Part shown: in pieces, positions 1-42,574 of the stretch
How positions within the stretch are numbered: the stretch's first letter is position 1
How the letters are laid out: the number at the start of each line of letters is the position of its first letter
Virus record (IMG/VR): IMGVR_UViG_2675903468_000002
Location: 1-42,574 of that record
Origin: a virus
Taxonomy: Duplodnaviria; Heunggongvirae; Uroviricota; Caudoviricetes
Strand: one strand, 5' to 3'
Length of the DNA stretch: 42,574 bases
Made by a program: the position numbers and the translations under genes
The notes under the pieces: model-generated
Database searches by the model: none
Told to the model about the DNA's origin: nothing
What the model saw: only the letters and a program-made list of their open reading frames with translations

Positions 1-1875
1 GCCAGACGGAACGGTATCTGATGGCCACGGGATTGGTGCGCCAGGCGGATAAAACTGCTCTGATGGCGTATAGAGTGAATAAACTGTACCGTCCGTTAAC
101 CCTTCCGGCTTATTAGCAGAATATGCTGGTGACGTATGAATCGTCACGCTGGCATTACTGGTATAATCCCATTGAATATTTACACCAGTCGCATAATTTC
201 CGATTGCAACGTAAATATCGTAAGTATCACCAGATGTATTAACCCAGGCAAAATTTGTAAACCCTGTCAATGTGCGCTGCCATAAAGCACCAGTAATCCC
301 CTTCGGATTACCATTACCTGCACGTAAAACAAGTTCAGATATACCTGCCTGTTGAGGTGACCCCACGTTAAATCCAGCGCCACCAATCAACGTAATTGAA
401 ACAACAGAACTCGCCTGTGGCATGGTTACCGTTGCTAATTTGAACCAACCAGCACCACCGCTGAATGACATTGTTGTTGAGTTAAGCGTACCAATATCTT
501 TCGGCGTCAGTGTTATATCCGCTGAAAGCGCCTTACCATTCACCTTACGGGCAGAAGGTACCCGACCATTCGCATTGTCATTAGCTGCTTTCACTGCTTT
601 CGGTGTCGCAGCAAGCGTTTCAGATGTGCTGTTGGTTGCACTACTGAGCTGGACAATTCCTTTTTGTGCTGTCGTAGCGTCCTGTGCGGTGTATTTCCCG
701 TTAGCCAGGTCATACGCGGCCTTAACGGCTTTTGGCGTTGCCGCCTGTGACTCGGAAGTGCTGTTGGTCGCACTGCTGAGCTGTACTACCCCCTTTTTCG
801 TCGTGCTCGCATCCTCAAGCGCCACGGCGGATGCAATATCCTCTGCACGTTTTGCCGAATTTTCTGCACGTATTGCCGCCGCTTCTGCCGCACTTTTGCT
901 CTGCGATGCTGATACCGCACTTCCCGCAGCCTCTGTCGCCTTCGTGGATGCCGTTGACGCACTCCCCGCCGCCGCTGTTTTTGCGTCTGCCGCGGCAGAG
1001 GCGCTCCGTTCCGCTGCTGTTTCAGATGACCTGGCATTCGTCTCGGACGTTTTTGCCGCCTTCGCGGAATTTCCTGCCGCTGTTGCCGAGGAAGCTGCGC
1101 TACTGGCGCTCGAGGATGCGTTCGTTTCTGATGATTTTGCCGCCTCTTTTGAAGCCGCCGCATCCCGGGCTGAGGTGGCAGCTTCTGACGCTTTCGTAGT
1201 CGCGGTGGATGCAGAAGTGGCTGCTGATTGTTGTGACGCTGCAGCATTCGTTTCTGACGTTTTCGCGGCACTGGCACTGGTAGCTGCCGCGCTTTTTGAG
1301 GACTCTGCAGCGGCAGCACTTTTTTCCGCTTCAGTGGCCTTTGTTGATGCCGTTCCTGCGCTGGAAGTCGCTGACTGAGCCGACGACGCGGCCTGTCCGG
1401 CTGACGTGCTGGCTGCGCGTGCTGAGCCTGCAGCATCAGTCGCATGGGTTGCCGCCTCACGGGCTGATGTGCTGGCATCACTGGCTGACTTCTTCGCGGC
1501 TGCCGTGTTCTGTGCCACCACGGACGCGTTACGCGCCACCTCTTCCACCATCAGCTCAAAACGGCGCAGTGCCTCCGGACGGGCATCATCCTCCGTCATG
1601 GCACCGAGAAAATCATTCAGCGTACCGGGTCGGGAATCTTCATACACTGTGATGGTCCCGGCATGTGACGGCGGGAATCCTTCCACCAACAGAATAACGC
1701 TGTACTGACCGTACTCAACGTCCATACTGTAACGCCCGGCTTCATCCGGATTTTCAGATGCCAGCGTGTTCACCACCACCGTGGTACTGTTACGTTTTGC
1801 TTTCAGCTGGATTGTGCAGTTCTGTACCGGTTTTCCTGTGCCGTCTTTCAGTACACCTGAAATTTTTACTGCCAT
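1..1875 (-). CDS. stf: Side tail fiber protein, partial (3' end lies beyond window start)
   Basis: Minus-strand frame from ATG at 1875 translates MAVKISGVLKDGTGKPVQNCTIQLKAKRNSTTVVVNTLASENPDEAGRYSMDVEYGQYSV..., with Ala/Ser-rich repeats and the paired KKGVVQLSSATNSTSE / QKGIVQLSSATNSTSE motifs as in lambda Stf; open to position 1. Absent from the ORF track because it has no stop in the window. Confidence 0.85.
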   Translation of the reverse strand, partial: MAVKISGVLKDGTGKPVQNCTIQLKAKRNSTTVVVNTLASENPDEAGRYSMDVEYGQYSVILLVEGFPPSHAGTITVYEDSRPGTLNDFLGAMTEDDARPEALRRFELMVEEVARNASVVAQNTAAAKKSASDASTSAREAATHATDAAGSARAASTSAGQAASSAQSATSSAGTASTKATEAEKSAAAAESSKSAAATSASAAKTSETNAAASQQSAATSASTATTKASEAATSARDAAASKEAAKSSETNASSSASSAASSATAAGNSAKAAKTSETNARSSETAAERSASAAADAKTAAAGSASTASTKATEAAGSAVSASQSKSAAEAAAIRAENSAKRAEDIASAVALEDASTTKKGVVQLSSATNSTSESQAATPKAVKAAYDLANGKYTAQDATTAQKGIVQLSSATNSTSETLAATPKAVKAANDNANGRVPSARKVNGKALSADITLTPKDIGTLNSTTMSFSGGAGWFKLATVTMPQASSVVSITLIGGAGFNVGSPQQAGISELVLRAGNGNPKGITGALWQRTLTGFTNFAWVNTSGDTYDIYVAIGNYATGVNIQWDYTSNASVTIHTSPAYSANKPEGLTDGTVYSLYTPSEQFYPPGAPIPWPSDTVPSG

Positions 1876-1882
1876 ATTCACC

Positions 1883-1913
1883 CCACAAAAAAGCCCGCCT
1901 GAACCGGCGGGCT
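1883..1913 (-). terminator. Intrinsic terminator between lom and stf
   Basis: 8-bp stem AGCCCGCC/GGCGGGCT with 6-nt loop, followed on the minus strand by TTTTTTGTGGGG. Confidence 0.55.
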
Positions 1914-1939
1914 GTCATAACACTGTGTTACCTGGCTAA

Positions 1940-2539
1940 TCAGAATTTATAACCAACACCCACGATGAACCCGTCAGTGCGCCAGTCACCACTGCCGGAG
2001 CCTTCATAAGCGACATCAATGGCCACGGATTCGGTCGGGTTAAACTGCACGCCAGCTCCCCACGCCAGAGACGTGTTGCTGTGGCGACCGTCATCACTTC
2101 CGGTCAGCACATCGTGCTTTTTCCCCTTGTTGTCAGTTACGCGGAGATAATCCCCGGAGAAAGTCGACACACGGCTGTAAGCCACACCCGCCATCGCATA
2201 CGCGCTGAACCATTCATTCACGCGCACAGACGGCCCCGCCATTACGCTGAACCAGCGGTTACGAACGGAATCTTCATGCCAGCGGGTATCGCTGTAACGG
2301 GTAATCTGGCGATTCTTGTCTCCTGCATAGCTGAACGACGTCACCATCCCCAGTGTGTCCGTAAACTCATAACGGTATTTCACGTTAATCCCGTTCAGAT
2401 CATCACTGCCGGGAACGTTCGTCCGGGCATGAAGATACCCCGCGCTCAGCGTGGACTGATGTTCAGACGCCCATGCAGGCGCACCGGATACGGCCAGACA
2501 AATGGCTGCGGACAAAATGGCGGCATAAAGTTTACGCAT
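1940..2539 (-). CDS. lom: Outer membrane protein Lom (Ail/Lom family)
   Basis: 199 aa with signal peptide [24 protein letters not shown] and beta-barrel-like alternating pattern; position between J and stf as in lambda. Confidence 0.9.
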
Positions 2540-2605
2540 AATTACCTCTCGCTTTTCTGCAATAAAAAAGGCGTCATTTCTGACGCCCGTTCTGGGTTAT
2601 AAAAT

Positions 2606-6007
<3,402 letters not shown>

Positions 6008-6063
6008 TCACGCTCCATAAACGACAAAACCGCCCGGAGGCGGTTTCACATAAACGTTTTTCA

Positions 6064-6705
6064 TCAGCGACCAATCACCACAACCTGACCACCATCCCCT
6101 TCGTCTGCCGTGCTGATCTCCTGAGAGACCACCCGCGACCCCACGCGCATTTCACCGTACAGAACGGGCAGAACATTGCCCTGGGCAACCATATTATCCA
6201 GTGAAGAAAAATAGGTGTTCTGTTTGCCGTTATCCGTTGTCTGTGTGCGGGGGGTTTTGGGTTTAGGGGCCAGCATCTGTGCAACACCGCCAAGCGTCAT
6301 ACTGGCACCGAGAGAAAACAGCAGATTACTCGCCATAATTCCTACCCCCGGCATCCATATAGCAACCGCCATAACAGCCGCCCCCAGCACAGCCTGAAAC
6401 ACACCGCCACTTTTGGCTCCTGCCAGACGCGGCACGATGTGGATCACAGCACCATTTGCCAGCGGTTCATTAAGACGGGCTGATAATTCGTTTTCACCTG
6501 TATCACGCCCGGCAATCCGTATCTGATACCAGCCATCGCTCAGTTTCTGACGAAACGCCGGGAGCTGTGTGGCCAGCGCCCGGATGGCTTCAGCCCCCGT
6601 TTTCACACGAAGGTCGATGCGGCGGCCAAATCGTTGCAAATCCCCGTAAAGGCAGATGCGTGCCATGCCCGGTGACGCCAGAGGGAGTGTGTGCGTCGCT
6701 GCCAT
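6064..6705 (-). CDS. I: Tail assembly protein I
   Basis: 213 aa starting MAATHTLPLASPGMARICLYGDLQRFGRRIDLRVKTGAEAIRALATQLPAFRQKLSDGWYQ, matching lambda gpI. Confidence 0.9.
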   Translation of the reverse strand: MAATHTLPLASPGMARICLYGDLQRFGRRIDLRVKTGAEAIRALATQLPAFRQKLSDGWYQIRIAGRDTGENELSARLNEPLANGAVIHIVPRLAGAKSGGVFQAVLGAAVMAVAIWMPGVGIMASNLLFSLGASMTLGGVAQMLAPKPKTPRTQTTDNGKQNTYFSSLDNMVAQGNVLPVLYGEMRVGSRVVSQEISTADEGDGGQVVVIGR

Positions 6706-7346
6706 TTGTCGGTGTACCTCTCTCGTTTACTCAGTTGTTCAGGAATATGGTGCAGCAGCTCGCCGTCACCACAGTAAATGGCAGCATGATTCGGCACCGA
6801 TGAACCAAAGCTGCACAGCAGCACGTCGCCAGGCTGCGCCTCTGTCAGTGCGACACGGTAAAAACCCGTTGCCTCCATATTGTCAAGATAGAGATTCTGA
6901 CCGTGACGCCACCAGTCATCCTCGCGATGAAAATCCGGCATCTCAATCCCCGCCAGATGATAAGCATCCCGGAACAGCGTGTAACAGTCCGTCACCCCGT
7001 GCTCAAAGCGACGCCCGGTGAGATGCGGCACACAGCGGAACTTGTGAATCGCCCCCCGGCAGACCAGCCACCACGGCAAATCACTCTGCACCTGCAGCCG
7101 CCGGTCAGCCTCACTCAGCCAGGGCAGACCACCGGGATGACTGTGGACCAGTGCCACAATCTCACCCTGCATCTCTGCCTGCAGCCAGTCCTCCGGAGCC
7201 ATCCGGAAATAACCCTCCGGCTCACCGGAAATATTCATGCAGGGAAAATATCTTTCCCCCTCCGGCGTGCTTACCACGAAGCCGCACGACTCCGCTGGCG
7301 CACATCGCCGGGCGTGCGCCAGAATCGCTGATTCAGTCTCTGTCAT
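6603..7346 (-). CDS. K: Tail tip assembly protein K (JAB/MPN plus NlpC/P60-like)
   Basis: Lambda gpK-like sequence (HSHPGG...SEADRRLQ motif). Start placed at ATG 7346, 5 nt after the L stop; the ORF track's longer ORF to 7421 would overlap L. Confidence 0.8.
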   Translation of the reverse strand: MTETESAILAHARRCAPAESCGFVVSTPEGERYFPCMNISGEPEGYFRMAPEDWLQAEMQGEIVALVHSHPGGLPWLSEADRRLQVQSDLPWWLVCRGAIHKFRCVPHLTGRRFEHGVTDCYTLFRDAYHLAGIEMPDFHREDDWWRHGQNLYLDNMEATGFYRVALTEAQPGDVLLCSFGSSVPNHAAIYCGDGELLHHIPEQLSKRERYTDKWQRRTHSLWRHRAWHASAFTGICNDLAAASTFV

Positions 7347-7350
7347 GGAT

Positions 7351-8049
7351 TTACTGCGAAAGTTTATTGATGGAAAGGAAACCGCCAAAGTTACCGACGT
7401 TATGACGTGACTTACAGCCACTCAGGCATTTACTGCATTTATCCTTCGTGATATCAGACGTCGGCTCGTCATATTCATCCGCGACAGCCGGACCGTGATA
7501 ACCGCACTCATCACCGCGATAGGTCCAGGTACAGGTGTTGGCCAGCATGGTACGTCCCGGGAAAACCGCACCGTCTGTCTCCGCTGGCGAGGCCAGAACA
7601 AACGTTGCCGTCACCGCCGTCAGATCGCTGCACTGTTCAATACGCCAGTAACTGATCACCTCCTGTTCCGGATCGGCTTCACTGTTTCCATTGGTAAAAT
7701 TCACCGCATCCAGAAAACGGGCGTAAACCTTACGCCGGATCACCGTTCCGCCAGCCAGACTCTGTAAATCCTCCACCATCCCGGTAACCATCCCGTACAG
7801 ATTGGACACCGTCAGGGTGGGGCGGGCGCTGCTTCCCTTGCCTTTCATTTCAAACCCTGCTCCCTGAACAGGATACACCTCATATTTCCGGCCCTGCCAG
7901 GTGACGGCCTCCCCCTTCTCGTTAGGCTCATTACTGAAAAAATAACGCTCCCCGCCAATCTCTGTCAGATCAATTTCCCAGAGTACCAGACTGGCAGACT
8001 GCTCCGTACGGGTACATTCATTCAGTGTTTCCTGCCGGATATCCTGCAT
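7351..8049 (-). CDS. L: Minor tail protein L
   Basis: 232 aa, MQDIRQETLNECTRTEQSASLVLWEIDLTEIGGERYFF..., near-identical to recalled lambda gpL including the C-terminal CSKCLSGCK motif. Confidence 0.95.
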   Translation of the reverse strand: MQDIRQETLNECTRTEQSASLVLWEIDLTEIGGERYFFSNEPNEKGEAVTWQGRKYEVYPVQGAGFEMKGKGSSARPTLTVSNLYGMVTGMVEDLQSLAGGTVIRRKVYARFLDAVNFTNGNSEADPEQEVISYWRIEQCSDLTAVTATFVLASPAETDGAVFPGRTMLANTCTWTYRGDECGYHGPAVADEYDEPTSDITKDKCSKCLSGCKSRHNVGNFGGFLSINKLSQ

Positions 8050-8058
8050 CCGTCCTCC

Positions 8059-8391
8059 TCATACCACGACCTGTTCAAAATTTGCGGTTACCGTGACCCA
8101 CAGCGCCCCCACACTGGACGACCATTTACGGCAGACCACCCGGACAGGTGTCCAGCCATAAGGCGGTATCCACTGAAACGCCCTGACCCCACCGTGCCGG
8201 GCCAGAAACGCTTCCAGCGCCTGATGCTCCCCTTTACGGACACGGATCGTGACACTGTACGTTGGCAACAGAGAATTCAGTCCTGCCGGACGACGCTGTT
8301 CATAACCATCGCCCAGTTTAACTGTCACCACTTTTGGCTCTGAATCCACCTTCATATCCGGACGGACTTTCCAGCTAAATATCTCCATCAC
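8059..8391 (-). CDS. M: Minor tail protein M
   Basis: 110 aa; size and position between H and L as in lambda. Confidence 0.85.
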   Translation of the reverse strand: MMEIFSWKVRPDMKVDSEPKVVTVKLGDGYEQRRPAGLNSLLPTYSVTIRVRKGEHQALEAFLARHGGVRAFQWIPPYGWTPVRVVCRKWSSSVGALWVTVTANFEQVVV

Positions 8392-11300
8392 CGGTATACT
8401 CCGCTTAACTGCCCGCCATCACGGGACTGTTGTTGCATAAAATCTGCTGCAGCCCTTTTCCCCAGGTTGTAAACCGCCTGCATGGCTTCCGGCCCAATCT
8501 GTCCGTTCTGGCCATCATTATTGATCTCGATGTTGTACTGCGGCGCAAACATCACCATCCCCGAACCACAGGTCGCTGCCACAACACCCAGCTTACCGTC
8601 AGCCCCCCTGCGCAAGGGCAGGATAGCCTCAGGCCCCGCTTCACCCATCACCCCCGCGCCTTTTGCAAAAGCAAAAAACGTCGGACGGTTAACCACCGTG
8701 CCACTGTAGCGACTCAAATCAGCAGACTGATAAACACCACCTTCTGCATTGGTTTTCACATCACCGAAATCAAACCCCATCACACTGCCAATCCCTTTGA
8801 CAGCCTTCATCATGGTTGCCTGCGCCAGAATTTTTGCCATATCTGACAGCACGGATGAGGTAAAAGATTTGAAATTCAGTTTACCTGTCGTGCAGAACGT
8901 CGCCAGCCCGTTGCCCATGCTGCTGAACGCGGTATTAAACAACTGCTCAGCGGTACCCGCCGCGTTATCCGCATCCTCTGTAAAATTCTGAAAAGCCCGC
9001 ATGGCACCGTTTTTCCAGTCTGCCTGCATCAGTTCCTGTTCCTGCCAGTAACGTCTGTTTTCGTTCAGTTGCCGGTTAAGACTGTCTGTCAGCGTCTGCT
9101 CAGCATTCCGGTATTCATCTGTGCCATATGTTCCTTTCTGCTTACTGTCACGCTCCAGCTGTTCCCGCTGCTGCTGATATTTTTGTTGCAGACTGAACTG
9201 TGCCTGGTATCGCTGACGCTGTTTATCCCCCATCCCTGTCGTGGCGATATCCAGGTCATGTTGCTGACGCAGAGCCCGCTCCTCTTCCGCCAGCTGGCTG
9301 GCAAGCTGAATGGATTTTTTCTTCAAATCATTCAGCGCCGTCTGCTTCTGCAGCTCCTGCTGTTTTGCATCCAGCAGCGTCAGTGCCTGAATCAGCTCAT
9401 CCTTGTGAGCCAGCACACTTTTTTCATCTGCTGTCAGTTTCTTACCGGCCAAATCGCTGATACGCTGCTGAAGGGCCAGAAGCTGTTTATGCGCTTCTGT
9501 CATCCTTTCAGTAGCCATGCCAGCTGACTGTCTGGCGGCGGCAATCTGTCCCTCCACCTGTGCCTGTTGCTGGCTGTACTGCAGTAATAACCGGGTGGCC
9601 TCATCATTACGGGTGGCAGGCGTTTTTTTCTTAATGGCTTTTTCGTAACGTTCATTTTCACGCTGTATCGCTGCGTCCCTGACCGCCTGATCGGCGTACT
9701 GCATGGCATTAATACGCGCAATTTCACGCTGATGTCGTGCTGCTTCCGTTTCGTTCATCCGGTTCAGCGCGGCATTTTCAGCATTCCGGCGTTTCTGCTG
9801 CTCCTGATAATTTCGCTCAGCCTGCTCTTTTGCATCCTGCAAATCCTGCTGGCGTTTTCGCTCTTGCAGCGCATCCAGTTGTTGCTGATCGTATTCCACC
9901 GTGGTGGACGCCTTAGTCCACGGAAATTTCTTCGCCCGCTGAATTTTTTCCTGCAGCGACGCAATCTGCGCATCAAGGGAATCTTCCCGACCAATGTTCA
10001 TGGCCGCATCCCAGAACTGCTTCCACCAGTCAGACAAGGTTTGCAGCGTACTGCCCAGCGCATTGAGGTTATTATCAATATCCGACGTACGTTTACCGGT
10101 TTCCTCTGCCAGTGCAGACATGGCTATCCGGGCGGCGTCACTGGTGCGCCCCTGCTCTCCGAGCACACGGATCTGTTCAAGCTGGGTGGCTGTCAGAAAA
10201 TGCAGTTCATCATCCAGCGCCTTCGCAGCACTGACCGGATCATCCTTCAGCCGTTTAAACTGACTGATGGTGTCACTGACAGACTGCCCTACCGAGCGTT
10301 CCATCTGTGCGGCAGCTTTCGCCACCATACCAATATCGTTACCGTGAAATGCACCGCTCCCCACTACCTGCGCCAGTGACCCCGCCATGGCATGTTGCGT
10401 GATGCCATTACCGGAAAGATTTTTACTGAGCGCCCGCAACTGCCCGGCTGTCACACCGGCATAGTGTCCGGTGAGCTCAAGCTGCCGGTTAAAGGCTTCG
10501 CCTTCTTCCTGCCCCTCCATCCAGGCTTTACCCAGACCAATAACCGCAGCAGTGATCCCTCCGATAACTCCCCCCACCGCCAGGCCTTTCGGCGTCATTA
10601 ATTTATCAATCCAGCCGGCACGGTTAGCCAGGGTGATCCCGGAGCCACGAAGCGCACCGAAATTACCTCGCGCCAGCTCACCAATCATGACCCCCAGCTC
10701 CCGACGGGCTGCCGCACTTTTCAGTCCCAGCGAATGTGTGGTGTTTCCGGCTTTCTCCATTTTACGGATGTACACCTCCGCGGCACTGCTGCACCCAAGT
10801 TGTGCCGCCTTTGCCCGAAGCAGTTCCGTCGTGGTCATTTTCTGGCGACTTGTCTGTTCTTTCAGCTGACGAATAAATGCGGTTTTCTGGCGGGTGGCCG
10901 TTTCCTCTGCCTGTGTCAGAACGCGGGTTTTCGCTGTCACCTCAGAAATCAGGGCCAGATAATCCTGCTGAGCAATCCCGCCACTGTTTCTGGCCTGTCG
11001 GATCTGCTGCTGAATACGCTGTAACTCCTGCAGCCCCGCACTGGCCTGTTTTACGCTGTCGATCTGACGATAAAATGCGGCAGCCATCTTATCCTGCGCC
11101 GCAGCCAGCGCAGCCGCCTGAACCTGCTCCTCCCGCATCTGACGACTCAGGGCCTCCATCCGCAGGCGCGCCCTTTCCACATCTTCCGCCAGCGAAACAT
11201 GCCCCTGCGCATGCTTCACCACGGCCTGAGTCTGTATCACCGTCGCGCTGGCAGCCTGTTTCTGACTTTCCTCAAACCGTTTCATACGGGCTTCGGCCCG

Positions 11301-11411
11301 CTCCGCCTCCCTTGCTGTACCATTCAGCAGATTTTTTACACGCGGAAGCTGCTCTTTAAAATCGGCGGTATCAATGCTTAAATCAATGACAAGGTCAGCA
11401 ATCTGGTCCAA
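8388..11411 (-). CDS. H: Tail tape measure protein H
   Basis: 1007-aa coiled-coil-rich ORF between the G/T region and M; lambda H position. Confidence 0.9.
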   Translation of the reverse strand: MDQIADLVIDLSIDTADFKEQLPRVKNLLNGTAREAERAEARMKRFEESQKQAASATVIQTQAVVKHAQGHVSLAEDVERARLRMEALSRQMREEQVQAAALAAAQDKMAAAFYRQIDSVKQASAGLQELQRIQQQIRQARNSGGIAQQDYLALISEVTAKTRVLTQAEETATRQKTAFIRQLKEQTSRQKMTTTELLRAKAAQLGCSSAAEVYIRKMEKAGNTTHSLGLKSAAARRELGVMIGELARGNFGALRGSGITLANRAGWIDKLMTPKGLAVGGVIGGITAAVIGLGKAWMEGQEEGEAFNRQLELTGHYAGVTAGQLRALSKNLSGNGITQHAMAGSLAQVVGSGAFHGNDIGMVAKAAAQMERSVGQSVSDTISQFKRLKDDPVSAAKALDDELHFLTATQLEQIRVLGEQGRTSDAARIAMSALAEETGKRTSDIDNNLNALGSTLQTLSDWWKQFWDAAMNIGREDSLDAQIASLQEKIQRAKKFPWTKASTTVEYDQQQLDALQERKRQQDLQDAKEQAERNYQEQQKRRNAENAALNRMNETEAARHQREIARINAMQYADQAVRDAAIQRENERYEKAIKKKTPATRNDEATRLLLQYSQQQAQVEGQIAAARQSAGMATERMTEAHKQLLALQQRISDLAGKKLTADEKSVLAHKDELIQALTLLDAKQQELQKQTALNDLKKKSIQLASQLAEEERALRQQHDLDIATTGMGDKQRQRYQAQFSLQQKYQQQREQLERDSKQKGTYGTDEYRNAEQTLTDSLNRQLNENRRYWQEQELMQADWKNGAMRAFQNFTEDADNAAGTAEQLFNTAFSSMGNGLATFCTTGKLNFKSFTSSVLSDMAKILAQATMMKAVKGIGSVMGFDFGDVKTNAEGGVYQSADLSRYSGTVVNRPTFFAFAKGAGVMGEAGPEAILPLRRGADGKLGVVAATCGSGMVMFAPQYNIEINNDGQNGQIGPEAMQAVYNLGKRAAADFMQQQSRDGGQLSGVYR

Positions 11412-11709
11412 ATCTCATTCCTCCCGATATACCTTCCCCCAGATGCATCAGCTCTTCATCCGTGCGTTCAGGGATCACCCTGTCATCCGTAACCAGACTG
11501 AAATCATCCGCCGGAATACGTTCACCGGACACCATCTGAACCATCAGCGACTTCAGTGTGGAAATCTGTGCATCCAGCCAGATATCCCCGAAACTCTGCT
11601 TCCGGAAGAAATCCCCCCATTCGCCCAGTTCTGACGCTGACATTTCTGATAACATCCGCCGCCAGTCTGCCCGCCGGAACTCACGGGCAAGCTGCATCAC
11701 AAACTGCAT
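11395..11709 (-). CDS. T: Tail assembly chaperone T segment (expressed as G-T fusion by -1 frameshift)
   Basis: ORF in -1 frame relative to G, directly downstream; ends ...GGMRFGPDC, resembling lambda gpT GGVRFGPDG; frame opens inside the 3' end of G. Confidence 0.65.
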   Translation of the reverse strand: MQFVMQLAREFRRADWRRMLSEMSASELGEWGDFFRKQSFGDIWLDAQISTLKSLMVQMVSGERIPADDFSLVTDDRVIPERTDEELMHLGEGISGGMRFGPDC

Positions 11710-11717
11710 CTCCCGCG

Positions 11718-12107
11718 TCAGGACTTTTCCGGTGTCAGGGGAACCTGTTCACCGTTCTGAACATCACCGGTGGAGACCGGCATACCACTCAGGGATAAAA
11801 CCAGACTGCCCCCGTCGCCAAGCGCGTCATAAGACCAGGTGTTTTTTACATCCTCATTCAGCGCATCCACATCCTGTGACGGGTCCGTATTCCACATTGA
11901 CCTGGAAACCAGCCAGGCATTGATATCCATCCCCATACGCAGAAATTCAATCTGACGATCCGCCACCGGCATGGCATCATCCAGGGCGTCAAACTCAGCT
12001 GTCCGTTTCTGGACAAACGCCAGATACTCCACCCGCTGAAGTCCGGATAATTCCGTCAGTACCACAGACTGATTACCGTAGTTAAATGTGTCCTGTTTCA
12101 GAAACAT
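11718..12107 (-). CDS. G: Tail assembly chaperone G
   Basis: Start at internal Met MFLKQDTFNYGNQSVVLTELSGLQRVEYLAF, similar to lambda gpG MFLKTESFEHNGVTVTLSELSALQRIEHLAL. Confidence 0.8.
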   Translation of the reverse strand: MFLKQDTFNYGNQSVVLTELSGLQRVEYLAFVQKRTAEFDALDDAMPVADRQIEFLRMGMDINAWLVSRSMWNTDPSQDVDALNEDVKNTWSYDALGDGGSLVLSLSGMPVSTGDVQNGEQVPLTPEKS

Positions 12108-12163
12108 GTCCCCTCCGTAAACAAAAAACCCCGGCATACCGGGGTAAAAAACAGACTGCCAGG

Positions 12164-12904
12164 TTAATCACCATTAACGGTAATACCGGCCACAGCAACC
12201 TGCGCACCACCCGCAGTCATCCCCACAATCGAGGTGCTGCCCGCTTTCACACCTTTCACCGTGGCCACCATGCCACTCAGCGTAACCGTGGCGATATCAG
12301 GAGATGATGACGCCACACTCACCGTTTTATCAGATGCATCTTCCGGTACTGTGCTAAATGTCAGCGTCGTCGTTGCCCCCACTCTGACACTGGCGGAAAC
12401 CGGCATTACTGTCAGCCCGGTCACCCCCACAATTTCAGTCCCCTCCTCAGCCAGATACGGACGCCCCACACCGCTGATTTTAACCGTACGGGTCATCACA
12501 TCTTTTGACGTAATGGTTTTACCCAGCGAACTCAGCCAGCCGCGGAACACATCAACGGTACCGTTAGGGTATTTAATGCGGAATGCACGAACTTCACCGG
12601 AATCAAACAACTGAATCAGTTTTTTCTGTCCGCTGTCACCCGGACGCCAGGCCAGCGTCGCGGATGTATCACCAACAGATTTTTGCCCCTGAGTTGTCGT
12701 TTTCCAGTCAGCATTTTCATCATCGAGATAATCGTCATCTTCCGCATCTGCAGTCATTTCCCCCGGCTGCAGATCCTTCACCATCGCGAGGCGCAGCCAG
12801 TCCGTATCTGACAAAGGATTCGCAAATGCGTCGCCCTTGCCGGTATACATCCAGAACGTCGTCCCCGCCCCTTTCATTTTTTCAAGTGGATTCGGTGTCG
12901 TCAT
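12164..12904 (-). CDS. V: Major tail protein V
   Basis: Start at Met MTTPNPLEKMKGAGTTFWMYTGKGDAFANPLSD, close to lambda gpV; C-terminal Ig-like segment. Confidence 0.9.
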   Translation of the reverse strand: MTTPNPLEKMKGAGTTFWMYTGKGDAFANPLSDTDWLRLAMVKDLQPGEMTADAEDDDYLDDENADWKTTTQGQKSVGDTSATLAWRPGDSGQKKLIQLFDSGEVRAFRIKYPNGTVDVFRGWLSSLGKTITSKDVMTRTVKISGVGRPYLAEEGTEIVGVTGLTVMPVSASVRVGATTTLTFSTVPEDASDKTVSVASSSPDIATVTLSGMVATVKGVKAGSTSIVGMTAGGAQVAVAGITVNGD

Positions 12905-12914
12905 TTCCCACCCC

Positions 12915-13316
12915 TTAATTTGTATATGTGATTTGATACGTGATTTCCGCCATCGCCCATGTTGCCATATCGTTATCACGCTGATAGTTAAATCCCCGTG
13001 GGATCATGGTATCGATAAGGCCGTAAAGCGCCGGAATATCCTCCAGTGCCGGGTAAATAATGTTGTCCATCCACGTATCCAGATCAGAATCCGGTGCCTG
13101 TGCACGGATAAAGACGGCGACATGCAGAACTGCCAGCCAGTCATCCTCATCCGTCATTTTTCCGGTGTACTGTGCATCACTCAGCCACACCGCCACAGCA
13201 GGCAGCTCCTGCGCATCAATAAAGGCAGGAAGGCCGTCAAACAGGACGGTCTTCTCCCCGCACGTCGTTTTCAGGCGCGACAATACGGCCTGACGAATTT
13301 GTGTGTGTCGGTTCAT
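12915..13316 (-). CDS. U: Tail terminator protein U
   Basis: 133 aa, lambda gpU-like (FDGLPAFIDAQELPAVAVWLSDAQYTG). Confidence 0.9.
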   Translation of the reverse strand: MNRHTQIRQAVLSRLKTTCGEKTVLFDGLPAFIDAQELPAVAVWLSDAQYTGKMTDEDDWLAVLHVAVFIRAQAPDSDLDTWMDNIIYPALEDIPALYGLIDTMIPRGFNYQRDNDMATWAMAEITYQITYTN

Positions 13317-13891
13317 AGGTTCAGATATGACCTCAGTTGTTGTTTCAGGGCATACCCCAGCTGTTTCGGCATCTCGTTATCAATGACGCTTTTACGGGCA
13401 TCCTCAAATGCCTGTGTCAGCGGACCGGACAGCGGAATTTTCACCACATCAATGGGGTAACGATTTTTGCCGTCAATACGCCGCATCACATGCCAGCGAC
13501 CGTTCGCCAGTTGCTGGACAAAGGCATTCCGGAAAAGATATTTTCCCACTTTCAGCACACTGCCACGGTAATGTAACCTGCCACCACGCCGGGTCATTCT
13601 GACCTGTGCAGCCCCCAGCTTAATGGCGGGCAGATTGCCCCGGTTAACGCGGATCCTGGCCGTCATTTTTCCTGACGGACTGGCTTTAAACACCCGGACA
13701 CGCTGACGTACCAGTTTCAGGGGGATCCCCTTCACCTGGTTATCACCGGCTACGGTATCGCGGGCAACCTGTCGGGTAGCCTGAGAAATGGCTTTCTGTG
13801 CCACACGATTTATTGCCCAGGCGCTGGCCTGTGGCACCATACGGGTATCAAGGATGTCCAGATTACGGATGGCGTTTTCAAGACCTTTCAT
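13313..13891 (-). CDS. Z: Tail completion protein Z
   Basis: Start at internal Met MKGLENAIRNLD; NGRWHVMRRIDGKNRYPIDVVKIP matches lambda gpZ. Confidence 0.85.
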   Translation of the reverse strand: MKGLENAIRNLDILDTRMVPQASAWAINRVAQKAISQATRQVARDTVAGDNQVKGIPLKLVRQRVRVFKASPSGKMTARIRVNRGNLPAIKLGAAQVRMTRRGGRLHYRGSVLKVGKYLFRNAFVQQLANGRWHVMRRIDGKNRYPIDVVKIPLSGPLTQAFEDARKSVIDNEMPKQLGYALKQQLRSYLNL

Positions 13892-14252
13892 AATATCGCC
13901 CCGTACTGATATCACCCCGGGAACTGTCACACCGTTGCAGGCGGATATAACAGCATCCCCCGTCGTCCGGAGTAATGCGATCCACCCGAAAAAGATCCCC
14001 ACCAACCTCCAGCGTATCCAGACGGCGCAGTCCCGTAATATCTGCTGTTTTCACAAACAAAGACGGTGAAGAATCTTCAAACCGTACTCCTCCGGCAACG
14101 AACGAAATTTTTTCAGGATCATCAAAAACACCCCTGAGTGTTTTTCCTTCAAGCTGACCGGACGTAATTACCGCCGTAATCCCCATATGACAAAGAATGA
14201 CCTCGTCAGCCATGGCGACGGCGGCATCAAACGGATTATCGAAATCTGCCAC
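13878..14252 (-). CDS. FII: Head-tail connector protein FII
   Basis: MADFDNPFDAAVAMADEVI..., matching lambda gpFII MADFDNLFDAAIARADETI. Confidence 0.9.
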   Translation of the reverse strand: MADFDNPFDAAVAMADEVILCHMGITAVITSGQLEGKTLRGVFDDPEKISFVAGGVRFEDSSPSLFVKTADITGLRRLDTLEVGGDLFRVDRITPDDGGCCYIRLQRCDSSRGDISTGRYYERS

Positions 14253-14265
14253 CTTTCCCCCACAT

Positions 14266-14646
14266 TCAACACATTTTCACGAGGCCACTTTCTACCATGC
14301 TGGCTGCCACCACGGCAGATACACGAAACACTTCTCCCGGACGTACAAATGCCACGGGGTTATCCCGTGTGGCGTGGAGTGCATTGACATGTAACATCAC
14401 CACAGCTTTGACCATGACCATATCCACAGAATTTCGGTTCTCACTCTCCCCACGTTCGGATCGTGTTTCGTTTTTTTGTTGTGGTTCTTCATCATCCTTA
14501 TACAGGCCGTCTGAACCATCACTTAATTCTTCTTCCCACTCCGCCAGACGTTGTTCAAGATCAGCTTTAGAGCCTGAAATATCGGCATCGCGCCCGAGTA
14601 CTGCCGCCAGCTCCTGAAGACGCGCTGTTATTTCTTCTTTTGTCAT
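14266..14646 (-). CDS. FI: DNA packaging protein FI
   Basis: Start at internal Met MTKEEITARLQELAAVLGRD; C-terminal LHVNALHATRDNPVAFVRPGEVFRVSAVVAASMVESGL matches lambda gpFI. Confidence 0.85.
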   Translation of the reverse strand: MTKEEITARLQELAAVLGRDADISGSKADLEQRLAEWEEELSDGSDGLYKDDEEPQQKNETRSERGESENRNSVDMVMVKAVVMLHVNALHATRDNPVAFVRPGEVFRVSAVVAASMVESGLVKMC

Positions 14647-14696
14647 CACATCTCTCCTGTGCGATAAAGAAAAAGGCGGGAATATCCCGCCTGACC

Positions 14697-15725
14697 TTAT
14701 TTCACCTGAACTACCACAAACGCGTCCGGATCCGGCAACACCATCAACGGCGCAGACTGCGTCATGGTATATTCGCACCCCGGGTCCCCCACCTCTAACC
14801 AGTGTTTCGGATAACGAATTGCAGAGGTGATCCCTTCACTCAGCGCCTGGTTATCCTGGATTGCGCCATAACAACGGACACCCTCCACCTGAGTGTTTCC
14901 AAGAATCAGTGTGCCTTCCGGCAGATAACGCTGCTCATCCCCGTTTTCATCAACATACGTTGTTTTCGCCACCATGATGGCCAGATCACCGTAATAACCT
15001 TTAAAAGAAACCACGGAACCCAGATCTTTCAGCGCGGTTTCCAGTTCAGATTTTGAGCCACGGCGGGTATCCAGTTTTTCACGAAACAGCTTAAAACCGT
15101 TCAGCATACGCCAGACAGTACCGTCCATAATCGCAATATTGATGGTACCGGAAGCAAAATCGCAGTACGCATCCAGATCATGCGTCGGATCAAAGGTGTC
15201 AGCATTCTGTTTTGACCATTCGCGTCCCCCTGCCTGCGTAATGTTATTGGCGGCAGAACGACCAAAATCCACTTCCACCGTCTCAAACTGTTCACCGCTC
15301 ATGGTGTACTTACCCTGCAGAACAGCGCTGACCGCCTGCATTTCTTCCACCTGCACAATCGCTTGCTCTTCCTGTTTCAGGTTGTCAGTCAGAATACGCA
15401 GGCGACGGTAGGCCGGGTCATTAAGACGGGCCGGATCTTCCCCCGGAAGACGCTCCACCGCCTGCTGATAATCCAGCCGGTGTTTTGGTTTAACATAGCC
15501 GGGGCGTAACACGCGGGTTTCACCACCACGACTGCGCAGTACCTTACCTGACACAACCGGAGACACATATGCCGCAACCGGTGTTTTTCCGGTGATTTTA
15601 TCCAGCATCACTTCCTGAGTATGGAAAGTGACCGTACGACGAAAAAACAGCTCCAGAAACAGCGCACGGAATTTCACTTTCTGCTCGGTGTAGCCGAGCA
15701 ACTGACGCGTGGTAAATAACCCCAT
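14697..15725 (-). CDS. E: Major capsid protein E
   Basis: Start at MGLFTTRQLLGYTEQKVKF with AAGGA RBS; strong match to lambda gpE (PGYVKPKH, VEEMQAVSAVL, MIQSAPLM-like motifs). Confidence 0.95.
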   Translation of the reverse strand: MGLFTTRQLLGYTEQKVKFRALFLELFFRRTVTFHTQEVMLDKITGKTPVAAYVSPVVSGKVLRSRGGETRVLRPGYVKPKHRLDYQQAVERLPGEDPARLNDPAYRRLRILTDNLKQEEQAIVQVEEMQAVSAVLQGKYTMSGEQFETVEVDFGRSAANNITQAGGREWSKQNADTFDPTHDLDAYCDFASGTINIAIMDGTVWRMLNGFKLFREKLDTRRGSKSELETALKDLGSVVSFKGYYGDLAIMVAKTTYVDENGDEQRYLPEGTLILGNTQVEGVRCYGAIQDNQALSEGITSAIRYPKHWLEVGDPGCEYTMTQSAPLMVLPDPDAFVVVQVK

Positions 15726-15794
15726 AATTGACTTTCCTTTAAAAACACAAACGGGCCGCATCACGACCCGTTTTTTCAGTTAATCACTTCACCA

Positions 15795-16130
15795 TCAGGC
15801 GTGGCTGATGGCACTTCCCACAAACGCGTTGGCTTTTTTCACCGCATCCACCGAATCCGGCCAGACCAGCGATTCGGTGGCAAACGTACCGCTTTTGTAG
15901 TACGTCAGTGTGGGCTCGGTCCCGGCCAGCGCCAGTACCAGCACCCCCACAGCCGTTCCGGCTTTCTGACCATCCCATGCCACCAGTTTTCCGCTGGCGT
16001 CATCCAGCATCAGTGGCGTCAGTGAAGGCGTGGCAACACTGATACCACTGGTACCTGTTGCGGTATATACCGGATCGCTTCCGGCAAAAATGCGCCCGTC
16101 CGCGCGCTTTTCTGTGGTGGTTTTAATCAT
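15795..16130 (-). CDS. D: Head decoration protein D
   Basis: Start MIKTTTEKRADG with AGGAGA RBS; TPLMLDDASGKLVAWDG and YYKSGTFA match lambda gpD. Confidence 0.9.
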   Translation of the reverse strand: MIKTTTEKRADGRIFAGSDPVYTATGTSGISVATPSLTPLMLDDASGKLVAWDGQKAGTAVGVLVLALAGTEPTLTYYKSGTFATESLVWPDSVDAVKKANAFVGSAISHA

Positions 16131-16170
16131 TTTCTCAGTCTCCTGATTTATCTGAATCACGGATCCCCGC

Positions 16171-17787
16171 TTACGGCATACTCATCAGCAGTTCTTCTTC
16201 CCCGTTCCCGGCAGTTCCGCCACCGGAAACGGCACTGGCGGCATGCTGTGCCATGAAGCGCTCAAAAAGTGTTACCTGTGACGGTTGCGATACTGATGGC
16301 GCAGCTGCCAGCAGCGTTTTCGCCTGCTCCACTGTCATTCCAGGTTGTTCAGCCAGCGCCTGTGCCAGTTTTTCGCGTCCTTTTGCTTCCGGCAACGCAA
16401 TAATTTGATCGCCGGTACTTGCCGTACCGGTTGCCGGTGCCGCTACCAGTAGCATTTTCGCCTGTTCCACCGTCATTCCCGGCTGTTCAGCCAGCGCCTG
16501 TGCGAGTTGTTCACGCCCTTTTGCTTCCGGAAGTGCCATAATCTGCTCGCCGGTACTTGCCGCACCGGAAACCGGTGCCGCTGCCAGTAACGTTTTCGCC
16601 TGCTCCACCGTCATTCCCGGCTGTTCAGCCAGCGTCCGTGCCAGTTGTTCACGCCCTTTTGCTTCCAGAAGTGCCATAATCTGATCGCCTGTGCTGTCAG
16701 TACCGGCAACCGGTGCTGCCGCCAGTAATGTTTTTGCCTGCTCAACTGACATTCCCTGCTGACCTGCCAGCATCTGCGCCAGTTTTTCGCGTCCTTTCGC
16801 CTCCTGACAATTCAGGATCCCCATCACGCGCTGATTTTCCTGGGACACCGCTTCAGCAACGGTGAGATTTTTTGTTGTCATCGTATTCTCCTGTGTAACA
16901 GAGTCGTTCAGAGCAGAAACCATTACATCAACGGCATCTGCAGCATTAATCAGTTGATCAGCCAGGCCTATATCAATGCCTGCCTGACCGTCATAAACGG
17001 CAGCCTCGGTATTCATCACCGCCTCTGAACTCAGCCCCGTATAAAGCGCCACCTTGTCGACAAACATCCGGCGGGCCTCATCAATACGGCGCTGAAAATC
17101 CGCACGCACACCTGTCGGCAACGCCTGAATACTGTTGCCGTCAACCTTGTGCTGCCCGGAGTAAATCAGCGTGATATCCACGCCTTCCTGTGCCAGTTGT
17201 TTCTCGTAACTGGTGTGCGCCATCATCACACCAATCGAACCAATTTTTGCCGTCTGCGTGACCAGCCGACGCGTACAGGCCGCCGCCAGCAACATGGCGG
17301 CTGAACAGGCCATGTCATTACACAGCGCCCACACGGGCTTCTGTTCCCGCAGACGGTAAATCATGTCAGCACAGTCAAACGCCCCGGCAGCCTGACCACC
17401 CGGACTGTCGATATCCAGTAAAATGCCGCGTACATCCGGGTCGTTCACCGCTGACTTAAGACGGGCAGTCAGACCGTCATAACCGGTCATACCGGAATAT
17501 GGCCGCAGGGTACCCATTTTATGTACCAACGTGCCGCTCACCGGCAGAATGGCAATACCATTTTTCACCTGGTAACTCTTTACCGGACGCGGACCACCAG
17601 TCATATAATCGGTAACCGCCAGCTGCATACCATCGGCATCAAGCTGAACGGCCTGCTGCGGAACGGCAAGGCTGCCCGCCCCCATCTCCTTACCCAGTGC
17701 GCAAAAGAAAACCCGCGCATAGGCGGGTTCCAGTAAAAGCGGCTCATTAAATGCCATCGCGGCAATATGTGATAAATTACAGCGCAT
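16171..17787 (-). CDS. C: Head maturation protease C with nested scaffold (Nu3-like) region carrying tandem repeats
   Basis: 538 aa; N-terminal HIAAMAFNEPLLLEPAYARVFFCAL and S49-protease region match lambda gpC; C-terminal part has four ~41-aa repeats. Confidence 0.9.
   Translation of the reverse strand: MRCNLSHIAAMAFNEPLLLEPAYARVFFCALGKEMGAGSLAVPQQAVQLDADGMQLAVTDYMTGGPRPVKSYQVKNGIAILPVSGTLVHKMGTLRPYSGMTGYDGLTARLKSAVNDPDVRGILLDIDSPGGQAAGAFDCADMIYRLREQKPVWALCNDMACSAAMLLAAACTRRLVTQTAKIGSIGVMMAHTSYEKQLAQEGVDITLIYSGQHKVDGNSIQALPTGVRADFQRRIDEARRMFVDKVALYTGLSSEAVMNTEAAVYDGQAGIDIGLADQLINAADAVDVMVSALNDSVTQENTMTTKNLTVAEAVSQENQRVMGILNCQEAKGREKLAQMLAGQQGMSVEQAKTLLAAAPVAGTDSTGDQIMALLEAKGREQLARTLAEQPGMTVEQAKTLLAAAPVSGAASTGEQIMALPEAKGREQLAQALAEQPGMTVEQAKMLLVAAPATGTASTGDQIIALPEAKGREKLAQALAEQPGMTVEQAKTLLAAAPSVSQPSQVTLFERFMAQHAASAVSGGGTAGNGEEELLMSMP
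16290..16790 (-). repeat. About four tandem ~123-bp direct repeats inside the C/Nu3 coding region
   Basis: DNA unit gcctgctccaccgtcattcccggctgttcagccagcgcctgtgc...ttttgcttccgg recurs at ~16321, ~16450, ~16573 and ~16696, encoding repeated EAKGREQLAQALAEQPGMTVEQAKTLLAAAP. Confidence 0.7.
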
Positions 17788-19348
17788 CGCCTTTTTCTCC
17801 CGTTGTCTGTCGGATCTGCTGTTGAAACGCGTCCTTTATCCAGACCGGACGCGGAAGACCGGCAGCCTGTCGCTCCTGAGTTTCCCGTAGCTGCTGGCGG
17901 AAAATCTCCTGATAGTCATCCCCCATCAGGGCCAGCTCTTTCTCGTATGTACTCAGGCCGCCTTCAATGCGCATCACCGCTTCCTGCACTTCCTTAAGGC
18001 CATCAATCGCCATACGACCGGCACCAATCCACTCGGCACGGCACCACCCGGAACGGGCCTCCCAGAATGAGAAACGGGATTTCGGCGGACGGATCACACC
18101 ACGAATAAGGGCTTCCTCCAGCCAGCAGGCAAACATCTGTGACGCCAGGCGACTGGCCACAAATTTTCGTTTTCCCATAAAATACCGCCACGACTCATTG
18201 GCGGATGCCCTGGCACTGGAATAACTGACCTGTGAATAATCCCGGGAAAGCTGCTCATACGACACACCCAGTCCGGCAGCAATGTAACGTAACAGCGCCT
18301 TTTCCAGTTCAGAAAAACCATTATCCGCATTCTGAGCTGTCTGCAGATTCAGTGAATCTCCCGGGTAAAGATGCGGAATACGGACCCCGCCCAGTTTTAC
18401 CGTATTGGTGGCGTAATAACGCGCGTAGCCTTTCATGATGGTGTTCAGGGGATTTTTACCTCCATCTCCCACCCCGGCGATATATTCAAACGCTTTTTCC
18501 GAATCCAGTGTGGATTCAATCGTGGCGGCATACATGGCGCGAACCACCGCCGACTGCAGTTGCGTGGCCTGCAGTGTGTCGAGCATCTTGAGACGCTCCA
18601 TTACAGAATAAAACTGGTTGGCCCCGCGGGTCTGCCCGTCTTCCTGTGGCTGAAACACATGGATCATTCCCGGTCGTCCGGAAGGCAGTGTTGCCGTAAT
18701 TCGTGTCCATTTACTGACACCGTAGCCGGGCCAGTCATCATCCTGAACATGGTAGGCCAGCGCTTTTCCGTGTCGGTTTATTTCCACCCCGGCACGCATA
18801 AAACGATCGCCGGTACCATAACCGGGTGTACTGACACGCTTCGGGCTGATGGTTTTGAATTTCGTCCGGAATAATGACGTGGATTCCGCATCCCATACGG
18901 GCTGGACAAAAATTTCACCGTTAAACGTATGGACCCCCACCCCTTCACGAATGAATTCGGTAAACGAACGACGCCCTTCCACATCCATCGTACCAAACAC
19001 CGGATCGCAGTATTCCATCCACGCCGCCTCAACATCTTCAATAAAAGCATGTGAATCTGCTTCCGACATCCCCAGCCAGCGCCAGTTGGGACGGTAACTC
19101 AGACGAAACATGTGCCCGACAATATGATCCTTATGAATTTCCACTGCATTCGATGCAATACCGTTGTTACGGACCAGCTCATCCGCGCGGGCGTTACCCA
19201 GATGAATGGAAGGTAAGAGCGCCACGTCGGCACTTTCCGGTGCAGGCAGCCATTCTGCCATTTGCCCACCGAACCCGGAACCACCACCAGAATATCCCAT
19301 GCTTTGCCGTAAAGGCTGCCCATGAATATCCACCAGTTCCCCGTTCAC
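17777..19348 (-). CDS. B: Portal protein B
   Basis: 523 aa; GYSGGGSGFGGQ, LVRNNG, GANQFYSVMERLKMLDTLQ match lambda gpB. Confidence 0.95.
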   Translation of the reverse strand: MNGELVDIHGQPLRQSMGYSGGGSGFGGQMAEWLPAPESADVALLPSIHLGNARADELVRNNGIASNAVEIHKDHIVGHMFRLSYRPNWRWLGMSEADSHAFIEDVEAAWMEYCDPVFGTMDVEGRRSFTEFIREGVGVHTFNGEIFVQPVWDAESTSLFRTKFKTISPKRVSTPGYGTGDRFMRAGVEINRHGKALAYHVQDDDWPGYGVSKWTRITATLPSGRPGMIHVFQPQEDGQTRGANQFYSVMERLKMLDTLQATQLQSAVVRAMYAATIESTLDSEKAFEYIAGVGDGGKNPLNTIMKGYARYYATNTVKLGGVRIPHLYPGDSLNLQTAQNADNGFSELEKALLRYIAAGLGVSYEQLSRDYSQVSYSSARASANESWRYFMGKRKFVASRLASQMFACWLEEALIRGVIRPPKSRFSFWEARSGWCRAEWIGAGRMAIDGLKEVQEAVMRIEGGLSTYEKELALMGDDYQEIFRQQLRETQERQAAGLPRPVWIKDAFQQQIRQTTGEKGDAL

Positions 19349-19557
19349 AGCCCCACTCCTGCCGGGCCACGACGCCGTCCGGATACACCCAGCGCACTTT
19401 CCAGCTCTTCAATATACTGACGCAGTTCACCAATTGTCGCCCGCGAATACTGAACCTGACGCCCGTCCTTGCTGACGGAAACCACAGCACGTCCGATCAT
19501 CAGTTCATGTAACGCCCGGCGGGCATCGCATAGCATTTCATGCGTATAAATCATCAC
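19345..19557 (-). CDS. W: Head-tail joining protein W
   Basis: 70 aa; ARRALHELMIGRAVVSVSKDGRQVQY...RRRGPAGV matches lambda gpW. Confidence 0.85.
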   Translation of the reverse strand: MMIYTHEMLCDARRALHELMIGRAVVSVSKDGRQVQYSRATIGELRQYIEELESALGVSGRRRGPAGVGL

Positions 19558-21477
19558 TTATCCTCCACTCAGAGCAGCCGCGATTTCTTCAATAGTCATT
19601 TCATCGTCGTCCTGTTCATCTCTTCTGGCGCGGGCCAGTGCATCCAGATCCAGTTGCCACCGCTGAACGGAAATGCGCAGCGCTGCATAGGCATACACCA
19701 GACAGTCCAGAGCTTCATTACGCCGTTTTCTGGCATCCCACTGGAGTTTCACCCGCCCGTTCACAACTTTTTCAACCAGCTCTTCTGCCACGAGTTGTTT
19801 AGCTTCAACATCAGAAAAAATGTCCGGGTTATCCGGAAAACGGAAGGTATACGGTGCGACTTCACTGGCAGATACCACCGGCAGGGCAAAACGCGCATAC
19901 AGCATTTCCTTGACGGTATCGGAACCCACCTCACACAAAAACACCCCACGCTGGTTTCGCTTTTTTGGCATGGTGATCACCGGCTTGCCGTACACCGACG
20001 CCCCTTTGATGGGGAGCACAAAAAAAGTGCCGTGTTTTCTGGATCGCTGATACACAATGTCCTGGTCAATACCACCGGTATCCCAGCAGACGCGGGAAAT
20101 GGAAATTTCAGTGCCATCTGCATGACGGTATTTTTTCCGGATCACGGCATCAACGCGTTTAAGGGTGTCCTCATCTTCCGGTCTCCCCATGATGATCTGC
20201 TTGTCAATCAGAAAAGCTTCTTCGCCAGGAGCCCAGCCCCAGACATAAATCTCATAACGGTTTTTCTGAGAGTCGATCCCTGCGGTCAGGTAAACCACCC
20301 GCAGGGGAACCTGCGCATCATAGTGGCAGACTTTTTCCAGCAATAACTCAAAGCTCAGTTTTTCTGCCACAGCCTCTTCATAAGGCTCCCCCAGCGTGGT
20401 GTTAATGAACGTCTTGACGCCATTCGGATCCTTCAGTGCATCAAGCCAGTCATAAACAATCTGTACCCAGGTGGTGAACGGGCTGTATGCCGTCCAGATG
20501 TGGTACGAGATTGAGCGCGGTGGCGGGATTTCCTCATCACCGGCGCTGTAAAATGTCAGACCGTCACGCGTCCACATCCCGGTATTGTCACAAATCCACC
20601 GCCCGTCGGTCTGGTCAAGTTCCGACTGACGGATCGCGCAGCCATTATGTTCACACAGGTAATACACCGTCTCCGGCTTGCCCTTCTCCCATTTCAGGCC
20701 AAAGGTTGTCGCATCATCGCCAAACTTCAGATACTGGGCTTCACCACAATGAGGGCATGGCACATAAAACCGCATAAAATGTGCAGATTCGTTCGCGGCT
20801 TTTTCAATCTGGCAAAAACCTTTAATTTTGGGCGTTGAGCCGCGTATGGATTTAGGCCATACCGAACCTTCGATACGCTTATCGCCAAGCAGAGTTGGTG
20901 AACCTTCTTTTTCCACATCCGGTTCAAACGAGGAGAGTTCGTCATAGCAGACCACATCCACAGATTTTTCACGGTAGTTTTTGGCAGCAGCTCCGCCCAG
21001 ACACCAGAATCCCACACCGGAGGAGAAACGTTTCAGGGTAAGCGTGTTGTCCCGATGTTTTCTGCCAAACCACGGAGCCAGCTCCAGTAATACAGGAACG
21101 TCTCTTATCGTTGGTTCGACATGGGATTTCATAAAATCTTCTGCCGCAGAATCTGTCGGCTGAAAAAGCAGGCTGTTACGGGATTTGTGTTCAATAAAAT
21201 AAGCCTCCACCCCCAACAGCATTTTGGTGTAACCAACACGCGCCGATTTAATCAGATTAACGGTGCGGATCCGGTCATTCCCCATGCTGTTCATGATGGC
21301 AACCTGAAACGGCAGTGTTTCCCATTGCCCGGGAGTATATGAAGACTCTTTTGGCAGATAATAATGCTGATCAGCCCACTGAACTGTCGTCAGTGGTACC
21401 GGAATATTGAGAGATACAAGCCCTGTTGCTATCGCACCGGCTGCATTAGCTGCCTTCTGTGCGTCTGAAATCATCAA
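19558..21477 (-). CDS. A: Terminase large subunit A
   Basis: 639 aa; [39 protein letters not shown] and the rest match lambda gpA along the whole length. Confidence 0.95.
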
Positions 21478-21994
21478 TCCACCCGCCTACGTTCTCACCA
21501 GCTTTAGCTGCAACGTTGGAGGCTTTTGCGATTTCAGTTTTCACCACATCAAGGTGTGACGGTGAAATATCCGGATATTTACGCTGTAATGTCAGCGGCA
21601 CACGTACAAGTATCCCCGAAATCTCCTGTGCCACACGTTGCAGAATGAAGGTAAACAATTCCGTTTCCAGTACCAGCCCTTCTTCGCGGGCATTTTTCAG
21701 TTCCTGTGCATCAGCCTGTGCTTTTGTGAGTCGGTAGCGCTCATAGTCAATGGTGCCGGGTTGTAAATCTGATTCCGCAGCCGCACGCAAATCCTCGGTC
21801 TCTTTGCGGAGTTTTTCGTTTTCAATATCGGCTTCGCGCTGCGCATACCACTGAATTGCCATGGCGGTATCAAATACAGATTCAACCCCCTTACTACCAC
21901 CAGAGACACAAGAGAGCCCCTGAGACTGCCAGCGTTCAATCGTTCGTGGATCCACGTTGAAAATTTCCGCGAGCTTCTTTTTATTAACCTTCAT
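21446..21994 (-). CDS. Nu1: Terminase small subunit Nu1
   Basis: Start [26 protein letters not shown]; strongly similar to lambda Nu1 MEVNKKQLADIFGASIRTIQNWQEQG, including the ADIENEKLR and [27 protein letters not shown] blocks. Confidence 0.9.
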
Positions 21995-22017
21995 AAAACA
22001 TTTCCATATCAAATGCA

Positions 22018-22200
22018 GGGTCCGACATGGAAGTGCTCAAAAACGTCTTTTTCGGGCACTTTCATGTCGGACCTTTTACGGATGTGATTGATGAAAAAAC
22101 AATGAGTTATACACGAGAAGTACCGACACGCTTTTTCCCGAAAAATTTTCATAAATAGCGAAAATCCGCGCCGCTGCCGCCCCGTGGCAGGCCACCCCAC
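22018..22200 (-). other. cos site (cosN plus cosB-like region) of lambda type
   Basis: Minus strand reads CTGCCACG-GGGCGGCAGCGG-CGCGGATTTTCGCTATTTATGAAAATTTTTCGG, versus recalled lambda TTACG-GGGCGGCGACCT-CGCGGGTTTTCGCTATTTATGAAAATTTTCCGG; an 18-bp inverted repeat lies at 22018-22073. Confidence 0.65.
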
Positions 22201-22859
22201 CGGAAGGACCCGCACAAATGAGAGCGTTTATCATTAACATTTACAGATAAGATGACGTACATCATTGAAACGCCATTCAGCCATATACCGGCAGCATTCG
22301 TAGTTGCACTCCGTAACTCTGCGACTAAGGTTAAAAACATGGCCCTCTTTTGCCACCGGCAAATCTTCAATGGATTTCCCCTGCCGGTTTTTTATTTTCG
22401 TCGATGCATAACATTGCATTTACATCAATAGCGGCTATTGTCATTAGTATGTTGCATCAATGCATGGGTGGTATTGGCGGTCTTCGCCGGCCGGTTCTGT
22501 GTAGCTGCTCCCTGTGACCGGTTTTTTATTTCTCACATTACAGCAGCCCCTTAGAGTGAAGGGCTGCTGTAATGCCTGTTACTCACGAATCAAACGAGCA
22601 TGCTGACCACTCATTTCAATGCGTAAGTATTGTGGCTTGCCGTCAATCAACGCGGTGGTTAACTTGTCACCTGTAGGTTTCCACATAATTTTCTCCTGTT
22701 TTAATGCCCCTTGCCGCCAGGCAGTTGATCAAAGTTCATCTTGATTCGGCAAGATTTAGAATGAATAAGATAAAATTGGCACACGCAGCAGAATTTCATG
22801 CTTTCCGGACGCCGGCGCATCCTTCATTTTTCAGCAAAATATTCTGCCATTTCAGTCGT

Positions 22860-23042
22860 TCAGTTATGCATACACTGTCGGACACCATTGACAATTTCAC
22901 AGACCTGAGAGGCAGCATCCAAAAGCTGACGCGCCCTATCCAGGCTGACGCATCCCGACAATAAAAAAGGCACCAGTATCGCTACCAGTGCCCATTTCGC
23001 CGCCGTTCGCGGCATTCTGTGTGTCCAGTGTTTTCGCGTCAT
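22860..23042 (-). CDS. Small putative lipoprotein (function unknown; possible lysis-associated or cargo gene)
   Basis: Candidate start MTRKHW (or MPRTAAK at 23015); classic lipoprotein signal KWALVAILVPFLLSGC followed by a ~29-aa mature part with two Cys; weak RBS. Confidence 0.4.
   Translation of the reverse strand: MTRKHWTHRMPRTAAKWALVAILVPFLLSGCVSLDRARQLLDAASQVCEIVNGVRQCMHN
22960..22992 (-). terminator. Terminator-like hairpin embedded in the lipoprotein signal-peptide coding region
   Basis: Minus strand GGCACUGGUA-GCGA-UACUGGUGCC (10-bp stem with two G-U pairs, GNRA-type loop) followed by UUUUUUAUUG. Confidence 0.45.
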
Positions 23043-23180
23043 ATCACCACTCACGATTTCAGAGCAACAATCAACTTTGCCATCCCATACAGCATCGGAG
23101 ACACGGCGATGCCAACCGCCACCCACTTAATGGCAAAAGCCACCGCCCGGATAAGGCAGAGATTCGCCGGATTTTCTGTC

Positions 23181-23333
23181 TTATCTACAAACATATGCTA
23201 TCGCTGCAACCGCGAAACCAATTGCCCCGATCATTGCCGATAATGCAAGAATAATTCCGGCAATATTTGCTGCTTTAGGTGTCATACTGCCCCCTATACT
23301 CAGAAAGGTTTTATTGTTATCCTTTACTTGCAT
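23181..23333 (-). CDS. Small single-pass membrane protein (~50 aa), function unknown
   Basis: MQVKDNNKTFLSIGGSMTPKAANIAGIILALSAMIGAIGFAVAAIAYVCR; GGAGA RBS 6 nt upstream; below the ORF-track length cutoff. Confidence 0.4.
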   Translation of the reverse strand: MQVKDNNKTFLSIGGSMTPKAANIAGIILALSAMIGAIGFAVAAIAYVCR

Positions 23334-23379
23334 GAATTATCTCCATGTCTGATATGCGTTTCTGATTTTGCCAAAATAC

Positions 23380-23418
23380 AACCCCGGACTGTTCCAGCAG
23401 CCGGGGTTTTGTTTTTTG
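23380..23418. terminator. Hairpin with flanking T-runs between the endolysin and the small membrane gene
   Basis: AACCCCGG-13 nt-CCGGGGTT followed by TTGTTTTTTG on plus strand; minus-strand reading gives a weaker GUAUUUUGG tract. Confidence 0.45.
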
Positions 23419-23510
23419 CCACCTGGCACTATTGCCCGAGCCTGCACCCATCGTAGCCCCAGAAAAGAGCCTGCATGAGTTGAGGGTGTTCAGCACTTCA
23501 GTGTCAGTTT

Positions 23511-24056
23511 TTAAACCACCACGCGCTCTTTCATCCAGCCATAGACAAACGACTCATTGGCCTCGCGTTTCTCTGCCAGCTCCAGATAACGCTCGCCCTG
23601 CGTACAGTTCAGGGCTTTCACCAGTACCAGTTCACCATCCCTGCTGCGATTTTTCAGATATGCCCGTAATGCATTAAGAGTACGCGGCCCGATGCGTCCA
23701 TCAGCATCCATATCCGGATAGAGTTTCCCGCGCAGGTTGAAAACGTTCAGCCAGCGCTGAAGCATTCTGGACGCCACAGTTGGCCCCATGTTCACGCCCG
23801 TATCGCACAACTCTGCGGCAATATCAGGAGACAGGTCCTCAACCTGGTCGAATCGTGGTCCGTACCAGTAGTCCGCCTCGAGTATTTCCAGCGCCTGCCC
23901 ACGCGTCAGGTCACGCATATCGCCCTGATAACCGTGTGCACGGGCAACTTTTTCAGTGATGCCCCATTTAGTCGGACCACCTTTATCATCCGGGTGATTG
24001 ACGTAACCGCCCTCTTTTCCCAGAATTTCGTCAAAAATTTCATCTTTCGACTTCAT
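23511..24056 (-). CDS. Endolysin, glycoside hydrolase family 108-like with peptidoglycan-binding C-terminus
   Basis: Start MKSKDEIFDEILGKEGGYVNHPDDKGGPTKWGIT is the characteristic GH108 N-terminus; sits directly downstream of the holin-like genes. The ORF-track start at 24077 is a TTG. Confidence 0.75.
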   Translation of the reverse strand: MKSKDEIFDEILGKEGGYVNHPDDKGGPTKWGITEKVARAHGYQGDMRDLTRGQALEILEADYWYGPRFDQVEDLSPDIAAELCDTGVNMGPTVASRMLQRWLNVFNLRGKLYPDMDADGRIGPRTLNALRAYLKNRSRDGELVLVKALNCTQGERYLELAEKREANESFVYGWMKERVVV

Positions 24057-24057
24057 A

Positions 24058-24336
24058 TCAGCGCCTTCGTAATACAAGGATTTTTGATACGTTCCCGCGT
24101 GCTCGTATCACCAGCACGCAGAACACCAGGTTAATCAGGACGACCAGCCAGTTACCGGGTGGAAAGCGACCACACAGATAACAAAGCGGCGCAAAGGCAT
24201 AAAGCAGCATCAGCAGCCAGGCCAGCCACGACATCAGCGGTTTATGTCTCGACTCACCACGACGATAAAAAAAGAGCGTCAGCACGATAACCGTGCTTAA
24301 CACCACATTCAGTAATCCGGGAAGGTTACTTAACAT
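24058..24336 (-). CDS. Membrane protein with ~3 TM segments between holin and endolysin (possible second holin or antiholin)
   Basis: 92 aa, hydrophobic (LLNVVLSTVIVLTLFF, LAWLLMLLYAFAPLCYL, LVVLINLVFCVLVI); overlaps both neighbours. Confidence 0.45.
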   Translation of the reverse strand: MLSNLPGLLNVVLSTVIVLTLFFYRRGESRHKPLMSWLAWLLMLLYAFAPLCYLCGRFPPGNWLVVLINLVFCVLVIRARGNVSKILVLRRR

Positions 24337-24715
24337 TACCGCCTCCCCCCCGCAGACGGGAGAACAGCCCGGATACCAGCGATGCGATATCCTGCTGGTG
24401 GATGAATGAGAGAATCTTCACCGACACCACCGATACCAGTACCGCGCAAAGCGCGTCGAGAGATGTGCTGTGGAGATTCAGTTTTTCAACCAGGTAAGAC
24501 GCCATCACATCCGCCCCCAGCACGCCAACAATGAACGACACCAGAAAATGCGCTGCCACACGCCAGACAGAAATCTGCTGTGGTATCGTGGCCACAAACA
24601 GCGCCCCTGCGAATGCACCAAACACAATCCCGAAATCCGTTCCGGTAAACAGCCCGAATACCGTCGCCCCACCGAGCGCCGCAGCCGTGCCGGAACCGGA
24701 TAAGGGTTCAGACAT
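24326..24715 (-). CDS. Putative holin
   Basis: Start MSEPLSGSG with AGGAGA RBS; several Gly/Ala-rich TM helices; immediately upstream of the lysis membrane protein and endolysin. Confidence 0.55.
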   Translation of the reverse strand: MSEPLSGSGTAAALGGATVFGLFTGTDFGIVFGAFAGALFVATIPQQISVWRVAAHFLVSFIVGVLGADVMASYLVEKLNLHSTSLDALCAVLVSVVSVKILSFIHQQDIASLVSGLFSRLRGGGGNVK

Positions 24716-24951
24716 ACTTTTTCTCCTGTCAATAAAAAGGGCCACCAGCGGCCCGTAAAAAACACCCTGTCAAAGGTACCCGCAGATGCCTTTTGTTTGG
24801 TGTTATTCATATTTGTGCAGTAAAGGCCAGAGAACGACCATCACCATCGCCACCAGCACGCCATCAGCCAGCACCGACATCAGCCGTCCGGTAAAATCCA
24901 CTGCCACTACCAGAAACAGCAGGATGGCAGCCAGCACAAGGCGCGCACTTT

Positions 24952-25377
24952 TCACAGGTACTGCTCCAGCGGCAACTGCAGCGCCTGCGCAATTTTCTTG
25001 AGCTGTGCTTCTTCATCCGGACCAATGCCATCCTGGTCTGCAATATCCAGACACAGGCACAGCACATCAACCGCTTCGGCGGTTCCTGCCACATCAGCCA
25101 GTTCTCGCAAAGCCTGAGCATTCGCACTACGAGGCGATGCTTCATAACGGGCGCGGATATTCGCGCTCATCTGGGCAATCTCACCGGAGAACGGCGCAAA
25201 GGCAGGAAGTGTTGCAATGGTTTTCTCCAGTACCGCAATTTCTTTCGCGTCACAGGTGTCGTCAGCGTATGCAATGGAATACGCGCCCCAGACGGTCGCC
25301 TCCACCGCGTCGCGGTTCTCCATTTTCTTCACTTCAGTAATAGCCTTACGGGTTTTCTTTTTGAAAATACCAAACAT
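24952..25377 (-). CDS. TerB-like (tellurite-resistance TerB fold) protein
   Basis: Start MFGIFKKKTRKAITEVKKMENRDAVEA; helical acidic protein resembling the TerB domain family, assigned from recalled sequence features only. Confidence 0.4.
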   Translation of the reverse strand: MFGIFKKKTRKAITEVKKMENRDAVEATVWGAYSIAYADDTCDAKEIAVLEKTIATLPAFAPFSGEIAQMSANIRARYEASPRSANAQALRELADVAGTAEAVDVLCLCLDIADQDGIGPDEEAQLKKIAQALQLPLEQYL

Positions 25378-25576
25378 CGTGACTTTTCCTTTTAGTGGGT
25401 GAGCCTCGCCCCGGGATGAGCAGCCCACAGAGAAAGTCACACTGACCATCCCGTAAGCTCCCCCCCCTGAAAGGCTCTGTGGTTTTTTGATGTGCGCCGG
25501 GCGTGGCGCAGATATGAAAAAGGCCACGCACGTGCGCAGCCTGATAATTTTCTGAATCAGCGGAGTGTCAGCTGGT

Positions 25577-26104
25577 TTACCCTTTCACTTCTGAAAGGGA
25601 TTTTTTGCCAAACGTCACTTCATTCATTGACATAAGTATGCTGTCTTTAATGTATTCGCACACTTCATTAATTTTTGCGTTGGTATCCACATGCGAAAAT
25701 GTCCTGGCCTGATAACCATCAACCGAAATCGTCATGTTGTCGCCATCAAGTAACAGAATACTCACTGTAATATTCACACTTACAGACTGGCGGGGATCAT
25801 CATCAACAACCGTATATAAATTAAAAGTAACCCCATCCTGAAAATCTACCTGCAAATCCTCCGGTTTCTCACAACAACTATCATGAGAAAGATAAACATA
25901 GGGATGGGAGTTACCGTCAATATCCAGCCATCGTGGTTTCGGCAATGCCAGTGAGTCTTCATAGGTCTTGACCAGCCTTTTTGCCATATCCCGCAGTCGC
26001 TGGATGTACTCCTGTCTGGCCTCCTGAATTTCAGCCTGCTTTTCCCGAATGTCTGCATATGTGATCACAGTCTCAATTCTCCTGTATACAGAAAAATAAA
26101 CCAT
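25577..26104 (-). CDS. Hypothetical protein (function unknown)
   Basis: ORF whose upstream part (26105-26200) contains a terminator, so start set at ATG 26104; alternative GTG at 26068 has an AGGAGA RBS. Confidence 0.5.
   Translation of the reverse strand: MVYFSVYRRIETVITYADIREKQAEIQEARQEYIQRLRDMAKRLVKTYEDSLALPKPRWLDIDGNSHPYVYLSHDSCCEKPEDLQVDFQDGVTFNLYTVVDDDPRQSVSVNITVSILLLDGDNMTISVDGYQARTFSHVDTNAKINEVCEYIKDSILMSMNEVTFGKKSLSEVKG
25579..25606 (+). terminator. Strong plus-strand intrinsic terminator overlapping the 3' end of a minus-strand gene
   Basis: CCCTTTCA-CTTC-TGAAAGGG followed by ATTTTTTG on plus strand; no U-tract in the minus orientation. Confidence 0.5.
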
Positions 26105-26163
26105 AATAATAGCCAACCGGGAAAAGATGAAAAATGCCATAACAGAACAGGCATTGCGCACGG

Positions 26164-26191
26164 ATAAAAAAATGCCCGTCATGAGACGGGC
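26164..26191 (-). terminator. Intrinsic terminator (minus strand)
   Basis: GCCCGTC-TCAT-GACGGGC followed by ATTTTTTTATCC on minus strand. Confidence 0.6.
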
Positions 26192-26748
26192 CCAAAGCAT
26201 TCATCGTATAAGAATTAGACAGCGTTTAATTGTATGGTTACTACCAGAATGATTCGTCAGCCTGCAACGTAATTCTGACGAATCACAGACCCCGAAACAG
26301 GCAGCGACTCATTCTGATAAAAACCATCCGATGATACACAACGTTAACAATGTAAAAAACAGCACCGAAACTGTAATCAGTCAGATATTACAGAATGAAG
26401 AACGACAAAGGCGCTTGCAAAACCTGTTCTCCGCGAAACTCGCCAGTGCTGAAACGATATGCCTCATTTGTTTACCAGTGCGGGTAGCAGAAATTACCCT
26501 CACACATAAAATGCTGACTTCCGGAATCACACTGCTGACCGGTTATTACTGAATCAACAAACTGATCACCAGGAAGTCAGCACTGACCTTTCCGGTGGTA
26601 TTAACACCCTGTGAACACAAAACGACCACCTTTAGGTCGTCACAAATACTAACAATGATTGTGTGGGCATCAAAAATATATTTGGTGTTCAGTTTTAAAT
26701 ATGTGTATACATCTGTATCAGAAATATACAACTTATATCATCACTGAA

Positions 26749-27795
26749 TTAAAAATCTTTCGTTATTTCTCTGACCGTCTGATTAAAACGTTCCTCTTCC
26801 AGTTCCACGCCAATCGCCCTGCATCCCAGCGACAGTGCCGCTTTTATTGTCGACCCCGACCCCATAAAAAAATCTGCGACCAAATCGCCTGGACGGCTGC
26901 TGGCAGTAATTATCTGACGCAACATATCCGCCGGTTTTTCACAGGGATGCTTACCCGGATAAAACTGCACGGGCTTGTGCGTCCAGACATCCGTATAAGG
27001 AACGACAGCCGATACGGAAAAATAACGCCGCAGTGATTTGTATTCCTCCAGCAGGCTGGCATATTGCCGGTTCAGTTCGCTGTATGTGCTGACCAGCTGG
27101 TGGTGTGGCTGCTCCAGTTCACCGCGCTGGTGTTTTTCTGCCACCACACGTGCAAACAGCGCCTGCAGTTTACTGTAATCGGCCTCATTCGGTAACTGCC
27201 ACTGACTGGTACCAAACCAGTGCGAAGCCATGTTTTTCTTTCCGGTGGCTTCTGCTATCTGTTTTGACGTTATCCCCAGTGATTCGCGCGCATCACGAAA
27301 GTAAGAAATCAGCGGGGCCATGACATGCTGCTTAAGCTCGCGCCCCTTTGCTGCATAACCGTCACTTTTGGGCTGGTATGGCCCCTGATAATGTTCGGCA
27401 AACAGAATGCGCTCTGTTGCCGGGAAATACGCCCGCAGGCTTTCCTTGTTGCACCCATTCCAGCGTCCGGACGGCTTCGCCCAGATAATGTGGTTCAGCA
27501 CATTAAAGCGTTCACGCATCATGATTTCGATATCAGATGCCAGGCGATGACCACAGAACAGGTAGAGACTTCCGGCAGGTTTCAGTACCCGCCAGAACTG
27601 CGCCAGACACTGAGCCAGCCATTTCAGGTAATCATCGTCCCCCTTCCACTGGTTATCCCAGCCCTCGGGCTTCACTTTAAAGTATGGCGGGTCTGTGACT
27701 ATCAGATCGACAGAGTTTTCCGGTAAGGTCCGGATAAATTCCAGGCAATCAGCGTTGATTAACTCACAACTGGATATTTTTACAGTATTAGCCAT
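26749..27795 (-). CDS. DNA methyltransferase (N6-adenine or N4-cytosine, beta-class), apparently orphan
   Basis: 348 aa; motif IV DPPY (LIVTDPPYFKV) near the N-terminus and AdoMet motif I FxGxG (DFFMGSGST) near the C-terminus; no adjacent restriction endonuclease candidate. Confidence 0.85.
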   Translation of the reverse strand: MANTVKISSCELINADCLEFIRTLPENSVDLIVTDPPYFKVKPEGWDNQWKGDDDYLKWLAQCLAQFWRVLKPAGSLYLFCGHRLASDIEIMMRERFNVLNHIIWAKPSGRWNGCNKESLRAYFPATERILFAEHYQGPYQPKSDGYAAKGRELKQHVMAPLISYFRDARESLGITSKQIAEATGKKNMASHWFGTSQWQLPNEADYSKLQALFARVVAEKHQRGELEQPHHQLVSTYSELNRQYASLLEEYKSLRRYFSVSAVVPYTDVWTHKPVQFYPGKHPCEKPADMLRQIITASSRPGDLVADFFMGSGSTIKAALSLGCRAIGVELEEERFNQTVREITKDF

Positions 27796-27945
27796 AGATC
27801 AATAAGCTCTTCTCTGATAGGCTCATACCGCTTTTGCGCAAAGCAGATGGGCCTGAGGTTTGCTTGTGATCCCAACGCATGAGCAGATGGCTGGCAGGTG
27901 CCGCTAACACCCACCAGCCGCCCATTACCACAAATTAAAAAGCCT

Positions 27946-28143
27946 TCACTGAGGAAGGCGTCTGTAACAACCGAACTGATAATCTGCCAGACCCGCCATA
28001 ACAAGCTGGGTCAGTATTAACTGGCAGCGTTCGCGTGAAAGGTAAGTATTCTGCGCAATTTCCCCGACGGTCGCCGGTTCGGTGACGCTTAATTCATTAA
28101 ACACCACTCTGGCGGTTTCGGTCATATCCTGCTGTTTTAGCAT
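27946..28143 (-). CDS. Small putative DNA-binding protein (winged-helix-like), function unknown
   Basis: Internal start MLKQQDMTETARVVFNELSVTEPATVGEIAQNTYLSRERCQLILTQLVMAGLADYQ; 150 bp upstream of the methyltransferase on the same strand. Confidence 0.35.
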   Translation of the reverse strand: MLKQQDMTETARVVFNELSVTEPATVGEIAQNTYLSRERCQLILTQLVMAGLADYQFGCYRRLPQ

Positions 28144-28650
28144 GTCTTTTTCCCTTTTCCGGTTAACGTGACATACCAATAACTCTTGTCGAAAAAGCCA
28201 GCAAGCTGAAAGACCGGTATTCGTAACCACCAGCACGTTTAACGTCCTGTGCCGTTTTTCGGGTACAAAAAACAGCCCGACGGCGGTTTTAAGGAAGGAG
28301 TCGAAGCAACCACTCTTAACATCATAATTGAATTTTTACGTACGTAAACCACAAATACGCCACTCAAATGTTAATGCTCTATAACAAAACCAAACATGCG
28401 AATAACACATATTACACCAAATACATCATTGTTATTTTTCAATGAAAAATGAGTAAATAATGTATTTCATTAATTAAATTCCGCATTACACAAAAATATC
28501 GACAAATTACACCAACGCGCATAAATGAGATCTTGATCATATTATCAATCACTAAATTAAACTTGCCTCTTGAAATAACCACATTGATTAGATGAATATT
28601 TATCGCGCAGTGACATCATTTTTTAAAATAGTTCAAAAAAAGGGTTCGTG

Positions 28651-29760
28651 ATGAAAAAATTAACGGTGGCAATTTCTGCTGTGGCTGCATCAGTATCAGT
28701 ACTGATGGCGATGTCTGCTCAGGCAGCAGAGATTTATAATAAAGACAGCAACAAGTTGGATCTGTACGGAAAAGTTAATGCTAAGCACTACTTCTCCTCT
28801 AACGATGCAAATGATGGCGACACAACTTATGCTCGTCTGGGTTTCAAAGGCGAAACTCAGATCAACGATCAACTGACTGGTTTCGGTCAGTGGGAATATG
28901 AATTCAAAGGAAACCGTACTGAAGAACAGGGAGCAGCCAAAGATAAAACCCGTCTTGCATTTGCAGGGCTTAAATTCGGTGACTACGGCTCCGTCGATTA
29001 CGGTCGTAACTACGGTGTAGCATACGATATCGGTGCATGGACTGACGTTCTGCCAGAATTCGGTGGAGATACTTGGACCCAAACAGATGTATTCATGACT
29101 GGTCGCACCACTGGTGTTGCAACTTATCGTAACAACGACTTCTTTGGTCTGGTTGATGGTCTGAATTTTGCTGCACAGTACCAGGGTAAGAATAATCATG
29201 ATCGTAGTAGCTTAGATAACTACACCAAAGGCAATGGCGATGGTTTTGGTTTCTCTGCGACCTATGAATACGAAGGTTTCGGCATTGGTGCAACGTATGC
29301 GAAATCTGATCGTACCGACACTCAAGTCAAATTGGGTAAACTTCTCCCAGGAGTATTTGCTTCCGGCGAAAATGCAGAAGTCTGGGCTGCAGGTCTGAAA
29401 TACGACGCAAACAACGTTTATCTGGCAACAACCTATTCAGAAACCCAGAATATGACTAAATTCGCAGATTACTTTGTGGCTAATAAAGCACAAAACTTCG
29501 AAGCTGTTGCACAATATCAGTTCGATTTCGGTCTGCGTCCGTCTGTTGCTTATCTGCAATCAAAAGGTAAAGATCTTGGCATTTTTGGTGACCAAGATTT
29601 AGTCAAATATGTTGATGTTGGCGCAACTTATTATTTCAACAAAAATATGTCTACATTCGTTGATTACAAAATCAACCTGCTTGACAAAAATGACTTTACT
29701 AAAGCTCTTGGTGTAAACACTGACGATATCGTTGCTGTAGGTATGGTATACCAGTTCTAA
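28651..29760 (+). CDS. nmpC: Outer membrane porin, NmpC/Lc/OmpC family (phage-encoded)
   Basis: [25 protein letters not shown] signal peptide then [24 protein letters not shown]...ending VGMVYQF; trimeric-porin hallmarks; closely matches recalled DLP12 NmpC; opposite strand to Q and lysis genes as in DLP12. Confidence 0.95.
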
Positions 29761-29777
29761 TCTGGTTAATAAAGGAT

Positions 29778-29829
29778 ATGCTGAGAAGGTTTTATCTTCT
29801 CAGCATATAAGTGGCTCCCTCAAGCCACT
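29778..29829 (+). terminator. Two hairpins immediately 3' of the porin gene
   Basis: 11-bp perfect stem ATGCTGAGAAG/CTTCTCAGCAT (29778-29806) and 7-bp stem AAGTGGC/GCCACTT; weak U-tracts. Confidence 0.4.
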
Positions 29830-29897
29830 TCTTTAAGAAGCATTAGAGCCCTGCTTCTTACTATCTAAACTTTCTGTTATATATTACCCTTTATCTT

Positions 29898-29926
29898 GGG
29901 GGTGTTTTTACGCCCCATTTTTTATT
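29898..29926 (+). terminator. Intrinsic terminator between porin and Q (plus-strand orientation)
   Basis: GGGGGTG-TTTTTA-CGCCCC followed by ATTTTTTATT. Confidence 0.55.
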
Positions 29927-29940
29927 AAAAAATAATCGTA

Positions 29941-30324
29941 TTAATTAAGCTTAGTAACATCAATATCCATCTCTAAGCAAATGTCTAATGCCATTAACAT
30001 ACCTTCGATTATTCCCTCTGCTTTCTGTAACCTTTTCCCGATATACCCATCAGAGCAATTATGCTTCCGCGCCAGCATCATAAACGTCATCCCACCAACA
30101 TAATAATCCACCAGCAAATCATGTAAGCCATTGTTGCTCTTTTTCAGACAGGCCATACATCCACAAATGATCATCGCGTCATCGTCACAGCATTGCGGAC
30201 GAGATCTTACTTTTGAAGGAATTAATCCCTTAAAACCGGCGGCAACGGACGACCAGGTCACATCTTCATGATTATTAGCCGCCCACGCTCCCCAACGCTC
30301 AAGAACCATCTGAATATCACGCAT
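29941..30324 (-). CDS. Q: Late-gene antiterminator Q (phage 82 / DLP12 QuuD type)
   Basis: 127 aa, [24 protein letters not shown]...[18 protein letters not shown]; matches recalled QuuD; located just upstream of the porin, as quuD-nmpC in DLP12. Confidence 0.85.
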
Positions 30325-30581
30325 CAGCGCAGTACCTCCTGCACCAGTTTTTCAAACTTTCCAACTTTGGTTTCCAGCTCTGCCACACAATCCACCAGCT
30401 CATCCACTGCTTTTTGTGCGCGGTGTTTCGCCTGCATCAGTTCCCTGAGCGCTGGCACCATATCCTTACGAATGGCATCTTTTGTTACGCCTGTCTTTTC
30501 CAGTTGTTCCGCCTGTCGTAACATTTCCTGTGCCTGTTTACGTAATTGTTCAGGCGTAAAAGTCATGGTCTGGTTGTTCAA
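30324..30581 (-). CDS. Small helical protein of unknown function
   Basis: 85 aa, charged coiled-coil-like sequence; start overlaps the DnaB stop. Confidence 0.5.
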
Positions 30582-31969
30582 AAGAAACGCTCCATCTTAC
30601 TGCTGTCGGTTCGCTTATTGCTGTATCTGCGCGGCTGGGGCTGCTGCATTGGGGTGGAAAGAATCTGTGCGCTTTCCTGGTCTACGGGCAGAAAATGTCC
30701 GTTATAAAAACGCCGGTAAATCGTCCCCAGAGAACCGTTACGTTGTTTCGTGATATTGATTTCTGCAATGCCTCTGGCCTGCGTATCCGGGTTGTACACT
30801 TCATCCCTGTAAAGCATCAGAATGATGTCTGCATCCGCCTCTATTTCTCCGGAATTTTTCAGGTCTGAGTTCATAGGGCGTTTATTGGGCCTGGACTCCA
30901 CACCACGGGAAAGCTGGCTCAGCGCAATCAACGGAAAACCACCGGATTTTGCCAGGCCTTTAAGCCCCTTTGAGATTTCACCCACGGCAAGGTCATGACG
31001 CCCCGTGGTTCGGGTTTTTATCAGCCCGAGATAATCAACCACCACCAGCGCCGTTTCCGGATGTTTAATCAGGTGATGTTTCGTTGTTGCGCATATCTCA
31101 TCAATGGTCAGGTTCGCCTGGTCCACCATCCAGATATTGCGCCCGGTCATCCGCCCCACTCCTTGTGAGAAACGTGCCCAATCTTCGTCTTCAAAGTGAG
31201 TGACAGATTTCAGGCGTGATACCGGCATTCCTCCAGCCGCAGATACCATGCGTTCACCAATCTGGATGTTCGCCATTTCCATTGTGAACAGAAGAACACC
31301 ATGCCCCTGCTCAGTCACCTTGTCGATGATATCCAGCGCCAGTTCGGTTTTGCCCATTGACGGACGAGCCGCAATAAATACCAGGTCGCCGGGAACCATG
31401 CCACCTGTTTTTGCGTCCAGTTCATCAATACCGGTCATCAACGTCCTGGATTTCTCCAGTCCCTGATTCCGGCATTCAACACGCTCAACCACTTCCGGAA
31501 GCACATCATCAATATGTACCGGCTGAATAGCGCCCTTTTCCGTCGACAATGAGGCCATCATGTTCTGCGCATCCTTCAGAGCATCTTCAGCCGCTTCACA
31601 GGTATGCGCATCACGTAATTTCTGCAGCGCCTCATTCAGCGTTTTTTCTGCATCGCGCAATGCGGCATTGCGCCGCAACGCTGCAACATAGTGCTCCAGT
31701 GAAGACTTCACCCAGGTTTTGCGCCCGGTATCAGTAATCACCGGGGCAAGTTCCGGCATCTCATTACACAACAGCACAGGGTCAATCACGCCTGAAACAC
31801 GGGCCTGTCTGCAGATGCCTGTGTAGATATCCCGATACGCTCGTACAGAAAAAACGTCCGCAGGTAGTGTGGCCAGAATATCCATCACTTCAGGATCTGC
31901 CCCACGCAGAAAGAACGCGCCAATGACAGCGCCTTCCAGGTCATCGTTACGCCAGACTGGTGTTGTCAT
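30578..31969 (-). CDS. Replicative DNA helicase, DnaB family
   Basis: 463 aa; N-terminal DnaB domain, Walker A ARPSMGKTELALD, and RecA-like C-terminal domain. Confidence 0.85.
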   Translation of the reverse strand: MTTPVWRNDDLEGAVIGAFFLRGADPEVMDILATLPADVFSVRAYRDIYTGICRQARVSGVIDPVLLCNEMPELAPVITDTGRKTWVKSSLEHYVAALRRNAALRDAEKTLNEALQKLRDAHTCEAAEDALKDAQNMMASLSTEKGAIQPVHIDDVLPEVVERVECRNQGLEKSRTLMTGIDELDAKTGGMVPGDLVFIAARPSMGKTELALDIIDKVTEQGHGVLLFTMEMANIQIGERMVSAAGGMPVSRLKSVTHFEDEDWARFSQGVGRMTGRNIWMVDQANLTIDEICATTKHHLIKHPETALVVVDYLGLIKTRTTGRHDLAVGEISKGLKGLAKSGGFPLIALSQLSRGVESRPNKRPMNSDLKNSGEIEADADIILMLYRDEVYNPDTQARGIAEINITKQRNGSLGTIYRRFYNGHFLPVDQESAQILSTPMQQPQPRRYSNKRTDSSKMERFF

Positions 31970-32853
31970 GCAGCCACACCTCTGATACGAGAACGGTAGC
32001 TGGGCCAGTTAAACGACAACCAGTTGCGCCCCCCGTCTGTGATCCTGTCGGCAATGCGGGGGCTGATGAACGCCCACAACTCTTCCGGTGAAAGGTTGCT
32101 GATCAGGATGGTGGGCAGGATGCTTTCGTACCGGGCATTGATAATTTCCTGCAAAATAGCCATTTCAGCCGCGCTGCCAAACTGAACGCCGACTTCGTCG
32201 ATGATCAGCAAATCCAATGACGCATAATGCTCAATAACTTCATCCGCTGTTTTTTCGCTGTCATTCCGCCAGCAGTTTTTCACAGCACGGGTAAGGCGCA
32301 TCACATCAGTAATCTCCACACTGGCCAGATGGTTACGGATGATGTGTTTTGCCATAGCCACAGCCAGATGATTTTTTCCGGTACCACAACTGCCTGTCAG
32401 AACAAGACTGGTACCGTTAGCCAGAACATCCTCCCAGCTCTCTGCATAGCGGCGGCAGGCAGCAAGATTTCTGGCTGCATCAGAGTTAATCTCCTGATAG
32501 TTTTCAAACTCACAGTCGCGAAACCTACAGGCAACACCAGCATTCTCAATCAGCACATCAGCTTTCATTGCAACCAGAGTCCGATGTGTCACATCCATTT
32601 CATCCACCAGACACTCCGGACAGCGGGAAATTTTTGAGACAGCGCCCCCCTGCCGATCATCCCACACCAGTATATGCGTACGATATTTACCGTGTTTTTC
32701 GCAGCATCCAACCCCTTCAGATTCCCGGCAGGCGCGGTAAGGCCATGGCTTTTCGCCATTCTGAGCAAATGCAATCTCTGCCCGTAACTCATCCATTCGC
32801 GCCTGTAGTCTTGTTTGTTTCTCACGTTGGTTAATCGTCATCATCGCTGTCAC
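31966..32853 (-). CDS. DnaC/IstB-like AAA+ helicase loader with N-terminal Cys-rich region
   Basis: Walker A GSCGTGKNHLAVA, Walker B LLIIDEVG; Cys cluster CCEKHG...CPEC in N-terminus. Confidence 0.8.
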   Translation of the reverse strand: MTAMMTINQREKQTRLQARMDELRAEIAFAQNGEKPWPYRACRESEGVGCCEKHGKYRTHILVWDDRQGGAVSKISRCPECLVDEMDVTHRTLVAMKADVLIENAGVACRFRDCEFENYQEINSDAARNLAACRRYAESWEDVLANGTSLVLTGSCGTGKNHLAVAMAKHIIRNHLASVEITDVMRLTRAVKNCWRNDSEKTADEVIEHYASLDLLIIDEVGVQFGSAAEMAILQEIINARYESILPTILISNLSPEELWAFISPRIADRITDGGRNWLSFNWPSYRSRIRGVAA

Positions 32854-32854
32854 C

Positions 32855-33847
32855 TCAGAATGTCAGTTTGTCACTGGATTTACCGAATTTGTCAGACATG
32901 GCTCCCAGGCCAGCCAGGACATCGACCTGTCGCTGTCGCCCACCTCCGGGAGCGGCTGGCTGTTGCCAGTAATCTTCGAAGTGACGATCGGGTCCAAAGA
33001 ACGTCGCAGCCTGCTTCACGAACTGTGTGCCGGTATTTCCTGTAGCACGTACCCAGGCGGCATACCGCTTCACACCATCAAGCATGGTCTCCGGTTTTAT
33101 TCCCTCCCTGATACGGGCTTTCCAGGCTTTGAAGGCTGCTGACTTGGAATTACCACCAGCACGTTTGGGATATTCCTGCCAGGCCTGTTCAAATTCCGGT
33201 GAATATTCCTGTCGGGCAGAACGCGCTGGTGCAGACGCGTCAGCGGATGCTCCAATAGTGTTTTTAGTCTCCGTTGTAATCTCTGTAGTAATCTCTGTAT
33301 TTGTATCAACATTCGGCGTATCCCCTGTTCCGTTATGACGTTGGGGGGTGTTCCGTTTTAACGTAATAGCTGTATCGCTGATTGAGTTATTGCTGTTACT
33401 TTCTGGCGAAACAGAAGAAGGTGTGGTGATGGCAGCAATTGCCTGTGGGTTGATCCCGACAAACAAAATATTGCTGCATTTCACCCCGTCTAGCATTTCC
33501 ACCGTACGTAAATCCAGAGTAATAAACCCAGCATCACGAAGACGCTTCAGCGCATCTGCGGTTTCCCTTTTCCCAAAGCCAAACTGTTCAGCAAACGCCT
33601 GATAGCTTCTTTGCAGCTTGTCACCCTGAAAACGCTTGCGATATCCCAGTAAAGCCCCGGTATGCTCATCCCTGACTTCTGTCGGGCGGTACCAGTAAAC
33701 AATCTCTGAAAGCAGCGCAATGGCAGTCGCATCCGGACGACCACTTGGTAGCCGAATATGTTTCCACCAGTTCGCTGGTGTGACATTGCCAGAAATATTG
33801 AGTTGGCCAATAGCCATAACTTCAGGTGTAGGAGCGTAACGGCTCAC
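32855..33847 (-). CDS. Replication initiator (lambda O-like organiser) with internal ori-like repeats
   Basis: 330 aa; GTG start with GGAGG RBS; low-complexity linker TNTEITTEITTETK encoded by DNA direct repeats; position upstream of the helicase loader. Confidence 0.6.
   Translation of the reverse strand: MSRYAPTPEVMAIGQLNISGNVTPANWWKHIRLPSGRPDATAIALLSEIVYWYRPTEVRDEHTGALLGYRKRFQGDKLQRSYQAFAEQFGFGKRETADALKRLRDAGFITLDLRTVEMLDGVKCSNILFVGINPQAIAAITTPSSVSPESNSNNSISDTAITLKRNTPQRHNGTGDTPNVDTNTEITTEITTETKNTIGASADASAPARSARQEYSPEFEQAWQEYPKRAGGNSKSAAFKAWKARIREGIKPETMLDGVKRYAAWVRATGNTGTQFVKQAATFFGPDRHFEDYWQQPAAPGGGRQRQVDVLAGLGAMSDKFGKSSDKLTF
33266..33360. repeat. Iteron-like direct repeats (candidate origin of replication) inside the initiator gene
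   Basis: Tandem GTAATCTCTGTA x2 (33276-33299) with flanking partial copies, plus TGTTCCGTT repeated at ~33326 and ~33349. Confidence 0.4.
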
Positions 33848-34068
33848 ACGGCACCTCCCAGACGCTTAAACATTTTTCCAGACAGAAATACCGCCAGCGG
33901 GTAACTGATGGTGTAGCTACGCCCCTGTAGTTCGCACACGACTTTCTGGCTTTCAGCGTTGACTAGGCAAACCCGCAGAACGTGACCGTTGCTGGTGGCG
34001 AACCACTGCCCCACACGGGGGCAACGGTTGTATCGGTGATACAGGGAATTAACGATGCGGCGAATCAT
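33844..34068 (-). CDS. Small hypothetical protein
   Basis: 74 aa with strong AGGAGG RBS; function unknown. Confidence 0.5.
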   Translation of the reverse strand: MIRRIVNSLYHRYNRCPRVGQWFATSNGHVLRVCLVNAESQKVVCELQGRSYTISYPLAVFLSGKMFKRLGGAV

Positions 34069-34616
34069 GGGTGCGCCTCCTTGTCAGAACCATTAAGTCT
34101 GGAATCAACAAGTGCAGCGCCAAAAACAGCATCTCCTACACGGTCATACAGCTTGCTCGCCAGCGGAGATTCAACGGCCTTAAGCATGGGGTAAAGCTGG
34201 CTTTTCCAGATTTGATGGATTTCACGCAAATGCAGGTATACGCCTCTGGCGTTTCGTGCAACAGCTGACATATCAACCGCGTCAGCACCAGATAAATTCT
34301 TCTCCATCTGGTTAAAGGCGTTGATGTATGCCTCTTTGAACCGGGCTGCACGTTTGCCAGTAAAGCCCATTGCCAGGAACGCGAAGCCATCGCGGGTGAT
34401 TTGATAGCAAGGTAGTTTGCGGCCTGTGCAATCGGTGTAATCACTCACCGAAAAATTGCGGGCAGTGAATGATGCGGAGCATTCAAGCGTGCGGATCTTT
34501 TTCAGTACATCGTCATGACGTTTGGAGAAGAAGTTGGCAACAGCCAGGGATGAAGTAACAGCCTGACCATCAACGATGGCAATTTCAGGTTGAGTGAGGG
34601 TTGGGATCGTAGCCAT
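34065..34616 (-). CDS. Rha-family phage regulatory protein
   Basis: Start MATIPTLTQPEIAIVDGQAVTSSLAVANFFSKRHDDVLKKIR with AAGAGG RBS; Rha-type domain. The ORF-track extension to 34937 starts with TTG and contains a terminator, so it is not used. Confidence 0.7.
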   Translation of the reverse strand: MATIPTLTQPEIAIVDGQAVTSSLAVANFFSKRHDDVLKKIRTLECSASFTARNFSVSDYTDCTGRKLPCYQITRDGFAFLAMGFTGKRAARFKEAYINAFNQMEKNLSGADAVDMSAVARNARGVYLHLREIHQIWKSQLYPMLKAVESPLASKLYDRVGDAVFGAALVDSRLNGSDKEAHP

Positions 34617-34632
34617 GATGGCAGCCTCTTTG

Positions 34633-34658
34633 GTGATTTTAAATAACTCACCACCAAG
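34633..34658 (-). promoter_or_regulatory. Inverted repeat overlapping a candidate promoter just upstream of the Rha gene
   Basis: GGTGA-ttttaaataac-TCACC palindrome within an AT-rich TTATTTAAAAT stretch ~20 nt upstream of the Rha start. Confidence 0.3.
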
Positions 34659-34781
34659 GCTTTCCACGACCTTATTGGTGGTGAGACGTACAGGGGTGGA
34701 AATACCGGTCACCAAAGAACCCGGCCCAACCGAAGTTGGCCCTGCACGCCCCACCATAATTTGGGCGTAATGCTGCTCATG

Positions 34782-34808
34782 ACACAAAAAAACCGCAAGA
34801 GCGCGGTT
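34782..34808 (-). terminator. Intrinsic terminator downstream of the Lar-like gene
   Basis: Minus strand AACCGC-GCUCUU-GCGGUU followed by UUUUUUUGUG. Confidence 0.6.
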
Positions 34809-34933
34809 GTGCGCTTTGGTGAATTCCGGGTTTCCACGCCCGGCACCCGCTTTATAAGGTGCTGGAATAGTGTAACGTCCCGAAATTGCAGAATCAATAT
34901 GTTGGTTGCGGATCATTTTGTACCTACTCGCCG

Positions 34934-35143
34934 TCAATCCGCGTTTTCGCGCTGATTCCAGTCATGAACAGCACGTTCTTTCGAATCAGGGATCTGGTTT
35001 GCGTTACAGCAAGTACATGCGACGTAATAACCATCATCGCCATCCAGAAAATATTTCACCTCAATGAGTTGTACTTCCGGATTTCCGCAGAACGGGCAAG
35101 GTTTCAGATCGACATCACCAGTTACACACGTCTTGGTTTGCAT
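34934..35143 (-). CDS. Small zinc-ribbon protein, Lar-like restriction-alleviation family candidate
   Basis: 69 aa with CPFCG...CTCC cysteine motif; TAATG overlap with the upstream antirepressor gene suggests translational coupling. Confidence 0.5.
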   Translation of the reverse strand: MQTKTCVTGDVDLKPCPFCGNPEVQLIEVKYFLDGDDGYYVACTCCNANQIPDSKERAVHDWNQRENAD

Positions 35144-36003
35144 TATTTGTTCTCCTGTAAAAGATTCGCGAGCTCAGTGTTATGGGTAAACAGCCCATCC
35201 CATGTTTTCTTCATCGGTAGTTCACCGTTCAGATAATGGCGATATAACCAGGCGGCACCTTTTTTCTTCAGGAGTGGTTTGAAAATCTCGCGCATTTCCC
35301 CGTTTTCCTGCTCAACCTGCCCAGAACGCTCAGTCAGGTATTGGTCACGTGCATACGCTTTTACACGCCAGCGCGGATACATAGCCTCCGGACGGTCGTC
35401 ATACAGCCAGTTACGCTCTTCAAGGAACGCATTAATCTGACGAGTGTTTACACCGTTGAGTTGTTTGCAGAACTGCACAGGAGTGATGCCATCGGCGAGA
35501 TGGCTTTCGAGTTTGCTGATGTAGCGAGCCTGACGCTCTGCATACCCGAGAGCAAGGCGTTCGGATTTTTTGGCTTCAATCCACGCTTCAGCAGCAGCGA
35601 TCGGATCGTCAAAGTCTGGAATAGTGTTTGAAGAAGGCGTTGCTTTACGAAAATACGCCTGCTCCATTTTTTCGAAGAACGACCAGGCCTCGTCTGTATC
35701 GACGATTTTTGACATGCGGGCAGCGCCGCGTTCTGTCCAGAGAGTGAGTGAACGCGCATTTCTTCCAACAGAGTGACCAATAGTCACTCTGTCCTTAAAT
35801 GCTTTCAGGGCATCACCAGTTAAAAGAAAATAATGTTTCCCATCTTCAAAGCGCTCAAGATTGCGCGACAGATTTTTACGGATATTAGCTTCATCCGTGC
35901 CATATCCCGCCGCCAGCGTTTCAGTGGTAACTACGCGTACCCCCTGCCACTCAATCACTGGCAGGTTTTCAGGGTTGACTAATTTTTGTTTATTGATCAT
36001 CAT
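35143..36003 (-). CDS. Antirepressor-like protein (ORF6N/Bro-N-type N-terminal domain, KilA-C-like C-terminus)
   Basis: 286 aa; N-terminal LPVIEWQGVRVVTTETLAAGYGTDEANIRKNLSRNLERFEDGKHYF resembles phage antirepressor N-domains. Confidence 0.6.
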   Translation of the reverse strand: MMINKQKLVNPENLPVIEWQGVRVVTTETLAAGYGTDEANIRKNLSRNLERFEDGKHYFLLTGDALKAFKDRVTIGHSVGRNARSLTLWTERGAARMSKIVDTDEAWSFFEKMEQAYFRKATPSSNTIPDFDDPIAAAEAWIEAKKSERLALGYAERQARYISKLESHLADGITPVQFCKQLNGVNTRQINAFLEERNWLYDDRPEAMYPRWRVKAYARDQYLTERSGQVEQENGEMREIFKPLLKKKGAAWLYRHYLNGELPMKKTWDGLFTHNTELANLLQENK

Positions 36004-36078
36004 GAAATCCCCTTACTAATCAGAATAAGTCGGGCTGACGGAGTGCGGCCCGGCTTTTCTTTTTCGTTCAGTAACCGT

Positions 36079-36378
36079 TCATCGCGTGGACATTTCTGAT
36101 GAATCACTCTGCCCATCTTCCGTGCGCGCTAGGCTTGGATTTGAAATTTTGCGTAACGAATCAGGAATTCCATCTTCAGGGTGAGGATAAAGATCTGGCC
36201 TTAAGCCATGTGGCGTGACCTTCCATGCAACTACTTCACATACGCGTAAAACAAAACGAGCAGGAATTGTGTTTTTTGAAAACCACTGATTCACCGCTTG
36301 CGGAGTTACACCAAGGTTTCGTGCAATGGCATTTTGCGCAATTAATGCGCGAAGTACGTCGTAATCATTTCCTTTCAT
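36079..36378 (-). CDS. Cro-like HTH regulator (first gene of the rightward early operon)
   Basis: 99 aa; HTH LRALIAQNAIARNLGVTPQAVNQWF; divergent from the cI-like gene across a 133-bp operator region. Confidence 0.65.
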   Translation of the reverse strand: MKGNDYDVLRALIAQNAIARNLGVTPQAVNQWFSKNTIPARFVLRVCEVVAWKVTPHGLRPDLYPHPEDGIPDSLRKISNPSLARTEDGQSDSSEMSTR

Positions 36379-36511
36379 AGCAAAACACCAATATTAACTT
36401 GATAACACAAGAATATATCAAGATTAAATTAACATGCAAGTTGCAAAAGGATCGAATACACTAAAATCAAGTAAAGATTTATCCTTGTAAAGAAACCCAC
36501 AGGACCTGGTC
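36379..36511. promoter_or_regulatory. Immunity operator/promoter region (OR-like) with divergent promoters
   Basis: Minus-strand promoter TTGCAT-16-TATATT; plus-strand candidate TTGCAA-15-TAAAAT; inverted repeats built on CTTGAT/ATCAAG half-sites (for example CTTGATAACACAAGAATATATCAAG). Confidence 0.5.
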
Positions 36512-37201
36512 ATGAAGAACGTCAAAAACACGGAAAATCGAATAGCCGCGATGCTGAAAGCAAAAGGATGGACTCAGGCTCAACTGGCCCGCAAGTTAGG
36601 TGTGAGTGCGCAATCAGTGCAGTACTGGACAACAGGAAAAACATTTCCACGGAGTGATAAGCTCGCGCATTTATCAGAGATTAGCGGTTATCCACAATCC
36701 TGGTTCTTAGGTGAAGACTCCTCACCAACCTTTTCCTCGCAAGAGAAACACCAGACAAGAACAGATAGCGTCGTGTTTAATGTCCTTGATGTTGAGTTTA
36801 GTTGCGGTGATGGAACTCATGTCCGTGGTGACTTGATAGATGTAGTGCGCTCAATAGAACTTGATCCTGAATATGCCCGACGTCTTGTTGGAAATCGGGC
36901 ATTCAAAAATATAGAAATAGGTAACGCCAGAGGAGACAGTATGGCTCCCACAATCTCACCTGGCGACCTTCTTTTTCTTGATAAGACAGTAACTTATTTT
37001 GATGGCGATGGTATTTATGCATTTTGTTTTGATGGAGAATGCTACGTGAAAAGGCTTCAAAAAATTGGAAGCAAAATCATGGTGTTATCTGATAACCCCA
37101 ATTATCAACCATGGAGCATCGAAAAAGAGGGGTTAGCTCTGCTTTATATCCAGTCTAAAGTGATCTCATCAGTACCATTCAACATAAACAGATTTGGTTA
37201 G
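36512..37201 (+). CDS. cI: CI-type prophage repressor (HTH plus LexA-like S24 autopeptidase domain)
   Basis: 229 aa; HTH GWTQAQLARKLGVSAQSVQYWTTGK; C-terminal S24 domain with GDSMAPTISPGDLLFLDK and downstream Lys. Confidence 0.85.
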   Translation: MKNVKNTENRIAAMLKAKGWTQAQLARKLGVSAQSVQYWTTGKTFPRSDKLAHLSEISGYPQSWFLGEDSSPTFSSQEKHQTRTDSVVFNVLDVEFSCGDGTHVRGDLIDVVRSIELDPEYARRLVGNRAFKNIEIGNARGDSMAPTISPGDLLFLDKTVTYFDGDGIYAFCFDGECYVKRLQKIGSKIMVLSDNPNYQPWSIEKEGLALLYIQSKVISSVPFNINRFG

Positions 37202-37212
37202 TCTTTGATTTT

Positions 37213-37236
37213 AACGGGCTTTGCCCGTTTTTTTCT
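37213..37236 (+). terminator. Intrinsic terminator after the repressor gene
   Basis: AACGGGC-TTT-GCCCGTT followed by TTTTTTT. Confidence 0.7.
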
Positions 37237-37264
37237 GCCTGAAATATACGATATCAATTTTTTC

Positions 37265-37293
37265 TTGACAGCCTATTTCCCAAAGCATAATAT
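37265..37293 (+). promoter_or_regulatory. PL-like early-left promoter with operator-like palindrome
   Basis: TTGACA-17 nt-TAATAT; flanked by ATCAAT and the ATCAATTATAACTTGAT palindrome sharing half-sites with the OR region. Confidence 0.5.
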
Positions 37294-37346
37294 CGCACCA
37301 TCAATTATAACTTGATTTAATTCAATTTAAAATTGTTGGTGGATAT

Positions 37347-37799
37347 ATGAAGACACTAAAAGCAACTCCAGAAACAACTAATTTTATCAACTGCGGCTGT
37401 GTTACGCTTAAGGGCTTAGAACTTGATTCCTTTGCATTAAATATTGCAAATTTGCTAAGTGCTGTACGCACATTCCATCTTCTGGATTGTGCTCGCTCAA
37501 AGGAACTGGGCATTGAGGTAATGGAATTTATCCATGAATATGCTCTATCTGCTGCTTCTCCTGCACAACAAAAACAATCCTTCCCTGAAAGCTGGCTGGT
37601 TAACCTTCGCACCCAACGCGAAGCCTGCGGCTTAACAACAGCCGAACTCGCCAGGCTGCTCGCTCTTGATGAAGAAATCATCATCCAGTGGGAGAGCGGA
37701 GAGTATGAACCAACCATCAGTATGCTTATCCCACTGGCAAATATTCTTGGCTGCGATCCGATGTGGTTATTGACTGGTAGCAATGCTGCAAAGGAGTAA
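37347..37799 (+). CDS. HTH (XRE-type) protein with N-terminal domain of unknown function; first gene of early-left operon
   Basis: 150 aa; C-terminal HTH CGLTTAELARLLALDEEIIIQWESGEYEPT; not Arg-rich and not N-like. Confidence 0.6.
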   Translation: MKTLKATPETTNFINCGCVTLKGLELDSFALNIANLLSAVRTFHLLDCARSKELGIEVMEFIHEYALSAASPAQQKQSFPESWLVNLRTQREACGLTTAELARLLALDEEIIIQWESGEYEPTISMLIPLANILGCDPMWLLTGSNAAKE

Positions 37800-37804
37800 C
37801 AGCA

Positions 37805-37996
37805 GTGAATAGTAATATCCATGACAATTTCGAAGGTATTTGTCTGGCATCGGATTCATTTGCAATAAACATTCATAGTCTGTTGTGCGCTGCGCAAGTT
37901 TTACAGATGTCAAATAATCAGAATGCAAAAACATTAGGTGATGAAATCCTGTCTTTTGCATGTGAATATTCGAAAGCTGCAGTCAAAAAGAATTAG
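37805..37996 (+). CDS. Small protein paralogous to the N-terminal domain of the preceding HTH protein
   Basis: 63 aa; GTG start 8 nt after an AAGGAG RBS that overlaps the upstream stop; shares DSFA-NI, LL, K-LG-E, F--EY pattern with residues ~25-70 of the upstream protein. Confidence 0.5.
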   Translation: MNSNIHDNFEGICLASDSFAINIHSLLCAAQVLQMSNNQNAKTLGDEILSFACEYSKAAVKKN

Positions 37997-38073
37997 CGCA
38001 ATAACAATAAATATTCACTGAATGTTTATTACGGTTTTATCGCCGGGGATTGTTGCAACCTTTATTCGCAGGA

Positions 38074-38187
38074 GATTATGTTATGACTTTCCTGAAACAT
38101 AAGGCATCGTATAAAACTGCCTGCCTCATTGCACAACATGGAGATTCTTATCTTCATATAGCCAACCTGTATTTGCGCAAAGCATAT
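38074..38187 (+). CDS. Very small ORF (37 aa), hypothetical
   Basis: AGGAGA RBS then ATG; MTFLKHKASYKTACLIAQHGDSYLHIANLYLRKAYGR. Confidence 0.3.
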
Positions 38188-38200
38188 GGGAGATAAATAA

Positions 38201-38389
38201 ATGAAAGAAAAACAACAAAACATAACACATAAAAAAGTAAGAGTGTTGCTAACCATTGAAAATGGTGAAGTAATTTACTCAAAACATCTGTTGGATAATG
38301 AATTCGTTGGCTGCATGGATACATTTCTGTGGATGGCAAAAAGAGCTGGCTACACGATTATTCCACCAGCAAAGGAGCAAACATTATGA
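38201..38389 (+). CDS. Small hypothetical protein
   Basis: 62 aa with GGGAGA RBS; AT-rich. Confidence 0.4.
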   Translation: MKEKQQNITHKKVRVLLTIENGEVIYSKHLLDNEFVGCMDTFLWMAKRAGYTIIPPAKEQTL

Positions 38390-38967
38390 ATCATTCAGAG
38401 TTCCGACCAGAAGTTACGCCACATGGCATAAAAATTGGCAATACAACCATTGATTATGTTGAGGCCGTACAGCGGCTTAATGATGGTGAATACGATTATC
38501 CAAACTCACACGGTTTAAGAATCATGCAATGTATTGCAGAAGCCGATGATGCAGGGTTGCTGGGACGATTTTCAGTCGATATGAAGGTTGCTCAGTGGCG
38601 ATGGCTGTATGTGACTACGTTTATAAATGAAGAGGAAGACAAGAACGGTACCGTTGATATCCCTAACGATAACGGAACTACAGATCACGCGGTTATTTAC
38701 AAGGGTAAACATGGTTGCCTGAGTATCTACCCCGGACCACTTCGTATTGCCCTGCAAAACCACGTCGAATGGGGATTTATTGAAAAATATGGCGAAGCTG
38801 AAGGCATGGGGCGAGTTCTGTTTCTCTATCAAAAAATGCTCATCGCAGATCCTGATAATGGTTTCATTATTTCTGCTATGGGGCGCGAAGGGCTTGAACT
38901 CCTTCTGGATGAAATGATGAACGACCTGAATACTCATGGTATGCCAGAAGCGCCAGTGACACATTAA
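38386..38967 (+). CDS. Hypothetical protein (193 aa), no recognisable motif
   Basis: Start MNHSEFRPEVTPHG with AAGGAG RBS overlapping the upstream stop; the longer ORF-track start at 38329 lacks an RBS. Confidence 0.55.
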   Translation: MNHSEFRPEVTPHGIKIGNTTIDYVEAVQRLNDGEYDYPNSHGLRIMQCIAEADDAGLLGRFSVDMKVAQWRWLYVTTFINEEEDKNGTVDIPNDNGTTDHAVIYKGKHGCLSIYPGPLRIALQNHVEWGFIEKYGEAEGMGRVLFLYQKMLIADPDNGFIISAMGREGLELLLDEMMNDLNTHGMPEAPVTH

Positions 38968-39012
38968 ATATTAAGAAGAATATAATTCTTCCATCTTTTA
39001 CCAACCGTTTAT

Positions 39013-39120
39013 ATGAAAAGCAACCGTGAATTAAACAGAGTAAAACTGATTTTAATCCTTGCCACAGTACTGACACTAACTGAAATCATTATTCTCTTTC
39101 TTGCGCTGTCAGTCGGTTAA
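39013..39120 (+). CDS. Small membrane peptide (35 aa), hypothetical
   Basis: MKSNRELNRVKLILILATVLTLTEIIILFLALSVG; single TM helix. Confidence 0.3.
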   Translation: MKSNRELNRVKLILILATVLTLTEIIILFLALSVG

Positions 39121-39143
39121 AAATATCGGGATACCACAGACCA

Positions 39144-39332
39144 ATGAGACTGTATTTCACAATAGTAATTTTACTGGCAATTATCGCATGCATTTACGGA
39201 TTACTCGTTCCGTTCCTTATATCCATGAAGGATACGATAGCAGTTATTTCTGGCTTTGCACTGGCGTTTCTGACCCCGCCCTGCATTTATGCCATTTACA
39301 AGGGTCTTTCTTTCGCTAAGGATAAAAGATGA
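39144..39332 (+). CDS. Small two-TM membrane protein coupled to the SPFH gene
   Basis: 62 aa, MRLYFTIVILLAIIACIYGLLVPFLISM...; stop overlaps the SPFH start (ATGA). Confidence 0.5.
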   Translation: MRLYFTIVILLAIIACIYGLLVPFLISMKDTIAVISGFALAFLTPPCIYAIYKGLSFAKDKR

Positions 39333-40156
39333 AAAAAATTATTTTTGCTTTAGCCATTGTTCTGCCGACTATTGGCCTTGTCGGTTGCGATCGCGTTGAA
39401 CCAGGTAATGTTGGCATCAAGGTAAATAAACTGGGCGACGACAAAGGCGTCGGTGAGGTGGTCGGTGTTGGTCGCTACTGGACTGGCTGGAATACTGAAG
39501 TTTATATCTTCCCCACCTTCAAACAAATGAAGACCTACGATGAACCGTTCAGTTTCCAGATGAGTGACGGTACAACCATCGGCTATCACATTGGCGTGGC
39601 CTACAAAGTTGATCCATCCAAAGTTACCACGGTGTTTCAGACCTACCGCAAAGGCGTGGATGACATTACCGACACTGACCTGCGCCAGAAGATCGCCGAC
39701 GCACTCAACCGACTGGCCAGCAAAATGACCACTGACAAATTTATCGACGGCGGCAAGTCTGAGCTGCTGGATGAAGCTCTTAAAGACATTCAGGCAGAGA
39801 TGACACCTATCGGTATTCAGGTAATGAGCCTCTCATATGTGGGTAAGCCGGAGTACCCGCCAACCGTTATCGACAGCATTAATGCCAAAGTCACGGCAAA
39901 CCAGAAAACCCTGCAGCGCGAGCAGGAAGTCAAGCAACGTGAAGCGGAGGCCAACATGCTACGTGCGGAAGCTGCCGGACAGGCTGATGCCATTCGAACA
40001 AAAGCCCAGGCAGAAGCCGATGCCATTCGTTTACGCGGCGAAGCTCTACGCCAGAACCCAGGCGTCATGGAGCTGGAAGCCATCAACAAGTGGAACGGTA
40101 CACTGCCGCAATACATGACCAGTGGTGCCAATACACCATTTATCCAGATTAAATAA
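39329..40156 (+). CDS. SPFH/band-7 (prohibitin/HflKC-like) domain lipoprotein
   Basis: 275 aa; lipobox LVGC after signal peptide; SPFH-like core followed by Ala/Glu/Arg-rich coiled coil (REQEVKQREAEANMLRAEAAGQADAIRTKAQAEADAIRLRGEA). Confidence 0.7.
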   Translation: MKKIIFALAIVLPTIGLVGCDRVEPGNVGIKVNKLGDDKGVGEVVGVGRYWTGWNTEVYIFPTFKQMKTYDEPFSFQMSDGTTIGYHIGVAYKVDPSKVTTVFQTYRKGVDDITDTDLRQKIADALNRLASKMTTDKFIDGGKSELLDEALKDIQAEMTPIGIQVMSLSYVGKPEYPPTVIDSINAKVTANQKTLQREQEVKQREAEANMLRAEAAGQADAIRTKAQAEADAIRLRGEALRQNPGVMELEAINKWNGTLPQYMTSGANTPFIQIK

Positions 40157-40196
40157 CTTATATGCCCGGCAGGCCGCCGGGCTAAGGGAAATGCAG

Positions 40197-40568
40197 ATGA
40201 ACACCCAGAATACTCAACCGCAAATAATGAACTATGACCCGAATCTGACGTCATGCGGACGCATGGCAAAACAAACCGTTCGATTAACTTTCGGACTATG
40301 GGAATACCGCGAAACATTCGAAGTTACTGTCGGCGGCAATCTGACCGGACTGGATGTTATCAGTTGCGCTATTGAAAGCCTGTACGCAACGCTACCTTAT
40401 GAAGAAGTCGAGGATGAGCGCACAGGGGAAACAGATATCATGGCCACCATTAATATTGGCGAACTGATATGTCAGGATGAAGACCTGTCCGGAGAACTCT
40501 GGCTTGCCGGGATGCTTATCTCAGCAGAAATTATCAGTATTGAACCCGCTACAAACATACGGCTCTGA
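40197..40568 (+). CDS. Hypothetical acidic protein (123 aa)
   Basis: Start chosen at second ATG, 7 nt after AAGGGAA; no recognisable motif. Confidence 0.5.
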   Translation: MNTQNTQPQIMNYDPNLTSCGRMAKQTVRLTFGLWEYRETFEVTVGGNLTGLDVISCAIESLYATLPYEEVEDERTGETDIMATINIGELICQDEDLSGELWLAGMLISAEIISIEPATNIRL

Positions 40569-40599
40569 AGTTCTCACTATTCAGAGAGCAGGAGAAAAA

Positions 40600-40842
40600 A
40601 TGTTTGCTTTGATTAATCAGGGACAACTGTATACCGACAGTGCCGGTTACCCGGTAAAAATTATTCGCTGTATAAATAACACCGTGTTGTACAGAAGAAT
40701 GGATGGGCGAACACAATCGGTAAAAATGAACGATTTTAATGAATCGTTTGAACGGATCGATCACCAGGAATACCGACAAATTCTGGCAGAAACAGAGCAG
40801 GAAGCTCATCTGAAAAAATTACGAGCCATGAAAAGGAAGTAG
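40600..40842 (+). CDS. Small hypothetical protein (80 aa)
   Basis: AGGAGA RBS; MFALINQGQLYTDSAGYPVKIIRC... Confidence 0.5.
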   Translation: MFALINQGQLYTDSAGYPVKIIRCINNTVLYRRMDGRTQSVKMNDFNESFERIDHQEYRQILAETEQEAHLKKLRAMKRK

Positions 40843-40845
40843 CGA

Positions 40846-40992
40846 ATGAATAAAGCGTTTGAGCTATGGGTACGCCAGCGTTACGGCAATCGTTATGACC
40901 TGACGCGAGATGTTGACGGTTTCTACTGCCGTGAAGTTGTGAAACGAATGTTTGAGGTGTGGTGCCACTGCCGTGGGCTGAAAGTTTTATGA
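40846..40992 (+). CDS. Very small ORF (48 aa), hypothetical
   Basis: Starts 4 nt after upstream stop; MNKAFELWVRQRYGNRYDLTRDVDGFYCREVVKRMFEVWCHCRGLKVL. Confidence 0.3.
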   Translation: MNKAFELWVRQRYGNRYDLTRDVDGFYCREVVKRMFEVWCHCRGLKVL

Positions 40993-40999
40993 GGTTGAC

Positions 41000-41254
41000 A
41001 TGCAGACAATCATCTATCAAATAACACCAAGTAAATGGTGTACAGAAAGCACCCTCATTGCTTCGACAGGGCTAAAACCAGGCACCATTGAGCGAGCCAG
41101 GAAAAAATCATGGCTACAGGGGAAAGAATATCGACATTACGCTGTCGATGGAATTCCGAAGAGCAACAGTGAATGCGTATACAACATAGAGGAAATTATG
41201 CGCTGGATCGAAAATCAGAAACAACCAGGTGTTAAAAATGCAAGTTCCGGTTAA
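41000..41254 (+). CDS. xis: Excisionase-like protein
   Basis: 84-aa basic protein immediately upstream of and co-oriented with the integrase; GAGG RBS. Confidence 0.5.
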   Translation: MQTIIYQITPSKWCTESTLIASTGLKPGTIERARKKSWLQGKEYRHYAVDGIPKSNSECVYNIEEIMRWIENQKQPGVKNASSG

Positions 41255-41287
41255 CCTGTTAATGCTCCTGGACGTCTGGGAGGTTTA

Positions 41288-42574
41288 ATGAGTAATACAT
41301 CATACCCAACAGGCGTTGAAAATCATGGCGGATCACTCCGCATATGGTTTCACTATAACGGCAAACGTGTCAGAGAAAACCTCGGTGTTCCTGACACCGC
41401 CAAAAACCGGAAAATCGCAGGTGACCTCCGCACTTCCGTTTGTTTTGCAATCAGAATGGGGAGTTTCGACTATGCAGCACAGTTCCCTGAGTCCCCTAAC
41501 CTGAAACACTTTGGTCTGGGGAAAAGAGAGATAACCATTAAAGCACTTTCGGAAAGATGGCTTGAACTGAAGAAAATAGAGATTTGTGCAAATGCACTTA
41601 ACCGTTACCAGTCAGTAATTAAAAACATGTTGCCAATGTTAGGTGAAAAAAGACTGGTTTCATCTGTAACAAAAGAGGATTTGCTTTTCGTAAGGAGAGA
41701 TCTGTTGACCGGTTATCAAAAGCTTTCTAACGGAAAAATTTCTTCCATAAAAGGACGCTCAGTGGTCACAGTAAACTACTATATGACAACCATAGCTGGA
41801 ATGTTTCAATTTGCAACAGATAATGGTTATACATCAGGAAATCCATTTAACGGTCTGACACCATTAAAAAAGTCCAAGATAGAACCAGATCCCCTCACCC
41901 GTGACGAATTTATTCGTTTTATTGAGGCTTGCCGTCATCAACAAACAAAAAACCTGTGGATTATCGCTGTATACACGGGTATTCGTCACGGGGAGCTGGT
42001 ATCACTGGCCTGGGAAGATATAGACCTTAAAGCGAGGACTATAACCATCCGCCGGAATTATACAAAACTAGGCGAATTCACTCCACCAAAAACTGATGCT
42101 GGTACCGGAAGAACGATTCATCTAGTTCAACCAGCTATTGATGCTCTTAAAAGCCAAGCGGAAATGACCATGCTTGGAAAACAGCATTCTGTAGAGGTAA
42201 AGCAGAGGGAATATGGGAGAAGTACTGTGCATAAATGCACTTTTGTTTTTAGTCCTCAGGTAATAAAACAGCGGCAGTTTTCCGGACCGCACTATAAGGT
42301 TGACTCCATCAGGGAGTCATGGACAAGTATCTTAAAACGCGCAGGTCTGAGACACAGAAAATCGTATCAATCCAGGCATACCTATGCATGCTGGTCACTT
42401 GCCGCAGGAGCTAATCCTAGTTTTATCGCAAGCCAGATGGGCCACACAAACGCACAAATGGTATTCAATGTTTACGGAGCATGGATGAAAGACAACAATC
42501 ACGAACAAATAGAACTTCTTAACAGAAGACTATCTGAAAGTGTCCCATGCATGCCCCATAAGAAAGCGGGGTAA
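41288..42574 (+). CDS. int: Tyrosine-type site-specific integrase
   Basis: 428 aa; catalytic-domain motifs including GIRHGEL (Arg), HxxR-type RHTYACW and the tyrosine in VFNVYGAWM; stop codon is the last 3 nt of the window. Confidence 0.9.
   Translation: MSNTSYPTGVENHGGSLRIWFHYNGKRVRENLGVPDTAKNRKIAGDLRTSVCFAIRMGSFDYAAQFPESPNLKHFGLGKREITIKALSERWLELKKIEICANALNRYQSVIKNMLPMLGEKRLVSSVTKEDLLFVRRDLLTGYQKLSNGKISSIKGRSVVTVNYYMTTIAGMFQFATDNGYTSGNPFNGLTPLKKSKIEPDPLTRDEFIRFIEACRHQQTKNLWIIAVYTGIRHGELVSLAWEDIDLKARTITIRRNYTKLGEFTPPKTDAGTGRTIHLVQPAIDALKSQAEMTMLGKQHSVEVKQREYGRSTVHKCTFVFSPQVIKQRQFSGPHYKVDSIRESWTSILKRAGLRHRKSYQSRHTYACWSLAAGANPSFIASQMGHTNAQMVFNVYGAWMKDNNHEQIELLNRRLSESVPCMPHKKAG

Follow-up and report, generated by a model that had tools for sequence, protein, structure and literature searches.

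Short direct repeats in the middle of a replication initiator gene raise the question of whether they serve merely the encoded peptide or, as DNA, the initiation of replication. Such repeats are found in the window analysed here (the whole 42.6-kb stretch, 42,574 nucleotides), within a minus-strand gene whose product matches PHROG 270 'replication initiation protein' (E = 8.7e-79). Identical gene coordinates are annotated by RefSeq in a 99.9% identical E. coli prophage, and the gene is present in full in about 220 of the 5,426 complete genomes of E. coli. Its layout comprises an N-terminal DNA-binding domain, a linker and a C-terminal domain, and the order of the genes (initiator, DnaC-like, DnaB-like) is that of a lambdoid early-right operon, with RusA and Q lying further along in the 99.9% identical prophage. 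The loader gene is directly downstream of the initiator gene:

32855..33847, minus strand: replication initiator gene (ORF, 330 aa, GTG start)
33428..33847, minus strand: N-terminal domain, aa 1-140 (Tyr-Trp helix, beta-hairpin, then wHTH)
33452-33604, minus strand: winged helix-turn-helix (wHTH), aa 82-132
32858..33247, minus strand: C-terminal domain, aa about 201-330 (PHROG 1701 'DnaD-like helicase loader' and others)
31966..32853, minus strand: DnaC/IstB-like helicase loader gene (Pfam IstB_IS21, 1.2e-15; PHROG 50, 5.8e-84)
30578..31969, minus strand: DnaB-like replicative helicase gene (Pfam DnaB_C, 2.5e-72; PHROG 19, 3e-117)

The preliminary description had called the protein O-like, which is apt for its role only; by its sequence it lies outside the lambda O family. 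The protein has no match in NCBIfam, in Pfam at E<=0.01 or to Pfam Phage_rep_O (the lambda O family), while PHROG 'O-like' families match it weakly (1.5e-6). At E<=10, Pfam gives HTH_36 alone (0.051), and RepA_N (PF06970) is not matched even at this threshold. Curated families (Pfam, NCBIfam) thus offer no sequence-level link for the N-domain or the whole protein, and a PDB sequence search found no match for either. Foldseek against the PDB returned winged-helix matches to the N-domain, all of them weak; the closest folds are the N-domains of RepA_N and DnaD, and the winged-helix domain, with a conserved Tyr-Trp pair on its helix, is of the RepA_N/DnaD-N fold. The N-domain shares 40-67% identity with phage and prophage homologues. 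At E<=1e-10 its family has 1,954 cluster representatives; when clustered at 50% identity it numbers about 2,000, and neither Pfam nor NCBIfam has a model of it. Its model stops at about residue 140, and the C-domain common to other phages begins at about residues 165-200. The N-terminal domain presumably binds the repeats described below, and the C-terminal domain presumably recruits the loader and helicase.

Two classes of repeats occur in the linker-coding part. The two perfect tandem 12-mers reported earlier are present: the window as a whole has exactly two copies of GTAATCTCTGTA (33276-33287 and 33288-33299), within a period-12 array recognized by TRF (2.7 copies, 33268-33299, 90% matches). 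The second repeated sequence reported nearby, TGTTCCGTT, also occurs exactly twice, at 33326 and 33349, and extends to the 16-mers TGTTCCGTTATGACGT and TGTTCCGTTTTAACGT (88% identity, 23-bp spacing), which span 33326-33364. Both types lie within the initiator ORF, in the part that encodes NTEITTEITTET, and the repeats at 33263-33364 encode residues about 162-195 of 330, the linker between the N- and C-domain parts, as had been stated. A tandem of such length was obtained in 0 of 1000 codon-order shuffles of the gene, and a 14/16 direct repeat at 13-40 bp spacing in 5 of 1000. No other copy of either motif is present in the 42.6-kb window, a single match with three mismatches being at chance level. 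The conserved block, about 33260-33370, is slightly wider than the site given previously, 33266-33360. Its components are the following, with sequences read on the coding strand:

33260..33370, no strand: probable origin core, block under DNA-level purifying selection
33342..33364, no strand: likely iteron 1, ACGTTAAAACGGAACACCCCCCA, with the imperfect dyad core ACGTT-AA-AACGG
33320..33341, no strand: likely iteron 2, ACGTCATAACGGAACAGGGGAT, 23 bp from iteron 1
33299..33319, no strand: likely degenerate iteron 3 and conserved junction, ACGCCGAATGTTGATACAAAT
33263..33298, no strand: 12-mer block, ACAGAGATTACT, ACAGAGATTACA and ACGGAGACTAAA, encoding TEIT-TEIT-TETK
33287-33298: 12-mer ACAGAGATTACT, coding-strand register
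33275-33286: 12-mer ACAGAGATTACA, coding-strand register
33263-33274: degenerate 12-mer ACGGAGACTAAA, coding-strand register
33274..33313, no strand: 40-bp duplex with the lowest stability in the gene, by nearest-neighbour free energy, AATGTTGATACAAATACAGAGATTACTACAGAGATTACAA

The units spaced by 23 bp (two strong, one degenerate) are likely the initiator-specific iterons. Scored with a position weight matrix from the terminal iterons of distant relatives, they reach 12.0, 8.1 and 5.2 bits for iterons 1, 2 and 3, respectively. Iteron 1 is homologous to a Xenorhabdus iteron, TTACGTTGAAACGTAATAGGGG; iteron 3, which follows iteron 2 in phase at 22 bp and borders directly on the 12-mers, agrees with the terminal Xenorhabdus iteron TACGTTGAAACGTAAGACAAAT at 15 of 22 positions by manual count. 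The Xenorhabdus homologues are among the relatives with a Pfam Phg_2220_C C-domain. The 23-bp autocorrelation of the window is weak (0.42, tied with a 15-bp period) and only two iterons, both with imperfect dyad cores, are good, compared with 3-5 clear copies in relatives. The 12-mers, which the preliminary description had termed iteron-like, are probably not specificity iterons, because an identical 12-mer follows quite different iterons across phyla; the TGTTCCGTT units are the better candidates. In the window, the order is GATACAAAT / ACAGAGATTACT / ACAGAGATTACA / ACGGAGACTAAA, an in-frame tandem straight after the junction and downstream of the iterons, and the block constitutes a local instance of a conserved motif, ACARAGAWTACT.

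The same anatomy recurs in relatives. In homologues from Acinetobacter, Geobacillus, Bacillus, Exiguobacterium and Eggerthella phages, direct repeats stand straight after the N-domain and are followed by 12-mers; the repeats form clear arrays of 2-4 copies in most of them and a weak one in Eggerthella. Homologous and mosaic relatives alike have their own 22-23 bp repeat arrays at the same position. Upstream of the 12-mers, the repeats have a best period of 22 in 45 of 68 genome loci and of 23 in 12 of 68, whereas a control segment from the N-domain shows no preference for either; autocorrelation reaches 0.5 in 41 of the 68 loci versus none of the 68 controls. The motif ACARAGAWTACT follows the iterons in 72 of 80 distant homologue loci, and the junction ...GACaAAT between the last iteron and the 12-mers is kept family-wide. 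A 12-bp repeat that is nearly invariant stands beside fast-evolving iterons, across phyla and at GC contents from 30% to 63%. The exact 24-mer is present in at least 120 IMG/VR stretches.

Fixed synonymous codons, copies in other reading frames and an occurrence on a plasmid indicate that the 12-mers are a DNA element, more than a peptide. When the linker motif is defined by its amino acids, the first Thr codon is ACA in 110 of 118 cases (background 40%), the Glu codon is GAG in 72 of 78 (background 41%) and the Lys codon is AAG in 39 of 40 (background 36%). Out-of-frame matches number 17, with 3.8 expected; the 12-mers that elsewhere encode TETT are read as QRLP in Vibrio phage X29 and as NRDY in Lachnospiraceae. 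On plasmid pBSG3, PM1-like iterons and 12-mers lie outside any initiator ORF. Within the window, an antisense ORF (33027-33338, plus strand) translates the 12-mers as VISVVISV; as the flanks of the 12-mers are unrelated among family members, it is taken as a mechanical ORF.

Among 20 distinct close alleles, no part of the gene varies less than 33260-33370: 4 of 111 sites and 1 of 37 third-codon positions vary, compared with 52 of 140 third positions in the N-domain and 37 of 117 in the C-domain. The block varies this little even though it encodes a low-complexity linker. Nucleotides 526-570 of the gene, which take in iteron 3 and the junction, have no variable site among the 20 alleles; a C-to-T change in this segment is seen in the 984-nt allele of the close relative L019. 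The preserved synonymous sites, the arrays at the same position in relatives and the common inheritance of N-domain and repeats (see below) point to a cis-acting DNA element.

The physical properties of the block are also distinctive. GC content has its gene-wide minimum, 0.367, at 33260-33319 (60-nt profile), and the least stable 40-mer lies directly downstream of the iterons in gene orientation. In relatives with a GC content of at least 0.46, the 12-mer block ranks among the least stable 0.3-6%; in AT-rich hosts it constitutes no stability minimum. Since the sequence of the 12-mers is kept in those hosts as well, easy melting alone does not explain it, and the 12-mers likely have a role that depends on their sequence. 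A structural function of the core, as RNA or single-stranded DNA, was rejected, as it folds no better than shuffled sequences (z = -0.34), and an internal promoter in the 12-mers by the lack of a sigma-70-like site in 32800-34100. Another repeat of the window, 36994-37038, was rejected as an operator; it lies inside the ORF 36512-37201 and encodes a repeated FDG motif.

Mosaic genes of E. coli phages show which parts are inherited together. Three phage types have the C-domain, a module swapped among phages, in common with one another at 93-98% DNA identity (Stx phages, phiP27), and N-domain and iterons are different in each type. The breakpoints correspond to window positions 33298/9 for the Stx phages and about 33257 for the phiP27 type. 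The Stx-phage genes have the 12-mers in common with the window at 93-95% DNA identity and differ in N-domain and iterons, and phiP27 has the same C-domain without 12-mers. In these sequences, N-domain and iterons are inherited together. A family-wide matrix of terminal iterons is too poor in information to separate the N-domain families (equal match counts in all three types), so the joint inheritance rests on the E. coli mosaics, and the suggested pairing of N-domain with iteron specificity on these and on analogy. BLASTP finds no match among the three N-domain types, and the notion that they are unrelated and the 12-mers independent of the N-domain was entertained; it was dropped on pairwise hhalign probabilities of 84-91%, i.e., remote homology. 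The 12-mers have so far been seen with one such N-domain superfamily only.

Taken as an origin, the repeats can be compared with other functions that the locus might have. That they lack any cis function and reflect a slippage-prone, low-complexity (TEIT)n linker with chance similarity would fit the nature of the peptide and the variation of the 12-mer copy number from 1 to 3 in close relatives, as slippage would give; it is nevertheless strongly disfavoured by the third-codon variability (1/37 versus ~35% in the flanking domains), the codons fixed across phyla, the motif kept in other frames and on pBSG3 outside an initiator ORF, and the codon-order shuffles. The iterons might instead act like operators, serving to autoregulate or titrate the initiator, the true origin of the phage lying elsewhere. 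Plasmid iterons do act in copy-number control and autorepression as well, and in SPP1 a second origin lies outside gene 38 (PMC6316719), but the 42.6-kb window, which may not span the whole prophage, has no second origin, no further motif copy and no comparable iteron array, and 32800-34100 has no promoter-like site, which makes this very unlikely.

Two other explanations concern the 12-mers in particular. Mosaic breakpoints exactly at their edge (33298/9) in E. coli prophages, and their location between variable N-domains and at least 27 C-domain clusters (blastp) that ACARAGAWTACT adjoins, would suit a block kept mainly as a recombination joint between N-domain+iteron and C-terminal modules, with no role in initiation. 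Selection for evolvability is weak, however, and alone would fix neither synonymous sites within a lineage nor the junction to the last iteron; a conserved element with a function would be expected to become a site of recombination as a side effect, and pBSG3 retains the block together with iterons. A role as a mere joint is therefore rather unlikely. It is less far-fetched, though still improbable, that the 12-mers are themselves bound by the initiator, e.g., by a conserved surface of the N-domain on double- or single-stranded DNA, like DnaA-ATP on 13-mers or DnaA-trios. Their occurrence, so far, with one remote-homology superfamily only, their tandem arrangement abutting the last iteron at a fixed junction and their preservation in AT-rich hosts, where easy melting is no explanation, are in line with such binding. 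On the other hand, identical 12-mers are found beside widely differing iterons and types of N-domain, in the E. coli mosaics they go with the C-domain and not with the N-domain, a 12-bp period places successive sites on different helix faces, and the analogy of RepA_N and lambda O would have the winged helix bind the longer, dyad-containing repeats.

Replication of this E. coli prophage most likely starts at the repeats. Judged by comparative sequence evidence (conservation, the arrays in relatives and co-inheritance, which also lend substance to the candidate origin of the preliminary description), 33260-33370 is with good probability the core of a theta-type origin, situated where the prophage's own initiator gene encodes the linker. 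Points against this reading are the two good iterons only, with their weak 23-bp autocorrelation, the iteron matrix that does not separate the N-domain families, the block being no stability minimum in AT-rich hosts, and the phiP27 C-domain without 12-mers. In the proposed mechanism, dimers of the N-terminal winged helix would occupy the dyad cores ACGTY-NN-AACGG of the two strong iterons and the degenerate one; their spacing of 22-23 bp, about two helical turns, would place the iterons on one face of the DNA. The nucleoprotein complex would then strain the adjacent 12-mer block (ACAGAGATTACT repeats), which could open as the least stable duplex in the gene with an unstructured single strand. 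Finally, the C-terminal domain would recruit the DnaC-like loader and the DnaB-like helicase, whose genes follow directly. As the motif coincides with the least stable 40-mer, the 12-mers are probably the unwinding and helicase-loading element, which would make them equivalent to the AT-rich region of lambda, the SPP1 oriL unwinding element and the oriC 13-mers.

The likeness in position to the lambda ori, pointed out earlier, is borne out: repeats followed by a low-stability block inside the initiator gene, upstream of the loader and helicase genes. As in lambda O, the origin would lie mid-gene between a DNA-binding N-domain and a loader-recruiting C-domain (PMC5043065, PMC7466680), with a putative array of dyad-containing iterons and, beyond it in the sense of transcription, a region that melts easily, and with loader/helicase genes adjoining in an early-right operon. 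In lambda and other lambdoid or Stx-phage origins, as probably here, N-domain and iterons constitute one specificity unit exchanged between phages. The window differs in having 2-3 iterons of 22-23 bp (four of 19 bp in lambda), a sequence-conserved 12-mer repeat in place of the AT-rich region, an initiator that is not a Phage_rep_O member, and a DnaB-like helicase and DnaC-like loader that the phage itself encodes, where lambda has a P protein hijacking host DnaB. In lambda, two iterons and the AT-rich region are enough for unwinding, as stated in a passage of PMC7466680 that cites Dodson 1986 and Wickner & McKenney 1987.

Other systems share some of these traits. In the RepA_N initiator gene of pSK41, the initiator-binding repeats are likewise central and the ori encodes the linker (PMC5703833); RepA_N C-domains bind DnaG, however, and the initiator described here has no Pfam RepA_N match and a phage context with loader and helicase genes. 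[quoted passage not shown] BLASTP detects no similarity between the window protein and G38P (best E = 1.5); the repeats and AT-rich repeats are of other sequence, and gene 38 lacks a ACARAGAWTACT array. The oriC 13-mers and DnaA-trios, a second class of short tandem repeats beside initiator-binding sites, are, by inference only, the best functional analogy for the 12-mers. In these repeats, the exact sequence matters, not AT content alone (PMC5043065). The repeat sequence differs, and the window initiator is of another type, without an AAA+ domain.

The lambda-like layout is of a known kind; the conserved 12-mer element is possibly undescribed. Searching the literature for the 12-mer and for the peptide TEITTE/TENTTE gave unrelated matches only, although subscription journals may contain a description. 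Tentatively, and with more doubt than for the origin itself, the tandem 12-mer ACARAGAWTACT with its ..GACAAAT junction might be a previously undescribed, sequence-specific origin element common to initiator genes of phages, prophages and plasmids that make up a very large superfamily (Proteobacteria, Firmicutes, Actinobacteria, Chloroflexi, Cyanobacteria and others). It might act as a signal for single-strand capture or helicase loading, like oriC 13-mers and DnaA-trios and not as mere AT-rich DNA, and also as a universal joint for recombining N-domain+iteron (specificity) and C-domain (host-adaptation) modules.

The analysis shows where a common type of E. coli prophage probably has its replication origin and the unit that sets initiator specificity, and the origin-in-gene anatomy would explain the mosaic breakpoints in its Stx-phage relatives. 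If the 12-mer is a sequence-specific unwinding or loading signal, it would provide a simple marker for phage and plasmid origins in metagenomes, a tractable system for how non-AAA+ winged-helix initiators open DNA, and a mechanistic reason for the modular exchange of initiator domains.

The candidate origin lies within a gene for a replication initiator; genes for a helicase loader and a helicase come after it in the same orientation:

32855-33847, minus strand, replication initiator, 330 aa (PHROG 270 'replication initiation protein', E 8.7e-79)
31966-32853, minus strand, DnaC/IstB-like loader, after the initiator
30578-31969, minus strand, DnaB-like helicase, after the DnaC/IstB-like loader

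A small ORF, a Rha/Ash regulator and an antirepressor precede the initiator ORF. In a 99.9% identical E. coli prophage, the same gene sits within an early-right operon of lambdoid type, RusA and Q lying farther downstream, and full-length copies occur in about 220 of 5,426 complete E. coli genomes. The preliminary description placed the repeats in the linker of an O-like protein; they do fall within the initiator linker, but the protein has no match in Pfam or NCBIfam and is therefore O-like in role only. An antisense ORF (33027-33338, plus strand, 103 aa), called mechanically, reads the 12-mers as hydrophobic VISVVISV and carries no evidence for gene status.

Both repeats that had been described are present. 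The perfect tandem 12-mers correspond to GTAATCTCTGTA on the plus strand (33276-33287 and 33288-33299), within an array of period 12 and 2.7 copies according to TRF (33268-33299), while TGTTCCGTT occurs at 33326 and 33349 and can be extended to 16-mers of 88% identity spaced by 23 bp; neither sequence has another copy in the window. The stretch encodes ...NTEITTEITTET... in the initiator ORF. None of 1000 codon-order shuffles of the gene produced a tandem as long as the 12-mer pair, and five of 1000 produced a 14/16 repeat with 13-40 bp spacing. Elsewhere in the window, a large tandem repeat (138-bp unit, 3.6 copies, 84% identity) lies at 16304-16804, far from the replication module, and short tandem arrays at 842-888 and 3037-3080 (21-bp unit, 2.2 copies, and 19-bp unit, 2.3 copies, respectively). 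The direct repeat TTRTTTTGATGGMGA at 36994-37038 (spacing 30 bp) resembles an operator but is located inside the ORF 36512-37201 and encodes a repeated FDG motif.

The 12-mers and the 22-23 bp units are two different repeat classes, and the earlier designation as iterons better fits the latter, the 12-mers being assigned instead to the putative unwinding and helicase-loading part. The 22-23 bp units were scored with a position weight matrix (PWM) derived from distant relatives:

33342-33364, iteron 1, PWM 12.0 bits
33320-33341, iteron 2, PWM 8.1 bits
33299-33319, iteron 3, degenerate, PWM 5.2 bits

Spacing is 23 bp from iteron 1 to iteron 2 and 22 bp from iteron 2 to iteron 3, and 15 of 22 positions in the degenerate unit agree with the last iteron of the Xenorhabdus homologue (manual count). 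The iteron cores are imperfect dyads (ACGTT-AA-AACGG), which would suit the binding of a putative dimer. In period analysis, the repeat-array signal is weaker in the window than in most relatives; the small number of iterons is no obstacle, as in lambda the smallest set that supports unwinding and in vitro replication consists of two iterons and the AT-rich region (PMC7466680).

The 22-23 bp units differ from lineage to lineage. Three E. coli phage types have the C-terminal half in common at 93-98% DNA identity, while the N-domain (aa 1-140 in the window protein) and the repeats are type-specific (ACGTYAWAACGGAAC in the window type, GGTTTCCC-type repeats in the Stx1/Stx2-phage type and CAGATTCTGAAGGGTCAAA repeats in the phiP27 type). 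The mosaic breakpoints are sharp, at window position 33298/9 against Stx1/Stx2-converting phages and at about 33257 against the phiP27 type (window 33257-33299 compared with sequence L001, 2501-2944, and phiP27, L003, 2501-2903). Such joint inheritance with the N-domain is a classical iteron signature. In phiP27 itself (NC_003356, 2900-3090), gene L17 has an HTH_36-type N-domain and two repeat classes of its own, one with five CAGATTCTGAAGGGTCAAA-type units and the other with 2-3 CTTGCGGATCATGTTTT units. The published account of a 'P27' with a lambda-like O protein and six lambda-type iterons (PMC7466680) does not fit this L17; either the phage or its replication module differs.

N-domain homologues of 40-54% identity are present in phages of Acinetobacter, Geobacillus, Bacillus, Exiguobacterium, Staphylococcus and Eggerthella. 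The same layout recurs in the nine homologues read (the Staphylococcus one excluded): direct repeats stand straight after the N-domain, followed by tandem 12-mers ACAGAGAWTACT; the direct repeats are phage-specific, with 2-4 copies of about 22-23 bp units, and weak in Eggerthella. A wider sample of 80 loci from one-genome-per-species contigs spans, among others, Xenorhabdus, Morganella, Thermoanaerobacterium, Syntrophomonas, Microcoleus, Atribacterota, Anaerolineae, Armatimonadota, Herpetosiphon and Lachnospiraceae. The 12-mer (at least 10/12 matches on the coding strand, no more than 350 nt after the N-domain) was found in 72 of them, with 138 matches in about 28 kb of post-N-domain sequence versus 60 in about 508 kb elsewhere. 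When the 100 nt preceding the 12-mers were analysed for repeats, the best period was 22 in 45 and 23 in 12 of 68 loci, whereas a control segment within the N-domain showed no favoured repeat period. The family-wide junction consensus is ..aC....aAa.G..aGACaAAT|ACAGAGA.TACt|ACAgAGA.TACt. The closest non-E. coli homologue (67% identity; Morganella morganii CP173058, 1501-1980) has a stop straight after the first iteron (ATTACGTTTAAACGACTTTAA), then unrelated sequence, and looks like a copy that has decayed or been interrupted.

Three types of N-domain precede the 12-mers. A family-wide PWM of the terminal iteron did not separate them, with equal hit counts in all three. BLASTP detects no similarity between them, but profile-profile comparison identifies them as remote homologues (84-91% probability), so the 12-mer is so far tied to one N-domain superfamily, with a ..I.YW.. 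helix and a winged helix-turn-helix in common (window 33428-33847, minus strand; homologues A1, A3 and A4). Existing annotations vary (DnaD, GntR, 'O-like', hypothetical), and none of the types has a Pfam or NCBIfam model, despite about 2,000 clusters at 50% identity (1,954 representatives in the N-domain family at E<=1e-10). T[EK][INT]T is present in 102 of 132 full-length representatives and in tandem in 63, versus 8 and 0 in a shuffled control. The C-terminal domains downstream of the 12-mers form 27 BLASTP clusters, 11 of which have two or more members; Phg_2220_C, DnaB_2 (DnaD-like) and DUF6017 are among them, and several clusters lack a Pfam model.

Unlike the lineage-variable 22-23 bp units, the 12-mers are near-identical everywhere; their copy number varies from 1 to 3 among close relatives. 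Among 20 distinct 993-nt alleles from IMG/VR, 4 of 111 sites vary in gene nt 478-588 (window 33260-33370), and variable third-codon positions number 1/37 there versus 52/140 in the N-domain and 37/117 in the C-domain; by these counts the linker-coding stretch, though low-complexity, is the most conserved DNA of the gene. Together with the layout in relatives, this points to a cis-acting DNA element in the linker. Codon choice was examined with the motif set at the protein level (T-[EK]-x-T within the linker zone, found 118 times in 90 loci). ACA encodes the first Thr in 110/118 (background 40%), GAG the Glu in 72/78 (41%), AAG the Lys in 39/40 (36%) and ACT the last Thr in 70/118 (19%), with Fisher p values of 1e-16 to 1e-32 that overstate significance, since the loci are phylogenetically non-independent. 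Even so, the comparative sets show large effect sizes that recur from phylum to phylum. Repeats of 10, 11 or 13-nt period are read in other frames (e.g., TETT followed by QRLP in Vibrio phage X29 and a Chloroflexia locus, or ...NRDY in many Lachnospiraceae), with 17 out-of-frame matches observed versus 3.8 expected. At least 120 IMG/VR stretches contain the 24-mer ACAGAGAWTACTACAGAGAWTACT as an exact match, and the array is present in 69 plasmid records. In the 8.4-kb Bacillus plasmid pBSG3 (NC_014104, about 700-850), PM1-phage-like iterons (CCTACAGGGAAAGA x3) and three ACAGAGATTACT repeats have no initiator ORF around them, the sole ORF being one of 63 aa in another frame; the array could be a captured phage origin that acts as a decoy or as a means to hitch-hike on the phage. 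Since synonymous codons are fixed, reading-frame changes are survived and the motif is widespread and able to stand alone, the 12-mers are evidently constrained as nucleic acid, not as peptide. The searchable literature, where subscription journals are mostly missing, holds no mention of the motif; the conserved element may be new.

The least stable 40-bp duplex of the entire gene, 33274-33313, comprises the junction and the 12-mers, and with respect to transcription the block follows the iterons, as do the AT-rich region of lambda ori (PMC5043065) and the unwinding element of SPP1 oriL (PMC6316719). Because of this low stability and matching position, the 12-mers are probably where the origin unwinds and the helicase is loaded. 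No single-strand structure or promoter-like site was found in the block. In relatives with gene GC of at least 0.46, it falls within the 0.3-6% of windows with the lowest stability, but in hosts of 30-33% GC it does not rank so low. Its retention in AT-rich genomes therefore implies an added sequence-specific role: a conserved initiator surface may bind the 12-mers, possibly as single strands, like oriC 13-mers or DnaA-trios. phiP27 is without 12-mers; the AT-rich stretch at the equivalent place there carries another short repeat, AAAACATGATCCGCAAG. N-domain dimers would bind the 2-3 iterons on one helix face, the resulting complex would open the adjoining 12-mer block, and the C-domain would recruit the phage DnaC-like loader and DnaB-like helicase.

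Origins that lie within an initiator gene and combine iterons with an unwinding element are a well-known kind (lambda, SPP1, RepA_N plasmids), and the window locus is predicted to be a further one, in an uncharacterised initiator family; tests for sequence membership in lambda O, RepA_N and G38P were negative. RepA_N initiators have the same architecture: pSK41 Rep binds four Rep boxes central in its own gene, the ori-encoded linker is dispensable, the C-domain is exchangeable, and mosaics swapping N-domain and ori are known (PMC5703833). In some family members (L011- and L192-type loci, Bacillus phage phIS3501 group), the N-domain, iterons and 12-mers are joined to a C-domain that by eye resembles the lambda O C-terminus (..FEKWANEFR.IRERD...SPSKLRKQWDRL). 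If this resemblance is real, module exchange would extend into the lambda O family.

Follow-up and report, generated by a model that had tools for sequence, protein, structure and literature searches.

The window analysed here is the complete 42,574-nt stretch of a Caudoviricetes virus (IMG/VR record IMGVR_UViG_2675903468_000002). All the features of the block described below are located on the minus strand of the window sequence, at coordinates which agree with those of the original prediction, and are reported in Table 1. The cro-like gene, whose P22_Cro score (23.4 bits) is under the cut-off of that Pfam model, is divergent from an S24/HTH cI gene at 36512-37201, also identified by Pfam. 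An antirepressor-like gene is indeed present downstream of cro, and is followed by lar, by a Rha-domain gene and by a 74-aa ORF, after which the replication genes begin. A N6_N4 DNA methylase is encoded elsewhere in the window (26749-27795), 7 kb away from the block and downstream of Q, in the Q-late region. HMM searches placed the antirepressor, Lar and Rha assignments above the respective curated cut-offs. The 316-nt gap separating lar from the ATG of Rha is occupied by two small-RNA genes recognised by Rfam, both contained within one continuous ORF.

Table 1. Features of the block, from the cro-like gene to the ORF preceding the replication genes. Positions refer to the window.
Feature	Position	Strand	Evidence and remarks
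cro-like HTH gene	36079..36378	-	First gene of the early-right operon; Pfam YdaS_toxin 47.3 bits
ORF6N + KilAC (ANT) protein, 286 aa	35143..36003	-	Pfam, PHROG
Lar-family Cys4 zinc ribbon, 69 aa	34934..35143	-	Pfam, NCBIfam
Long 'Ash-Rha' ORF, 283 aa	34065..34916	-	ORF list; position of P4 eta
Candidate sigma-70 promoter PisrK	34869..34897	-	Sequence reading, positional conservation
IsrK small RNA (P4 seqA equivalent)	34786..34862	-	Rfam RF01394
Conserved AUG at the C4 5' end, equivalent to the Gifsy-1 orf45 start	34755..34757	-	
C4 antisense RNA (P4 CI, Salmonella STnc1160 equivalent)	34674..34761	-	Rfam RF01695
Target region (P4 seqC equivalent), a2 + b2	34625..34667	-	
Short Rha-domain protein, 183 aa (MATIPT...)	34065..34616	-	Internal SD + ATG; payload of the proposed switch
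74-aa ORF, with a 4-nt overlap at the Rha stop	33844..34068	-	phrog_1153, E=8e-42, function unknown

The product of the antirepressor-like gene contains an ORF6N domain (67.1 bits, against a Pfam cut-off of 27.8) and a KilAC/ANT domain (29.3 bits, cut-off 25.3), and matches the PHROG family phrog_63, 'anti-repressor Ant', with E=5e-47. The protein shares 47% identity with Gifsy-1 AnrP in its N-terminal domain (E=1e-33), is similar to P7 Ant1 in its C-terminal KilAC part (E=1e-4), and is also 44% identical to one annotated as 'roi: DNA binding protein'. On the basis of domains exceeding their cut-offs and of the similarity to a tested antirepressor, it can be assigned to the Bro-network antirepressor family. 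The closest full-length homologue belongs to Cronobacter phage ENT39118, where the next gene is not lar but an unrelated 133-aa ORF.

The TAATG overlap described between the antirepressor gene and lar is genuine, since the TAA stop and the ATG have base 35143 in common. The 69-aa ORF carries the CPFCG (residues 16-20) and CTCC (43-46) motifs originally noticed and passes the Lar family models, scoring 43.1 bits with Pfam Lar_restr_allev (PF14354, cut-off 28.6) and 49.6 bits with TIGR03655 (cut-off 39.6). The RalR/Lar equivalog model NF007260, on the other hand, gave 26.2 bits (E=1e-5), its cut-off being 113. Identity with Rac RalR/Lar is 33% (E=1e-9); the protein has a Cys4 ribbon and a C-terminal WNxR motif that align with Rac RalR, with which it shares the pattern CPFCG...C..C...WN.R, and with the Lar protein of phage Fostie. 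The Rac gene adjoins recET, while the neighbour to which the window gene is coupled is of the antirepressor family. Fostie has this ant-lar pair too, again overlapping by 1 nt, and phage SaltyDalty carries adjacent ant and lar homologues, in both cases at about 38-44% identity; the conserved coupling of the two genes suggests that Lar may work with the ORF6N-KilAC protein. Rac Lar, the sole relative to have been characterised, now carries the annotation of a DNase toxin (RalR), accompanied by the antisense RNA RalA; a Rfam scan of the window detected no RalA-like antisense RNA. PADLOC matched no anti-defence family except for methyltransferase models, and gave no counter-defence match for the antirepressor, Lar and Rha proteins. 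The 'anti-restriction and counter-defence toolkit' proposed for this block, which had Lar family membership as its basis for a protein that misses the equivalog cut-off, is thus weakly founded.

Within the gap, the candidate promoter PisrK is composed of a -35 element TTGATT (34897-34892) and a -10 element TACACT (34874-34869), separated by a 17-nt spacer, with the +1 at 34862. It scores 8/12, under the threshold of the scanner, and was missed in the consensus scan. Its position and sequence are conserved in 15 aligned related phage loci, P7 included, and its distance from the IsrK +1 equals that of the Gifsy-1 isrK promoter, which has been shown to drive isrK-anrP (PMC4825925). The IsrK element matches RF01394 over model positions 1-77 of 77, with 67 bits against a gathering threshold of 50. 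It includes two decoy sites, a1 (GTGGAAA, 34837-34831) and b1 (TCACCAAAG, 34822-34814), and an intrinsic terminator, detected by a terminator scan as a hairpin spanning 34808-34786, with the stem at 34808-34791 and the U-run extending to 34786. The fold of IsrK alone does not differ from that of shuffled sequences (z=-1.0). The terminator expected after lar does therefore exist, but as a part of the IsrK small RNA.

C4 starts 24 nt 3' of IsrK and matches RF01695 over model positions 1-87 of 87, with 83.6 bits against a gathering threshold of 45. Its predicted fold consists of a long closing helix around two hairpins (MFE -44.6 kcal/mol, z=-4.1), and includes the b' loop (GTTCTTTGGTGA, 34720-34709) and the a' junction (TTTCCAC, 34702-34696). 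In the helices, 99.3% of the cells pair among 18 homologues and 12 pairs are changed on both sides in a compensatory way, compared to 34-48% paired cells and 1-4 compensatory pairs in controls with slid partners. The a' and b' segments are complementary to both sets of targets, namely a1/b1 within IsrK and a2/b2 over the internal Shine-Dalgarno of Rha, where a2 (GTGGAAA) is located at 34667-34661 and b2 (TCACCAAAGAG) at 34636-34626, the latter overlapping the GAGG motif at 34628-34625. The predicted energy is -15.0 kcal/mol for the b'-b2 duplex, a value reached in 2 out of 500 shuffles, and -14.6 kcal/mol for b'-b1, reached in one out of 500. A leader hairpin folds from 34610-34673 (z=-4.85), and the positions of the target sites are fixed throughout the aligned phage loci.

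The specificity of these pairings was evaluated on 111 parsed cassettes, among which the b' loop occurs in 44 variants and the a' junction in 22. The mean energy is -13.1 kcal/mol for cognate duplexes, versus -7.3 kcal/mol for non-cognate ones; of the 61 specificity types, 92-95% for b and 77-79% for a have their cognate target within the best decile. C4 loops co-vary, across the parsed cassettes, with both sets of targets. The cassette family is present in 45% of complete E. coli genomes. Judging from its sequence, the 316-nt gap is a complete immunity RNA cassette of the P4/P1/Gifsy-1 type.

The ORF containing the cassette begins 18 nt after lar, at an ATG (34916) provided with an AGGT SD, and traverses the promoter, IsrK, its terminator, C4 and the a2/b2 sites before entering the Rha domain; the equivalent long start is called by PGAP in E. 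coli 2012C-4227. It matches both Pfam Phage_ASH (56 bits) and Phage_pRha (106 bits). The leader AUG at 34757 is in frame with Rha, no stop being present in between; a leader stop of the orf45 type, overlapping the AUG of the payload as in Gifsy-1, is absent from the window cassette. Rha had been described as separately promoted after the terminator, which does not fit this organization: the candidate promoter lies upstream of the terminator, the C4 loop is predicted to pair with the Rha Shine-Dalgarno and the Rha frame reaches back through the whole cassette.

Of 113 unique cassettes, 74 keep the long frame open. In a 39-sequence subset it contains no stop codon, against an expectation of 22.1 +/- 3.5, possibly overstated because the null was a within-column shuffle, which breaks neighbour dependence, while the two remaining frames have 68 and 139. 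For the same subset, the Ash part shows flat codon-position entropy (0.62/0.64/0.59) and is less conserved in amino acids (identity 0.63) than in nucleotides (0.77). The residues matched by Phage_ASH (PF10554) are the translation of IsrK and C4, and the founder of this family in P4 is an obsolete 'cI gene product' ORF drawn over CI RNA; in the absence of codon periodicity, the Ash part does not behave as a constrained protein domain. The cassette ORF lacks amino-acid constraint and yet is stop-free, which is the layout of P4 eta/kil. A homologue of the 74-aa ORF is found downstream of 43 out of 66 open-frame cassettes and of none of the 36 others; similarly, an O-like gene is downstream of 37 of the 66, while none of the 36 is upstream of replication genes.

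By contrast with the Ash part, the Rha payload shows codon-position entropies of 0.56/0.47/1.03, indicating real coding constraint. Its domain scores 106.1 bits with Pfam Phage_pRha (PF09669, cut-off 29.9) and 102.4 with TIGR02681 (cut-off 45.95). The short product, which has its own SD and ATG at 34616 and stops at 34065, shares 94.5% identity with a protein of Stx1a phages named 'phage antirepressor Ant' and occupies the slot of P4 kil, Gifsy-1 anrP and P1 icd-ant. No similarity was found to AnrP or P7 Ant1; the Rha and ORF6N domains match one and the same stretch of phrog_63. In the phages studied, the payloads are antirepressors or derepression proteins, namely P7 Ant1 (KilAC), Gifsy-1 AnrP (ORF6N) and P4 epsilon, and N15 gene 30 (Bro-N) is a payload annotated as antirepressor. 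Rha is probably an antirepressor as well, since the cassette gates an antirepressor in every system studied. No assay of a Rha-domain payload of such a cassette as antirepressor was found in the accessible literature. The Rha proteins of phi80 and P22 and HK022 Roi inhibit growth on IHF-deficient hosts, and are not noted for repressor binding. They belong to the same domain families (Phage_pRha; ORF6N/KilAC relatives annotated as 'roi') and occupy the same slot between cro and the replication genes; an RNA switch is described for none of them in the accessible literature.

Among known systems, the immunity region of P4 features the same order of elements, with an internal promoter (constitutive in P4, a candidate in the window), the IsrK-type seqA, the C4-type CI and downstream targets. 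P4 eta (8812-8168) is one ORF running through the isrK and C4 matches, with the same '...EAAIMAT...' junction as in the window; in both phages the ORF begins where the upstream gene ends, a shorter product starts from the junction and replication genes are located downstream. In P4 the promoter is internal to eta, termination takes place via CI/seqA, Kil is produced on read-through, and termination is averted when the upstream promoter allows full-length Eta to be translated (PMC10111431). The two loci differ in the payload following the junction (Kil in P4, a Rha domain in the window), in the upstream unit (PLL-orf88 in P4, a lambdoid pR operon with cro, ORF6N-KilAC and lar in the window) and in the helper-derepression protein epsilon, absent from the window phage.

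The isrK-orf45(STnc1160)-anrP cassette of Gifsy-1 is likewise made up of IsrK and C4 in tandem, with approximately the same spacing, the same position of the promoter (a candidate in the window), the same logic of a1/b1, a'/b' and a2/b2 sites, a conserved AUG where C4 begins and a payload of the antirepressor type. Its leader ORF, however, is 45 codons long, with a stop just upstream, whereas the window leader is fused in frame and open far upstream; the Gifsy-1 cassette is located after Q, the window cassette before replication genes; and the payload domain is ORF6N in the former and Rha in the latter. At the start of anrP, orf45 of Gifsy-1 finishes with AUGA, and it must be translated for anrP to be expressed (PMC4825925). 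With IsrK supplied in trans, translation of anrP increases 139-fold; the prophage is induced by AnrP (Hershko-Shalev et al. 2016, PMC4825925).

The immI regions of P1 and P7 (a1b1, c4, a2b2, icd, ant1/ant2) share a C4 of the same family, two target sets, the control of an antirepressor and a b2 site that covers the RBS of the gene immediately downstream. In P1, icd-ant is blocked by C4 (PMC8198154; also P7 record), and changes in loops and targets lead to heteroimmunity in P1/P7 (PMC8198154, PMC12197685). In P7 no IsrK-type terminator element is over threshold, and a c4-a1b1 motif is reported there by Rfam; unlike in the window, icd is a gene of its own in P7, the promoter carries a C1 operator and the frame through C4 is interrupted by stops. 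The secondary immunity region of N15 (cA RNA, gene 31, gene 30) also presents an IsrK-like element with terminator, followed by C4 and by an antirepressor, but with a Bro-N payload, an unfused small ORF and a location outside a pR-type operon preceding replication genes.

On the whole, this evidence makes it likely that the block comprises two lysis-lysogeny control modules of the early-right (pR) operon, the second being a RNA-based immunity cassette of the P4, P1-immI or Gifsy-1-isrK kind placed inside a Rha-domain gene. The interpretation from which the analysis started, in which a plain terminator and an ordinary Rha promoter accompany a counter-defence kit formed with the methyltransferase, Lar alleviating type I restriction, is improbable: a Lar-family protein with some identity to the Rac one, a terminator and a DNA methylase are all there, but the terminator is downstream of the promoter and within the IsrK match, C4 and its targets intervene before Rha, the methylase is distant, in unrelated contexts lar remains coupled to a gene of the antirepressor family, and the missed equivalog, the re-annotation of Rac Lar and the PADLOC result also speak against it. 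More doubtful still, to the point of being very hard to sustain, is that the Rfam matches are incidental and Ash-Rha is a two-domain protein with Ash as a genuine folded domain. Ash is modelled as protein in PF10554 and in PHROG phrog_821 (E=1e-164) and is so annotated by PGAP, and every cassette of the Ash-Rha type keeps the frame open, with a start in operon register; yet the Ash part lacks the third-position excess seen in Rha, its amino-acid identity is under the nucleotide one, and its PF10554 founder is obsolete. A protein domain also fails to explain the compensatory helix changes, or loops co-varying with two distant target sites, and the cassettes of Gifsy-1, P7, N15 and Yersinia retain the RNAs in spite of stops in frame.

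The two other alternatives concern the proteins and deserve more credit, without being likely. Lar might be, rather than a restriction-alleviation factor, a DNase toxin of the RalR type or a cofactor of ORF6N-KilAC, as hinted by the NCBIfam link to the RalR toxin model, by the annotation of Rac ralR as an endodeoxyribonuclease toxin with antisense RalA and by the ant-lar pair kept in Fostie and SaltyDalty; the equivalog score, the lack of a RalA-like RNA in the Rfam scan and the replacement of lar in ENT39118 count against this rather unlikely option. Slightly more credible, although still tentative, is a real switch in which neither protein is an antirepressor, both being DNA-binding regulators of lytic growth or replication of the Roi/Rha type, and C4 acts mainly as a second immunity layer on replication genes, like CI on P4 alpha. 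Such a role would agree with the identity to the 'roi' protein, with the Roi-annotated gene of PhiR49_2, a Phage_pRha protein in the same slot, with the location of open-frame cassettes before replication genes and with the discussion of Rha/Ash proteins of 'Eru' Stx phages as possible replication-region proteins (PMC8951638). Against it, all experimentally studied cassette payloads are antirepressors or derepression proteins, and the ORF6N domain resembles that of AnrP, the inducer of Gifsy-1.

The block is better read, then, as a lysis-lysogeny control region with one RNA switch and two proteins of the Bro network (antirepressor-type). The first module, with the ORF6N-KilAC protein and the coupled Lar-family ribbon, would be expressed whenever pR fires. 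The working of the second can be proposed on the model of P4, P1 and Gifsy-1. With pR off in the lysogen, the internal promoter would yield IsrK and, by read-through and processing, C4. Pairing of C4 to a2/b2 would block Rha translation and cause premature termination, keeping Rha silent, and polarity would silence the 74-aa ORF and the replication genes as well. The short IsrK may act as a C4 decoy, or remodel the long transcript, and could turn Rha on without SOS. Upon derepression of pR, ribosomes that initiate at ATG 34916, located 5' of the internal promoter, would translate through the terminator and C4; this would avert termination and bypass the masked SD, resulting in full-length Ash-Rha and in transcription of the replication genes. 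We infer this translational override by transfer from P4 to the present lambdoid phage; the avoidance of stops in a frame free of amino-acid constraint and the siting of such cassettes ahead of replication genes favour it indirectly. N-type antitermination, if the phage has it, would read through the terminator regardless. The Rha product would most likely be an antirepressor, directed against the phage's own S24-type cI or the repressor of a co-resident prophage.

Since the 'terminator plus promoter' is most likely a known type of phage RNA switch (IsrK/C4), the module would be of a common kind, already understood, and not an anti-restriction toolkit. Because the window phage, being lambdoid, has a protein cI repressor, the RNA would provide a second layer of immunity, and not the sole one as in P4.

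A scan of the window against Rfam at gathering threshold returned exactly two matches, isrK and the C4 antisense RNA, both located between lar and the ATG of Rha. Within the surrounding block, antirepressor-family, Lar-family and Rha-family genes were found where they had been predicted, all passing curated HMM cut-offs. The 286-aa ORF matches Pfam ORF6N (67.1 bits) and KilAC/ANT (29.3 bits), both exceeding cut-offs, as well as the PHROG 'anti-repressor Ant' (E=5e-47), and the 69-aa ORF matches Pfam Lar_restr_allev (43.1 against a cut-off of 28.6) and TIGR03655 (49.6 against 39.6). The proposed TAATG coupling of the antirepressor-family gene to the 69-aa CPFCG/CTCC protein was confirmed. A terminator following lar is also present, but it does not lie in a separate spacer: it is the 3' end of IsrK, and the two RNAs lie in the gap. 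The most informative part of the finding had been misread in the original prediction.

Features of the block and of the Q region, with their positions in the window
Feature	Positions	Strand	Remarks
cI, LexA-like (S24 + HTH)	36512-37201		divergent from the cro-like gene
cro-like HTH gene	36079-36378	minus	faces cI
ORF6N + KilAC/ANT gene, 286 aa	35143-36003	minus	75-nt gap after the cro-like gene
lar, 69 aa, CPFCG and CTCC motifs	34934-35143	minus	ATG shares one base with the upstream TAA
candidate promoter, TTGATT-17-TACACT	34897-34869	minus	+1 is the first base of the IsrK match
isrK (RF01394)	34862-34786	minus	67 bits, gathering threshold 50
hairpin and T-run	34808-34786	minus	terminator, 3' end of IsrK
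C4 antisense RNA (RF01695)	34761-34674	minus	83.6 bits, gathering threshold 45
Rha gene	internal SD and ATG at 34616, stop at 34065	minus	Phage_pRha, 106 bits
orf74, 74 aa	33844-34068	minus	phrog_1153, no known function; 4-nt overlap with the Rha stop
Q	29941-30324		
porin gene, full-length	28648-29760	plus	Porin_1, 506 bits; opposite strand, just downstream of Q
DNA methylase N6_N4	26749-27795	minus	PADLOC MTase_II, 506 bits; Q-late region, downstream of Q and the porin gene

The candidate IsrK promoter scores 8/12, under the threshold of the consensus scan; since it was missed by the scan, it was judged by conservation. It is conserved in 15 aligned related phage loci, including the c4 promoter region of P7, and occupies the same position as the isrK promoter of Gifsy-1, which experimentally drives isrK-orf45-anrP (PMC4825925). 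The C4 sequence folds into the three-helix shape of the family (-44.6 kcal/mol, z=-4.1). When its helices were compared in 18 homologues, drawn from lambdoid phages, N15, P7, P88, Gifsy-1 and P4, 99.3% of the cells were found to pair, versus 34-48% with the partners slid, and 12 pairs were changed on both sides.

The single-stranded segments of C4 are complementary to sites at both ends of the cassette. Segment b' (GUUCUUUGGUGA), which forms the loop of hairpin 2, has one complement in the target b2 (UCACCAAAGAG) at 34636-34626, which extends into the GAGG Shine-Dalgarno (SD) sequence of the Rha ATG, and another in the decoy b1 (UCACCAAAG) in IsrK. Similarly, GUGGAAA, the complement of the 3' junction a' (UUUCCAC), is found both at the target a2, after C4, and at the decoy a1, within the loop of IsrK hairpin 2. 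The b' duplexes reach -15.0 (b2) and -14.6 (b1) kcal/mol, values matched by 2/500 and 1/500 shuffles, respectively; the a duplexes, of about -9 kcal/mol, are matched by 15/500. The same a1b1-c4-a2b2 logic is followed by the immI region of P1/P7 (P7 record; PMC8198154; PMC12197685). As judged from its sequence, the RNA switch in the window is intact.

BLAST comparison of the 311-nt cassette against phage genomes detected 139 records, which include Stx1 and Stx2 phages, SfV, phiP27, cdtI, mEp460, N15, P88, Yersinia and Hafnia phages and P1/P7. IsrK and C4 are found in tandem, above gathering, in all 14 non-P1 loci fetched, unlike P7, which has c4-a1b1 plus C4. An exact-pattern scan of IMG/VR contributed 120 further loci. 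The resulting unique cassettes, parseable in 111 cases out of 113, show 44 different b' loops and 22 different a' junctions. The mean energy of loop-target duplexes is -13.1 kcal/mol for cognate and -7.3 kcal/mol for non-cognate pairs and, over 61 specificity types, the cognate target falls in the best decile in 92-95% (b) and 77-79% (a) of cases. This three-way co-variation, in which one loop varies with two separate targets, would be difficult to account for without RNA pairing; co-variation of loop and target likewise underlies heteroimmunity in P1/P7. Five IMG/VR contigs (L037, L038, L052, L092 and L109) carry two or three tandem IsrK-C4-payload cassettes each, with differing a/b specificities; where positions are listed (L037, L038, L052 and L092), the spacing of the copies is about 655 nt.

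The Rha frame is open from a TTG at 34937 and an ATG at 34916, the latter 18 nt past lar and preceded by AGGT, and traverses promoter, IsrK, terminator and C4 before entering the Rha domain. The long gene, Ash-Rha, where Ash is the stretch upstream of the Rha domain, is called by PGAP in a genome with identical ORF6N and lar genes. In 74 of the 113 unique cassettes the frame likewise stays open all the way from a point before IsrK to the payload. Within a 39-sequence subset of these, no stops occur in frame 0, against 22.1 +/- 3.5 expected when residues are shuffled within columns, and the other frames contain 68 and 139. In the Ash part, codon-position entropy has no excess at the third position (0.62/0.64/0.59), and the sequences agree less in amino acids (identity 0.63) than in nucleotides (0.77); the usual pattern of coding DNA (0.56/0.47/1.03) is seen in the Rha payload. 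The absence of stops in frame 0, combined with the absence of a codon signature in Ash, therefore indicates that the frame is kept open and the peptide is not conserved. Downstream of open-frame cassettes an orf74 homologue is found in 43/66 cases and an O-like replication gene in 37/66; downstream of the other cassettes neither was detected (0/36). In the P2-like phage P88 (L012, 1611-1985) the frame is open for 148 codons from the C4 AUG, and a 'derepression protein' of the P4-epsilon family, the payload according to the annotation, begins in a different frame.

The Pfam 'Phage_ASH' match (56 bits) coincides exactly with the translated IsrK+C4 stretch, both in the window and in five other phages; the model, PF10554 (34584-34874 in the window), is effectively a translation of this RNA region. 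Its match in P4 (L142, 8168-8584 and 8420-8507) is an obsolete ORF, 'cI gene product', that overlies the CI RNA; this RNA in turn matches the C4 family. A survey of P4-like satellites (PMC8628076) used PF10554 as 'epsilon' marker; the identity of Ash with P4 epsilon, stated there, was rejected, because epsilon corresponds to PF25738 and PF10554 matches the ORF over the CI RNA. The marker was probably detecting the immunity RNA locus.

The embedding of the cassette in an ORF is an arrangement already known from P4, where an ORF (8812-8168) begins within the 3' end of orf88 and spans the isrK match (seqA) and the C4 match (CI); its junction '...QEAAIMATT...' is the same as '...KEAAIMATIPT...' in the window. 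According to the part of PMC10111431 citing Forti et al. 1999, in P4 truncated Kil results from occasional read-through, full-length Eta is produced only from the upstream promoter, with translation coupled to the upstream gene, and translation of Eta blocks termination, so that downstream genes are transcribed. In Gifsy-1, anrP translation rises 139-fold when short IsrK is supplied in trans, through its base-pairing to the orf45 (C4) region, and AnrP acts as an inducer of the prophage (PMC4825925). IsrK-C4 systems in lambdoid Salmonella prophages had been noted earlier by Barquist et al. (PMC3632133).

Such cassettes carry an antirepressor or a derepression protein as payload in P7 (KilAC), Gifsy-1 (ORF6N) and P4 (epsilon), and the N15 payload, gene 30 (Bro-N), is annotated as antirepressor. 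Proteins of Stx1a phages that carry the annotation 'Ant' share 94.5% identity with the Rha payload, and the Rha and ORF6N domains align to the same part of phrog_63. Rha was rejected as an ortholog of a tested antirepressor, having no similarity to Gifsy-1 AnrP or P7 Ant1. The resemblance to AnrP was unexpectedly found in the upstream gene, whose ORF6N domain is 47% identical to this tested antirepressor (E=1e-33) and whose C-terminal part resembles P7 Ant1. The case for Rha as a putative antirepressor is positional, complemented by the phrog_63 domain match, and a Roi/Rha-type regulation of lytic growth is a live alternative for its role. The Rha gene is also mosaic: its IsrK-C4 part (comparison of 34065-34910) matches the Stx2a_1447/mEp460 type at 98% identity, the protein the Stx1a-phage type at 94.5% and Stx2a_1447 at only 78%. 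The first payload codons, MAT[IV]P, are common to Rha-type and SfV-type payloads and resemble the MATT of P4, which suggests a possible recombination joint just inside the payload.

The anti-restriction and counter-defence toolkit originally proposed is not borne out: the block is a lysis-lysogeny control of known type. Lar shares 33% identity with RalR/Lar of Rac, a protein whose current annotation is DNase toxin, and falls far under the equivalog cut-off; on this similarity it is a family member only. Comparison of Lar with solved structures gave no match at E<=1, and PADLOC, run on the proteins of the block, returned weak PDC-S05 matches to the ORF6N domain only, and none for Lar or Rha. 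The ORF6N-lar pair is rare in E. coli, occurring in 20 of 5426 genomes. The two genes are also neighbours, at about 38-44% identity, in phages Fostie and SaltyDalty, and in Fostie they overlap by one base as in the window. This recurrence hints that Lar may act together with the antirepressor-family protein and not on its own against restriction. The methyltransferase assigned to the toolkit does exist in the window, but is located downstream of Q.

The ORF6N-lar pair occupies the slot between cro and the replication genes, where relatives carry either a cII-like gene (SfV, cdtI, Stx2a_1447) or a Roi/Rha-type gene (PhiR49_2, Stx1_14040); no cII-like gene is present in this interval (36003-36079 and 32855-36378). 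In the cro-ORF6N gap, a promoter-like TTGACT-17-CATCAT (35975-36003, plus strand) precedes by 24 nt a strong terminator-like hairpin (36027-36056, plus strand, 11 bp followed by a T-run), both pointing against the early-right operon. The candidate RNA, of about 55 nt, would run antisense to the ribosome-binding region of ORF6N, which recalls P22 sar. Its fold reaches only z=-2.2, and an Rfam search of 35975-36066, plus strand, found no family even at E<=5.

The window cassette has its parts in order, complementary to each other and crossed by an open frame, and homology suggests how it may work. In a lysogen, the internal promoter would supply IsrK and C4; C4 would mask the Rha SD and promote termination, so that Rha and, through polarity, the replication genes and orf74 would stay silent. 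IsrK could titrate C4 or remodel the long transcript, leading to SOS-independent activation. When pR is derepressed, ribosomes entering at 34916 would override both terminator and switch. A wider reading is offered tentatively, as possible rather than probable: the lambdoid IsrK/C4 cassette would be a second, RNA-based immunity layer gating Rha and, through polarity, the replication module, much as CI acts on alpha in P4; the dozens of a/b classes would form a heteroimmunity code; IsrK-type decoys would provide SOS-independent induction, Stx phages included; and the ORF would be open purely for override by pR ribosomes. If the heteroimmunity code holds, co-resident prophages sharing a class would silence each other's antirepressor and replication genes.

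The window cassette joins an already known family. Members of the family, searched with 34600-34910, are found in 2443 of 5426 complete E. coli genomes (45%), in up to 8 places per genome and in 214 places on plasmids, and also in many Stx1 and Stx2 phages. They are routinely annotated as protein: in the PGAP records examined, the annotation over the cassette, in the rows listed, is 'Rha family phage regulatory protein', and one region inspected in full has no ncRNA feature over it. Because these records report a 'Rha family' protein and Pfam models an 'Ash' protein domain, the RNAs are invisible in ordinary annotation. The main value of the finding is corrective, a known lysis-lysogeny control taking the place of a new counter-defence kit. 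If the cassette works as in Gifsy-1, where it allows prophage induction independently of SOS, it bears on the firing of toxin-converting prophages and on the cross-talk between co-resident prophages.

Follow-up and report, generated by a model that had tools for sequence, protein, structure and literature searches.

In phage lambda, a cI-type gene (HTH and S24 domains) is followed by a co-directional strong sigma-70 promoter, PL, with multiple operators of the same consensus as the set in the cI–cro spacer; the two early operons diverge, and Q provides the late switch. All of these traits are found in the window analysed here, which is the whole stretch of 42,574 nt of the virus record IMGVR_UViG_2675903468_000002. 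Unlike in the N–nut system of lambda, an N gene, an Arg-rich ORF, boxA/boxB sites and a recognisable tL1-type terminator are all absent, and the first PL gene encodes a DNA-binding HTH protein. The operators also differ, being 17-bp ATCAA-N7-TTGAT sites at spacings of 47 and 21 bp. As regards early terminators of the intrinsic kind, none was recognised in the leftward operon and one, that of IsrK, in the rightward operon. HK022 and HK639 are likewise lambdoid phages without a functional N-type antiterminator; unlike them, the window contains no two-stem put-like RNA and its PL leader is too short for one.

A similar early region is known from phiP27, an isolated, inducible Stx2e-converting phage. 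The order int–xis–…–SPFH lipoprotein–…–L10-type HTH–repressor is shared with phiP27 (L11 repressor, L10 HTH, L12-L18) and with Stx phage records, as is the rightward order cro–ant–isrK/C4–rha-type–replication–Q. The left arm has 92% DNA identity to that of phiP27, which differs in immunity specificity (repressor, operators and N-terminal domain of the L10-type protein) and in the a/b specificity of C4. The Qin region dicA – dicBp – ydfABC-dicF-dicB of a lambdoid prophage is also comparable: downstream of the repressor gene, a promoter under repressor control drives a leftward operon that lacks N (PMC10448788); however, its genes are unrelated, Qin is cryptic and an L10-type protein is absent there.

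Concerning the rightward operon, the comparison is with antisense-RNA systems. According to PMC4825925, the CI RNA of P4 pairs with seqA and seqC and blocks the replication genes of P4 through premature termination; relatives of P4 CI and seqA are detected by the Rfam C4 and isrK models (PMC10111431). The window has the same RNA families and the same target–antisense–target order as P4 (seqA – CI RNA – seqC) and the immI region of P1 and P7 (a1b1 – c4 – a2b2 – icd/ant). The downstream target covers a ribosome-binding site in all of them, and specificities vary among relatives (cf. P1 vs P7). As in P4, the module precedes replication genes and an ORF spans it; translation of P4 kil/eta reportedly protects transcripts from the upstream promoter (Forti et al. 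1999). Unlike in P4 and P1, the module lies inside the PR operon of a lambdoid phage which also has a protein repressor, and precedes a rha-type gene and the O/DnaC/DnaB/Q genes.

The isrK–orf45–anrP locus of Gifsy-1 has a homologous IsrK RNA, promoter and intrinsic terminator, a C4-like region and an antirepressor-like gene. There, experiments showed that this promoter, PisrK, drives isrK-orf45-anrP; PisrK alone drives orf45-anrP transcription, the terminator is partly read through, and IsrK supplied in trans raises anrP translation ~140-fold (PMC4825925). The Gifsy-1 locus lies downstream of antQ and its C4-like region contains the start of orf45 (ATG at +105/+106), a short separate ORF of 45 codons apart from anrP. 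In the window, unlike in Gifsy-1, the leader ORF is an in-frame fusion to rha, as reported for S. dysenteriae, and the module is upstream of the replication genes and Q. We found no description of the present arrangement in the literature on N-less lambdoid early transcription or on C4/IsrK modules in lambdoid PR operons.

Promoter and operators downstream of the repressor gene

The coordinates of all features are presented in Table 1. The interval 37202-37346 directly follows the cI-type gene, whose stop codon was placed at 37201 by reading the sequence. It holds a PL-type early promoter, predicted to be under repressor control, with candidate OL operators that match the OR set. The terminator of the cI transcript is identical in PhiR49_2 and missing from two more distant relatives. 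Both PL hexamers are kept in the relatives, and the same PL promoter is present in two other loci (L001 and L013). Promoter-like matches as such carry no signal in the window (13 observed vs 20.8 expected from shuffles), so the promoter call rests on its context, which is the clustering of operator-like sites and the conservation of the blocks described below. The predicted sigma-70 promoter lies 3′ of the repressor gene, is co-directional with it and is overlapped by operators of the OR consensus. The original prediction of a near-consensus TTGACA-17-TAATAT promoter after the cI terminator, flanked by ATCAA/TTGAT palindromes, is borne out by the conserved hexamers and by the two best operator matches, and a third site can be added.

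Table 1. Coordinates of the features of the early region in the window (a dotted range runs from the lower to the higher position; subsites on the - strand are given in their reading direction)
Feature	Position	Strand	Details
cI-type repressor gene, 229 aa	36512..37201	+	HTH_3 (PF01381) and Peptidase_S24 (PF00717), PHROG 4
Intrinsic terminator of the cI transcript	37213..37236	+	AACGGGCtttGCCCGTT and T-run; 7-bp stem with 5 GC pairs; tail TTTTTTTCTGCC
PL promoter	37265..37293	+	TTGACA 37265-37270, 17-nt spacer, TAATAT 37288-37293; 10/12 consensus
Operator across the PL -35	37253..37269		ATCAATTTTTTCTTGAC; one mismatch to ATCAA-N7-TTGAT; core invariant in four relatives
Operator at ~+1 of PL	37300..37316		ATCAATTATAACTTGAT; zero mismatches, perfect palindrome arms; conserved
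Third operator-like site	37321..37337		TTCAATTTAAAATTGTT; two mismatches; abuts Shine-Dalgarno GGTGGA (37338-43)
OR region, cro-cI spacer	36387..36482		three operator-like sites (36387-403, 36417-33, 36466-82); conserved blocks (alignment A2)
First PL gene, 150 aa	37347..37799	+	P22 C2/434-type XRE HTH with variable N-terminal helical hairpin; phiP27 L10 family
63-aa paralogue of the N-terminal domain of the HTH protein	37805..37996	+	BLASTP 39% over 46 aa, E 1e-8
Remaining leftward operon	38083..42574	+	small ORFs, membrane protein, SPFH lipoprotein, DUF5406, DUF4222, excisionase, integrase
cro-type gene, first of the rightward operon	36079..36378	-	YdaS/P22_Cro HTH, PF15943 1.8e-12
cro/ant hairpin	36027..36056	+	11-pair stem, tail TTCTTTTTCG; terminates strongly on the + strand alone, which is antisense to the PR operon
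ant (ORF6N and KilAC) and lar	34934..36003	-	ant 36003..35143, lar 35143..34934; PF10543, PF03374, PF14354
In-frame ATG at the head of the ORF that spans isrK and C4 and continues into rha	34914..34916	-	conservation in seven loci
PisrK promoter	34869..34897	-	TTGATT, 17 nt, TACACT
IsrK-like RNA (P4 seqA / P1 a1b1 equivalent)	34786..34862	-	Rfam RF01394, 67 bits (gathering score 50)
a1 and b1	34837-31 and 34822-14	-	within the IsrK-like RNA; complementarity
IsrK intrinsic terminator ("after Lar")	34808-34791 and U-run	-	terminator scan; U7 tail
C4 antisense RNA (P4 CI RNA equivalent)	34674..34761	-	Rfam RF01695, 83.6 bits, E 1e-15 (gathering score 45)
b' loop and a'	34717-09 and 34702-34696	-	within the C4 RNA; complementarity
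Targets a2 and b2	34625..34667	-	a2 34667-61, b2 34636-27; direct complementarity
rha-type regulator / antirepressor-like gene (AnrP equivalent)	34065..34616	-	PF09669 7e-31, phrog_821
orf74, O-like initiator, DnaC-like loader, DnaB helicase, orf85, Q	29941..34068	-	ORF coordinates, Pfam, PHROGs

Operator-like sites are not rare across the window (32 vs 24 expected by chance); six of them lie in two clusters, each spanning 85-96 bp. Four relatives share invariant -35, -10 and operator blocks, and the adjoining flank with the cI terminator has diverged in two of these (alignment A1). The operator sequences also track the repressor type, since phiP27 and another locus (L016) differ in both. From symmetry, position and conservation, the candidate operators would be occupied by cI. 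The L10-type HTH protein was considered as the reader of the ATCAA-N7-TTGAT sites and rejected, because phiP27 and L016 have the same HTH domain with different operators, which match their own OR.

The PL leader is ~47 nt long and filled by operators. It folds into a hairpin with z = -4.5 relative to shuffles, which we rejected as an independent RNA element because the operators there are tandem palindromes: the operator at +1 pairs with the third one. The outer CACCA arm of this hairpin is probably upstream of the transcription start.

Early operons and the search for N, nut and put

The first PL gene encodes an XRE/HTH_3 protein, as originally predicted, and not an Arg-rich N. The protein matches Pfam HTH_3 (8.6e-10) and phrog_4836 (8.4e-77), with PDB matches to the P22 C2 and 434 repressors. 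In the AF2 model the only novel part is a two-helix hairpin. Most of its homologues have two HTH domains. In the relatives, the L10-type gene is always the first after the repressor gene; the N-terminal part of its product varies with the immunity type and the C-terminal part is conserved. The next ORF encodes a paralogue of the N-terminal domain, and phrog_4587 matches both proteins. A frameshifted 230-aa homologue, split into the 150-aa and 63-aa ORFs, was rejected, as the 230-aa form has a second HTH and not the 63-aa sequence.

The PL operon comprises ~5.3 kb of closely packed genes, from the XRE-type protein through xis and int. Strict and permissive scans for intrinsic terminators, run from PL to the end of int, found no credible candidate. 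Untranslated gaps of 86 nt (37997-38082) and 176 nt (38968-39143) are present, and Rho could act there. Since a recognisable intrinsic terminator is missing from the leftward operon, antitermination of the N, nut or put type would not be called for. An obligatory alternative strategy of antitermination, as had further been claimed, therefore does not follow.

PR is not near consensus, and no position is assigned to it with confidence. The rightward operon begins with the cro-type gene and ends with Q, the mark of Q-type late antitermination. From rha through Q each gene overlaps or abuts the next, so that intergenic space is zero. Matches in this part of the operon include IstB_IS21 and phrog_270, and Q matches PF06530 (5.5e-52) and phrog_79. 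The DnaB call is based on the ORF translation, on Pfam DnaB_C in the equivalent gene of relatives and on the 'DNA helicase' annotation in PhiR49_2. Two rightward intrinsic terminators had been proposed, the cro–ant one only as a possibility. The one after lar is real, whereas the cro–ant hairpin points mainly the other way and is weak on the PR (-) strand (dG -7.7, tail UUAUUCUGA / TTATTCTGA).

The absence of an N-like ORF and of an obvious boxA/boxB nut site, which had also been noted, withstood a wider search. Among all sense-strand ORFs of both early operons, no match to the N family was found in Pfam, PHROGs or NCBIfam. Arg-rich windows were seen only in out-of-frame segments within assigned genes, and tblastn with lambda N and HK022 Nun as queries returned noise only (E 0.68 and 0.13). 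boxA-like sites occur at chance level (23 vs 25.2 expected) and none is located in a leader. The boxB scan gave a single boxB-like hairpin (ATGGCGAAAAGCCAT at 32759), rejected because it is inside the dnaC-like gene and has no upstream boxA. A boxA-like CGCTCTTGA at 37661, followed by GATGA-AGAAA-TCATC, is regarded as a chance match, because it falls within the HTH gene, N is absent and boxA-like sites are no more frequent than by chance. No support was found for the 74-aa ORF that precedes O (N-terminus MIRRIVNSLYHRYNRCPR) as a counterpart of N: its family, phrog_1153, has no assigned function, and an ARM-like helix is lacking.

A put-like RNA in the early leaders had been suggested as well. 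Our put covariance model (R1), built from eight put RNAs, scored 96.3 bits for HK022 putL and 54.5 bits for putR as positive controls. Its best match in the window reaches 11 bits (E 0.14) and lies in the late region, and nothing was found in four relatives; by this model the suggestion is excluded. Exact and degenerate put pattern searches gave 0 hits. The cro–ant spacer (75 nt) contains a hairpin with a 12-nt loop and no boxA; it folds no better than shuffles (z = -0.10) and has no match in the phage collection searched. The Rfam scan of the early region found no family besides C4 and isrK. That N is missing is thus confirmed, yet nothing unusual, because no intrinsic terminator is recognisable in the leftward operon and the rightward one is probably gated by a known kind of small antisense-RNA module.

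The C4 and IsrK RNAs of the rightward operon

The module has the order a1b1 – C4 – a2b2 and heads the gap-free rha–O–dnaC–dnaB–Q operon. For C4, a covariance-model match is accompanied by two target sets, the downstream one over a ribosome-binding site: b2 overlaps the rha Shine-Dalgarno GAGG (34628-25), 8 nt before the rha ATG. For IsrK, besides the model match, there are a dedicated promoter, an intrinsic terminator and, downstream, a Rha-domain gene. A match to RF03163 (c4-a1b1) that overlaps the IsrK-like RNA is sub-threshold (22.2 bits vs a gathering score of 46.7). The C4 and isrK pair is found at the same position in phiP27, PhiR49_2, two Stx2-phage loci and two further loci (L014 and L015).

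Across seven related loci, a1/a'/a2 and b1/b'/b2 show triple covariation. Complementarity between the b loop and its target extends over 9-11 nt in cognate pairs vs 4-9 nt in non-cognate ones, and five b and five a specificities are reassorted between loci. The stem of the IsrK terminator co-varies in relatives. PisrK is invariant in 7/7 loci despite unrelated upstream sequence and is the homologue of the experimentally mapped isrK promoter of Gifsy-1; it corresponds to the internal promoter that had been suspected before Rha.

C4 and IsrK are regulators of termination and translation, not processive antiterminators, and the terminator at 34782-34808 is that of the IsrK-like sRNA itself, not a barrier awaiting a processive antiterminator. 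The earlier idea of an RNA-based strategy is thus right with respect to RNA involvement in the rightward operon and wrong with respect to put-like antitermination. Based on the P1/P4 precedent and the gap-free string of genes from rha to Q, pairing of C4 would block translation and cause premature (Rho-dependent) termination of the whole rha–Q operon.

An ORF that is open through isrK and C4 into rha starts 18 nt past the lar stop and 54 nt upstream of the isrK start. An ATG or GTG is located at -54/-57 in 7/7 loci, in otherwise unrelated sequence. This frame has zero stops in all seven leaders, whereas the two remaining frames contain 2-3 and 3-6; the loci are ~83% identical, hence not independent, and GC-rich structured RNA has few stop codons by chance anyway. 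Leader lengths are 240, 243 or 246 nt, with indels in multiples of three. The Shine-Dalgarno of the upstream ATG is only modest in some loci. The conserved in-frame start codon upstream of PisrK suggests that PR transcripts may cross the IsrK terminator by being translated. With regard to annotation, long 'hypothetical' or 'Rha' ORF calls at the rha locus conceal two structured RNAs.

Candidate explanations and distribution

The overall explanation that we consider probable, with room for doubt, is a phiP27-type PL/OL region without an early antiterminator, combined with a C4/IsrK RNA gate in the rightward operon. In such a scheme, cI would shut PL via three operators of the OR family, and derepressed PL would give a ~5.3-kb transcript reaching xis and int without processive antitermination. 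PR would transcribe cro, ant and lar and then meet an RNA module of the P4/P1/Gifsy-1 type. The constitutive-looking PisrK would head a translationally coupled rha–orf74–O–dnaC–dnaB–orf85–Q operon. The delayed-early switch would be antisense-RNA control of translation and premature termination at the leader, rather than N. By analogy with P4, ribosomes would probably translate PR-derived transcripts across the IsrK terminator and C4 and thereby spare them termination, while PisrK-initiated transcripts, which lack the upstream start codon, would be terminated or silenced. The late switch would be the usual Q antiterminator. Effects of Rho or polarity and the translation-dependent read-through are the conjectural steps of this scheme.

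A more far-reaching version, put forward tentatively and as a whole, is that in phiP27-type prophages, some Stx-converting phages among them, the lambda N–nut–tR1 delayed-early switch may be functionally replaced by a P4-like antisense-RNA gate. This gate might control entry into rha–replication–Q, be bypassed via the translated long ORF starting upstream of PisrK, and add a second determinant of immunity, one that reassorts and comes in five or more specificities; the invariant HTH protein heading PL could be the protein partner of the switch.

PR transcripts might instead stop at the IsrK terminator, giving a cro–ant–lar immediate-early unit, with rha–O–dnaC–dnaB–Q transcribed from PisrK only; accumulating short IsrK would then act post-transcriptionally and open the read-through mRNA in trans, as in Gifsy-1, and the upstream ATG would be irrelevant. 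The invariance of PisrK in seven loci, the decent stem and U7 tail of the terminator and the Gifsy-1 results (PMC4825925), where this promoter suffices for orf45-anrP and IsrK in trans stimulates anrP, are in keeping with it. We nevertheless regard it as unlikely: it does not explain why a frame from upstream of PisrK stays open across 300 nt of structured RNA in 7/7 loci, why indels are multiples of three or why the -54/-57 ATG position is conserved in unrelated sequence, and a constitutive promoter onto replication genes and Q needs very tight silencing in lysogens. The early region might also be non-functional, left in a prophage remnant that has decayed and lost N and nut. Defective prophages are common in E. 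coli, and the window comes from a chromosomal prophage, but the same N-less gene order is found in phiP27, PhiR49_2, phi467 and many Stx phage records, the tightly coupled genes show no damage, and the covariation of the regulatory RNAs implies ongoing selection; decay is hardly credible here.

Two further explanations retain early antitermination. A cryptic protein unrelated to N might modify RNA polymerase on the early operons through an unrecognised site. It could be the first PL product, whose gene sits at the position of N and whose N-terminal part, as in N, varies with the immunity type while its C-terminal part is conserved; small function-unassigned proteins, such as those of several left-operon ORFs, are other candidates. 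This is quite improbable, as the conserved part of the first PL product is an HTH of the canonical DNA-binding P22 C2/434 type (two in most homologues), an Arg-rich motif is absent, the only conserved hairpin of the 47-nt leader consists of operator palindromes, and leftward there is no terminator to overcome. The same leader, too short and explained by its operators, stands against a cis-acting antiterminator RNA from outside the HK022 put family, early in one or both operons. A new class would escape searches that cover known families only, and Rfam has no put model; yet the cro–ant spacer shows no unusual folding, the put model is negative for the window as well as for four relatives, and C4 and IsrK are the only structured RNAs detected. 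We judge such an RNA very improbable.

The N-less layout is also present in phiP27, PhiR49_2, phi467 and Stx1a/Stx2a/Stx2d phage records, so that a large, medically relevant lambdoid group runs its early programme without N. Between the early promoter and the genes for replication and Q, no checkpoint other than the C4/IsrK module is recognisable. If the module truly gates Q, Shiga-toxin expression would also be under its control in those Stx phages where it is present, and it would be a second immunity determinant. For annotation, a missing N is no evidence for a new antitermination mechanism. The source of the window is an ordinary member of the common phiP27-type prophage family of E. coli, and its immunity region is found in 350 of 5426 complete E. 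coli genomes (~6%).

The PL region and its operators

The interval 37202-37346 is a lambda-style PL/OL region; its features and those of the rest of the early region are listed in the table below. The original prediction of a TTGACA-17-TAATAT promoter (37265-37293) after the cI terminator is confirmed, the operator-like palindromes said to flank it are real, and a third such site was found. A promoter-like match alone means little, because 13 such matches occur in the window against 20.8 expected from shuffles, and it is the context that carries the case. The 17-bp operator motif has 32 sites across the 42.6-kb window (about 24 by chance), and the six operator sites are confined to two intervals of 85-96 bp. 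When PL is aligned with its counterparts in PhiR49_2, a Stx2-phage-associated prophage and phi467, its -35, -10 and operator blocks are invariant, and in two of these relatives the cI-terminator flank beside PL can no longer be recognised; an alignment of OR gives the same picture, with conserved blocks. The relatives phiP27 and L016 have other repressors and carry different repeated motifs in their PL and OR regions; therefore the operator sites go with the repressor, and we infer that cI binds them.

Features of the early region
Feature	Position	Strand	Remarks
cI-type repressor gene	ends 37201	+	HTH_3 and Peptidase_S24 (family domains)
cI intrinsic terminator, AACGGGCtttGCCCGTT + T-run	37213-37236	+	good (terminator scan)
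PL -35, TTGACA	37265-70	+	sequence and promoter scan; 17-nt spacer
PL -10, TAATAT	37288-93	+	sequence and promoter scan
Operator ATCAATTTTTTCTTGAC	37253-69		palindrome; overlaps PL -35
Operator ATCAATTATAACTTGAT	37300-16		palindrome; at about +1 of PL
Third operator-like site TTCAATTTAAAATTGTT	37321-37		abuts ribosome-binding site of first PL gene
First PL gene	ATG at 37347	+	co-directional with cI (sequence)
Three OR copies of 17-bp motif	36387-403, 36417-33, 36466-82		between cI and cro
cro–ant hairpin	36027-56	+	11-pair terminator, U-rich tail; weak on PR strand
In-frame ATG	34916	-	18 nt after lar stop
PisrK, TTGATT-17-TACACT	ends 7 nt before IsrK 5' end	-	sequence further upstream unrelated among loci
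IsrK-like RNA	34862-34786	-	Rfam, 67 bits
a1 GUGGAAA and b1 UCACCAAAG	within IsrK	-	sequence reading
C4 antisense RNA	34761-34674	-	Rfam, 83.6 bits
b' CUUUGGUGA and a' UUUCCAC	b' in 12-nt loop of C4, a' just 3'	-	complementary to b1 and a1
a2 and b2, second copy	leader of rha-type gene	-	b2 overlaps Shine-Dalgarno UCACCAAAGAGG; ATG at 34616

A 10/12 promoter-like match on the - strand (TTTAAA-16-TATAAT, 37304-37331), reading into the cI 3' end and also present in PhiR49_2, has as its -10 the centre of the +1 operator on the opposite strand, and probably just reflects the AT-rich palindrome. The PR candidates (36379-36450, - strand), TTGCAT-16-TATATT and TTGATA-19-TAATAT, are both below the 9/12 scan threshold, and their placement is not confident.

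Searches for N, nut and put

All sense-strand ORFs of both early operons were compared with Pfam and PHROGs, and the unknowns also with NCBIfam; none matched an N family. In a six-frame scan for Arg-rich 20-residue windows, those in the early region were found only out of frame within larger assigned genes, and tblastn with lambda N and HK022 Nun returned only noise (E 0.68 and 0.13). Sequences like boxA occur at chance frequency (23 vs 25.2 expected), none of them in a leader, and the single boxB-like hairpin is located within the dnaC-like gene. The region appears to work like the PL/OL of lambda, yet neither N nor nut, which define the lambda system, was found in the early operons, as had been noted originally.

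The first PL gene encodes an HTH protein and not an Arg-rich N, also as described: the C-terminal 60 of its 150 residues form an HTH domain of the P22 C2/434 type. It is a DNA-binding regulator, with nothing suggestive of RNA binding, and belongs to the phiP27 L10 family (phrog_4836); the homologues found are all from E. coli, Shigella and Salmonella. The majority have a length of about 230 aa and two tandem HTH (XRE) domains; the window protein is a single-HTH variant. The HTH domain is nearly invariant, whereas the N-terminal 75 residues, a hypervariable domain linked to immunity type, come in six or more unrelated types. AlphaFold predicts a two-helix hairpin for the N-terminal part, and the 63-aa ORF directly downstream (window 37347-37996 for the two) is a free-standing paralogue of this hairpin. 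In relatives the L10-type gene is always the first after the repressor gene, regardless of repressor or replication module, with no N alongside.

The suggestion that the early leaders might hold put-like RNA did not hold. A covariance model built from aligned HK022 putL and putR and six further homologues, including HK639, scored 96 and 54 bits on HK022 but at most 11 bits in the window, with the best match in the late region, and found nothing in four relatives. The PL leader is only ~47 nt long, and its strong predicted hairpin (z = -4.5) is the pairing of two adjacent palindromic operators; for the 75-nt cro–ant spacer, predicted folding is no stronger than in shuffled sequences.

The N-less layout is common to phiP27, PhiR49_2, phi467 and a set of Stx1a, Stx2a and Stx2d phage records, and the immunity region is present in 350 of 5426 complete E. 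coli genomes.

Transcription of the two early operons

The absence of N had been taken to mean that another antitermination strategy, RNA-based or by internal promoters, is needed; this is partly supported. The genes are tightly spaced all the way from PL through int (37294-42574), and strict and permissive hairpin-plus-U-tract scans of the sense strand gave no credible intrinsic terminator. The two untranslated gaps, of 86 and 176 nt, are AT-rich and not C-rich. Thus, nothing in the leftward operon appears to call for an antiterminator as far as intrinsic terminators are concerned, Rho-dependent termination being possible.

In the rightward operon, the terminator reported after the Lar-like gene (34782-34808) is real, but it is the 3' end of an IsrK-like RNA (Rfam). 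An IsrK and C4 pair occupies this position also in phiP27, PhiR49_2, two Stx2-phage loci and two other loci, and the layout a1b1 – C4 – a2b2 is that of P1 and P4. The a and b elements vary between phages, changing jointly in all three copies; cognate b pairings are 9-11 nt long vs 4-9 nt for non-cognate ones, and five b and five a specificities are reassorted among loci. Because these copies co-vary between loci, as does the IsrK terminator stem, the module is, on comparative grounds, functional and diversifying. The internal promoter proposed before Rha corresponds to PisrK, invariant in 7/7 loci. In the series rha, orf74, O-like, dnaC-like, dnaB, orf85 and Q, each gene overlaps or abuts the next with no intergenic space, and therefore everything up to Q must be transcribed through the IsrK/C4 leader.

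At the sequence level the rightward gate has the features of the C4/IsrK (P4/P1/Gifsy-1) family. Transcription of orf45-anrP in Gifsy-1 starts at the isrK promoter and partly passes the IsrK terminator, and short IsrK switches on translation of the long RNA; IsrK is structurally homologous to P4 seqA, and P4 CI RNA pairs with seqA and seqC, terminating transcription ahead of the replication genes (PMC4825925). The Rfam C4 and isrK models detect relatives of P4 CI and seqA (PMC10111431). All parts of the early region are of known kinds; our literature search found no paper on a C4/IsrK module gating the replication–Q operon in lambdoid phages.

The rha frame is open through the whole 300-nt leader, with no stops in 7/7 loci and 2-3 and 3-6 stops in the other two frames, the seven loci being mutually related and GC-rich RNA having few stop codons. 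Leader lengths (240, 243 and 246) differ only by multiples of three. At 54-57 nt before the IsrK start, where the sequence is otherwise not conserved, each locus has an in-frame start codon (ATG, but GTG in one). Since this codon is only on transcripts from upstream, that is from PR, we hypothesize that these cross the IsrK terminator by translation: ribosomes behind the polymerase would prevent the IsrK terminator and C4 structures from forming, and PisrK transcripts, without the upstream codon, would be terminated or silenced. This would parallel P4, in which kil/eta translation reportedly protects PLL transcripts from immunity-specific termination.

Gene callers would be expected to report here a 290-aa ORF (34065-34937, - strand), whose N-terminal ~100 codons are the IsrK and C4 RNAs; relatives have 220-282-aa genes labelled 'hypothetical' or 'transcriptional regulator'. 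The counterpart of the Gifsy-1 orf45 start is the in-frame ATG at 34757, in a frame that here continues into the rha-type gene. A strong hairpin (34647-34685, - strand; dG -20.2 kcal/mol) followed by UUAUUUAAA lies shortly before the rha ribosome-binding site and shares an arm with C4: its 5' arm is also the 3' arm of the outer stem of C4. Its CACCACC/GGUGGUG arms are kept in relatives, and it is possibly an alternative structure or attenuator.

Possible further small RNAs and a possible accessory gene

The hairpin predicted as a terminator between cro and ant is strong on the + strand but weak on the PR strand, and its likelier role is to terminate a short transcript antisense to the ribosome-binding site of ant. 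A candidate promoter upstream of it (TTGACT-17-CATCAT, 35975-36003, + strand) would, with the terminator (35975-36062), yield a ~53-nt antisense RNA covering the Shine-Dalgarno region of ant (ORF6N/KilAC) and resembling P22 sar RNA; a similarity search of the phage collection gave no sequence similar to this region. PhiR49_2 (L001, 6130-6246) and Stx2_EH1846 (L013, 6864-6980) have on the + strand, in the stretch from the roi-type gene to the IsrK promoter, a promoter-like TTGAAA-18-TATCTT with extended TG and a strong terminator (GAGCCGGGttactCCCGGCTT + T-run). This pair, absent from the window, may specify another small antisense RNA.

Downstream of Q, a 370-aa ORF (28648..29760) lies on the opposite strand, flanked by a 13-bp bidirectional hairpin (29776-29808), with a second + strand terminator at 29899-29916. 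The segment 28648-29916 looks like an accessory gene (moron) inserted between Q and the late genes, similar to nmpC, which adjoins quuD in DLP12.

Follow-up and report, generated by a model that had tools for sequence, protein, structure and literature searches.

A small alpha-hairpin domain shared by an early HTH regulator and its free paralogue in a lambdoid E. coli prophage

When a phage gene for a DNA-binding protein is followed by a gene for a free copy of that protein's own non-DNA-binding domain, the question arises of what the second protein does to the first. Such a pair, referred to here as genes A and B, lies at 37347-37996 of the window, i.e., the whole stretch of 42,574 nucleotides analysed. 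An earlier note on this DNA had proposed that B acts as a decoy or titrating partner of the regulator, or that the two make up a toxin-antitoxin-like pair. The whole window is a complete lambdoid E. coli prophage, closed by a complete integrase ORF (41288-42574). The locus is 100% identical to E. coli UTAK-5, and the window shows partial kinship to phiP27, PhiR49_2, and a series of Stx1a-, Stx2a-, and Stx2d-converting phages. When a 3-kb query around the locus was used, only approximately 45% of it matched phiP27, at 92% identity.

To place the pair in its operon, the immunity region and the sequence downstream of it were read. The immunity region carries a YdaS/Cro-like gene on the minus strand (36079-36378) and, on the plus strand, a gene for a cI-like repressor with an HTH and an S24 peptidase (36512-37201). 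The cI-like gene is followed on the same strand by an intrinsic terminator (37213-37229), in which a perfect 7-nt inverted repeat gives a 7-pair stem with 5 G-C pairs, then a T-run. The best sigma-70 promoter of the region is PL-like, TTGACA-17 nt-TAATAT (37265-37293, plus strand), with 10 of the 12 consensus positions matched. It is flanked by an OL-like operator pair (37253-37316) consisting of ATCAATTTTTTCTTGA (37253-37268) and ATCAATTATAACTTGAT (37300-37316). Both palindromes have the form ATCAA-N6-CTTGA, and their half-sites recur as direct and inverted repeats (families D1, D6, and I1-I3) in the cro/cI intergenic region (36390-36480); by this pattern they are putative cI-binding sites. 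This PL-like operon, whose promoter the operators flank, begins with genes A and B. With the promoter, the operators, and the cI terminator located, the earlier placing of A in the slot where lambda has N held, as A is the first gene behind a cI-controlled PL-like promoter. The likeness to lambda N is one of position only, namely that of the first gene past a repressor-controlled leftward early promoter. No Pfam N-family match was found for A, its N-terminus MKTLKATPETTNF is not arginine-rich, and the leader gave no Rfam match. Unlike lambda N, A is a DNA-binding HTH protein.

Gene A (37347-37799, plus strand) encodes 150 aa and ends in AAG GAG TAA, the stop TAA being 37797-37799. The coordinates and the ORF were as the earlier note had given them, and so was the C-terminal XRE-type HTH. 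The HTH_3 profile (Pfam, XRE/Cro-C1-type) matched residues 87-141 with 39 bits against a cut-off of 23 (E=8.6e-10), and A matched phrog_4836 with E=8e-77. An AF2 model was built on a 42-sequence alignment; the single-sequence model (pLDDT 46) was not used. It predicts a disordered segment (residues 1-23), two helices (26-45 and 49-69), a low-confidence linker (70-81), and a five-helix HTH (82-143; 37590-37775, plus strand) of the lambda-repressor-like fold, with pLDDT of about 90 for the hairpin and above 90 for the HTH. The hairpin domain (37422-37553, plus strand; 60.6 bits with the hairpin HMM) is the part of A that is paralogous to B. Since this hairpin is predicted confidently as an isolated unit and 45 residues are unable to bury a core of their own, the model was counted for oligomerisation. 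Being tethered to an XRE HTH, an isolated 45-residue alpha-hairpin would most simply be an oligomerisation module.

The HTH of A is P22-C2/434-like and nearly invariant across heteroimmune relatives. In contrast to the P22 C2 and 434 repressors and Cro, A lacks an S24 peptidase or other C-terminal dimerisation domain, carries its HTH C-terminal to the hairpin, and is encoded in the PL operon rather than at the immunity switch; furthermore, many A relatives have two or four tandem HTHs. Most A homologues are in fact approximately 230 aa long and consist of the same hairpin followed by two tandem HTHs. The A of the window is a one-HTH form, which the earlier note had not recognised, and such forms are common in several lineages. 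Compared with a gene of the 230-aa type, the DNA of gene A in the window was 95% identical up to 37760, then lacked about 265 nt (the second HTH), and was 75% identical from there through B. The junction (37760-37787 in the window, 3415-3680 in the related locus L004) falls in a repeated LGCDP / LNCD(L/P)MWLLTG motif, as expected for a deletion or duplication between two HTH repeats. When genome contigs were scanned with the HTH peptide, only unrelated XRE proteins from other phyla came back. Across the A family the HTH copy number is 1, 2, or 4. In the 404-aa protein of locus L107 (127-1341), the XRE HTH is repeated four times in tandem, every repeat closing with a CDPMWL-like motif (CDPMWL, CDPRWL, or CRTMWL), and there is no hairpin; the related early operon from which it comes has genes for TerB and DUF3927 proteins as well, and for a free hairpin protein. 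The variable HTH number and the hairpin-less protein with four HTHs fit a valency that is gained either from tandem repeats or from self-association.

Gene B (37805-37996, plus strand) lies 5 nt behind A in the window and encodes a free hairpin protein of 63 aa (phrog_4587, E=1.7e-29; 88.9 bits with the hairpin HMM), the hairpin core being residues 14-59 (37844-37981, plus strand). Its Shine-Dalgarno sequence AAGGAG (37791-37796, plus strand) is contained within the last two sense codons of A. The GTG of B (37805) starts 8 nt later, as the earlier note had said; however, AAGGAG does not overlap the stop of A but abuts it. When the sequence was read directly, no other in-frame start was found upstream of this GTG. 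The geometry fits coupled translation of A and B, which is probable in the window. To the objection that the 63-aa ORF might be untranslated, the substitution pattern gave a clear answer. Among 38 distinct B alleles from 89 loci, the median pairwise dN/dS was 0.20, with dS saturated. B is therefore a real gene and is under purifying selection. RefSeq missed this conserved gene, and in the 100% identical genome RefSeq/PGAP leaves it unannotated (L002 4606-4797; locus_tag gap RS08270-RS08260); 66-aa homologues of B are called by other annotation pipelines. The B of the window ends in VKKN* and its closest relatives in VKKELAQ* (37982-37996). The short end is consistent with a 1-nt loss in the 3' A-run (GTCAAAAAGAATTAG), and the short allele is common to three loci.

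Subsequently, the similarity between the two proteins was assessed. BLASTP aligned residues 24-69 of A with residues 14-59 of B at 39% identity (E=1e-8). The Smith-Waterman score of the pair was 81, compared to 24.6±4.4 for 5000 shuffles (z=12.8), none of which reached 81, and the next best of 385 six-frame segments of the window scored 40. Moreover, the PHROG profiles cross-matched, with A matching phrog_4587 at 3e-7 and B matching phrog_4836 at 1.4e-3; B also matched phrog_5451 at 7e-23. The residues common to both hairpins (F, A, N-I, L-L, A, G, F, E-Y) occupy the a/d/e stripes of the heptad, and no hairpin type departs from L26, A29, and Y55. The alignment that the earlier note had seen between B and the N-terminal domain of A thus stood well above shuffled controls, and anatomy and paralogy support the view that the regulator gene precedes one for a free copy of the regulator's non-DNA-binding domain.

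To find out how far this domain extends beyond the locus, a search profile was built from free and fused hairpins. The family is small: at E<=1e-3, a set of 1.84 billion protein cluster representatives yielded only 43 that belong to it, and both A and B match the profile. It comprises phrog_4587, phrog_5451, and the N-terminal part of phrog_4836. Three architectures were seen: free proteins (60-80 aa), hairpins fused to the N-terminal side of one or two HTHs, and hairpins forming the C-terminal half of a 121-aa protein (phrog_5451, e.g., phiP27 L08). Fused and free forms recur among the 43, the free hairpin being the commonest architecture among distant representatives. The named sources are E. 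coli, Shigella, Salmonella, and Citrobacter. No relative of the hairpin was found in Pfam, NCBIfam, PADLOC, or PDB sequences. Against PDB sequences the hairpin profile matched only de novo designed helical repeats, and 10 distant members gave nothing with Pfam. Likewise, no literature was found on either gene (including that on phiP27, Eru-type Stx phages, and their repressors) or on the hairpin family. The small domain family of the hairpin has not been described before; in the locus it takes the form of a regulator and a free paralogue.

A pair of this design is known from Bacillus subtilis, where the two-helix hooks of the small protein SinI and of the repressor SinR join in a heteromeric bundle of four helices, by which DNA binding is abolished (PMC3163267). 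A resembles SinR (and the pair resembles SlrR/SlrA) in having an XRE/phage-repressor-type HTH and a separate two-helix module on a flexible linker. B resembles SinI in being a protein of approximately 60 aa that is encoded by the adjacent gene and is homologous to the non-DNA-binding two-helix module of the regulator. Nevertheless, the domain order of A is inverted, with the hairpin N-terminal, and the helices of A and B are longer, about 20 residues each. B lies downstream rather than upstream of the regulator and has no separate promoter; the A/B pair belongs to a phage early operon of Enterobacteriaceae, and B does not covary with the hairpin of A. Neither A nor B matched Pfam SinI at E<=1, and hhalign of the hairpin profile against SinI and SinR gave a probability of 0.1%. 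A/B would thus be an analogue, not a homologue, of SinR/SinI.

By this analogy, we speculated that A is an early regulator that oligomerises via its hairpin and that B modulates A by hairpin mimicry, as SinI does with SinR. We hold this as our leading but tentative reading, to which we give rather less than an even chance. In such a model, A and B would open the cI-repressed early leftward (PL-type) operon of a lambdoid E. coli prophage related to phiP27 and the Stx phages. A would be a sequence-specific DNA-binding regulator, and an HTH that varies so little among heteroimmune relatives leads one to expect a conserved target. A search for such targets by repeated k-mers and dyads gave only cI operators and terminators. 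The N-terminal hairpin of A would most likely be a self-association module that builds an intermolecular four-helix bundle. B would be co-transcribed with A and, in the window, probably translated in a coupled manner, and may form mixed bundles with the hairpin of A, thereby altering the oligomeric state and the DNA binding of A. The effect of B may be that of an antagonist or of a cofactor.

About 90 related prophage loci were compared. A free hairpin gene was present downstream of the HTH family of A in 84 of the 86 informative loci. This synteny and the recurring fused and free architectures were counted for mimicry, and a decoy or titrating partner, as proposed earlier, remains the most economical mechanism, with precedents in SinI/SinR and AimX/AimC. 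However, B lies immediately next to A (+6 or -3 nt) in some lineages only. In most loci the B domain is found 165-750 nt downstream of A, often within a separately started 121-aa protein whose C-terminal half it makes up, so that the family as a whole is not marked by tight coupling.

These distances also bear on the suggestion of a type II toxin-antitoxin-like pair in which the HTH protein A would be the antitoxin to a toxin B. The gene order agrees with such a pair, the HTH gene coming first and its stop abutting the start of a gene for a small protein, and A gave weak matches to XRE-antitoxin profiles (HipB, MqsA, HigA-type), all far below the cut-off. Nevertheless, B matched no toxin family in Pfam, NCBIfam, or PADLOC; it is a 63-aa alpha-hairpin homologous to the N-domain of A, which ought to be the partner-binding domain of the supposed antitoxin. 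Furthermore, the pair has no dedicated autoregulated promoter and sits inside a repressor-controlled early operon, and in relatives A and B are up to 750 nt apart and freely reassorted. A toxin-antitoxin pair is thus very improbable, as it would lack a toxin family match, a self-contained autoregulated module, and a lasting partnership.

The comparison further revealed how A itself is put together. The N-terminal domain of A exists in at least seven very divergent types, which correspond one-to-one with the cI type; the four main N-domain/cI pairs were found in 51, 26, 6, and 4 loci. Heteroimmune phages become homologous in their DNA precisely where the HTH starts, at about 37605 in the window. 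This assigns the hairpin to the immunity block and the HTH, together with B, to the conserved early-left block. This is mosaicism at the level of the domain, with the recombination joint between the immunity and early-left regions lying exactly at the hairpin/HTH boundary inside one gene. We considered whether the one-to-one link between N-domain and cI is a sign of the hairpin binding cI or Cro, and set this aside. Linkage is enough, since immunity types share no homology over the whole cro-cI-OL-N-domain block, and the nearest place conserved for a crossover is the DNA that codes for the HTH.

If B paired specifically with the hairpin of A, the two should change together. However, the B allele MTGNIHDKYEGL... 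follows three N-domain types of A, and the same allele follows A N-domains that are only approximately 25% identical or belong to the other hairpin class. The hairpin classes ('DSFA-NI' and 'DAL-N') of A and B were matched in the window, L063, and L104, with local-alignment scores of 81-115, and mismatched in L011 and L078, with scores of 32 and 35. Moreover, in 29 loci A had no detectable hairpin homology and B was still present, including the locus of the 404-aa protein with four HTHs. Some further candidates for a hairpin were compared. The phiP27 orf82, between L10 and L08, showed no similarity to the L10 N-domain as a free copy of it (z=0.2), and the L10 N-domain, the 68-aa ORF of L106, and the 137-aa ORF of L101 gave hhalign probabilities below 1% against the hairpin profile. 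A specific cognate A-B interface was rejected, as the N-domain of A does not covary with B, and the comparative data weaken a specific cognate pairing. Given the lack of covariation and the presence of B beside hairpin-less A proteins, either the interface is promiscuous and lies on the conserved core, or the mimicry model is wrong.

Alternatively, A and B may be paralogues without direct interaction, with the hairpin binding a third partner, either a phage protein or a host protein such as RNA polymerase. A would then bring the partner to DNA, B would engage it free or act unrelatedly, and adjacency would reflect duplication and operon linkage. The independence of B from the N-domain type and its presence beside hairpin-less A proteins speak for this possibility. 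In addition, the polar residues Asn22 and Tyr55 are conserved across all hairpin types and could mark a shared ligand surface, and free hairpins are commonest among distant representatives. Nevertheless, no candidate partner was found, the hairpin matches no known interaction domain, and the near-universal synteny with this HTH family would be a matter of coincidence or linkage. We regard a third partner as somewhat unlikely.

Some anti-regulators act by blocking the DNA binding of a regulator, such as MOR on TP901-1 CI and Prx on ComR. B may likewise be an anti-regulator that binds the conserved HTH of A and not its hairpin. This would leave the homology of B to the N-domain of A unexplained. 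Moreover, B and the HTH are on the same side of the mosaic junction, so that linkage explains their shared conservation. Blocking of the HTH by B is quite unlikely. The junction also counts against mimicry, as B may accompany the HTH through mere linkage on its conserved side.

The position of the pair behind a strong early promoter led to another consideration, an Aca/Acr-like early locus. In this case A would be an autoregulator damping the strong early promoter, and B and the neighbouring small ORFs would be anti-defence or host-takeover effectors. The HTH of A resembles Aca- and controller-type proteins in fold, and the pair, directly behind the promoter, is followed by small conserved ORFs (38074-38196, phrog_340, and phrog_1515). 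The order 3' of gene B is the conserved 40-aa ORF, phrog_340, phrog_1515, an SPFH protein, xis, and int. However, no PADLOC or anti-defence family was matched, and the paralogy of A and B would have no explanation. Furthermore, operators of the cI type vary with immunity and the HTH of A is invariant, which makes it unlikely that A acts on those operators. We hold an Aca/Acr-like locus to be improbable. Among the small ORFs, the 40-aa ORF MTFLKHKASYKTACLIAQHGDSYLHIANLYLRKAYGR (38074-38196, plus strand) has a good ribosome-binding site and is conserved as far off as the distant locus L101 (MSFIKDKTAYKTAILIFVHYGEEYRHIADLFIRKAYGL); probably, it too is a small gene of this operon that annotation has missed.

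Returning to hairpin mimicry, a further phage system was compared. In the arbitrium phages, the small anti-repressor AimX blocks the oligomerisation of the repressor AimC (bioRxiv 10.1101/2025.11.23.689978). With SinI/SinR, it is a precedent for small helical proteins that imitate the oligomerisation domain of a repressor. A differs in standing next to a classical cI/S24 repressor as an additional regulator, AimC being itself the main repressor of its phage. Nor is AimX described as paralogous to AimC; the two systems belong to different hosts, and A/B involves no peptide signalling. As an early-expressed phage HTH regulator A also resembles lambda CII, and phrog_4836 bears the label 'CII-like regulator', which comes from annotators of family members. 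However, A differs from CII in architecture and in genomic position, lambda cII lying to the right of cro. A matched no phage CII family in Pfam at E<=1, only the PHROG free-text label saying 'CII-like', and this label is not backed by homology to lambda CII.

In a widespread group of E. coli prophages, expression from the leftward early promoter starts with the A/B module. This group includes Stx1a-, Stx2a-, Stx2d-, and Stx2e-converting phages, and a gene of the lambda N type is missing from this position. Should B tune A by hairpin mimicry, the pair would be the counterpart of SinI/SinR and AimX/AimC in a Gram-negative phage, and an extra small-protein control point in the early programme of toxin-converting phages. 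The design of a regulator with a free paralogue is familiar; the module is conserved, experimentally tractable, and positioned where it could influence the lysis-lysogeny programme.

A second immunity layer is suggested by two gathering-level Rfam matches on the minus strand of the window, a C4 antisense RNA (34674-34761, 83.6 bits) and the isrK Hfq-binding sRNA (34786-34862, 67 bits). Both overlap the 5' part of the ORF 34065-34937 (minus strand), which is a Rha-family regulator in the RefSeq annotation of the identical genome. From the matches, the layer may be P1/P7 immI-like or Gifsy-1 IsrK-like and would belong to the rightward operon. A bolder and unlikely proposal is that the hairpin is a new fast-evolving protein-protein switch of phiP27-like and Stx phages, in which the immunity-specific hairpin of A and the pan-specific B make a SinI/SinR-type third lysis-lysogeny layer in addition to cI/Cro and the C4-RNA/antirepressor system. 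Since several such prophages are often co-resident in E. coli, a third layer could mediate cross-talk or interference and so affect the induction of Shiga-toxin phages.

Some minor observations were made around the pair. A conserved 25-mer stands right behind the stop of B (38006-38030) and is a near-perfect 12-1-12 palindrome in the window. It sits 1-10 nt past the B stop in 77 of 108 loci, regardless of the A-B distance. Its palindromic character was not conserved among the loci compared, the commonest variant being without it. In some relatives (L004 4645-4863; L006 5958-6176), a gene for a 72-aa ParE_like protein (PF24732) that is absent from the window lies further along the early-left operon. 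Finally, an ATG ORF of 166 aa runs antisense to the entire gene A (37322-37822, minus strand), and it is probably a by-product of the codon composition of gene A.

Follow-up and report, generated by a model that had tools for sequence, protein, structure and literature searches.

Gene content of the early-left region

The window, i.e., the whole stretch of 42,574 nucleotides that was analyzed (IMGVR_UViG_2675903468_000002), is a prophage located at mlrA in E. coli E21845/O/A, a strain isolated from a human. Between cI and int, the position at which lambda carries its early-left genes, eleven small open reading frames (ORFs) precede xis and int on the plus strand (Table 1); those listed in the initial annotation, which delimited an island from 38074 to 40992, all exist, and as it stated none of these genes has a known function. 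When related loci are compared, substitutions concentrate at third codon positions in all the ORFs except p35, which indicates that these ten are genes and not chance ORFs; p35 shows a pattern of the non-coding type and lacks a Shine-Dalgarno (SD) sequence, and for these reasons its status as a gene is doubtful. Two pairs of genes, p62a/p193 and TM62/SPFH, share four nucleotides (ATGA), the gaps that precede p63, p62a, p48 and xis are of 3–7 nt, and good SD pairing is seen at most starts. The proposal of a real operon rather than junk is sustained, and the genes are tightly packed. The description of the ORFs as AT-rich applies to a part of them, given that their GC content spans 0.35–0.50 and the SPFH gene is at the upper end (0.50).

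Table 1. Features of the region from the cI terminator to int, all on the plus strand of the window.
Feature	Position	Strand	PHROG	Remarks
Intrinsic terminator	37213–37229	+		Directly 3' of cI; AACGGGCTTTGCCCGTT followed by a T run
PL/OL equivalent	37253–37316	+		Promoter TTGACA-17-TAATAT at 37265–37293
Operator-like 17-mers	37253 and 37300	+		Around the PL-like promoter; ATCAATTTTTTCTTGAC (37253) and ATCAATTATAACTTGAT (37300)
HTH150	37347–37799	+	4836	First operon gene; C-terminal XRE-type HTH; PHROG labelled "CII-like regulator"
p63 (63 aa)	37805–37996	+	4587	PHROG match E 1.7e-29; no RefSeq annotation
p37 (37 aa)	38083–38196	+		AGGAG SD; coding-type substitution pattern 100/43/187
p62a (62 aa)	38201–38389	+	340	
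p193 (193 aa)	38386–38967	+	1515	
p35 (35 aa)	39013–39120	+		Hydrophobic; no SD; non-coding-type substitution pattern 40/14/33
TM62 (62 aa)	39144–39332	+	1130	Two-TM inner-membrane protein; ATGA overlap with the SPFH gene
SPFH/Band 7 lipoprotein (275 aa)	39329–40156	+	200	PF01145
GC-rich hairpin	40164–40182	+		GCCCGGC-AGGCC-GCCGGGC; between the SPFH and DUF5406 genes; no T run
DUF5406 protein (123 aa)	40197–40568	+	3409	PF17400
DUF4222 protein (80 aa)	40600–40842	+	285	PF13973
p48 (48 aa)	40846–40992	+	3871	
xis	41000–41254	+		End of the predicted operon
int	41288–42574	+		End of the predicted operon; adjoins host mlrA

The ORFs had been considered to have no recognisable homology; nevertheless, PHROG families (E 1e-22 to 1e-114) cover all of them except p37, which has no family match, and p35, which is marginal, and four ORFs have matches in Pfam (HTH_3, Band_7/SPFH, DUF5406 and DUF4222). 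On the other hand, N, cIII, kil, gam, bet and exo are indeed missing: the RefSeq annotation lists none of them along the entire prophage, and no ORF matches these early-left families of lambda in the Pfam, PHROG and NCBIfam comparisons. A search of positions 36000–42574 against Rfam returned zero RNA families.

With respect to the individual genes, p63 is a paralogue of the N-terminal domain of HTH150 (39% identity, E 3e-9). Two allele classes of p62a co-vary with p193, which belongs to a small family confined to early-left operons of Enterobacterales and Aeromonas phages. A toxin-antitoxin reading of this overlapping pair was dropped, given that neither protein matches a toxin-antitoxin or defence family and that p193 is present without p62a-like neighbours in Klebsiella phages. 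Structure prediction, one of the checks initially proposed, was carried out for p193 and DUF5406; the models were confident (alpha/beta for p193, pLDDT 83.8 for DUF5406), and the fold search detected no fold relative for either. The gathering scores of PF17400 (DUF5406, 79.2 bits versus 25) and PF13973 (DUF4222, 61.1 bits versus 27) are exceeded. With the exception of a fragment and a chimeric entry, PF17400 is found in all the DUF5406 homologues listed; prophages of Pseudomonas and Serratia also have this domain in their early-left operons, and literature searches on it found no functional study. DUF4222 is present in 186 phage records, mostly lambdoid or Stx-type, and lies within about 1.5–3 kb of the int end in records that start at that end. 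Both genes are commonplace in the early-left regions of many lambdoid prophages.

Control and extent of the operon

The terminator that follows cI is kept in all loci with the same cI type. Downstream of it lies a sigma-70 promoter (10/12 match) with an operator-like 17-mer on either side; the only other place at which one of these 17-mers occurs is OR (36387–36403), with 2 matches versus 0.17 expected. In 80 related loci, selected because their proteins best match the SPFH protein, the palindromes that surround the TTGACA promoter at this position are specific to each cI or immunity type. The region thus shows a promoter overlapped by putative operators common to the cI-cro intergenic region, as expected of a repressor-controlled operon of the PL type. 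The initial annotation located the island between a PL-like promoter and xis/int; this promoter lies about 800 nt upstream of 38074, and the operon starts with the HTH gene at 37347, hence HTH150 and p63 also belong to it.

No terminator-like site was found on the plus strand between 37230 and 41328, and the GC-rich hairpin is absent from the list of predicted terminators. A convincing internal promoter for TM62 and the SPFH gene was not found either, the sole candidate, perhaps a weak promoter, being a 9/12 match inside TM62; in relatives the two genes come straight after other ORFs, and a separate promoter for this pair is considered improbable. Our preferred reading, to which as a whole we assign a probability of roughly 0.55, is that the region from 37253 to int constitutes the delayed-early left operon, under repressor control, of a lambdoid E. 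coli prophage of the phiP27 type, in which transcription would proceed from the PL/OL-like promoter through the eleven small genes to xis and int, and that its TM62-SPFH core would be a scaffold facing the periplasm during lytic growth. Given that this promoter is flanked by operators and located directly after the cI terminator, the operon is predicted to be silent in the lysogen, and it should be repressed as long as the lysogen is not induced.

The synteny of the block is kept in the 80 viral contigs, in spite of their differing immunity and integrase modules (cI is 21–100% and int 28–100% identical across these loci), and relatives of the block sit in Stx phages. At least part of the block is matched in 1034 of 5426 complete E. 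coli genomes, about a fifth, and 65 carry 80% or more of it. The content is mosaic: the slots of p193 (together with p35) and DUF5406 hold other genes in related prophages. Most operon genes (HTH150/p63, p62a/p193, DUF5406, DUF4222 and p48) are interchangeable accessory cassettes common in early-left operons. The genes are not orphans, and the island is ordinary and consists of widely shared uncharacterised phage genes; it represents one more copy of an early-left region of the phiP27 type. As a whole, the initial observation was confirmed in part, and its interpretation found partial support.

The TM62-SPFH cassette

The invariant core of the operon is formed by TM62 and the SPFH lipoprotein, which are paired in every one of the 80 related loci. 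The SPFH membrane module reported initially is present, and its gene is coupled to TM62. Residues 22–208 of the lipoprotein exceed the gathering score of Band_7 (PF01145; E 3e-31, 109.2 bits versus 23.6). The protein has a lipobox, LVGC, with Asp at position +2; it also contains a coiled coil, and its C-terminus bears the conserved motif KWNGxLP...PF. The sequence MKKIIFALAIVLPTIGLVGC-D fits the pattern predicted for an inner-membrane lipoprotein (lipobox [LVI][ASTVI][GAS]C plus Asp at +2), and the lipobox cysteine is invariant in six distant homologues. In E. coli, an Asp after the lipobox cysteine results in inner-membrane retention (the +2 rule); from this we infer that the lipoprotein sits in the inner membrane, from which its SPFH domain, coiled coil and conserved C-terminus would face the periplasm. 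The codon changes in the SPFH gene (2061 synonymous versus 186 non-synonymous, with about 1:1 in neighbouring genes) point to strong purifying, not diversifying, selection, although the selection of the 80 loci by their match to this protein inflates the figure. For TM62 no Pfam match was obtained at E ≤ 0.1, and only the two TM helices were recognized; a role as an NfeD partner was rejected given that no NfeD domain was detectable at this threshold. A spanin reading of TM62 and the lipoprotein was also rejected, since the lysis cassette of the prophage is sited elsewhere and the 275-residue SPFH protein is predicted to remain in the inner membrane.

The SPFH family includes 413 phage records and 612 plasmid records, the latter mostly non-mobilizable and of about 92–115 kb among the matches listed. 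TM62 homologues were found upstream of the SPFH gene in P88, RCS47, N4 (gp19), Maja, U2 and 4MG. In the P2-like phage P88 the pair lies within an early operon, and in the P1-like RCS47 it occupies the C1-controlled ban operon slot that in P1 holds tciABC, a set of TerB-like genes with annotations of resistance to tellurite or colicin. A TM gene paired with an SPFH gene is likewise seen in Pseudomonas phage U2 and Burkholderia phage Maja, and in 4MG the TM gene is one gene further upstream. The SPFH cassette is also present in N4, Vequintavirinae, Ackermannviridae, crAss-like and jumbo phages; its range comprises lambdoid, P2-like and P1-like phages, phage-plasmids of SSU5/pMT1 size, N4, and large lytic phages of several bacterial phyla; the SPFH gene also appears in environmental lytic phages. 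The cassette sits in early-lytic units of unrelated phages (P88, RCS47, N4, and those of Burkholderia and Pseudomonas). What this adds to the known early-left region is one tightly constrained two-gene cassette that recurs in early transcription units across unrelated phages.

Possible roles of the cassette

The cassette would act at an early stage of lytic development, whether this starts by induction or by infection, rather than in the lysogen. Judging from HflK/C and other SPFH proteins whose structures are known, the lipoprotein may oligomerise and form a ring or cage at the periplasmic side of the inner membrane, and TM62, the two-helix inner-membrane protein translationally coupled to it, could be a built-in client or adaptor of this cage. 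It can be tentatively suggested that the cassette modulates FtsH or another conserved target in inner-membrane quality control, as a protein analogue of HflK/C and lambda cIII; a role in general membrane stabilisation, or some other one, is a possibility of a similarly tentative kind, and exclusion of superinfecting DNA during lytic growth is a candidate of only slightly lower probability. A broader proposal, for which the odds are poor, is that the cassette is an inner-membrane device common to phages of many kinds and directed at a single conserved host target. It would be either an HflK/C-like cage that captures FtsH or another inner-membrane machine and so reprogrammes membrane proteostasis, or a hitherto unrecognised and widespread means of closing the inner membrane to superinfecting DNA; under this proposal the orphan-fold proteins p193 and DUF5406 could also serve in host takeover within this early programme. 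Literature searches on SPFH proteins and anti-phage activity or superinfection exclusion found no functional study, and a recent report states that the role of the SPFH cassette is unclear (PMC13239085, 2026).

Compared with a function during lytic growth, it is doubtful that the lysogen benefits from an undescribed system for exclusion or anti-phage defence formed by the block or by its membrane module, as the initial annotation proposed. Such a system would be comparable to rexAB, sieB or, in the same genomic neighbourhood, HK97 gp15. PADLOC, which had been recommended as a check, identified no system: with PADLOC-DB v2 nine proteins had no match and HTH150 matched only through its generic HTH (RmrA, capH and similar). 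The swapping of gene slots between cI and int would suit a defence locus, as would the lack of known functions and, for p193 and DUF5406, of fold relatives, but DUF4222 and DUF5406 are generic in the early-left regions of many prophages. The membrane location of TM62 and the SPFH protein is typical of Sie proteins, the N4 cassette adjoins a gene annotated "superinfection exclusion", and in P1-like phages the cassette replaces a resistance-annotated tciABC; however, its presence in strictly lytic phages such as N4 implies that this is not a recognisable or prophage-specific defence system. Moreover, the operator-flanked promoter should be repressed in the lysogen with no convincing internal promoter to bypass it, which would not suit a defence island that acts in the prophage state, and the selection on the SPFH gene is purifying; typical exclusion and defence genes are not known to combine occurrence in strictly lytic phages with strong purifying selection.

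Less probable still is that the SPFH lipoprotein is an HflK/C mimic that replaces lambda cIII, caging or occupying FtsH at the periplasmic face so that a CII-like regulator (possibly HTH150) and Xis are stabilised and the lysis-lysogeny decision is biased. Several observations fit this idea: among curated and solved proteins its nearest relatives are HflC and HflK, the predicted topology with a periplasmic SPFH domain on the inner membrane is HflK/C-like, the operon position is where lambda carries cIII, the first operon gene belongs to the PHROG labelled "CII-like regulator", and the strong constraint would agree with binding to a highly conserved host protein. Nevertheless, N4, Vequintavirinae, Ackermannviridae, crAss-like and jumbo phages, which have no lysogeny decision, carry the cassette, the score falls over 100 bits short of the HflK/C equivalog cut-offs, and there is one SPFH gene instead of an HflK/HflC pair. 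Finally, a lysogenic-conversion surface factor, made by the lysogen and released in outer-membrane vesicles (OMV) to act on the animal host, is very improbable: it has a possible precedent in Pasteurella multocida PM0222, a prophage HflK/C-like SPFH lipoprotein that is reported to be an OMV-borne TLR1/2 agonist and virulence factor (PMC9872710), which points to expression in the lysogen in at least one case, and would suit a human isolate with relatives in Stx phages, but the Asp at +2 predicts inner-membrane retention, the operon is repressor-controlled and the gene is present in environmental lytic phages.

Comparison with known systems

The region resembles the early-left operon of lambda in its position and orientation with respect to cI and int, in its operator-flanked promoter and in its xis-int end. 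The lambda PL operon carries N, cIII, kil, gam, bet, exo, xis and int; only the last two genes are common to both, this phage has no N, and no terminator-like sites to read through were found. The SPFH-NfeD operons (QmcA-YbbJ and YqiK-YqiJ) likewise have an SPFH gene translationally coupled to a small membrane-protein gene, and differ from the phage cassette in the NfeD domain, the gene order and the type of anchor.

In E. coli, HflK and HflC form an SPFH cage around FtsH. The phage protein shares with them the SPFH domain, the coiled coil and the predicted periplasmic orientation on the inner membrane. However, the similarity (E 4e-4 to 4e-6; 4e-4 for HflK in PDB) is far below the cut-offs of the HflK/HflC equivalog families TIGR01932 and TIGR01933 (25.9 bits versus 134.4, and 23.1 versus 159.4, respectively), and could reflect only the common SPFH fold. 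HflK/C have N-terminal TM anchors and two paralogous subunits, whereas the phage has one lipid-anchored SPFH protein; membership in HflK/HflC was rejected in view of the single gene, the lipobox signal peptide and the absence of a TM anchor.

A closer counterpart is found in N4, where gp19, a two-TM protein of about 68 residues, overlaps the start of gp20, an SPFH lipoprotein 62% identical to that of the window that keeps the lipobox cysteine, the FPTFxQ motif and the C-terminal KWNGTLP...PF motif. N4 differs in being a strictly lytic podovirus and in that the +2 residue of gp20 is Tyr, not Asp. Literature searches on gp19 and gp20 found no functional study. The neighbouring gp18 is the gene annotated "superinfection exclusion", an annotation that fits exclusion as well as a lytic scaffold.

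The closest relative is phiP27 (AJ298298 / NC_003356), whose L03–L10 are the same genes in the same order between repressor and xis/int, with 81% of the query covered at a DNA identity of about 95% and an SPFH protein that is 99.6–100% identical. The differences reside in the repressor, xis and int, and in the extra ORFs L08 and L09, which in phiP27 separate the HTH gene from the p62a homologue. Judging by a citation in PMC8456039, this early-left region has been in the databases since 2002. In phiP27 the SPFH gene, L05, is labelled "putative serine protease / lipoprotein", and "serine protease" has been carried through Stx-phage papers (PMC8456039); this is a misleading legacy label, as the protein matches only Band_7/SPFH in Pfam. 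A defined function for the cassette would replace it and would, at once, annotate hundreds of phage genomes.

Coding status and novelty of the early-left genes

All the ORFs listed for the early-left block (approx. 38074–40992) were found on the plus strand, and the translational coupling described in the initial annotation was confirmed: p62a/p193 and TM62/SPFH overlap as ATGA, most starts show good anti-Shine-Dalgarno pairing, and p63, p62a, p48 and xis start 3–7 nt past the preceding stop codon. For each ORF, substitutions relative to the matching ORFs of 80 related IMG/VR viral contigs were counted by codon position. An excess of third-position substitutions was detected for every ORF except p35 (e.g., 766/404/1936 substitutions at positions 1/2/3 for p193, and 100/43/187 for p37), so that, with this one exception, they are real genes and not junk. 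The status of p35 as a gene is doubtful, because it has no Shine-Dalgarno sequence and its codon-position pattern is 40/14/33. The block had also been described as AT-rich, which is true in part, since the GC content of the ORFs ranges from 0.35 to 0.50, the upper value being that of the SPFH gene.

On the other hand, the claim that these ORFs have no recognisable homology does not hold. All of them except p37 (and p35, which was marginal) have PHROGs matches with E values from 1e-22 to 1e-114, and Pfam matches to HTH_3, Band_7, DUF5406 and DUF4222 were found among them. The block has its counterpart in L03–L10 of the Stx2e phage phiP27, and 1034 of 5426 complete E. coli genomes match at least part of it, 65 of them carrying 80% or more. 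Using 37200–41300 (4.1 kb) as the query, the identity was 100% with the chromosome of E. coli E21845/O/A (NZ_CP076272.1), and ~95% over 81% of the length with phiP27. As initially noted, the lambda genes N, cIII, kil, gam, bet and exo are missing, i.e., none is annotated in the prophage (RefSeq). The earlier observation was largely right, and the genes of the block are functionally uncharacterised, though widely distributed. Its novelty, in contrast, is not supported: the block is an ordinary operon of the early-left kind, in a phage type already known.

Features of the window
Feature	Position	Strand	Remarks
Host chromosome, not phage	1 to ~3400		yehR fragment, yehS, btsR, btsS
ORF6N/Ant-type anti-repressor gene	35143–36003	–	just right of cro
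Copy of second 17-mer	36387–36403		3 mismatches
cI	36512–37201		
Strong intrinsic terminator	37213–37229		after cI
Sigma-70 promoter	37265–37293		TTGACA-17-TAATAT, 10/12 match
HTH150	37347–37799	+	XRE-type HTH; PHROG 4836, label "CII-like regulator"
p63	37805–37996	+	63 aa
Extra half-site	37863–37875		inside p63
Near-perfect palindrome	38007–38031		in 86-nt p63–p37 gap
p37	38083–38196	+	
p62a	38201–38389	+	
p193	38386–38967	+	193 aa
p35	39013–39120	+	
TM62	39144–39332	+	62 aa
SPFH	39329–40156	+	275-aa lipoprotein
GC hairpin	40164–40182		between SPFH and DUF5406 genes
DUF5406	40197–40568	+	
DUF4222	40600–40842	+	
p48	40846–40992	+	

Promoter region and extent of the operon

The sigma-70 promoter is flanked by the 17-mers ATCAATTTTTTCTTGAC and ATCAATTATAACTTGAT, and the second of these has a 3-mismatch copy only in the cI–cro intergenic region (2 matches versus 0.17 expected). 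In each immunity type of the related loci, a terminator, TTGACA and type-specific palindromes follow one another at the same position; examples are ATCAATTATATATTGAT in the 93%-cI type and AAACCGAT...ATCGGTAAACC in the 41%-cI type. The promoter region 37253–37316 is thus predicted from its sequence to be the PL/OL equivalent. It is located ~800 nt upstream of the start initially assigned to the block, therefore HTH150 would be the first gene of the operon and p63 the second. A terminator scan revealed no terminator-like sites on the plus strand between 37230 and 41328, and the Rfam search (36000–42574) gave no RNA family. The simplest reading would be a single repressor-controlled transcript of ~5 kb that ends with xis-int and does not need N.

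The p63 product is paralogous to the N-terminal domain of HTH150 (39% identity, E 3e-9); its ORF, directly behind HTH150, is unannotated in RefSeq, where the locus tag RS12285 is skipped. As a stand-alone copy of the non-DNA-binding domain of HTH150, it could modulate this regulator. The palindrome downstream of p63, AATAAATATTCAcTGAATGTTTATT, may bind a regulator or else fold as an AT-rich hairpin; the half-site inside p63 is CAATAAACATTCA. The GC hairpin (GCCCGGC-AGGCC-GCCGGGC) has a 7-bp all-GC stem without a T run; the terminator scan did not list it as an intrinsic terminator, and it could serve in the processing or stability of the RNA.

Prophage setting and mosaicism

The prophage is ~39 kb and its xis-int end adjoins mlrA. 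According to RefSeq, it carries HK97-type head and lambda-type tail genes, a cro/cI pair and genes for the antiterminator Q, for RusA and for a DnaB-type helicase. Near its other end are DinI-like and tail-fibre fragments, marked as pseudogenes in RefSeq. A second, truncated copy of ORF6N is present near Q in the late region.

Gene order is kept in the 80 loci, with cI identities of 21–100% and int identities of 28–100%. In ~20 loci the slot of p193 (and p35) is occupied by a 130-aa basic protein (PHROG 1886), and in ~12 that of DUF5406 by an ORF6N/Ant-like protein plus others. DUF4222 was found in 186 phage records, mostly lambdoid or Stx-type, including phage 21, HK639, SfI and many Stx phages; in records starting at the int end it lies ~1.5–3 kb or less from that end. 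DUF5406 is present in early-left operons of Pseudomonas and Serratia prophages, downstream of an S24 repressor or upstream of int, and p193 homologues in the cI-to-int operon of Klebsiella prophages. DUF4222, DUF5406 and p193 are thus generic early-left genes. In the 106-kb Klebsiella phage P12620-1 a p193 homologue directly follows the SPFH gene and overlaps its stop codon (2629–4795 of the examined stretch), which hints at a loose association; this neighbour order is the reverse of that in the window.

The TM62–SPFH cassette

TM62 and the SPFH gene are co-present in every related locus. TM62 is a two-TM hairpin with the motif (V/L)PxL(I/V)SxxD...G, and no NfeD domain was detected in it. The SPFH protein combines a lipoprotein signal peptide with a Band_7 domain (109 bits, Pfam), a coiled coil rich in Ala/Glu/Gln and a conserved C-terminus (KWNGTLPxYM...PF). 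Its lipobox, LVGC, is followed by Asp at +2, a residue that in E. coli determines inner-membrane retention of lipoproteins (the +2 rule); hence retention in the inner membrane is predicted. The 53 alleles of the gene that were compared show 2061 synonymous versus 186 non-synonymous codon changes, in contrast with ~1:1 in the neighbouring genes. Selection of the loci by their protein match to SPFH inflates this difference; even so, the identity of the protein remains at 83–87% across Enterobacterales.

The pair is also present in the early operon of the P2-like phage P88, in Burkholderia phage Maja and in Pseudomonas phage U2, whereas the TM gene of E. coli phage 4MG is located one gene further upstream. 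In the P1-like RCS47, an unannotated 78-aa two-TM ORF and a lipoprotein (2784–3828 of the examined stretch) replace tciA-tciB-tciC (TerB-like) of P1 (20234–20930) in the C1-controlled ban operon, between upl and the tRNA/ban genes. In coliphage N4, gp19 (a membrane protein) and gp20 (a lipoprotein 62% identical to the SPFH protein) are the same cassette, located shortly downstream of gp16, the gene for RNA polymerase II, in what we take to be the middle-gene region. They directly follow gp18, annotated as "superinfection exclusion, similar to P22 gp17" (gp18–gp20, 2169–3593 of the examined stretch). Members of the lipoprotein family were found in 413 phage records (Ackermannviridae, phiCbK-like, crAss-like and Lak phages among them) and in 612 plasmid records, mostly non-mobilizable and of ~92–115 kb among the matches listed; Yersinia pestis plasmids of ~99 and 137 kb are included.

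Proposed role of the cassette

The block had been considered the most likely place for an undescribed exclusion or defence system, a proposal that these results do not support. PADLOC gave no defence match, and no convincing promoter of its own was found for the cassette in the window. In the readable temperate contexts, i.e., the lambdoid PL-type, P2-like early and P1 C1-controlled ban operons, the cassette appears to lie within a unit silenced by the prophage repressor. This placement, the strong constraint and the occurrence in phages that are purely lytic speak against a defence island active in the prophage state, and also against an arms-race gene. We infer that the cassette targets a conserved membrane function of the host at an early stage of lytic development; the SPFH lipoprotein would form a ring or cage that faces the periplasm from the inner membrane, and TM62 would be its client or adaptor. 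This pan-phage cassette is the one part of the block that merits experiment.

A 2026 paper considers it unclear why phages carry this lipoprotein (PMC13239085), and Stx-phage papers still describe it as a serine protease with no known role (PMC8456039). An HflK/C-like lipoprotein of a Pasteurella multocida prophage, which may or may not be of the same subfamily, is a reported virulence factor (PMC9872710). Candidate roles are general membrane stabilisation in the infected cell, exclusion of superinfecting DNA during lytic growth and, by analogy with HflK/C and lambda cIII, FtsH-type modulation. HflC and HflK are the nearest curated and solved relatives of the SPFH protein, with scores far below the family cut-offs.

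Follow-up and report, generated by a model that had tools for sequence, protein, structure and literature searches.

Conserved two-gene phage module of a two-transmembrane protein and an SPFH/Band-7 lipoprotein with a possible scaffolding role in the lytic cycle

Here, we report that a 42,574-nucleotide stretch of prophage DNA from a virus of the Caudoviricetes (IMG/VR record IMGVR_UViG_2675903468_000002; hereafter the window) encodes a two-gene membrane module, in which a 62-aa protein with two transmembrane (TM) segments and a 275-aa SPFH/Band-7 lipoprotein constitute the functional unit. Both proteins are under strong purifying selection, and their genes move together between lambdoid, P2-like, P1-like, and N4-like phages. 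The explanation that we prefer, and put forward tentatively, is that the pair is expressed early and builds a cage-like membrane scaffold that serves the lytic cycle. A lytic-cycle role is more likely than a role in the lysogeny decision, and it is unlikely that the module is a dedicated CIII-like lysogeny factor.

The three open reading frames of 35, 62, and 275 aa on which the first-pass annotation was built are all present on the plus strand, at 39013..39120 (orf35), 39144..39332 (orf62), and 39329..40156 (SPFH gene), and the latter two share an ATGA stop/start overlap at 39329..39332. The Shine-Dalgarno motif of the SPFH gene, AAGGA, lies within the 3' end of orf62, and the overlap is predicted to couple SPFH translation to that of orf62. 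Overlapping or abutting junctions of the two genes also occur in P88, Pylas, a Klebsiella prophage, Maja, U2, PB119, and N17. Among related IMG/VR loci, which are 97-100% identical and uninformative for gene context, pN/pS was 0.03 for the SPFH gene and 0.12 for orf62, as compared to 0.52 for orf35 and 0.86-1.01 for out-of-frame controls. The reality of orf35 is doubtful. Hydropathy supports the single TM segment that had been ascribed to its product, and its 35 codons are intact, with conservative substitutions, at all related loci where the start could be located. However, the peptide lies outside the conserved module, as it occurs in 76 E. coli genomes versus 393 with the SPFH cassette, and many E. 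coli cassette matches begin only at window position ~39139. It has no Shine-Dalgarno motif in the sequence and no PGAP annotation, and neither PHROG nor Pfam yielded a match. A small peptide as third conserved component was rejected, because orf35 is restricted to flanks of the phiP27 type and neither Pylas gp27 nor Mydo gp155 is related to it.

The SPFH core of the 275-aa protein, as proposed in the first-pass annotation, is borne out by concordant Pfam, AF2, and Foldseek results. Band_7 matched residues 22-208 (E=3e-31, 109.2 bits at a cutoff of 23.6) over profile positions 2-176 of 176, and the protein falls into phrog_200 (E=3.9e-114). The AF2 monomer model (pLDDT 90.7) consists of an alpha/beta core at residues 20-175 and a single long helix at 178-242, whose richness in Ala, Glu, Arg, and Gln agrees with the anticipated Ala/Glu/Arg coiled coil. 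Top Foldseek matches of the model were HflC (7vhq_G, 2.5e-14), PHB2 (8rrh_B, 4.6e-14), and HflK (1.1e-13), with a probability of 1.00 for HflC, HflK, PHB, erlin, stomatin, and flotillin, while sequence profiles matched the PDB entries of PHB1 (E=8.8e-12), HflK (2.6e-7), HflC (1.5e-6), and QmcA (1.7e-6). Among characterised proteins, the FtsH-associated HflK/HflC and the prohibitins are nearest to it, so that the link to HflK/HflC drawn at the outset was sound.

The protein had also been called a lipoprotein, and a signal peptide (residues 1-19) with the lipobox L-V-G-C20 can indeed be read from its sequence, followed by Asp21, the core (22-175), and the coiled-coil helix; the segment MKKIIFALAIVLPTIGLVGC, followed by D, conforms to the pattern [LVI][ASTVI][GAS]C plus Asp at +2. 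The lipobox Cys is kept in most family members and is invariant in one of our alignments (A3). The motif GCDRVEPG is common to the enterobacterial members inspected, all of which have the lipobox and Asp at +2, including that of the virulent N4-like phage Pylas. In Enterobacterales, Asp at +2 confers Lol avoidance, by which a lipoprotein is retained at the inner membrane. The SPFH lipoprotein is thus predicted to stay at the inner membrane with its body on the periplasmic face, the same side as HflK/HflC. Its C-terminal tail, modelled with low confidence, carries the conserved motif K-W255-x-G257-x-L-P260 with an invariant W255, which would fit folding that depends on oligomerisation.

The 62-aa partner belongs to the phrog_1130 family (E=7.7e-23) and has the two TM segments claimed for it, visible as a hydrophobic stretch at residues 1-52 that is split by a conserved P-x-L-I-S-x-K-D-T loop. 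In the predicted N-in/C-in topology, TM1 and TM2 are joined by the conserved loop P23-F-L-I-S27-M-K-D-T on the periplasmic side, and the C-terminal tail is basic; Pro23 is invariant and Ser27 near-invariant in the family alignment. Homologues are encoded immediately 5' of the SPFH gene in P88, Pylas, Mydo, the Klebsiella prophage, Maja, Pseudomonas U2, Xanthomonas PB119, and E. coli N17. The partner is present in 14 of the 16 species-representative loci retrieved with a narrow alignment, the other two having unrelated IS-like sequence instead. Some 15-19 divergent lineages carry orf62 and SPFH as an in-frame fusion (phmmer E as low as 3.5e-8), in the order TM1, loop, TM2, Lys/Arg-rich linker, anchor helix, and SPFH. 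That the genes fuse naturally, and are almost always adjacent in close family members, speaks for a physical association of the two proteins. Neither the 62-aa protein nor 24 family members matched Pfam, and no PDB match was obtained; an NfeD-like partner (PF01957 or ClpP-like protease) was rejected, as Pfam and profile searches with the two-TM family were empty and retrieved no YbbJ/NfeD chain in the PDB. Nor is the two-TM partner universal: the upstream ORF encodes a different, single-TM protein in LUZ24-like Ab22 and a soluble one in Ea21-4-like Tian, and Kayvirus has MbpV with one TM. Since these distant subfamilies manage without it, SPFH function in general does not require the partner.

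The SPFH family was detected by tblastn in 737 phage records, some only distantly related, and the gene is carried on 612 plasmids, mostly non-mobilizable and phage-plasmid-sized, and by about 7% of complete E. coli genomes; a DNA search also found it in P1-family records. The pair has been kept in phages of the lambdoid, P2-like, P1-like, N4-like, Mydo-like, and BcepF1-like types. Carriers of the family, often together with the two-TM partner, include strictly virulent phages, namely N4-like Pylas and PB119, Mydo, BcepF1-like Maja, and LUZ24-like and Ea21-4-like phages, and the SPFH protein of a virulent N4-like phage of Klebsiella is 75% identical to that of an E. coli prophage. The genes are placed in the early operon of P88, between RNAP II and the dUTPase/replication genes in Pylas, and among DNA-metabolism genes in Mydo. 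Presence of the same module in strictly virulent phages argues for a general job in the lytic cycle.

The setting in the window agrees with this. Placement in an early-left operon, as stated in the first-pass annotation, is supported by a candidate pL-type promoter (TTGACA-17-TAATAT, plus strand, 37265..37293) found by promoter scan 5' of the module; it lies 3' of a CI-like repressor gene (36512-37201; HTH and Peptidase_S24), which has a Cro-like gene divergent to it, and of a scan-predicted terminator after the repressor gene (37213-37229). No plus-strand terminator was predicted between 37293 and 41328. Just past the SPFH stop codon, a GC-rich hairpin without T-run (GCCCGGC-AGGCC-GCCGGGC, plus strand, 40164..40182) has a folding energy of -17.1 kcal/mol that is not significant alone (z=-1.6), and the scan gave no terminator call. 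Several E. coli matches stop at query positions 1220-1234, which correspond to window positions 40169-40183, and the hairpin marks the right end of the shuffled cassette. It is possibly an RNA-stabilising element and not a classical terminator. Gene position and the simple promoter/terminator scan suggest that the module belongs to the early lytic transcript of the pL-type operon and is not a moron expressed in lysogens, although a GTGACA-19-TATAAT element at 38956-38986 could serve as an independent promoter.

Moron-type promoter/terminator flanks were sought by scan and not found, the hairpin after the gene being not significant, and this bears on the proposal that the protein is a lysogenic-conversion lipoprotein, exposed on the surface or on vesicles and benefiting the host through virulence or immune stimulation. 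A possible precedent is PM0222 of Pasteurella multocida, described as a prophage-encoded, HflK/C-like SPFH protein that is secreted in OMVs and acts via TLR1/2 (PMC9872710). The SPFH gene is, moreover, frequent in pathogenic E. coli, in Stx-phage backgrounds, and on Y. pestis pMT1-type plasmids. Inner-membrane retention as predicted from Asp at +2, and the presence of the family in virulent phages, nevertheless join the missing moron flanks in making conversion a most improbable explanation.

The same early-gene position, in virulent and temperate phages alike, would suit superinfection exclusion, in which the cage and the two-TM protein, expressed early, block the DNA of later phages at the inner membrane. 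T4 Imm/Sp and the streptococcal prophage lipoprotein Ltp, which block DNA passage at the inner membrane, are models of such exclusion, and a small membrane protein next to a predicted extracytoplasmic inner-membrane lipoprotein is in line with them. In P1-like phage-plasmids the SPFH gene is located in the accessory region, adjoining the anti-Thoeris gene Tad2. However, no homology to a known exclusion protein or PADLOC model emerged: neither the small ORFs nor the two-TM family had a Pfam or PHROG match to known superinfection-exclusion families (T4 Imm, P22 gp17-type, and others), and a search of the 5027 defence-protein models in PADLOC-DB with the three ORFs and their neighbours yielded nothing at E<=0.1, so that a known defence system was rejected. 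A pN/pS of 0.03, together with 75% identity between the E. coli prophage and Klebsiella N4-like proteins, is atypical of exclusion genes in an arms race. An apparent lead from PhiSH19, whose SPFH protein is only remotely similar to that of the window, was dismissed, as the neighbouring gene annotated 'superinfection exclusion protein' lies beyond a 205-bp gap and its soluble product, a GP17 protein (PF17420), is not a partner. We regard exclusion, which the first-pass annotation had named as an alternative, as unlikely.

Still less probable is a helper function in lysis timing or secretion, by which the scaffold would organise or restrain holins and envelope proteins or assist in the Sec-dependent export of lytic enzymes. 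Organisation of membrane protein complexes is a known function of SPFH scaffolds, and Kayvirus mbpV-mbpS forms its own transcription unit between lysK and tgl, with MbpS suggested to aid Tgl export (PMC7150955). However, the SPFH protein of Kayvirus shares only about 25% identity with the window protein and has a different partner. The module also sits among early genes and far from the lysis cassette, both in the window and in phages of the N4-like, Mydo-like, P2-like, and P1-like types.

According to the first-pass annotation, the phage SPFH protein could be an alternative modulator of FtsH in the absence of a recognisable cIII. As a substitute for CIII, the module would inhibit or redirect FtsH, stabilise a CII-like activator, and raise the frequency of lysogenisation. 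Several observations are compatible with such a substitute. The nearest relatives of the SPFH protein, HflK/C and prohibitins, modulate FtsH, and its predicted periplasmic location is that of HflK/C. The module is part of a pL-type operon, ~1.5 kb 3' of the gene for an HTH protein matching the PHROG 'CII-like regulator'. The statement that no cIII is recognisable also holds: a Pfam scan of the small ORFs gave no match to the CIII family (PF02061), and a tblastn search with an approximate lambda CIII sequence gave a best E of 0.5. FtsH/CII involvement of phage SPFH proteins has been floated as speculation before (PMC10269572, PMC4936722). The role in the lysogeny decision itself, however, is not supported, since the family is abundant in strictly virulent and in P1- and P2-type phages, where it is located among early or middle genes of lytic operons. 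We know of no use of CII or FtsH by the lysogeny switches of P2-like or P1-like phages. In addition, CII is a cytoplasmic FtsH substrate whereas the SPFH protein is predicted to be periplasmic, and the HflK/HflC equivalog cutoffs were missed by a wide margin (TIGR01933, 23.1 bits vs 159.4; TIGR01932, 25.9 vs 134.4). A CIII-like substitute is thus very unlikely.

For the lytic scaffold that we favour, predicted full-length architecture and the solved structures of relatives suggest the following model. The SPFH protein, made early with the pL-type lytic operon as judged from gene position, would form oligomers that close into a dome-like cage above part of the inner membrane. The two-TM protein would be the membrane-spanning element at or inside the cage rim, touching the SPFH base via its conserved periplasmic loop. 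Most likely, the cage would fence off or sequester a conserved host client in the inner membrane, which may keep the membrane of the infected cell, or phage membrane proteins, intact until lysis. The leading candidate client is FtsH, as proteases of the FtsH type are the partners of all characterised members of the nearest clade and are caged by the nearest relatives. Oligomerisation, localisation, and client are all read from such relatives and predictions, and several points weigh against the scaffold. Identity to HflK/C is only about 15-18%, the equivalog models failed, and a TM anchor and the K/C heterodimer logic are absent; more distant subfamilies (Ab22, Tian, Kayvirus) do without the two-TM protein; and the timing depends on a simple scan, with the element at 38956-38986 as a potential separate promoter. 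Distant SPFH homologues are also carried by haloarchaeal viruses, whose hosts, to our knowledge, are without FtsH, and FtsH is thus not the universal client. A bolder and rather unlikely version is that of a 'viral prohibitin', a periplasmic cage of two-TM and SPFH proteins that captures FtsH or a membrane-acting abortive-infection effector early in infection. If so, virulent and temperate phages would share a countermeasure that neutralises membrane quality control or defence by a mechanism unlike that of any described anti-defence protein.

SPFH cages (HflK/C, prohibitin, stomatin, flotillin, erlin) have been visualised only recently, and work to define their clients is continuing. Phages of many lineages carry a compact version, predicted to be lipid-anchored and periplasm-facing, with a dedicated two-TM partner, and the pair is potentially a minimal, genetically tractable SPFH system. 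We found no functional study of any phage member of the family in the literature; the identity of the client would reveal what phages must bring under control at the inner membrane in the course of lytic growth. Our analysis also indicates that the inference of a 'phage HflC' controlling lysogeny is poorly founded.

Compared with known systems, the module shares with lambda CIII at most a possible FtsH target and a similar position in a pL-type operon. CIII, an amphipathic peptide of 54 aa, is located in the cytoplasm, where it inhibits FtsH as a competitive substrate, and it has no sequence or structural relation to the phage SPFH pair, which is predicted to reside in a different compartment. 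E. coli HflK/HflC (PDB 7vhp, 7vhq, 7wi3, 9cz2), of which HflC is the top structural match, have, like the phage protein, a membrane anchor, SPFH core, coiled-coil helix, and C-terminal closing segment, and are on the same predicted periplasmic side. Yet they are larger (419 and 334 aa vs ~275 aa) and form a paralogous pair with N-terminal TM helices, whereas the phage has a single, putatively lipid-anchored SPFH protein and the adjoining 62-aa two-TM protein is without SPFH domain. Prohibitins PHB1/PHB2 (PDB 8rrh, 9o9z), the best sequence-profile match, are similar in size (about 272-299 aa), form cages, and partner an m-AAA protease of the FtsH type in the intermembrane space, the topological equivalent of the periplasm; unlike the phage pair, they are a eukaryotic heteromer with N-terminal TM anchors and no small two-TM partner. 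In SPFH-NfeD operons (QmcA-YbbJ, PDB 8z5g; YqiK-YqiJ; archaeal stomatin-STOPP), a small membrane protein is encoded directly 5' and co-translated, as in the phage, but the phage partner has two TM helices only and neither OB-fold nor protease domain. QmcA and YqiK, moreover, face the cytoplasm, in contrast to the predicted periplasmic orientation of the phage protein. The closest counterparts are database orthologues. The window protein is 99.6% identical to phiP27 L05, which is annotated as 'lipoprotein' or 'putative serine protease'; Pfam and NCBIfam revealed no protease domain, and the recurring 'serine protease' label, corrected here, appears to be a carry-over from the old name 'membrane protease subunit'. 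Without difference of substance, the window gene is a member of this already annotated family, and phiP27 L05, P88 gp11-gp12, Pylas gp28-gp29, Maja gp114-gp113, and PHROGs 200 and 1130 represent the same family and gene pair.

A lambdoid prophage of the phiP27 type makes up the window; the segment concerned shares 97% DNA identity with phage phiP27 and 100% with a prophage of E. coli E21845/O/A. The ORF list and the sequence exactly reproduce the three + strand ORFs described in the first-pass annotation, which encode 35 aa (orf35, 39013-39120), 62 aa with two transmembrane helices (2-TM, 39144-39332) and 275 aa (SPFH protein, 39329-40156), as well as the ATGA overlap where the 62-aa ORF stops and the 275-aa ORF starts. 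An AAGGA Shine-Dalgarno motif lies upstream of the latter start. The pair of 62-aa and 275-aa genes is real, well conserved and already annotated (the phiP27 orthologue L05 as 'lipoprotein' or 'putative serine protease'); our literature search turned up no work on the function of phage members.

On structure, the earlier account of the 275-aa protein as an SPFH protein proved correct. A Pfam Band_7 match across the entire profile (E=3e-31), a confident AlphaFold2 model (pLDDT 90.7; 109 diverse homologues as input) and full-length Foldseek matches in the PDB to HflC (2.5e-14), prohibitin-2, HflK, erlin and stomatin all agree. The model consists of an N-terminal helix, an alpha/beta core (residues 20-175), a 65-residue helix (178-242) and a short helix with tail. 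The protein belongs to PHROG 200 ('lipoprotein', 3.9e-114), and a profile search with the SPFH family retrieved prohibitin-1 first (8.8e-12), followed by HflK, HflC and QmcA. The N-terminus carries a lipoprotein signal peptide with the lipobox LVGC20 followed by Asp. In most of 150 cluster representatives, a Cys immediately precedes the conserved strand 'RVEPGxVGIKV', and 'GCDRVEPG' is common to the enterobacterial members inspected. Because Asp at position +2 keeps lipoproteins in the inner membrane during Lol sorting, the SPFH body is predicted to face the periplasm. Database records often name the protein 'serine protease', 'transposase', 'transferase' or 'outer membrane lipoprotein', which look like propagated misannotations. 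No protease or transposase domain was detectable in it, and the last label is doubtful because Asp at +2 argues against outer-membrane sorting.

The 62-aa protein (PHROG 1130) is a genuine partner of the SPFH protein. Across related loci, pN/pS is 0.12 for its ORF and 0.03 for the SPFH gene (where third codon positions hold 147 of 179 polymorphic sites), compared with 0.86-1.01 for out-of-frame controls. A homologous 2-TM ORF is located directly upstream of the SPFH gene in many contexts, usually with an overlapping junction, including P2-like P88, the N4-like phages Pylas (Klebsiella) and PB119 (Xanthomonas), a Klebsiella prophage, Burkholderia phage Maja, a temperate Pseudomonas phage, another E. 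coli lambdoid prophage with different neighbours, and Proteus phage Mydo, where a 54-aa ORF lies between. In the short loop between the helices (P-x-[LM]-[IV]-S-x-x-x-T), the Pro is invariant and the Ser nearly so throughout the 2-TM family. The 2-TM segment is even fused in frame to the N-terminus in about 15-19 of 150 divergent SPFH representatives (phmmer E down to 3.5e-8), one of which, P0003, is encoded on a P1-like phage-plasmid. The AlphaFold2 model of the fusion (pLDDT 89.2) runs from TM1, loop and TM2 through a Lys/Arg-rich linker and an anchor helix to the SPFH domain and is compatible with an N-in, SPFH-out topology. In the representative P0133 (344 aa), a 2-TM-like segment is C-terminal (residues 289-326) instead of N-terminal, which may represent a reverse-order fusion or read-through into a downstream partner gene.

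Among 16 species-representative loci, a partner ORF just upstream of the SPFH gene was significant in 13 and marginal in one more; in the remaining two, unrelated sequence abuts the SPFH ribosome-binding site and no partner ORF is present. At these two loci, in Shigella flexneri (L097:5660-6000) and E. coli (L098:5660-6000), the partner gene is replaced up to this site by sequence that we take to resemble an IS1 end or terminal repeat, and the SPFH gene is intact and 96% identical. The partner is not universal, as the more distant SPFH genes of LUZ24-like, Ea21-4-like and Kayvirus phages have a different neighbour or none. Searches linked the 62-aa protein neither to NfeD nor to any other Pfam or PDB family.

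The coupling to small membrane peptides proposed earlier holds for the conserved upstream 62-aa protein but not for the 35-aa ORF, which is not a real partner. Only 76 E. coli genomes carry the latter, versus 393 with the two-gene cassette; it has a pN/pS of 0.52 against the same controls and is without Shine-Dalgarno motif, family match or PGAP annotation. Many cassette matches start at window position ~39139 and stop at ~40169-40183.

Upstream of the module, an immunity region is clearly laid out (36512-37293): a CI-type repressor gene (HTH and Peptidase_S24 domains, 36512-37201), a strong intrinsic terminator (37213-37229) and then, close to consensus, the promoter TTGACA-17-TAATAT (37265-37293), with a YdaS/Cro-like gene (36079-36378) divergent from the repressor gene. 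Two antirepressor-type genes on the - strand adjoin this region, one with Rha and Ash domains (34065-34937) and one with ORF6N and KilAC ANT domains (35143-36003). The module appears to lie in a pL-type early-left operon, because the consensus scan predicted neither a + strand terminator from the 37265-37293 promoter to xis/int nor a promoter/terminator pair bracketing the module. The first gene of this operon (37347-37799) encodes a 150-aa HTH_3 protein matching PHROG 4836 ('CII-like regulator', 8.4e-77) and occupies the position of lambda N. Just past the stop of the upstream gene, GTGACA (38956-38961) is followed at a spacing of 19 nt by a perfect TATAAT (38981-38986), the latter inside a 7-bp inverted repeat (GAAGAAT-ATA-ATTCTTC, 38975-38991). 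This element (38956-38991), whose hexamers went unreported because the scan allows only 16-18 nt spacers, may serve orf35 and the SPFH module as a weak promoter/operator of their own. Elsewhere, the module is situated within the early operon (P88), between RNAP II genes and dUTPase/replication genes (Pylas) or among DNA-metabolism genes (Mydo).

The SPFH protein was detected in 737 phage records by tblastn, and the matches of an exhaustive search with E<1e-30 fell into 229 clusters at 50% identity. Full-length relatives with 37-75% identity occur in strictly virulent groups, i.e., N4-like Schitoviridae, Mydovirus and other ~145-kb myoviruses, Bruynoghevirus, Kolesnikvirus and Bcepfunavirus. 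Relatives at greater distance occur in Kayvirus, Enterococcus Herelleviridae, phiCbK-like, crAss-like and Lak phages and haloarchaeal viruses, and structure search recovered SPFH proteins in many viruses, giant viruses included. The gene is also present in P1-family phages, in 393 of 5426 complete E. coli genomes and on 612 plasmids (593 non-mobilizable), which are mostly of phage-plasmid size (92-120 kb) and include the Yersinia pestis pMT1-type. On two P1-like phage-plasmids (L086:6459-7034, L087:6729-7304), it lies amid tRNA genes (Asn, Thr, Ser, Ile) with a Tad2-family anti-Thoeris gene ~0.7 kb downstream, surroundings suggestive of an accessory or counter-defence region. A MAG labelled 'archaeon' (L112, JANQNF010000027.1, 5826-6252) encodes the 2-TM partner and the N-terminal portion of an SPFH lipoprotein that shares 64% identity with the window's protein across residues 1-81, more likely through bacterial or phage contamination or mis-binning than as a true archaeal locus.

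The best account of the module is that it would be expressed early in infection, with the SPFH protein as a cage-forming scaffold and the 2-TM protein as its adaptor, together managing an inner-membrane client during lytic growth. Superinfection exclusion (the first-pass annotation raised a membrane-based exclusion module) is the likeliest of four rivals, followed by a helper function in lysis or secretion, as suggested for Kayvirus MbpS (PMC7150955). A lysogeny role of the CIII/FtsH type, already speculated for phage SPFH proteins (PMC10269572, PMC4936722), ranks third. The specific proposal that the protein replaces lambda CIII is unsupported because the module is common in strictly virulent phages, where no lysogeny decision exists, and also occurs in phages whose switches are not known to use CII/FtsH; moreover, CII is degraded in the cytoplasm, whereas the SPFH protein is predicted to be periplasmic, and the latter is no HflK/C orthologue. 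Least likely is a conversion or virulence lipoprotein, a role that has been reported for Pasteurella PM0222 (PMC9872710).

The anatomy of the module is unsurprising, but through this tractable system a widespread unknown function could be approached. New here are the definition of the two-gene unit and its boundaries, the documentation of natural fusions, the predicted topology and the phylogenomic argument against a lysogeny-specific role. Compared with HflK and HflC, the 275-aa protein scores only 23-26 bits in NCBIfam (cutoffs 134-159). Its SPFH body is predicted on the same, periplasmic side of the membrane as theirs. In a broader sense, a link to FtsH is possible by analogy, since HflK/C and the prohibitins, which make up the nearest clade, partner FtsH-type proteases on that same membrane side.

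Follow-up and report, generated by a model that had tools for sequence, protein, structure and literature searches.

A window on an stx-less lambdoid prophage ends at its integrase stop codon: a probable mlrA (yehV) attachment site and candidate arm-type repeats within int

Where does a prophage insert when its available sequence stops on the last base of its integrase gene, and how much of its attachment site can still be read? Both questions are raised by the 42,574-base stretch of DNA analysed here in full, which we refer to as the window. It is a lambdoid prophage with a cI-like S24 repressor, Q, a GH108 endolysin, terminase, portal, tail genes, J, Lom and Stf, and its rightmost gene is the tyrosine integrase gene int (41288..42574, + strand; 428 aa, ATG start), whose TAA stop codon occupies the final three bases, 42572-42574. 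A preliminary description of this DNA had likewise placed the integrase outermost on the right with the window ending at its stop, and had concluded that the attachment sites lie outside and that the insertion site could not be judged from the window. That interpretation is partly supported, being largely right but too pessimistic. We consider it highly probable that this region is the int-proximal integration module of an stx-less lambdoid prophage, in which the crossover core and the target gene mlrA would lie just past the edge and a set of arm repeats would bind Int.

The gene identities at this end are established. The integrase carries an arm-binding domain (PF12167, Arm-DNA-bind_2; aa 7-70, nt 41306-41497; Pfam, E 1.3e-24) and a catalytic domain (PF00589, Phage_integrase; aa 203-396, nt 41894-42475; Pfam, E 6.5e-18), and when aligned with solved tyrosine recombinases it matches Tn1549 Int at E 5e-8 and lambda Int (PDB 1z1b) at E 3e-3. 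Residues R233, K268, R363, H386 and Y396 stand at the catalytic positions, as placed by motif and a single pairwise alignment, to Tn1549 Int. Box II (aa 360-363, window 42365-42376) reads YQSR, with Y360 replacing the first His of HxxR, and a Tyr is likewise found at this position in IntR of the Rac prophage (YHTR). The excisionase gene xis (41000..41254, + strand; 84 aa; DUF1233, PF06806, Pfam E 7e-31) is located 33 bp upstream of int, and the copies in relatives are annotated as excisionase or xisR. With its arm-binding and catalytic domains and adjacent Xis, the window Int is, on domain content, a lambda-type heterobivalent tyrosine integrase. An identical 1287-nt int coding sequence is annotated in public genomes, and the integrases of the mlrA-type phages JLK-2012, Stx2a_WGPS2 and PhiR5_1 are 95-96.5% identical to it in amino acid sequence. 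We also note, some 1.1 kb before int in the early-left region, a 275 aa SPFH/Band_7 protein (39329-40156, +) that has a lipoprotein-like N-terminus (MKKIIFALAIVLPTIGLVGC) and is kept in all lysogens with this integrase.

The DNA that follows int can be read in relatives. Four complete E. coli chromosomes match the last 2 kb of the window at 100% identity, and two more do so at 99.8-99.9%. In the three chromosomes examined, a 5'-truncated mlrA (702 nt vs 732 nt in K-12) starts 20 bp past the int stop and is followed downstream by yohO, yehWXY, osmF and bglX. The same layout of int, truncated MlrA, yohO and yehWXY was recovered in 10 of the 10 assemblies sampled by an exact-protein look-up of Int, and positions +1..+73 past the int stop are invariant in all ten. 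Among 5,426 complete E. coli genomes, 458 contain the whole of a 300-nt query that spans the int-mlrA junction; the remaining genomes match this query from base 183, so that host homology begins at +33. Comparison of the two junctions in strain E21845/O/A, the second of which adjoins btsS, reveals a 21-bp direct repeat, the core CCCTGTCACGTTACGCGCGTG, present at both. On the int side, in genomes with a 100%-identical int end, the core is at +38..+58 from the last base of the window, and the unoccupied site in K-12, CCTGTCACGTTACGCGCGTG, corresponds to mlrA nt 49-68 (codons 17-23).

The preliminary description had recommended a search of the flanks for a tRNA or direct repeats. The flanks of relatives show the 21-bp direct repeat; there is no tRNA in the window, and none adjoins the integrase in any lysogen examined. 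A tRNA as the integration target is rejected, and the target is the protein-coding gene mlrA/yehV. The attachment core and target do fall outside the window as had been stated, the core at +38..+58 and the target beyond, but two probable arm-type repeats lie inside it (42541-42558). As to the insertion site, the earlier view is contradicted: we are highly confident that the site would be predictable from the integrase itself, because the int-mlrA junction is seen in ten of ten assemblies with the identical Int and in 458 complete genomes.

With the position of core and target established in genomes carrying the identical integrase, we infer, and strongly, from these flanks that the window's own copy sits in mlrA. 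The sequence expected past base 42574 would be ...AATAAAAACTTGCAAAATCAATTGGTTTACCTTTAATCCCTGTCACGTTACGCGCGTG, with mlrA next. This would begin with 37 bp of phage arm carrying an IHF-consensus-like site, AATCAATTGGTTT, at +16..+28, followed by the 21-bp crossover core at +38..+58 and the rest of mlrA (yehV), such that the right flank should read AATAAAAACTTGCAAAATCAATTGGTTTACCTTTAAT, CCCTGTCACGTTACGCGCGTG and then mlrA from GCAGAGGCGTTACGG. On the left, stf should continue and be followed by tfa, by a far arm containing GTCCCATACATGCCCCA, by a second copy of the core and finally by the mlrA 5' stub adjoining btsS. Transcription of xis and int proceeds toward the prophage end. Int would use its N-terminal domain to bind arm repeats of the form TG(Y)CCCA, of which the near arm has two (within the window, in the 3' coding end of int) and the far arm three, at 114-144 bp past the core, and its catalytic domains would act on the core; IHF would probably bend the DNA and Xis would provide directionality, as in lambda. 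Integration would split mlrA at codons 17-23, within a MerR-type helix-turn-helix.

No match to the whole window was found among the complete E. coli genomes or the sampled assemblies. Its left 25 kb is matched at best at 97% in the complete E. coli genomes, in a mosaic fashion, and in the sampled assemblies with the identical Int the first mismatch to the window occurs 6-2180 bp from the right end. The window could instead be an excised or virion genome, or derive from a lysogen at a secondary site, with an intact attP or a different host gene following base 42574. The window comes without flanks, and a record identical to it is absent among the genomes and assemblies compared. Free-phage records with an uninterrupted attP are known for close relatives, as in phi330, where near arm, core and far arm follow one another and the arm and core sequences are the same. 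There are also closely related integrases that insert elsewhere at a comparable core, that of yecE agreeing at 14 of 20 positions. However, the identical Int adjoins mlrA in all ten sampled occurrences, with the junction present in 458 complete genomes, and we regard an origin of this kind as very unlikely; moreover, the first 58 bp past the edge (arm and core) would be the same in either case and the position of the core unchanged. In phi330 (PV189401.1) the 20-bp core CCTGTCACGTTACGCGCGTG is found twice in tandem, at positions 4366-4405 of the examined locus, which may be an artefact of joined prophage ends or a real duplication.

At the other end, the left edge was correctly described as falling inside stf. 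The N-terminal 638 codons of this gene (1..1914, - strand; phage_tail_N, E 6.8e-72, and Phage_fiber_2) form a frame that runs off the window at base 1. Window positions 1-720 are 100% identical to stf of other prophages, for example in O26:H11 11368 and strain cq9, in which stf is 2,961 nt long. The equivalent of window base 1 is located 639 nt before its stop, and a 576-nt tfa comes next. The tail fiber assembly gene and the far attachment site are thus missing, as had been noted, the identical copies showing about 639 nt more of stf and then tfa. In E21845/O/A the distance from tfa to the far copy of the core is about 470 bp and includes a dinI remnant. We relied on the O26 11368 and cq9 copies for the left flank and rejected strain TK3046, in which the similarity of stf to the window begins only near base 570 and the prophage is at tRNA-Ser near hyaA. 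The 1-720 segment is 100% identical in many unrelated prophages, and the copies inspected adjoin tfa and a Pin-type invertase (pinQ).

The left cut is likely a contig break at a repeat, because it falls in a segment that 3389 of 5426 complete E. coli genomes carry, the median being two places and the maximum seven per genome. The right cut, on the last base of a stop codon, is not due to chance, and resembles trimming at a gene boundary when the window was made. A defective remnant would offer another account of the left edge, in which the far end (tfa, far arm and second core copy) has been deleted and there is no second att site. Such structures do occur at this site: in the EC11 remnant the int-xis end is joined directly to tail genes, with J and stf frameshifted, and E21845/O/A has a truncated stf and dinI. 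The gene set of the window nonetheless is that of an apparently full lambdoid prophage (int, repressor, replication, Q, lysis, terminase, portal, tail, J, lom and stf), and a cut within a highly repeated segment explains the break without a deletion; a remnant is accordingly an unlikely reading, with little to separate it in probability from an excised genome.

Carriage of Shiga toxin genes was considered as well. The region between the antiterminator gene Q (29941-30324) and the endolysin gene (23511-24077) contains neither stx nor any unassigned ORF of about 315 aa. A Stx-converting phage is rejected: the StxA-sized ORFs in this region are a Gram-negative porin of 370 aa (28648-29760, + strand, opposite to the late genes; PF00267, E 8e-152) and an N6/N4 DNA methylase in the late-operon leader downstream of Q (26749-27795, - strand; PF01555, E 1e-42). 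The porin gene occupies the interval from Q to the lysis region, which is the place of stx in Stx phages, and it resembles the nmpC/lc porin morons of lambdoid phages. Within the lysis region, an ORF of 191 aa (24952-25527, - strand) has a weak TerB match (PF05099, E 1.5e-6) that is just above the cut-off.

Several EHEC prophages use the same mlrA/yehV target, namely Sp15/VT1-Sakai, CP-933V, BP-4795, JLK-2012 and YYZ-2008 (PMC8309913). The int-xis DNA of the mlrA-type EHEC prophages is 90-92% identical to that of the window, with the same arm and core (phi330). They differ in that the window lacks stx, having the porin and methylase instead, and in the mosaic that makes up the remaining genome. 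Lambdoid backbones exchange the int-xis-attP module among themselves. Lysogens with the identical Int differ from the window in their immunity and replication modules (window 30000-38000).

Two tandem repeats, TGTCCCA (42541-42547) and TGCCCCA (42552-42558), both on the + strand and 11 bp apart, are candidate arm-type Int sites in the near (P'-like) arm of attP. Both are within the last 34 bases of the int ORF, in codons for the C-terminal tail ...SVPCMPH.... The far arm in E21845/O/A contains ATGTCCCAT, ATGCCCCAC and ACACCCCAT, also at 11-bp spacing, and in the phage of the window the distance from near to far repeats is 206 bp. The 18-mer comprising the near-arm pair occurs once in the window against 0.03 expected, and near and far arms are alike at 17 of 18 positions, with none of 300 shuffles as good. 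The short motif ATGYCCCAY by itself is about as frequent in the window as expected (2 against 1.9), and the significance is confined to the 18-mer pair and to its reappearance in the far arm. Relative to the core edges, the repeats of the mlrA phage are at -72 and -61 on the near side and +114, +125 and +136 on the far side. With the conservation and geometry of the repeats established, we infer that they bind Int; the repeats at 42541-42558 are probably arm-type Int-binding sites, such that part of attP would be within the window. This is the simplest reading, since the protein has an arm-binding domain.

The arrangement resembles that of lambda, whose P and P' arms have a similar layout of arm sites, with similar tandem spacing and core distances. 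Both have a heterobivalent Int, with xis directly upstream of its gene and attP close behind it. In both, each arm contains tandem repeats, and an IHF-like site separates those of the near arm from the core. The differences are also clear: the similarity to lambda Int is weak, the arm motif and core are different, the near-arm repeats of the window are inside the int coding sequence, and the target is protein-coding and disrupted.

A closer parallel is provided by IntR/XisR of the Rac prophage (K-12, ttcA), which belongs to the same integrase family, relatives of the window genes being annotated intR/xisR, and which has the same attP geometry. Its repeats, TTTGCCCC, are at -66 and -55 from the core edge on the near side and at +107, +118, +137 and +148 on the far side, and an IHF-consensus-like site is found between near-arm repeats and core in both systems (AATCAATTGGTTT here, AATCAACAAATTA in Rac). 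In contrast, the two integrases are just 42.6% identical and the 26 bp Rac core in ttcA is unrelated. The C-terminus of the window Int is 12 aa longer than that of IntR, and this tail (…SESVPCMPHKKAG) is encoded across the repeats; IntR stops before them, and the pair is non-coding in Rac, whereas the window Int reads through.

Four other lineages, yecE, RothC, AsXd-1 and mEp460, show the same pattern. Integrases of the yecE type (e.g. Stx2_12E129_yecE) share 81.6% protein identity with the window Int and those of the wrbA type (933W/VT2-Sakai) 65%. In the Stx2 phage that integrates at yecE, the near-arm pair is unchanged and the far arm is almost identical, but the core, GCCGTCACATTAACTGCGTG, shares 14 of 20 positions with the mlrA core and the host target is different. 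In the Klebsiella phage RothC (72% Int identity), AsXd-1 of Aeromonas (64%) and mEp460 of E. coli (62%) attP is uninterrupted, and TGCCCCA is present at -40 and -29, counting from the first base past the int stop. On the same count, the far copies are at +167 and +178 in all three, as TGCCCCA in RothC and AsXd-1 and as TGTCCCA and TGCCCCA in mEp460, whose far arm is otherwise unrelated. The repeat spacing is thereby kept in six related systems with different cores, Rac included, and in an alignment of seven int 3' ends the 18-nt repeat block is the most conserved block, with 12 of the 26 invariant columns. Next to the core, a far-arm block (TTTAAAAATCGACGAAGATCGTCCAGGAGCGCC) is common to the mlrA, yecE, RothC and AsXd-1 phages, at 33660-33770 of one examined record, at about 1145-1235 on the minus strand of a second and at +50 to +160 after the int stop in two more, and the far arm has tandem 10-bp repeats (TCGACGAACT TCGACGGAGT TCGTCGATAA; in others TTAACGAAAT/TTAACGAACT). 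The block and the 10-bp repeats are possibly Xis or IHF sites; both are absent from the far arm of mEp460.

These comparisons could be explained in other ways. The repeats may have been kept for a different reason: the C-terminal tail of Int may constrain the codons, they may regulate or terminate int, or they may be the relic of an old duplication. In the window they are coding, and most lineages have nearly the same motif, without clean covariation; part of the support could reflect common descent, the motif being the same and not co-varying in most lineages. However, the Rac pair follows the stop codon and is non-coding, as are the far-arm copies in all lineages, and the far arm of mEp460 keeps the motif at the same distance. 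These non-coding copies and the mEp460 far arm speak against common descent as the full account. The 11-bp tandem spacing and core distances resemble those of the lambda arm sites, and Int carries an arm-binding domain, which requires such sites. Retention for some other reason seems rather improbable to us, if less so than either a deleted far end or an excised genome.

Preferring a role as arm-type sites, we can ask how widely it would extend. A plausible generalization, to which we give an even chance, is that the repeat pair together with two to four copies about 207 bp downstream would constitute the arm-type sites of the whole integrase family. That family would embrace the mlrA, yecE, phiP27/RothC, Aeromonas AsXd-1 and mEp460 types and Rac, and possibly the wrbA/933W type. 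The corollaries, that the geometry would be fixed whatever the core and that most members would encode the C-terminal tail of Int by its own binding sites, are equally finely balanced on the sequences compared. No description of the arm-type sites of IntR/Rac or of a family-wide repeat geometry was found in the searchable literature.

For the host, integration leaves a 22-codon mlrA 5' stub by btsS, ending at a TGA supplied by the phage. The remainder of mlrA, which starts at codon 17, comes to lie behind int and has lost its promoter and start codon. The residues missing or replaced are the start of the MerR-type helix-turn-helix. We note that RefSeq calls the truncated gene an intact 233-aa MlrA (WP_029208330.1) with an ATT start at three lysogen loci (8096-8797 in one). 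Its first 16 codons are gone, including part of the helix-turn-helix, and 15 nt before the ATT there is an in-frame TAA, with neither ATG nor GTG nor TTG between them.

Prophage insertion at this site is reported to be common. A prophage in mlrA (yehV) is carried by 53 of 55 O157:H7 strains and limits csgD-dependent curli and biofilm (PMC3874044), and the Stx1a prophages of Sakai and EDL933 are in yehV (PMC8309913). The element described here is of a known kind at a known site, and the arm-repeat geometry across the family is only a mildly new point. Its wider use is nevertheless practical: the conserved geometry could help annotate attP in this common integrase family, and if the family-wide reading is true, the attP core of many Stx and other lambdoid phages would be locatable from the int stop codon alone. 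For the prophage itself, the integrase alone suffices to assign it to the mlrA/yehV site; a prophage at that site is known to abolish the function of MlrA, the activator of csgD, and thereby to limit the formation of curli and biofilm in E. coli (PMC3874044).
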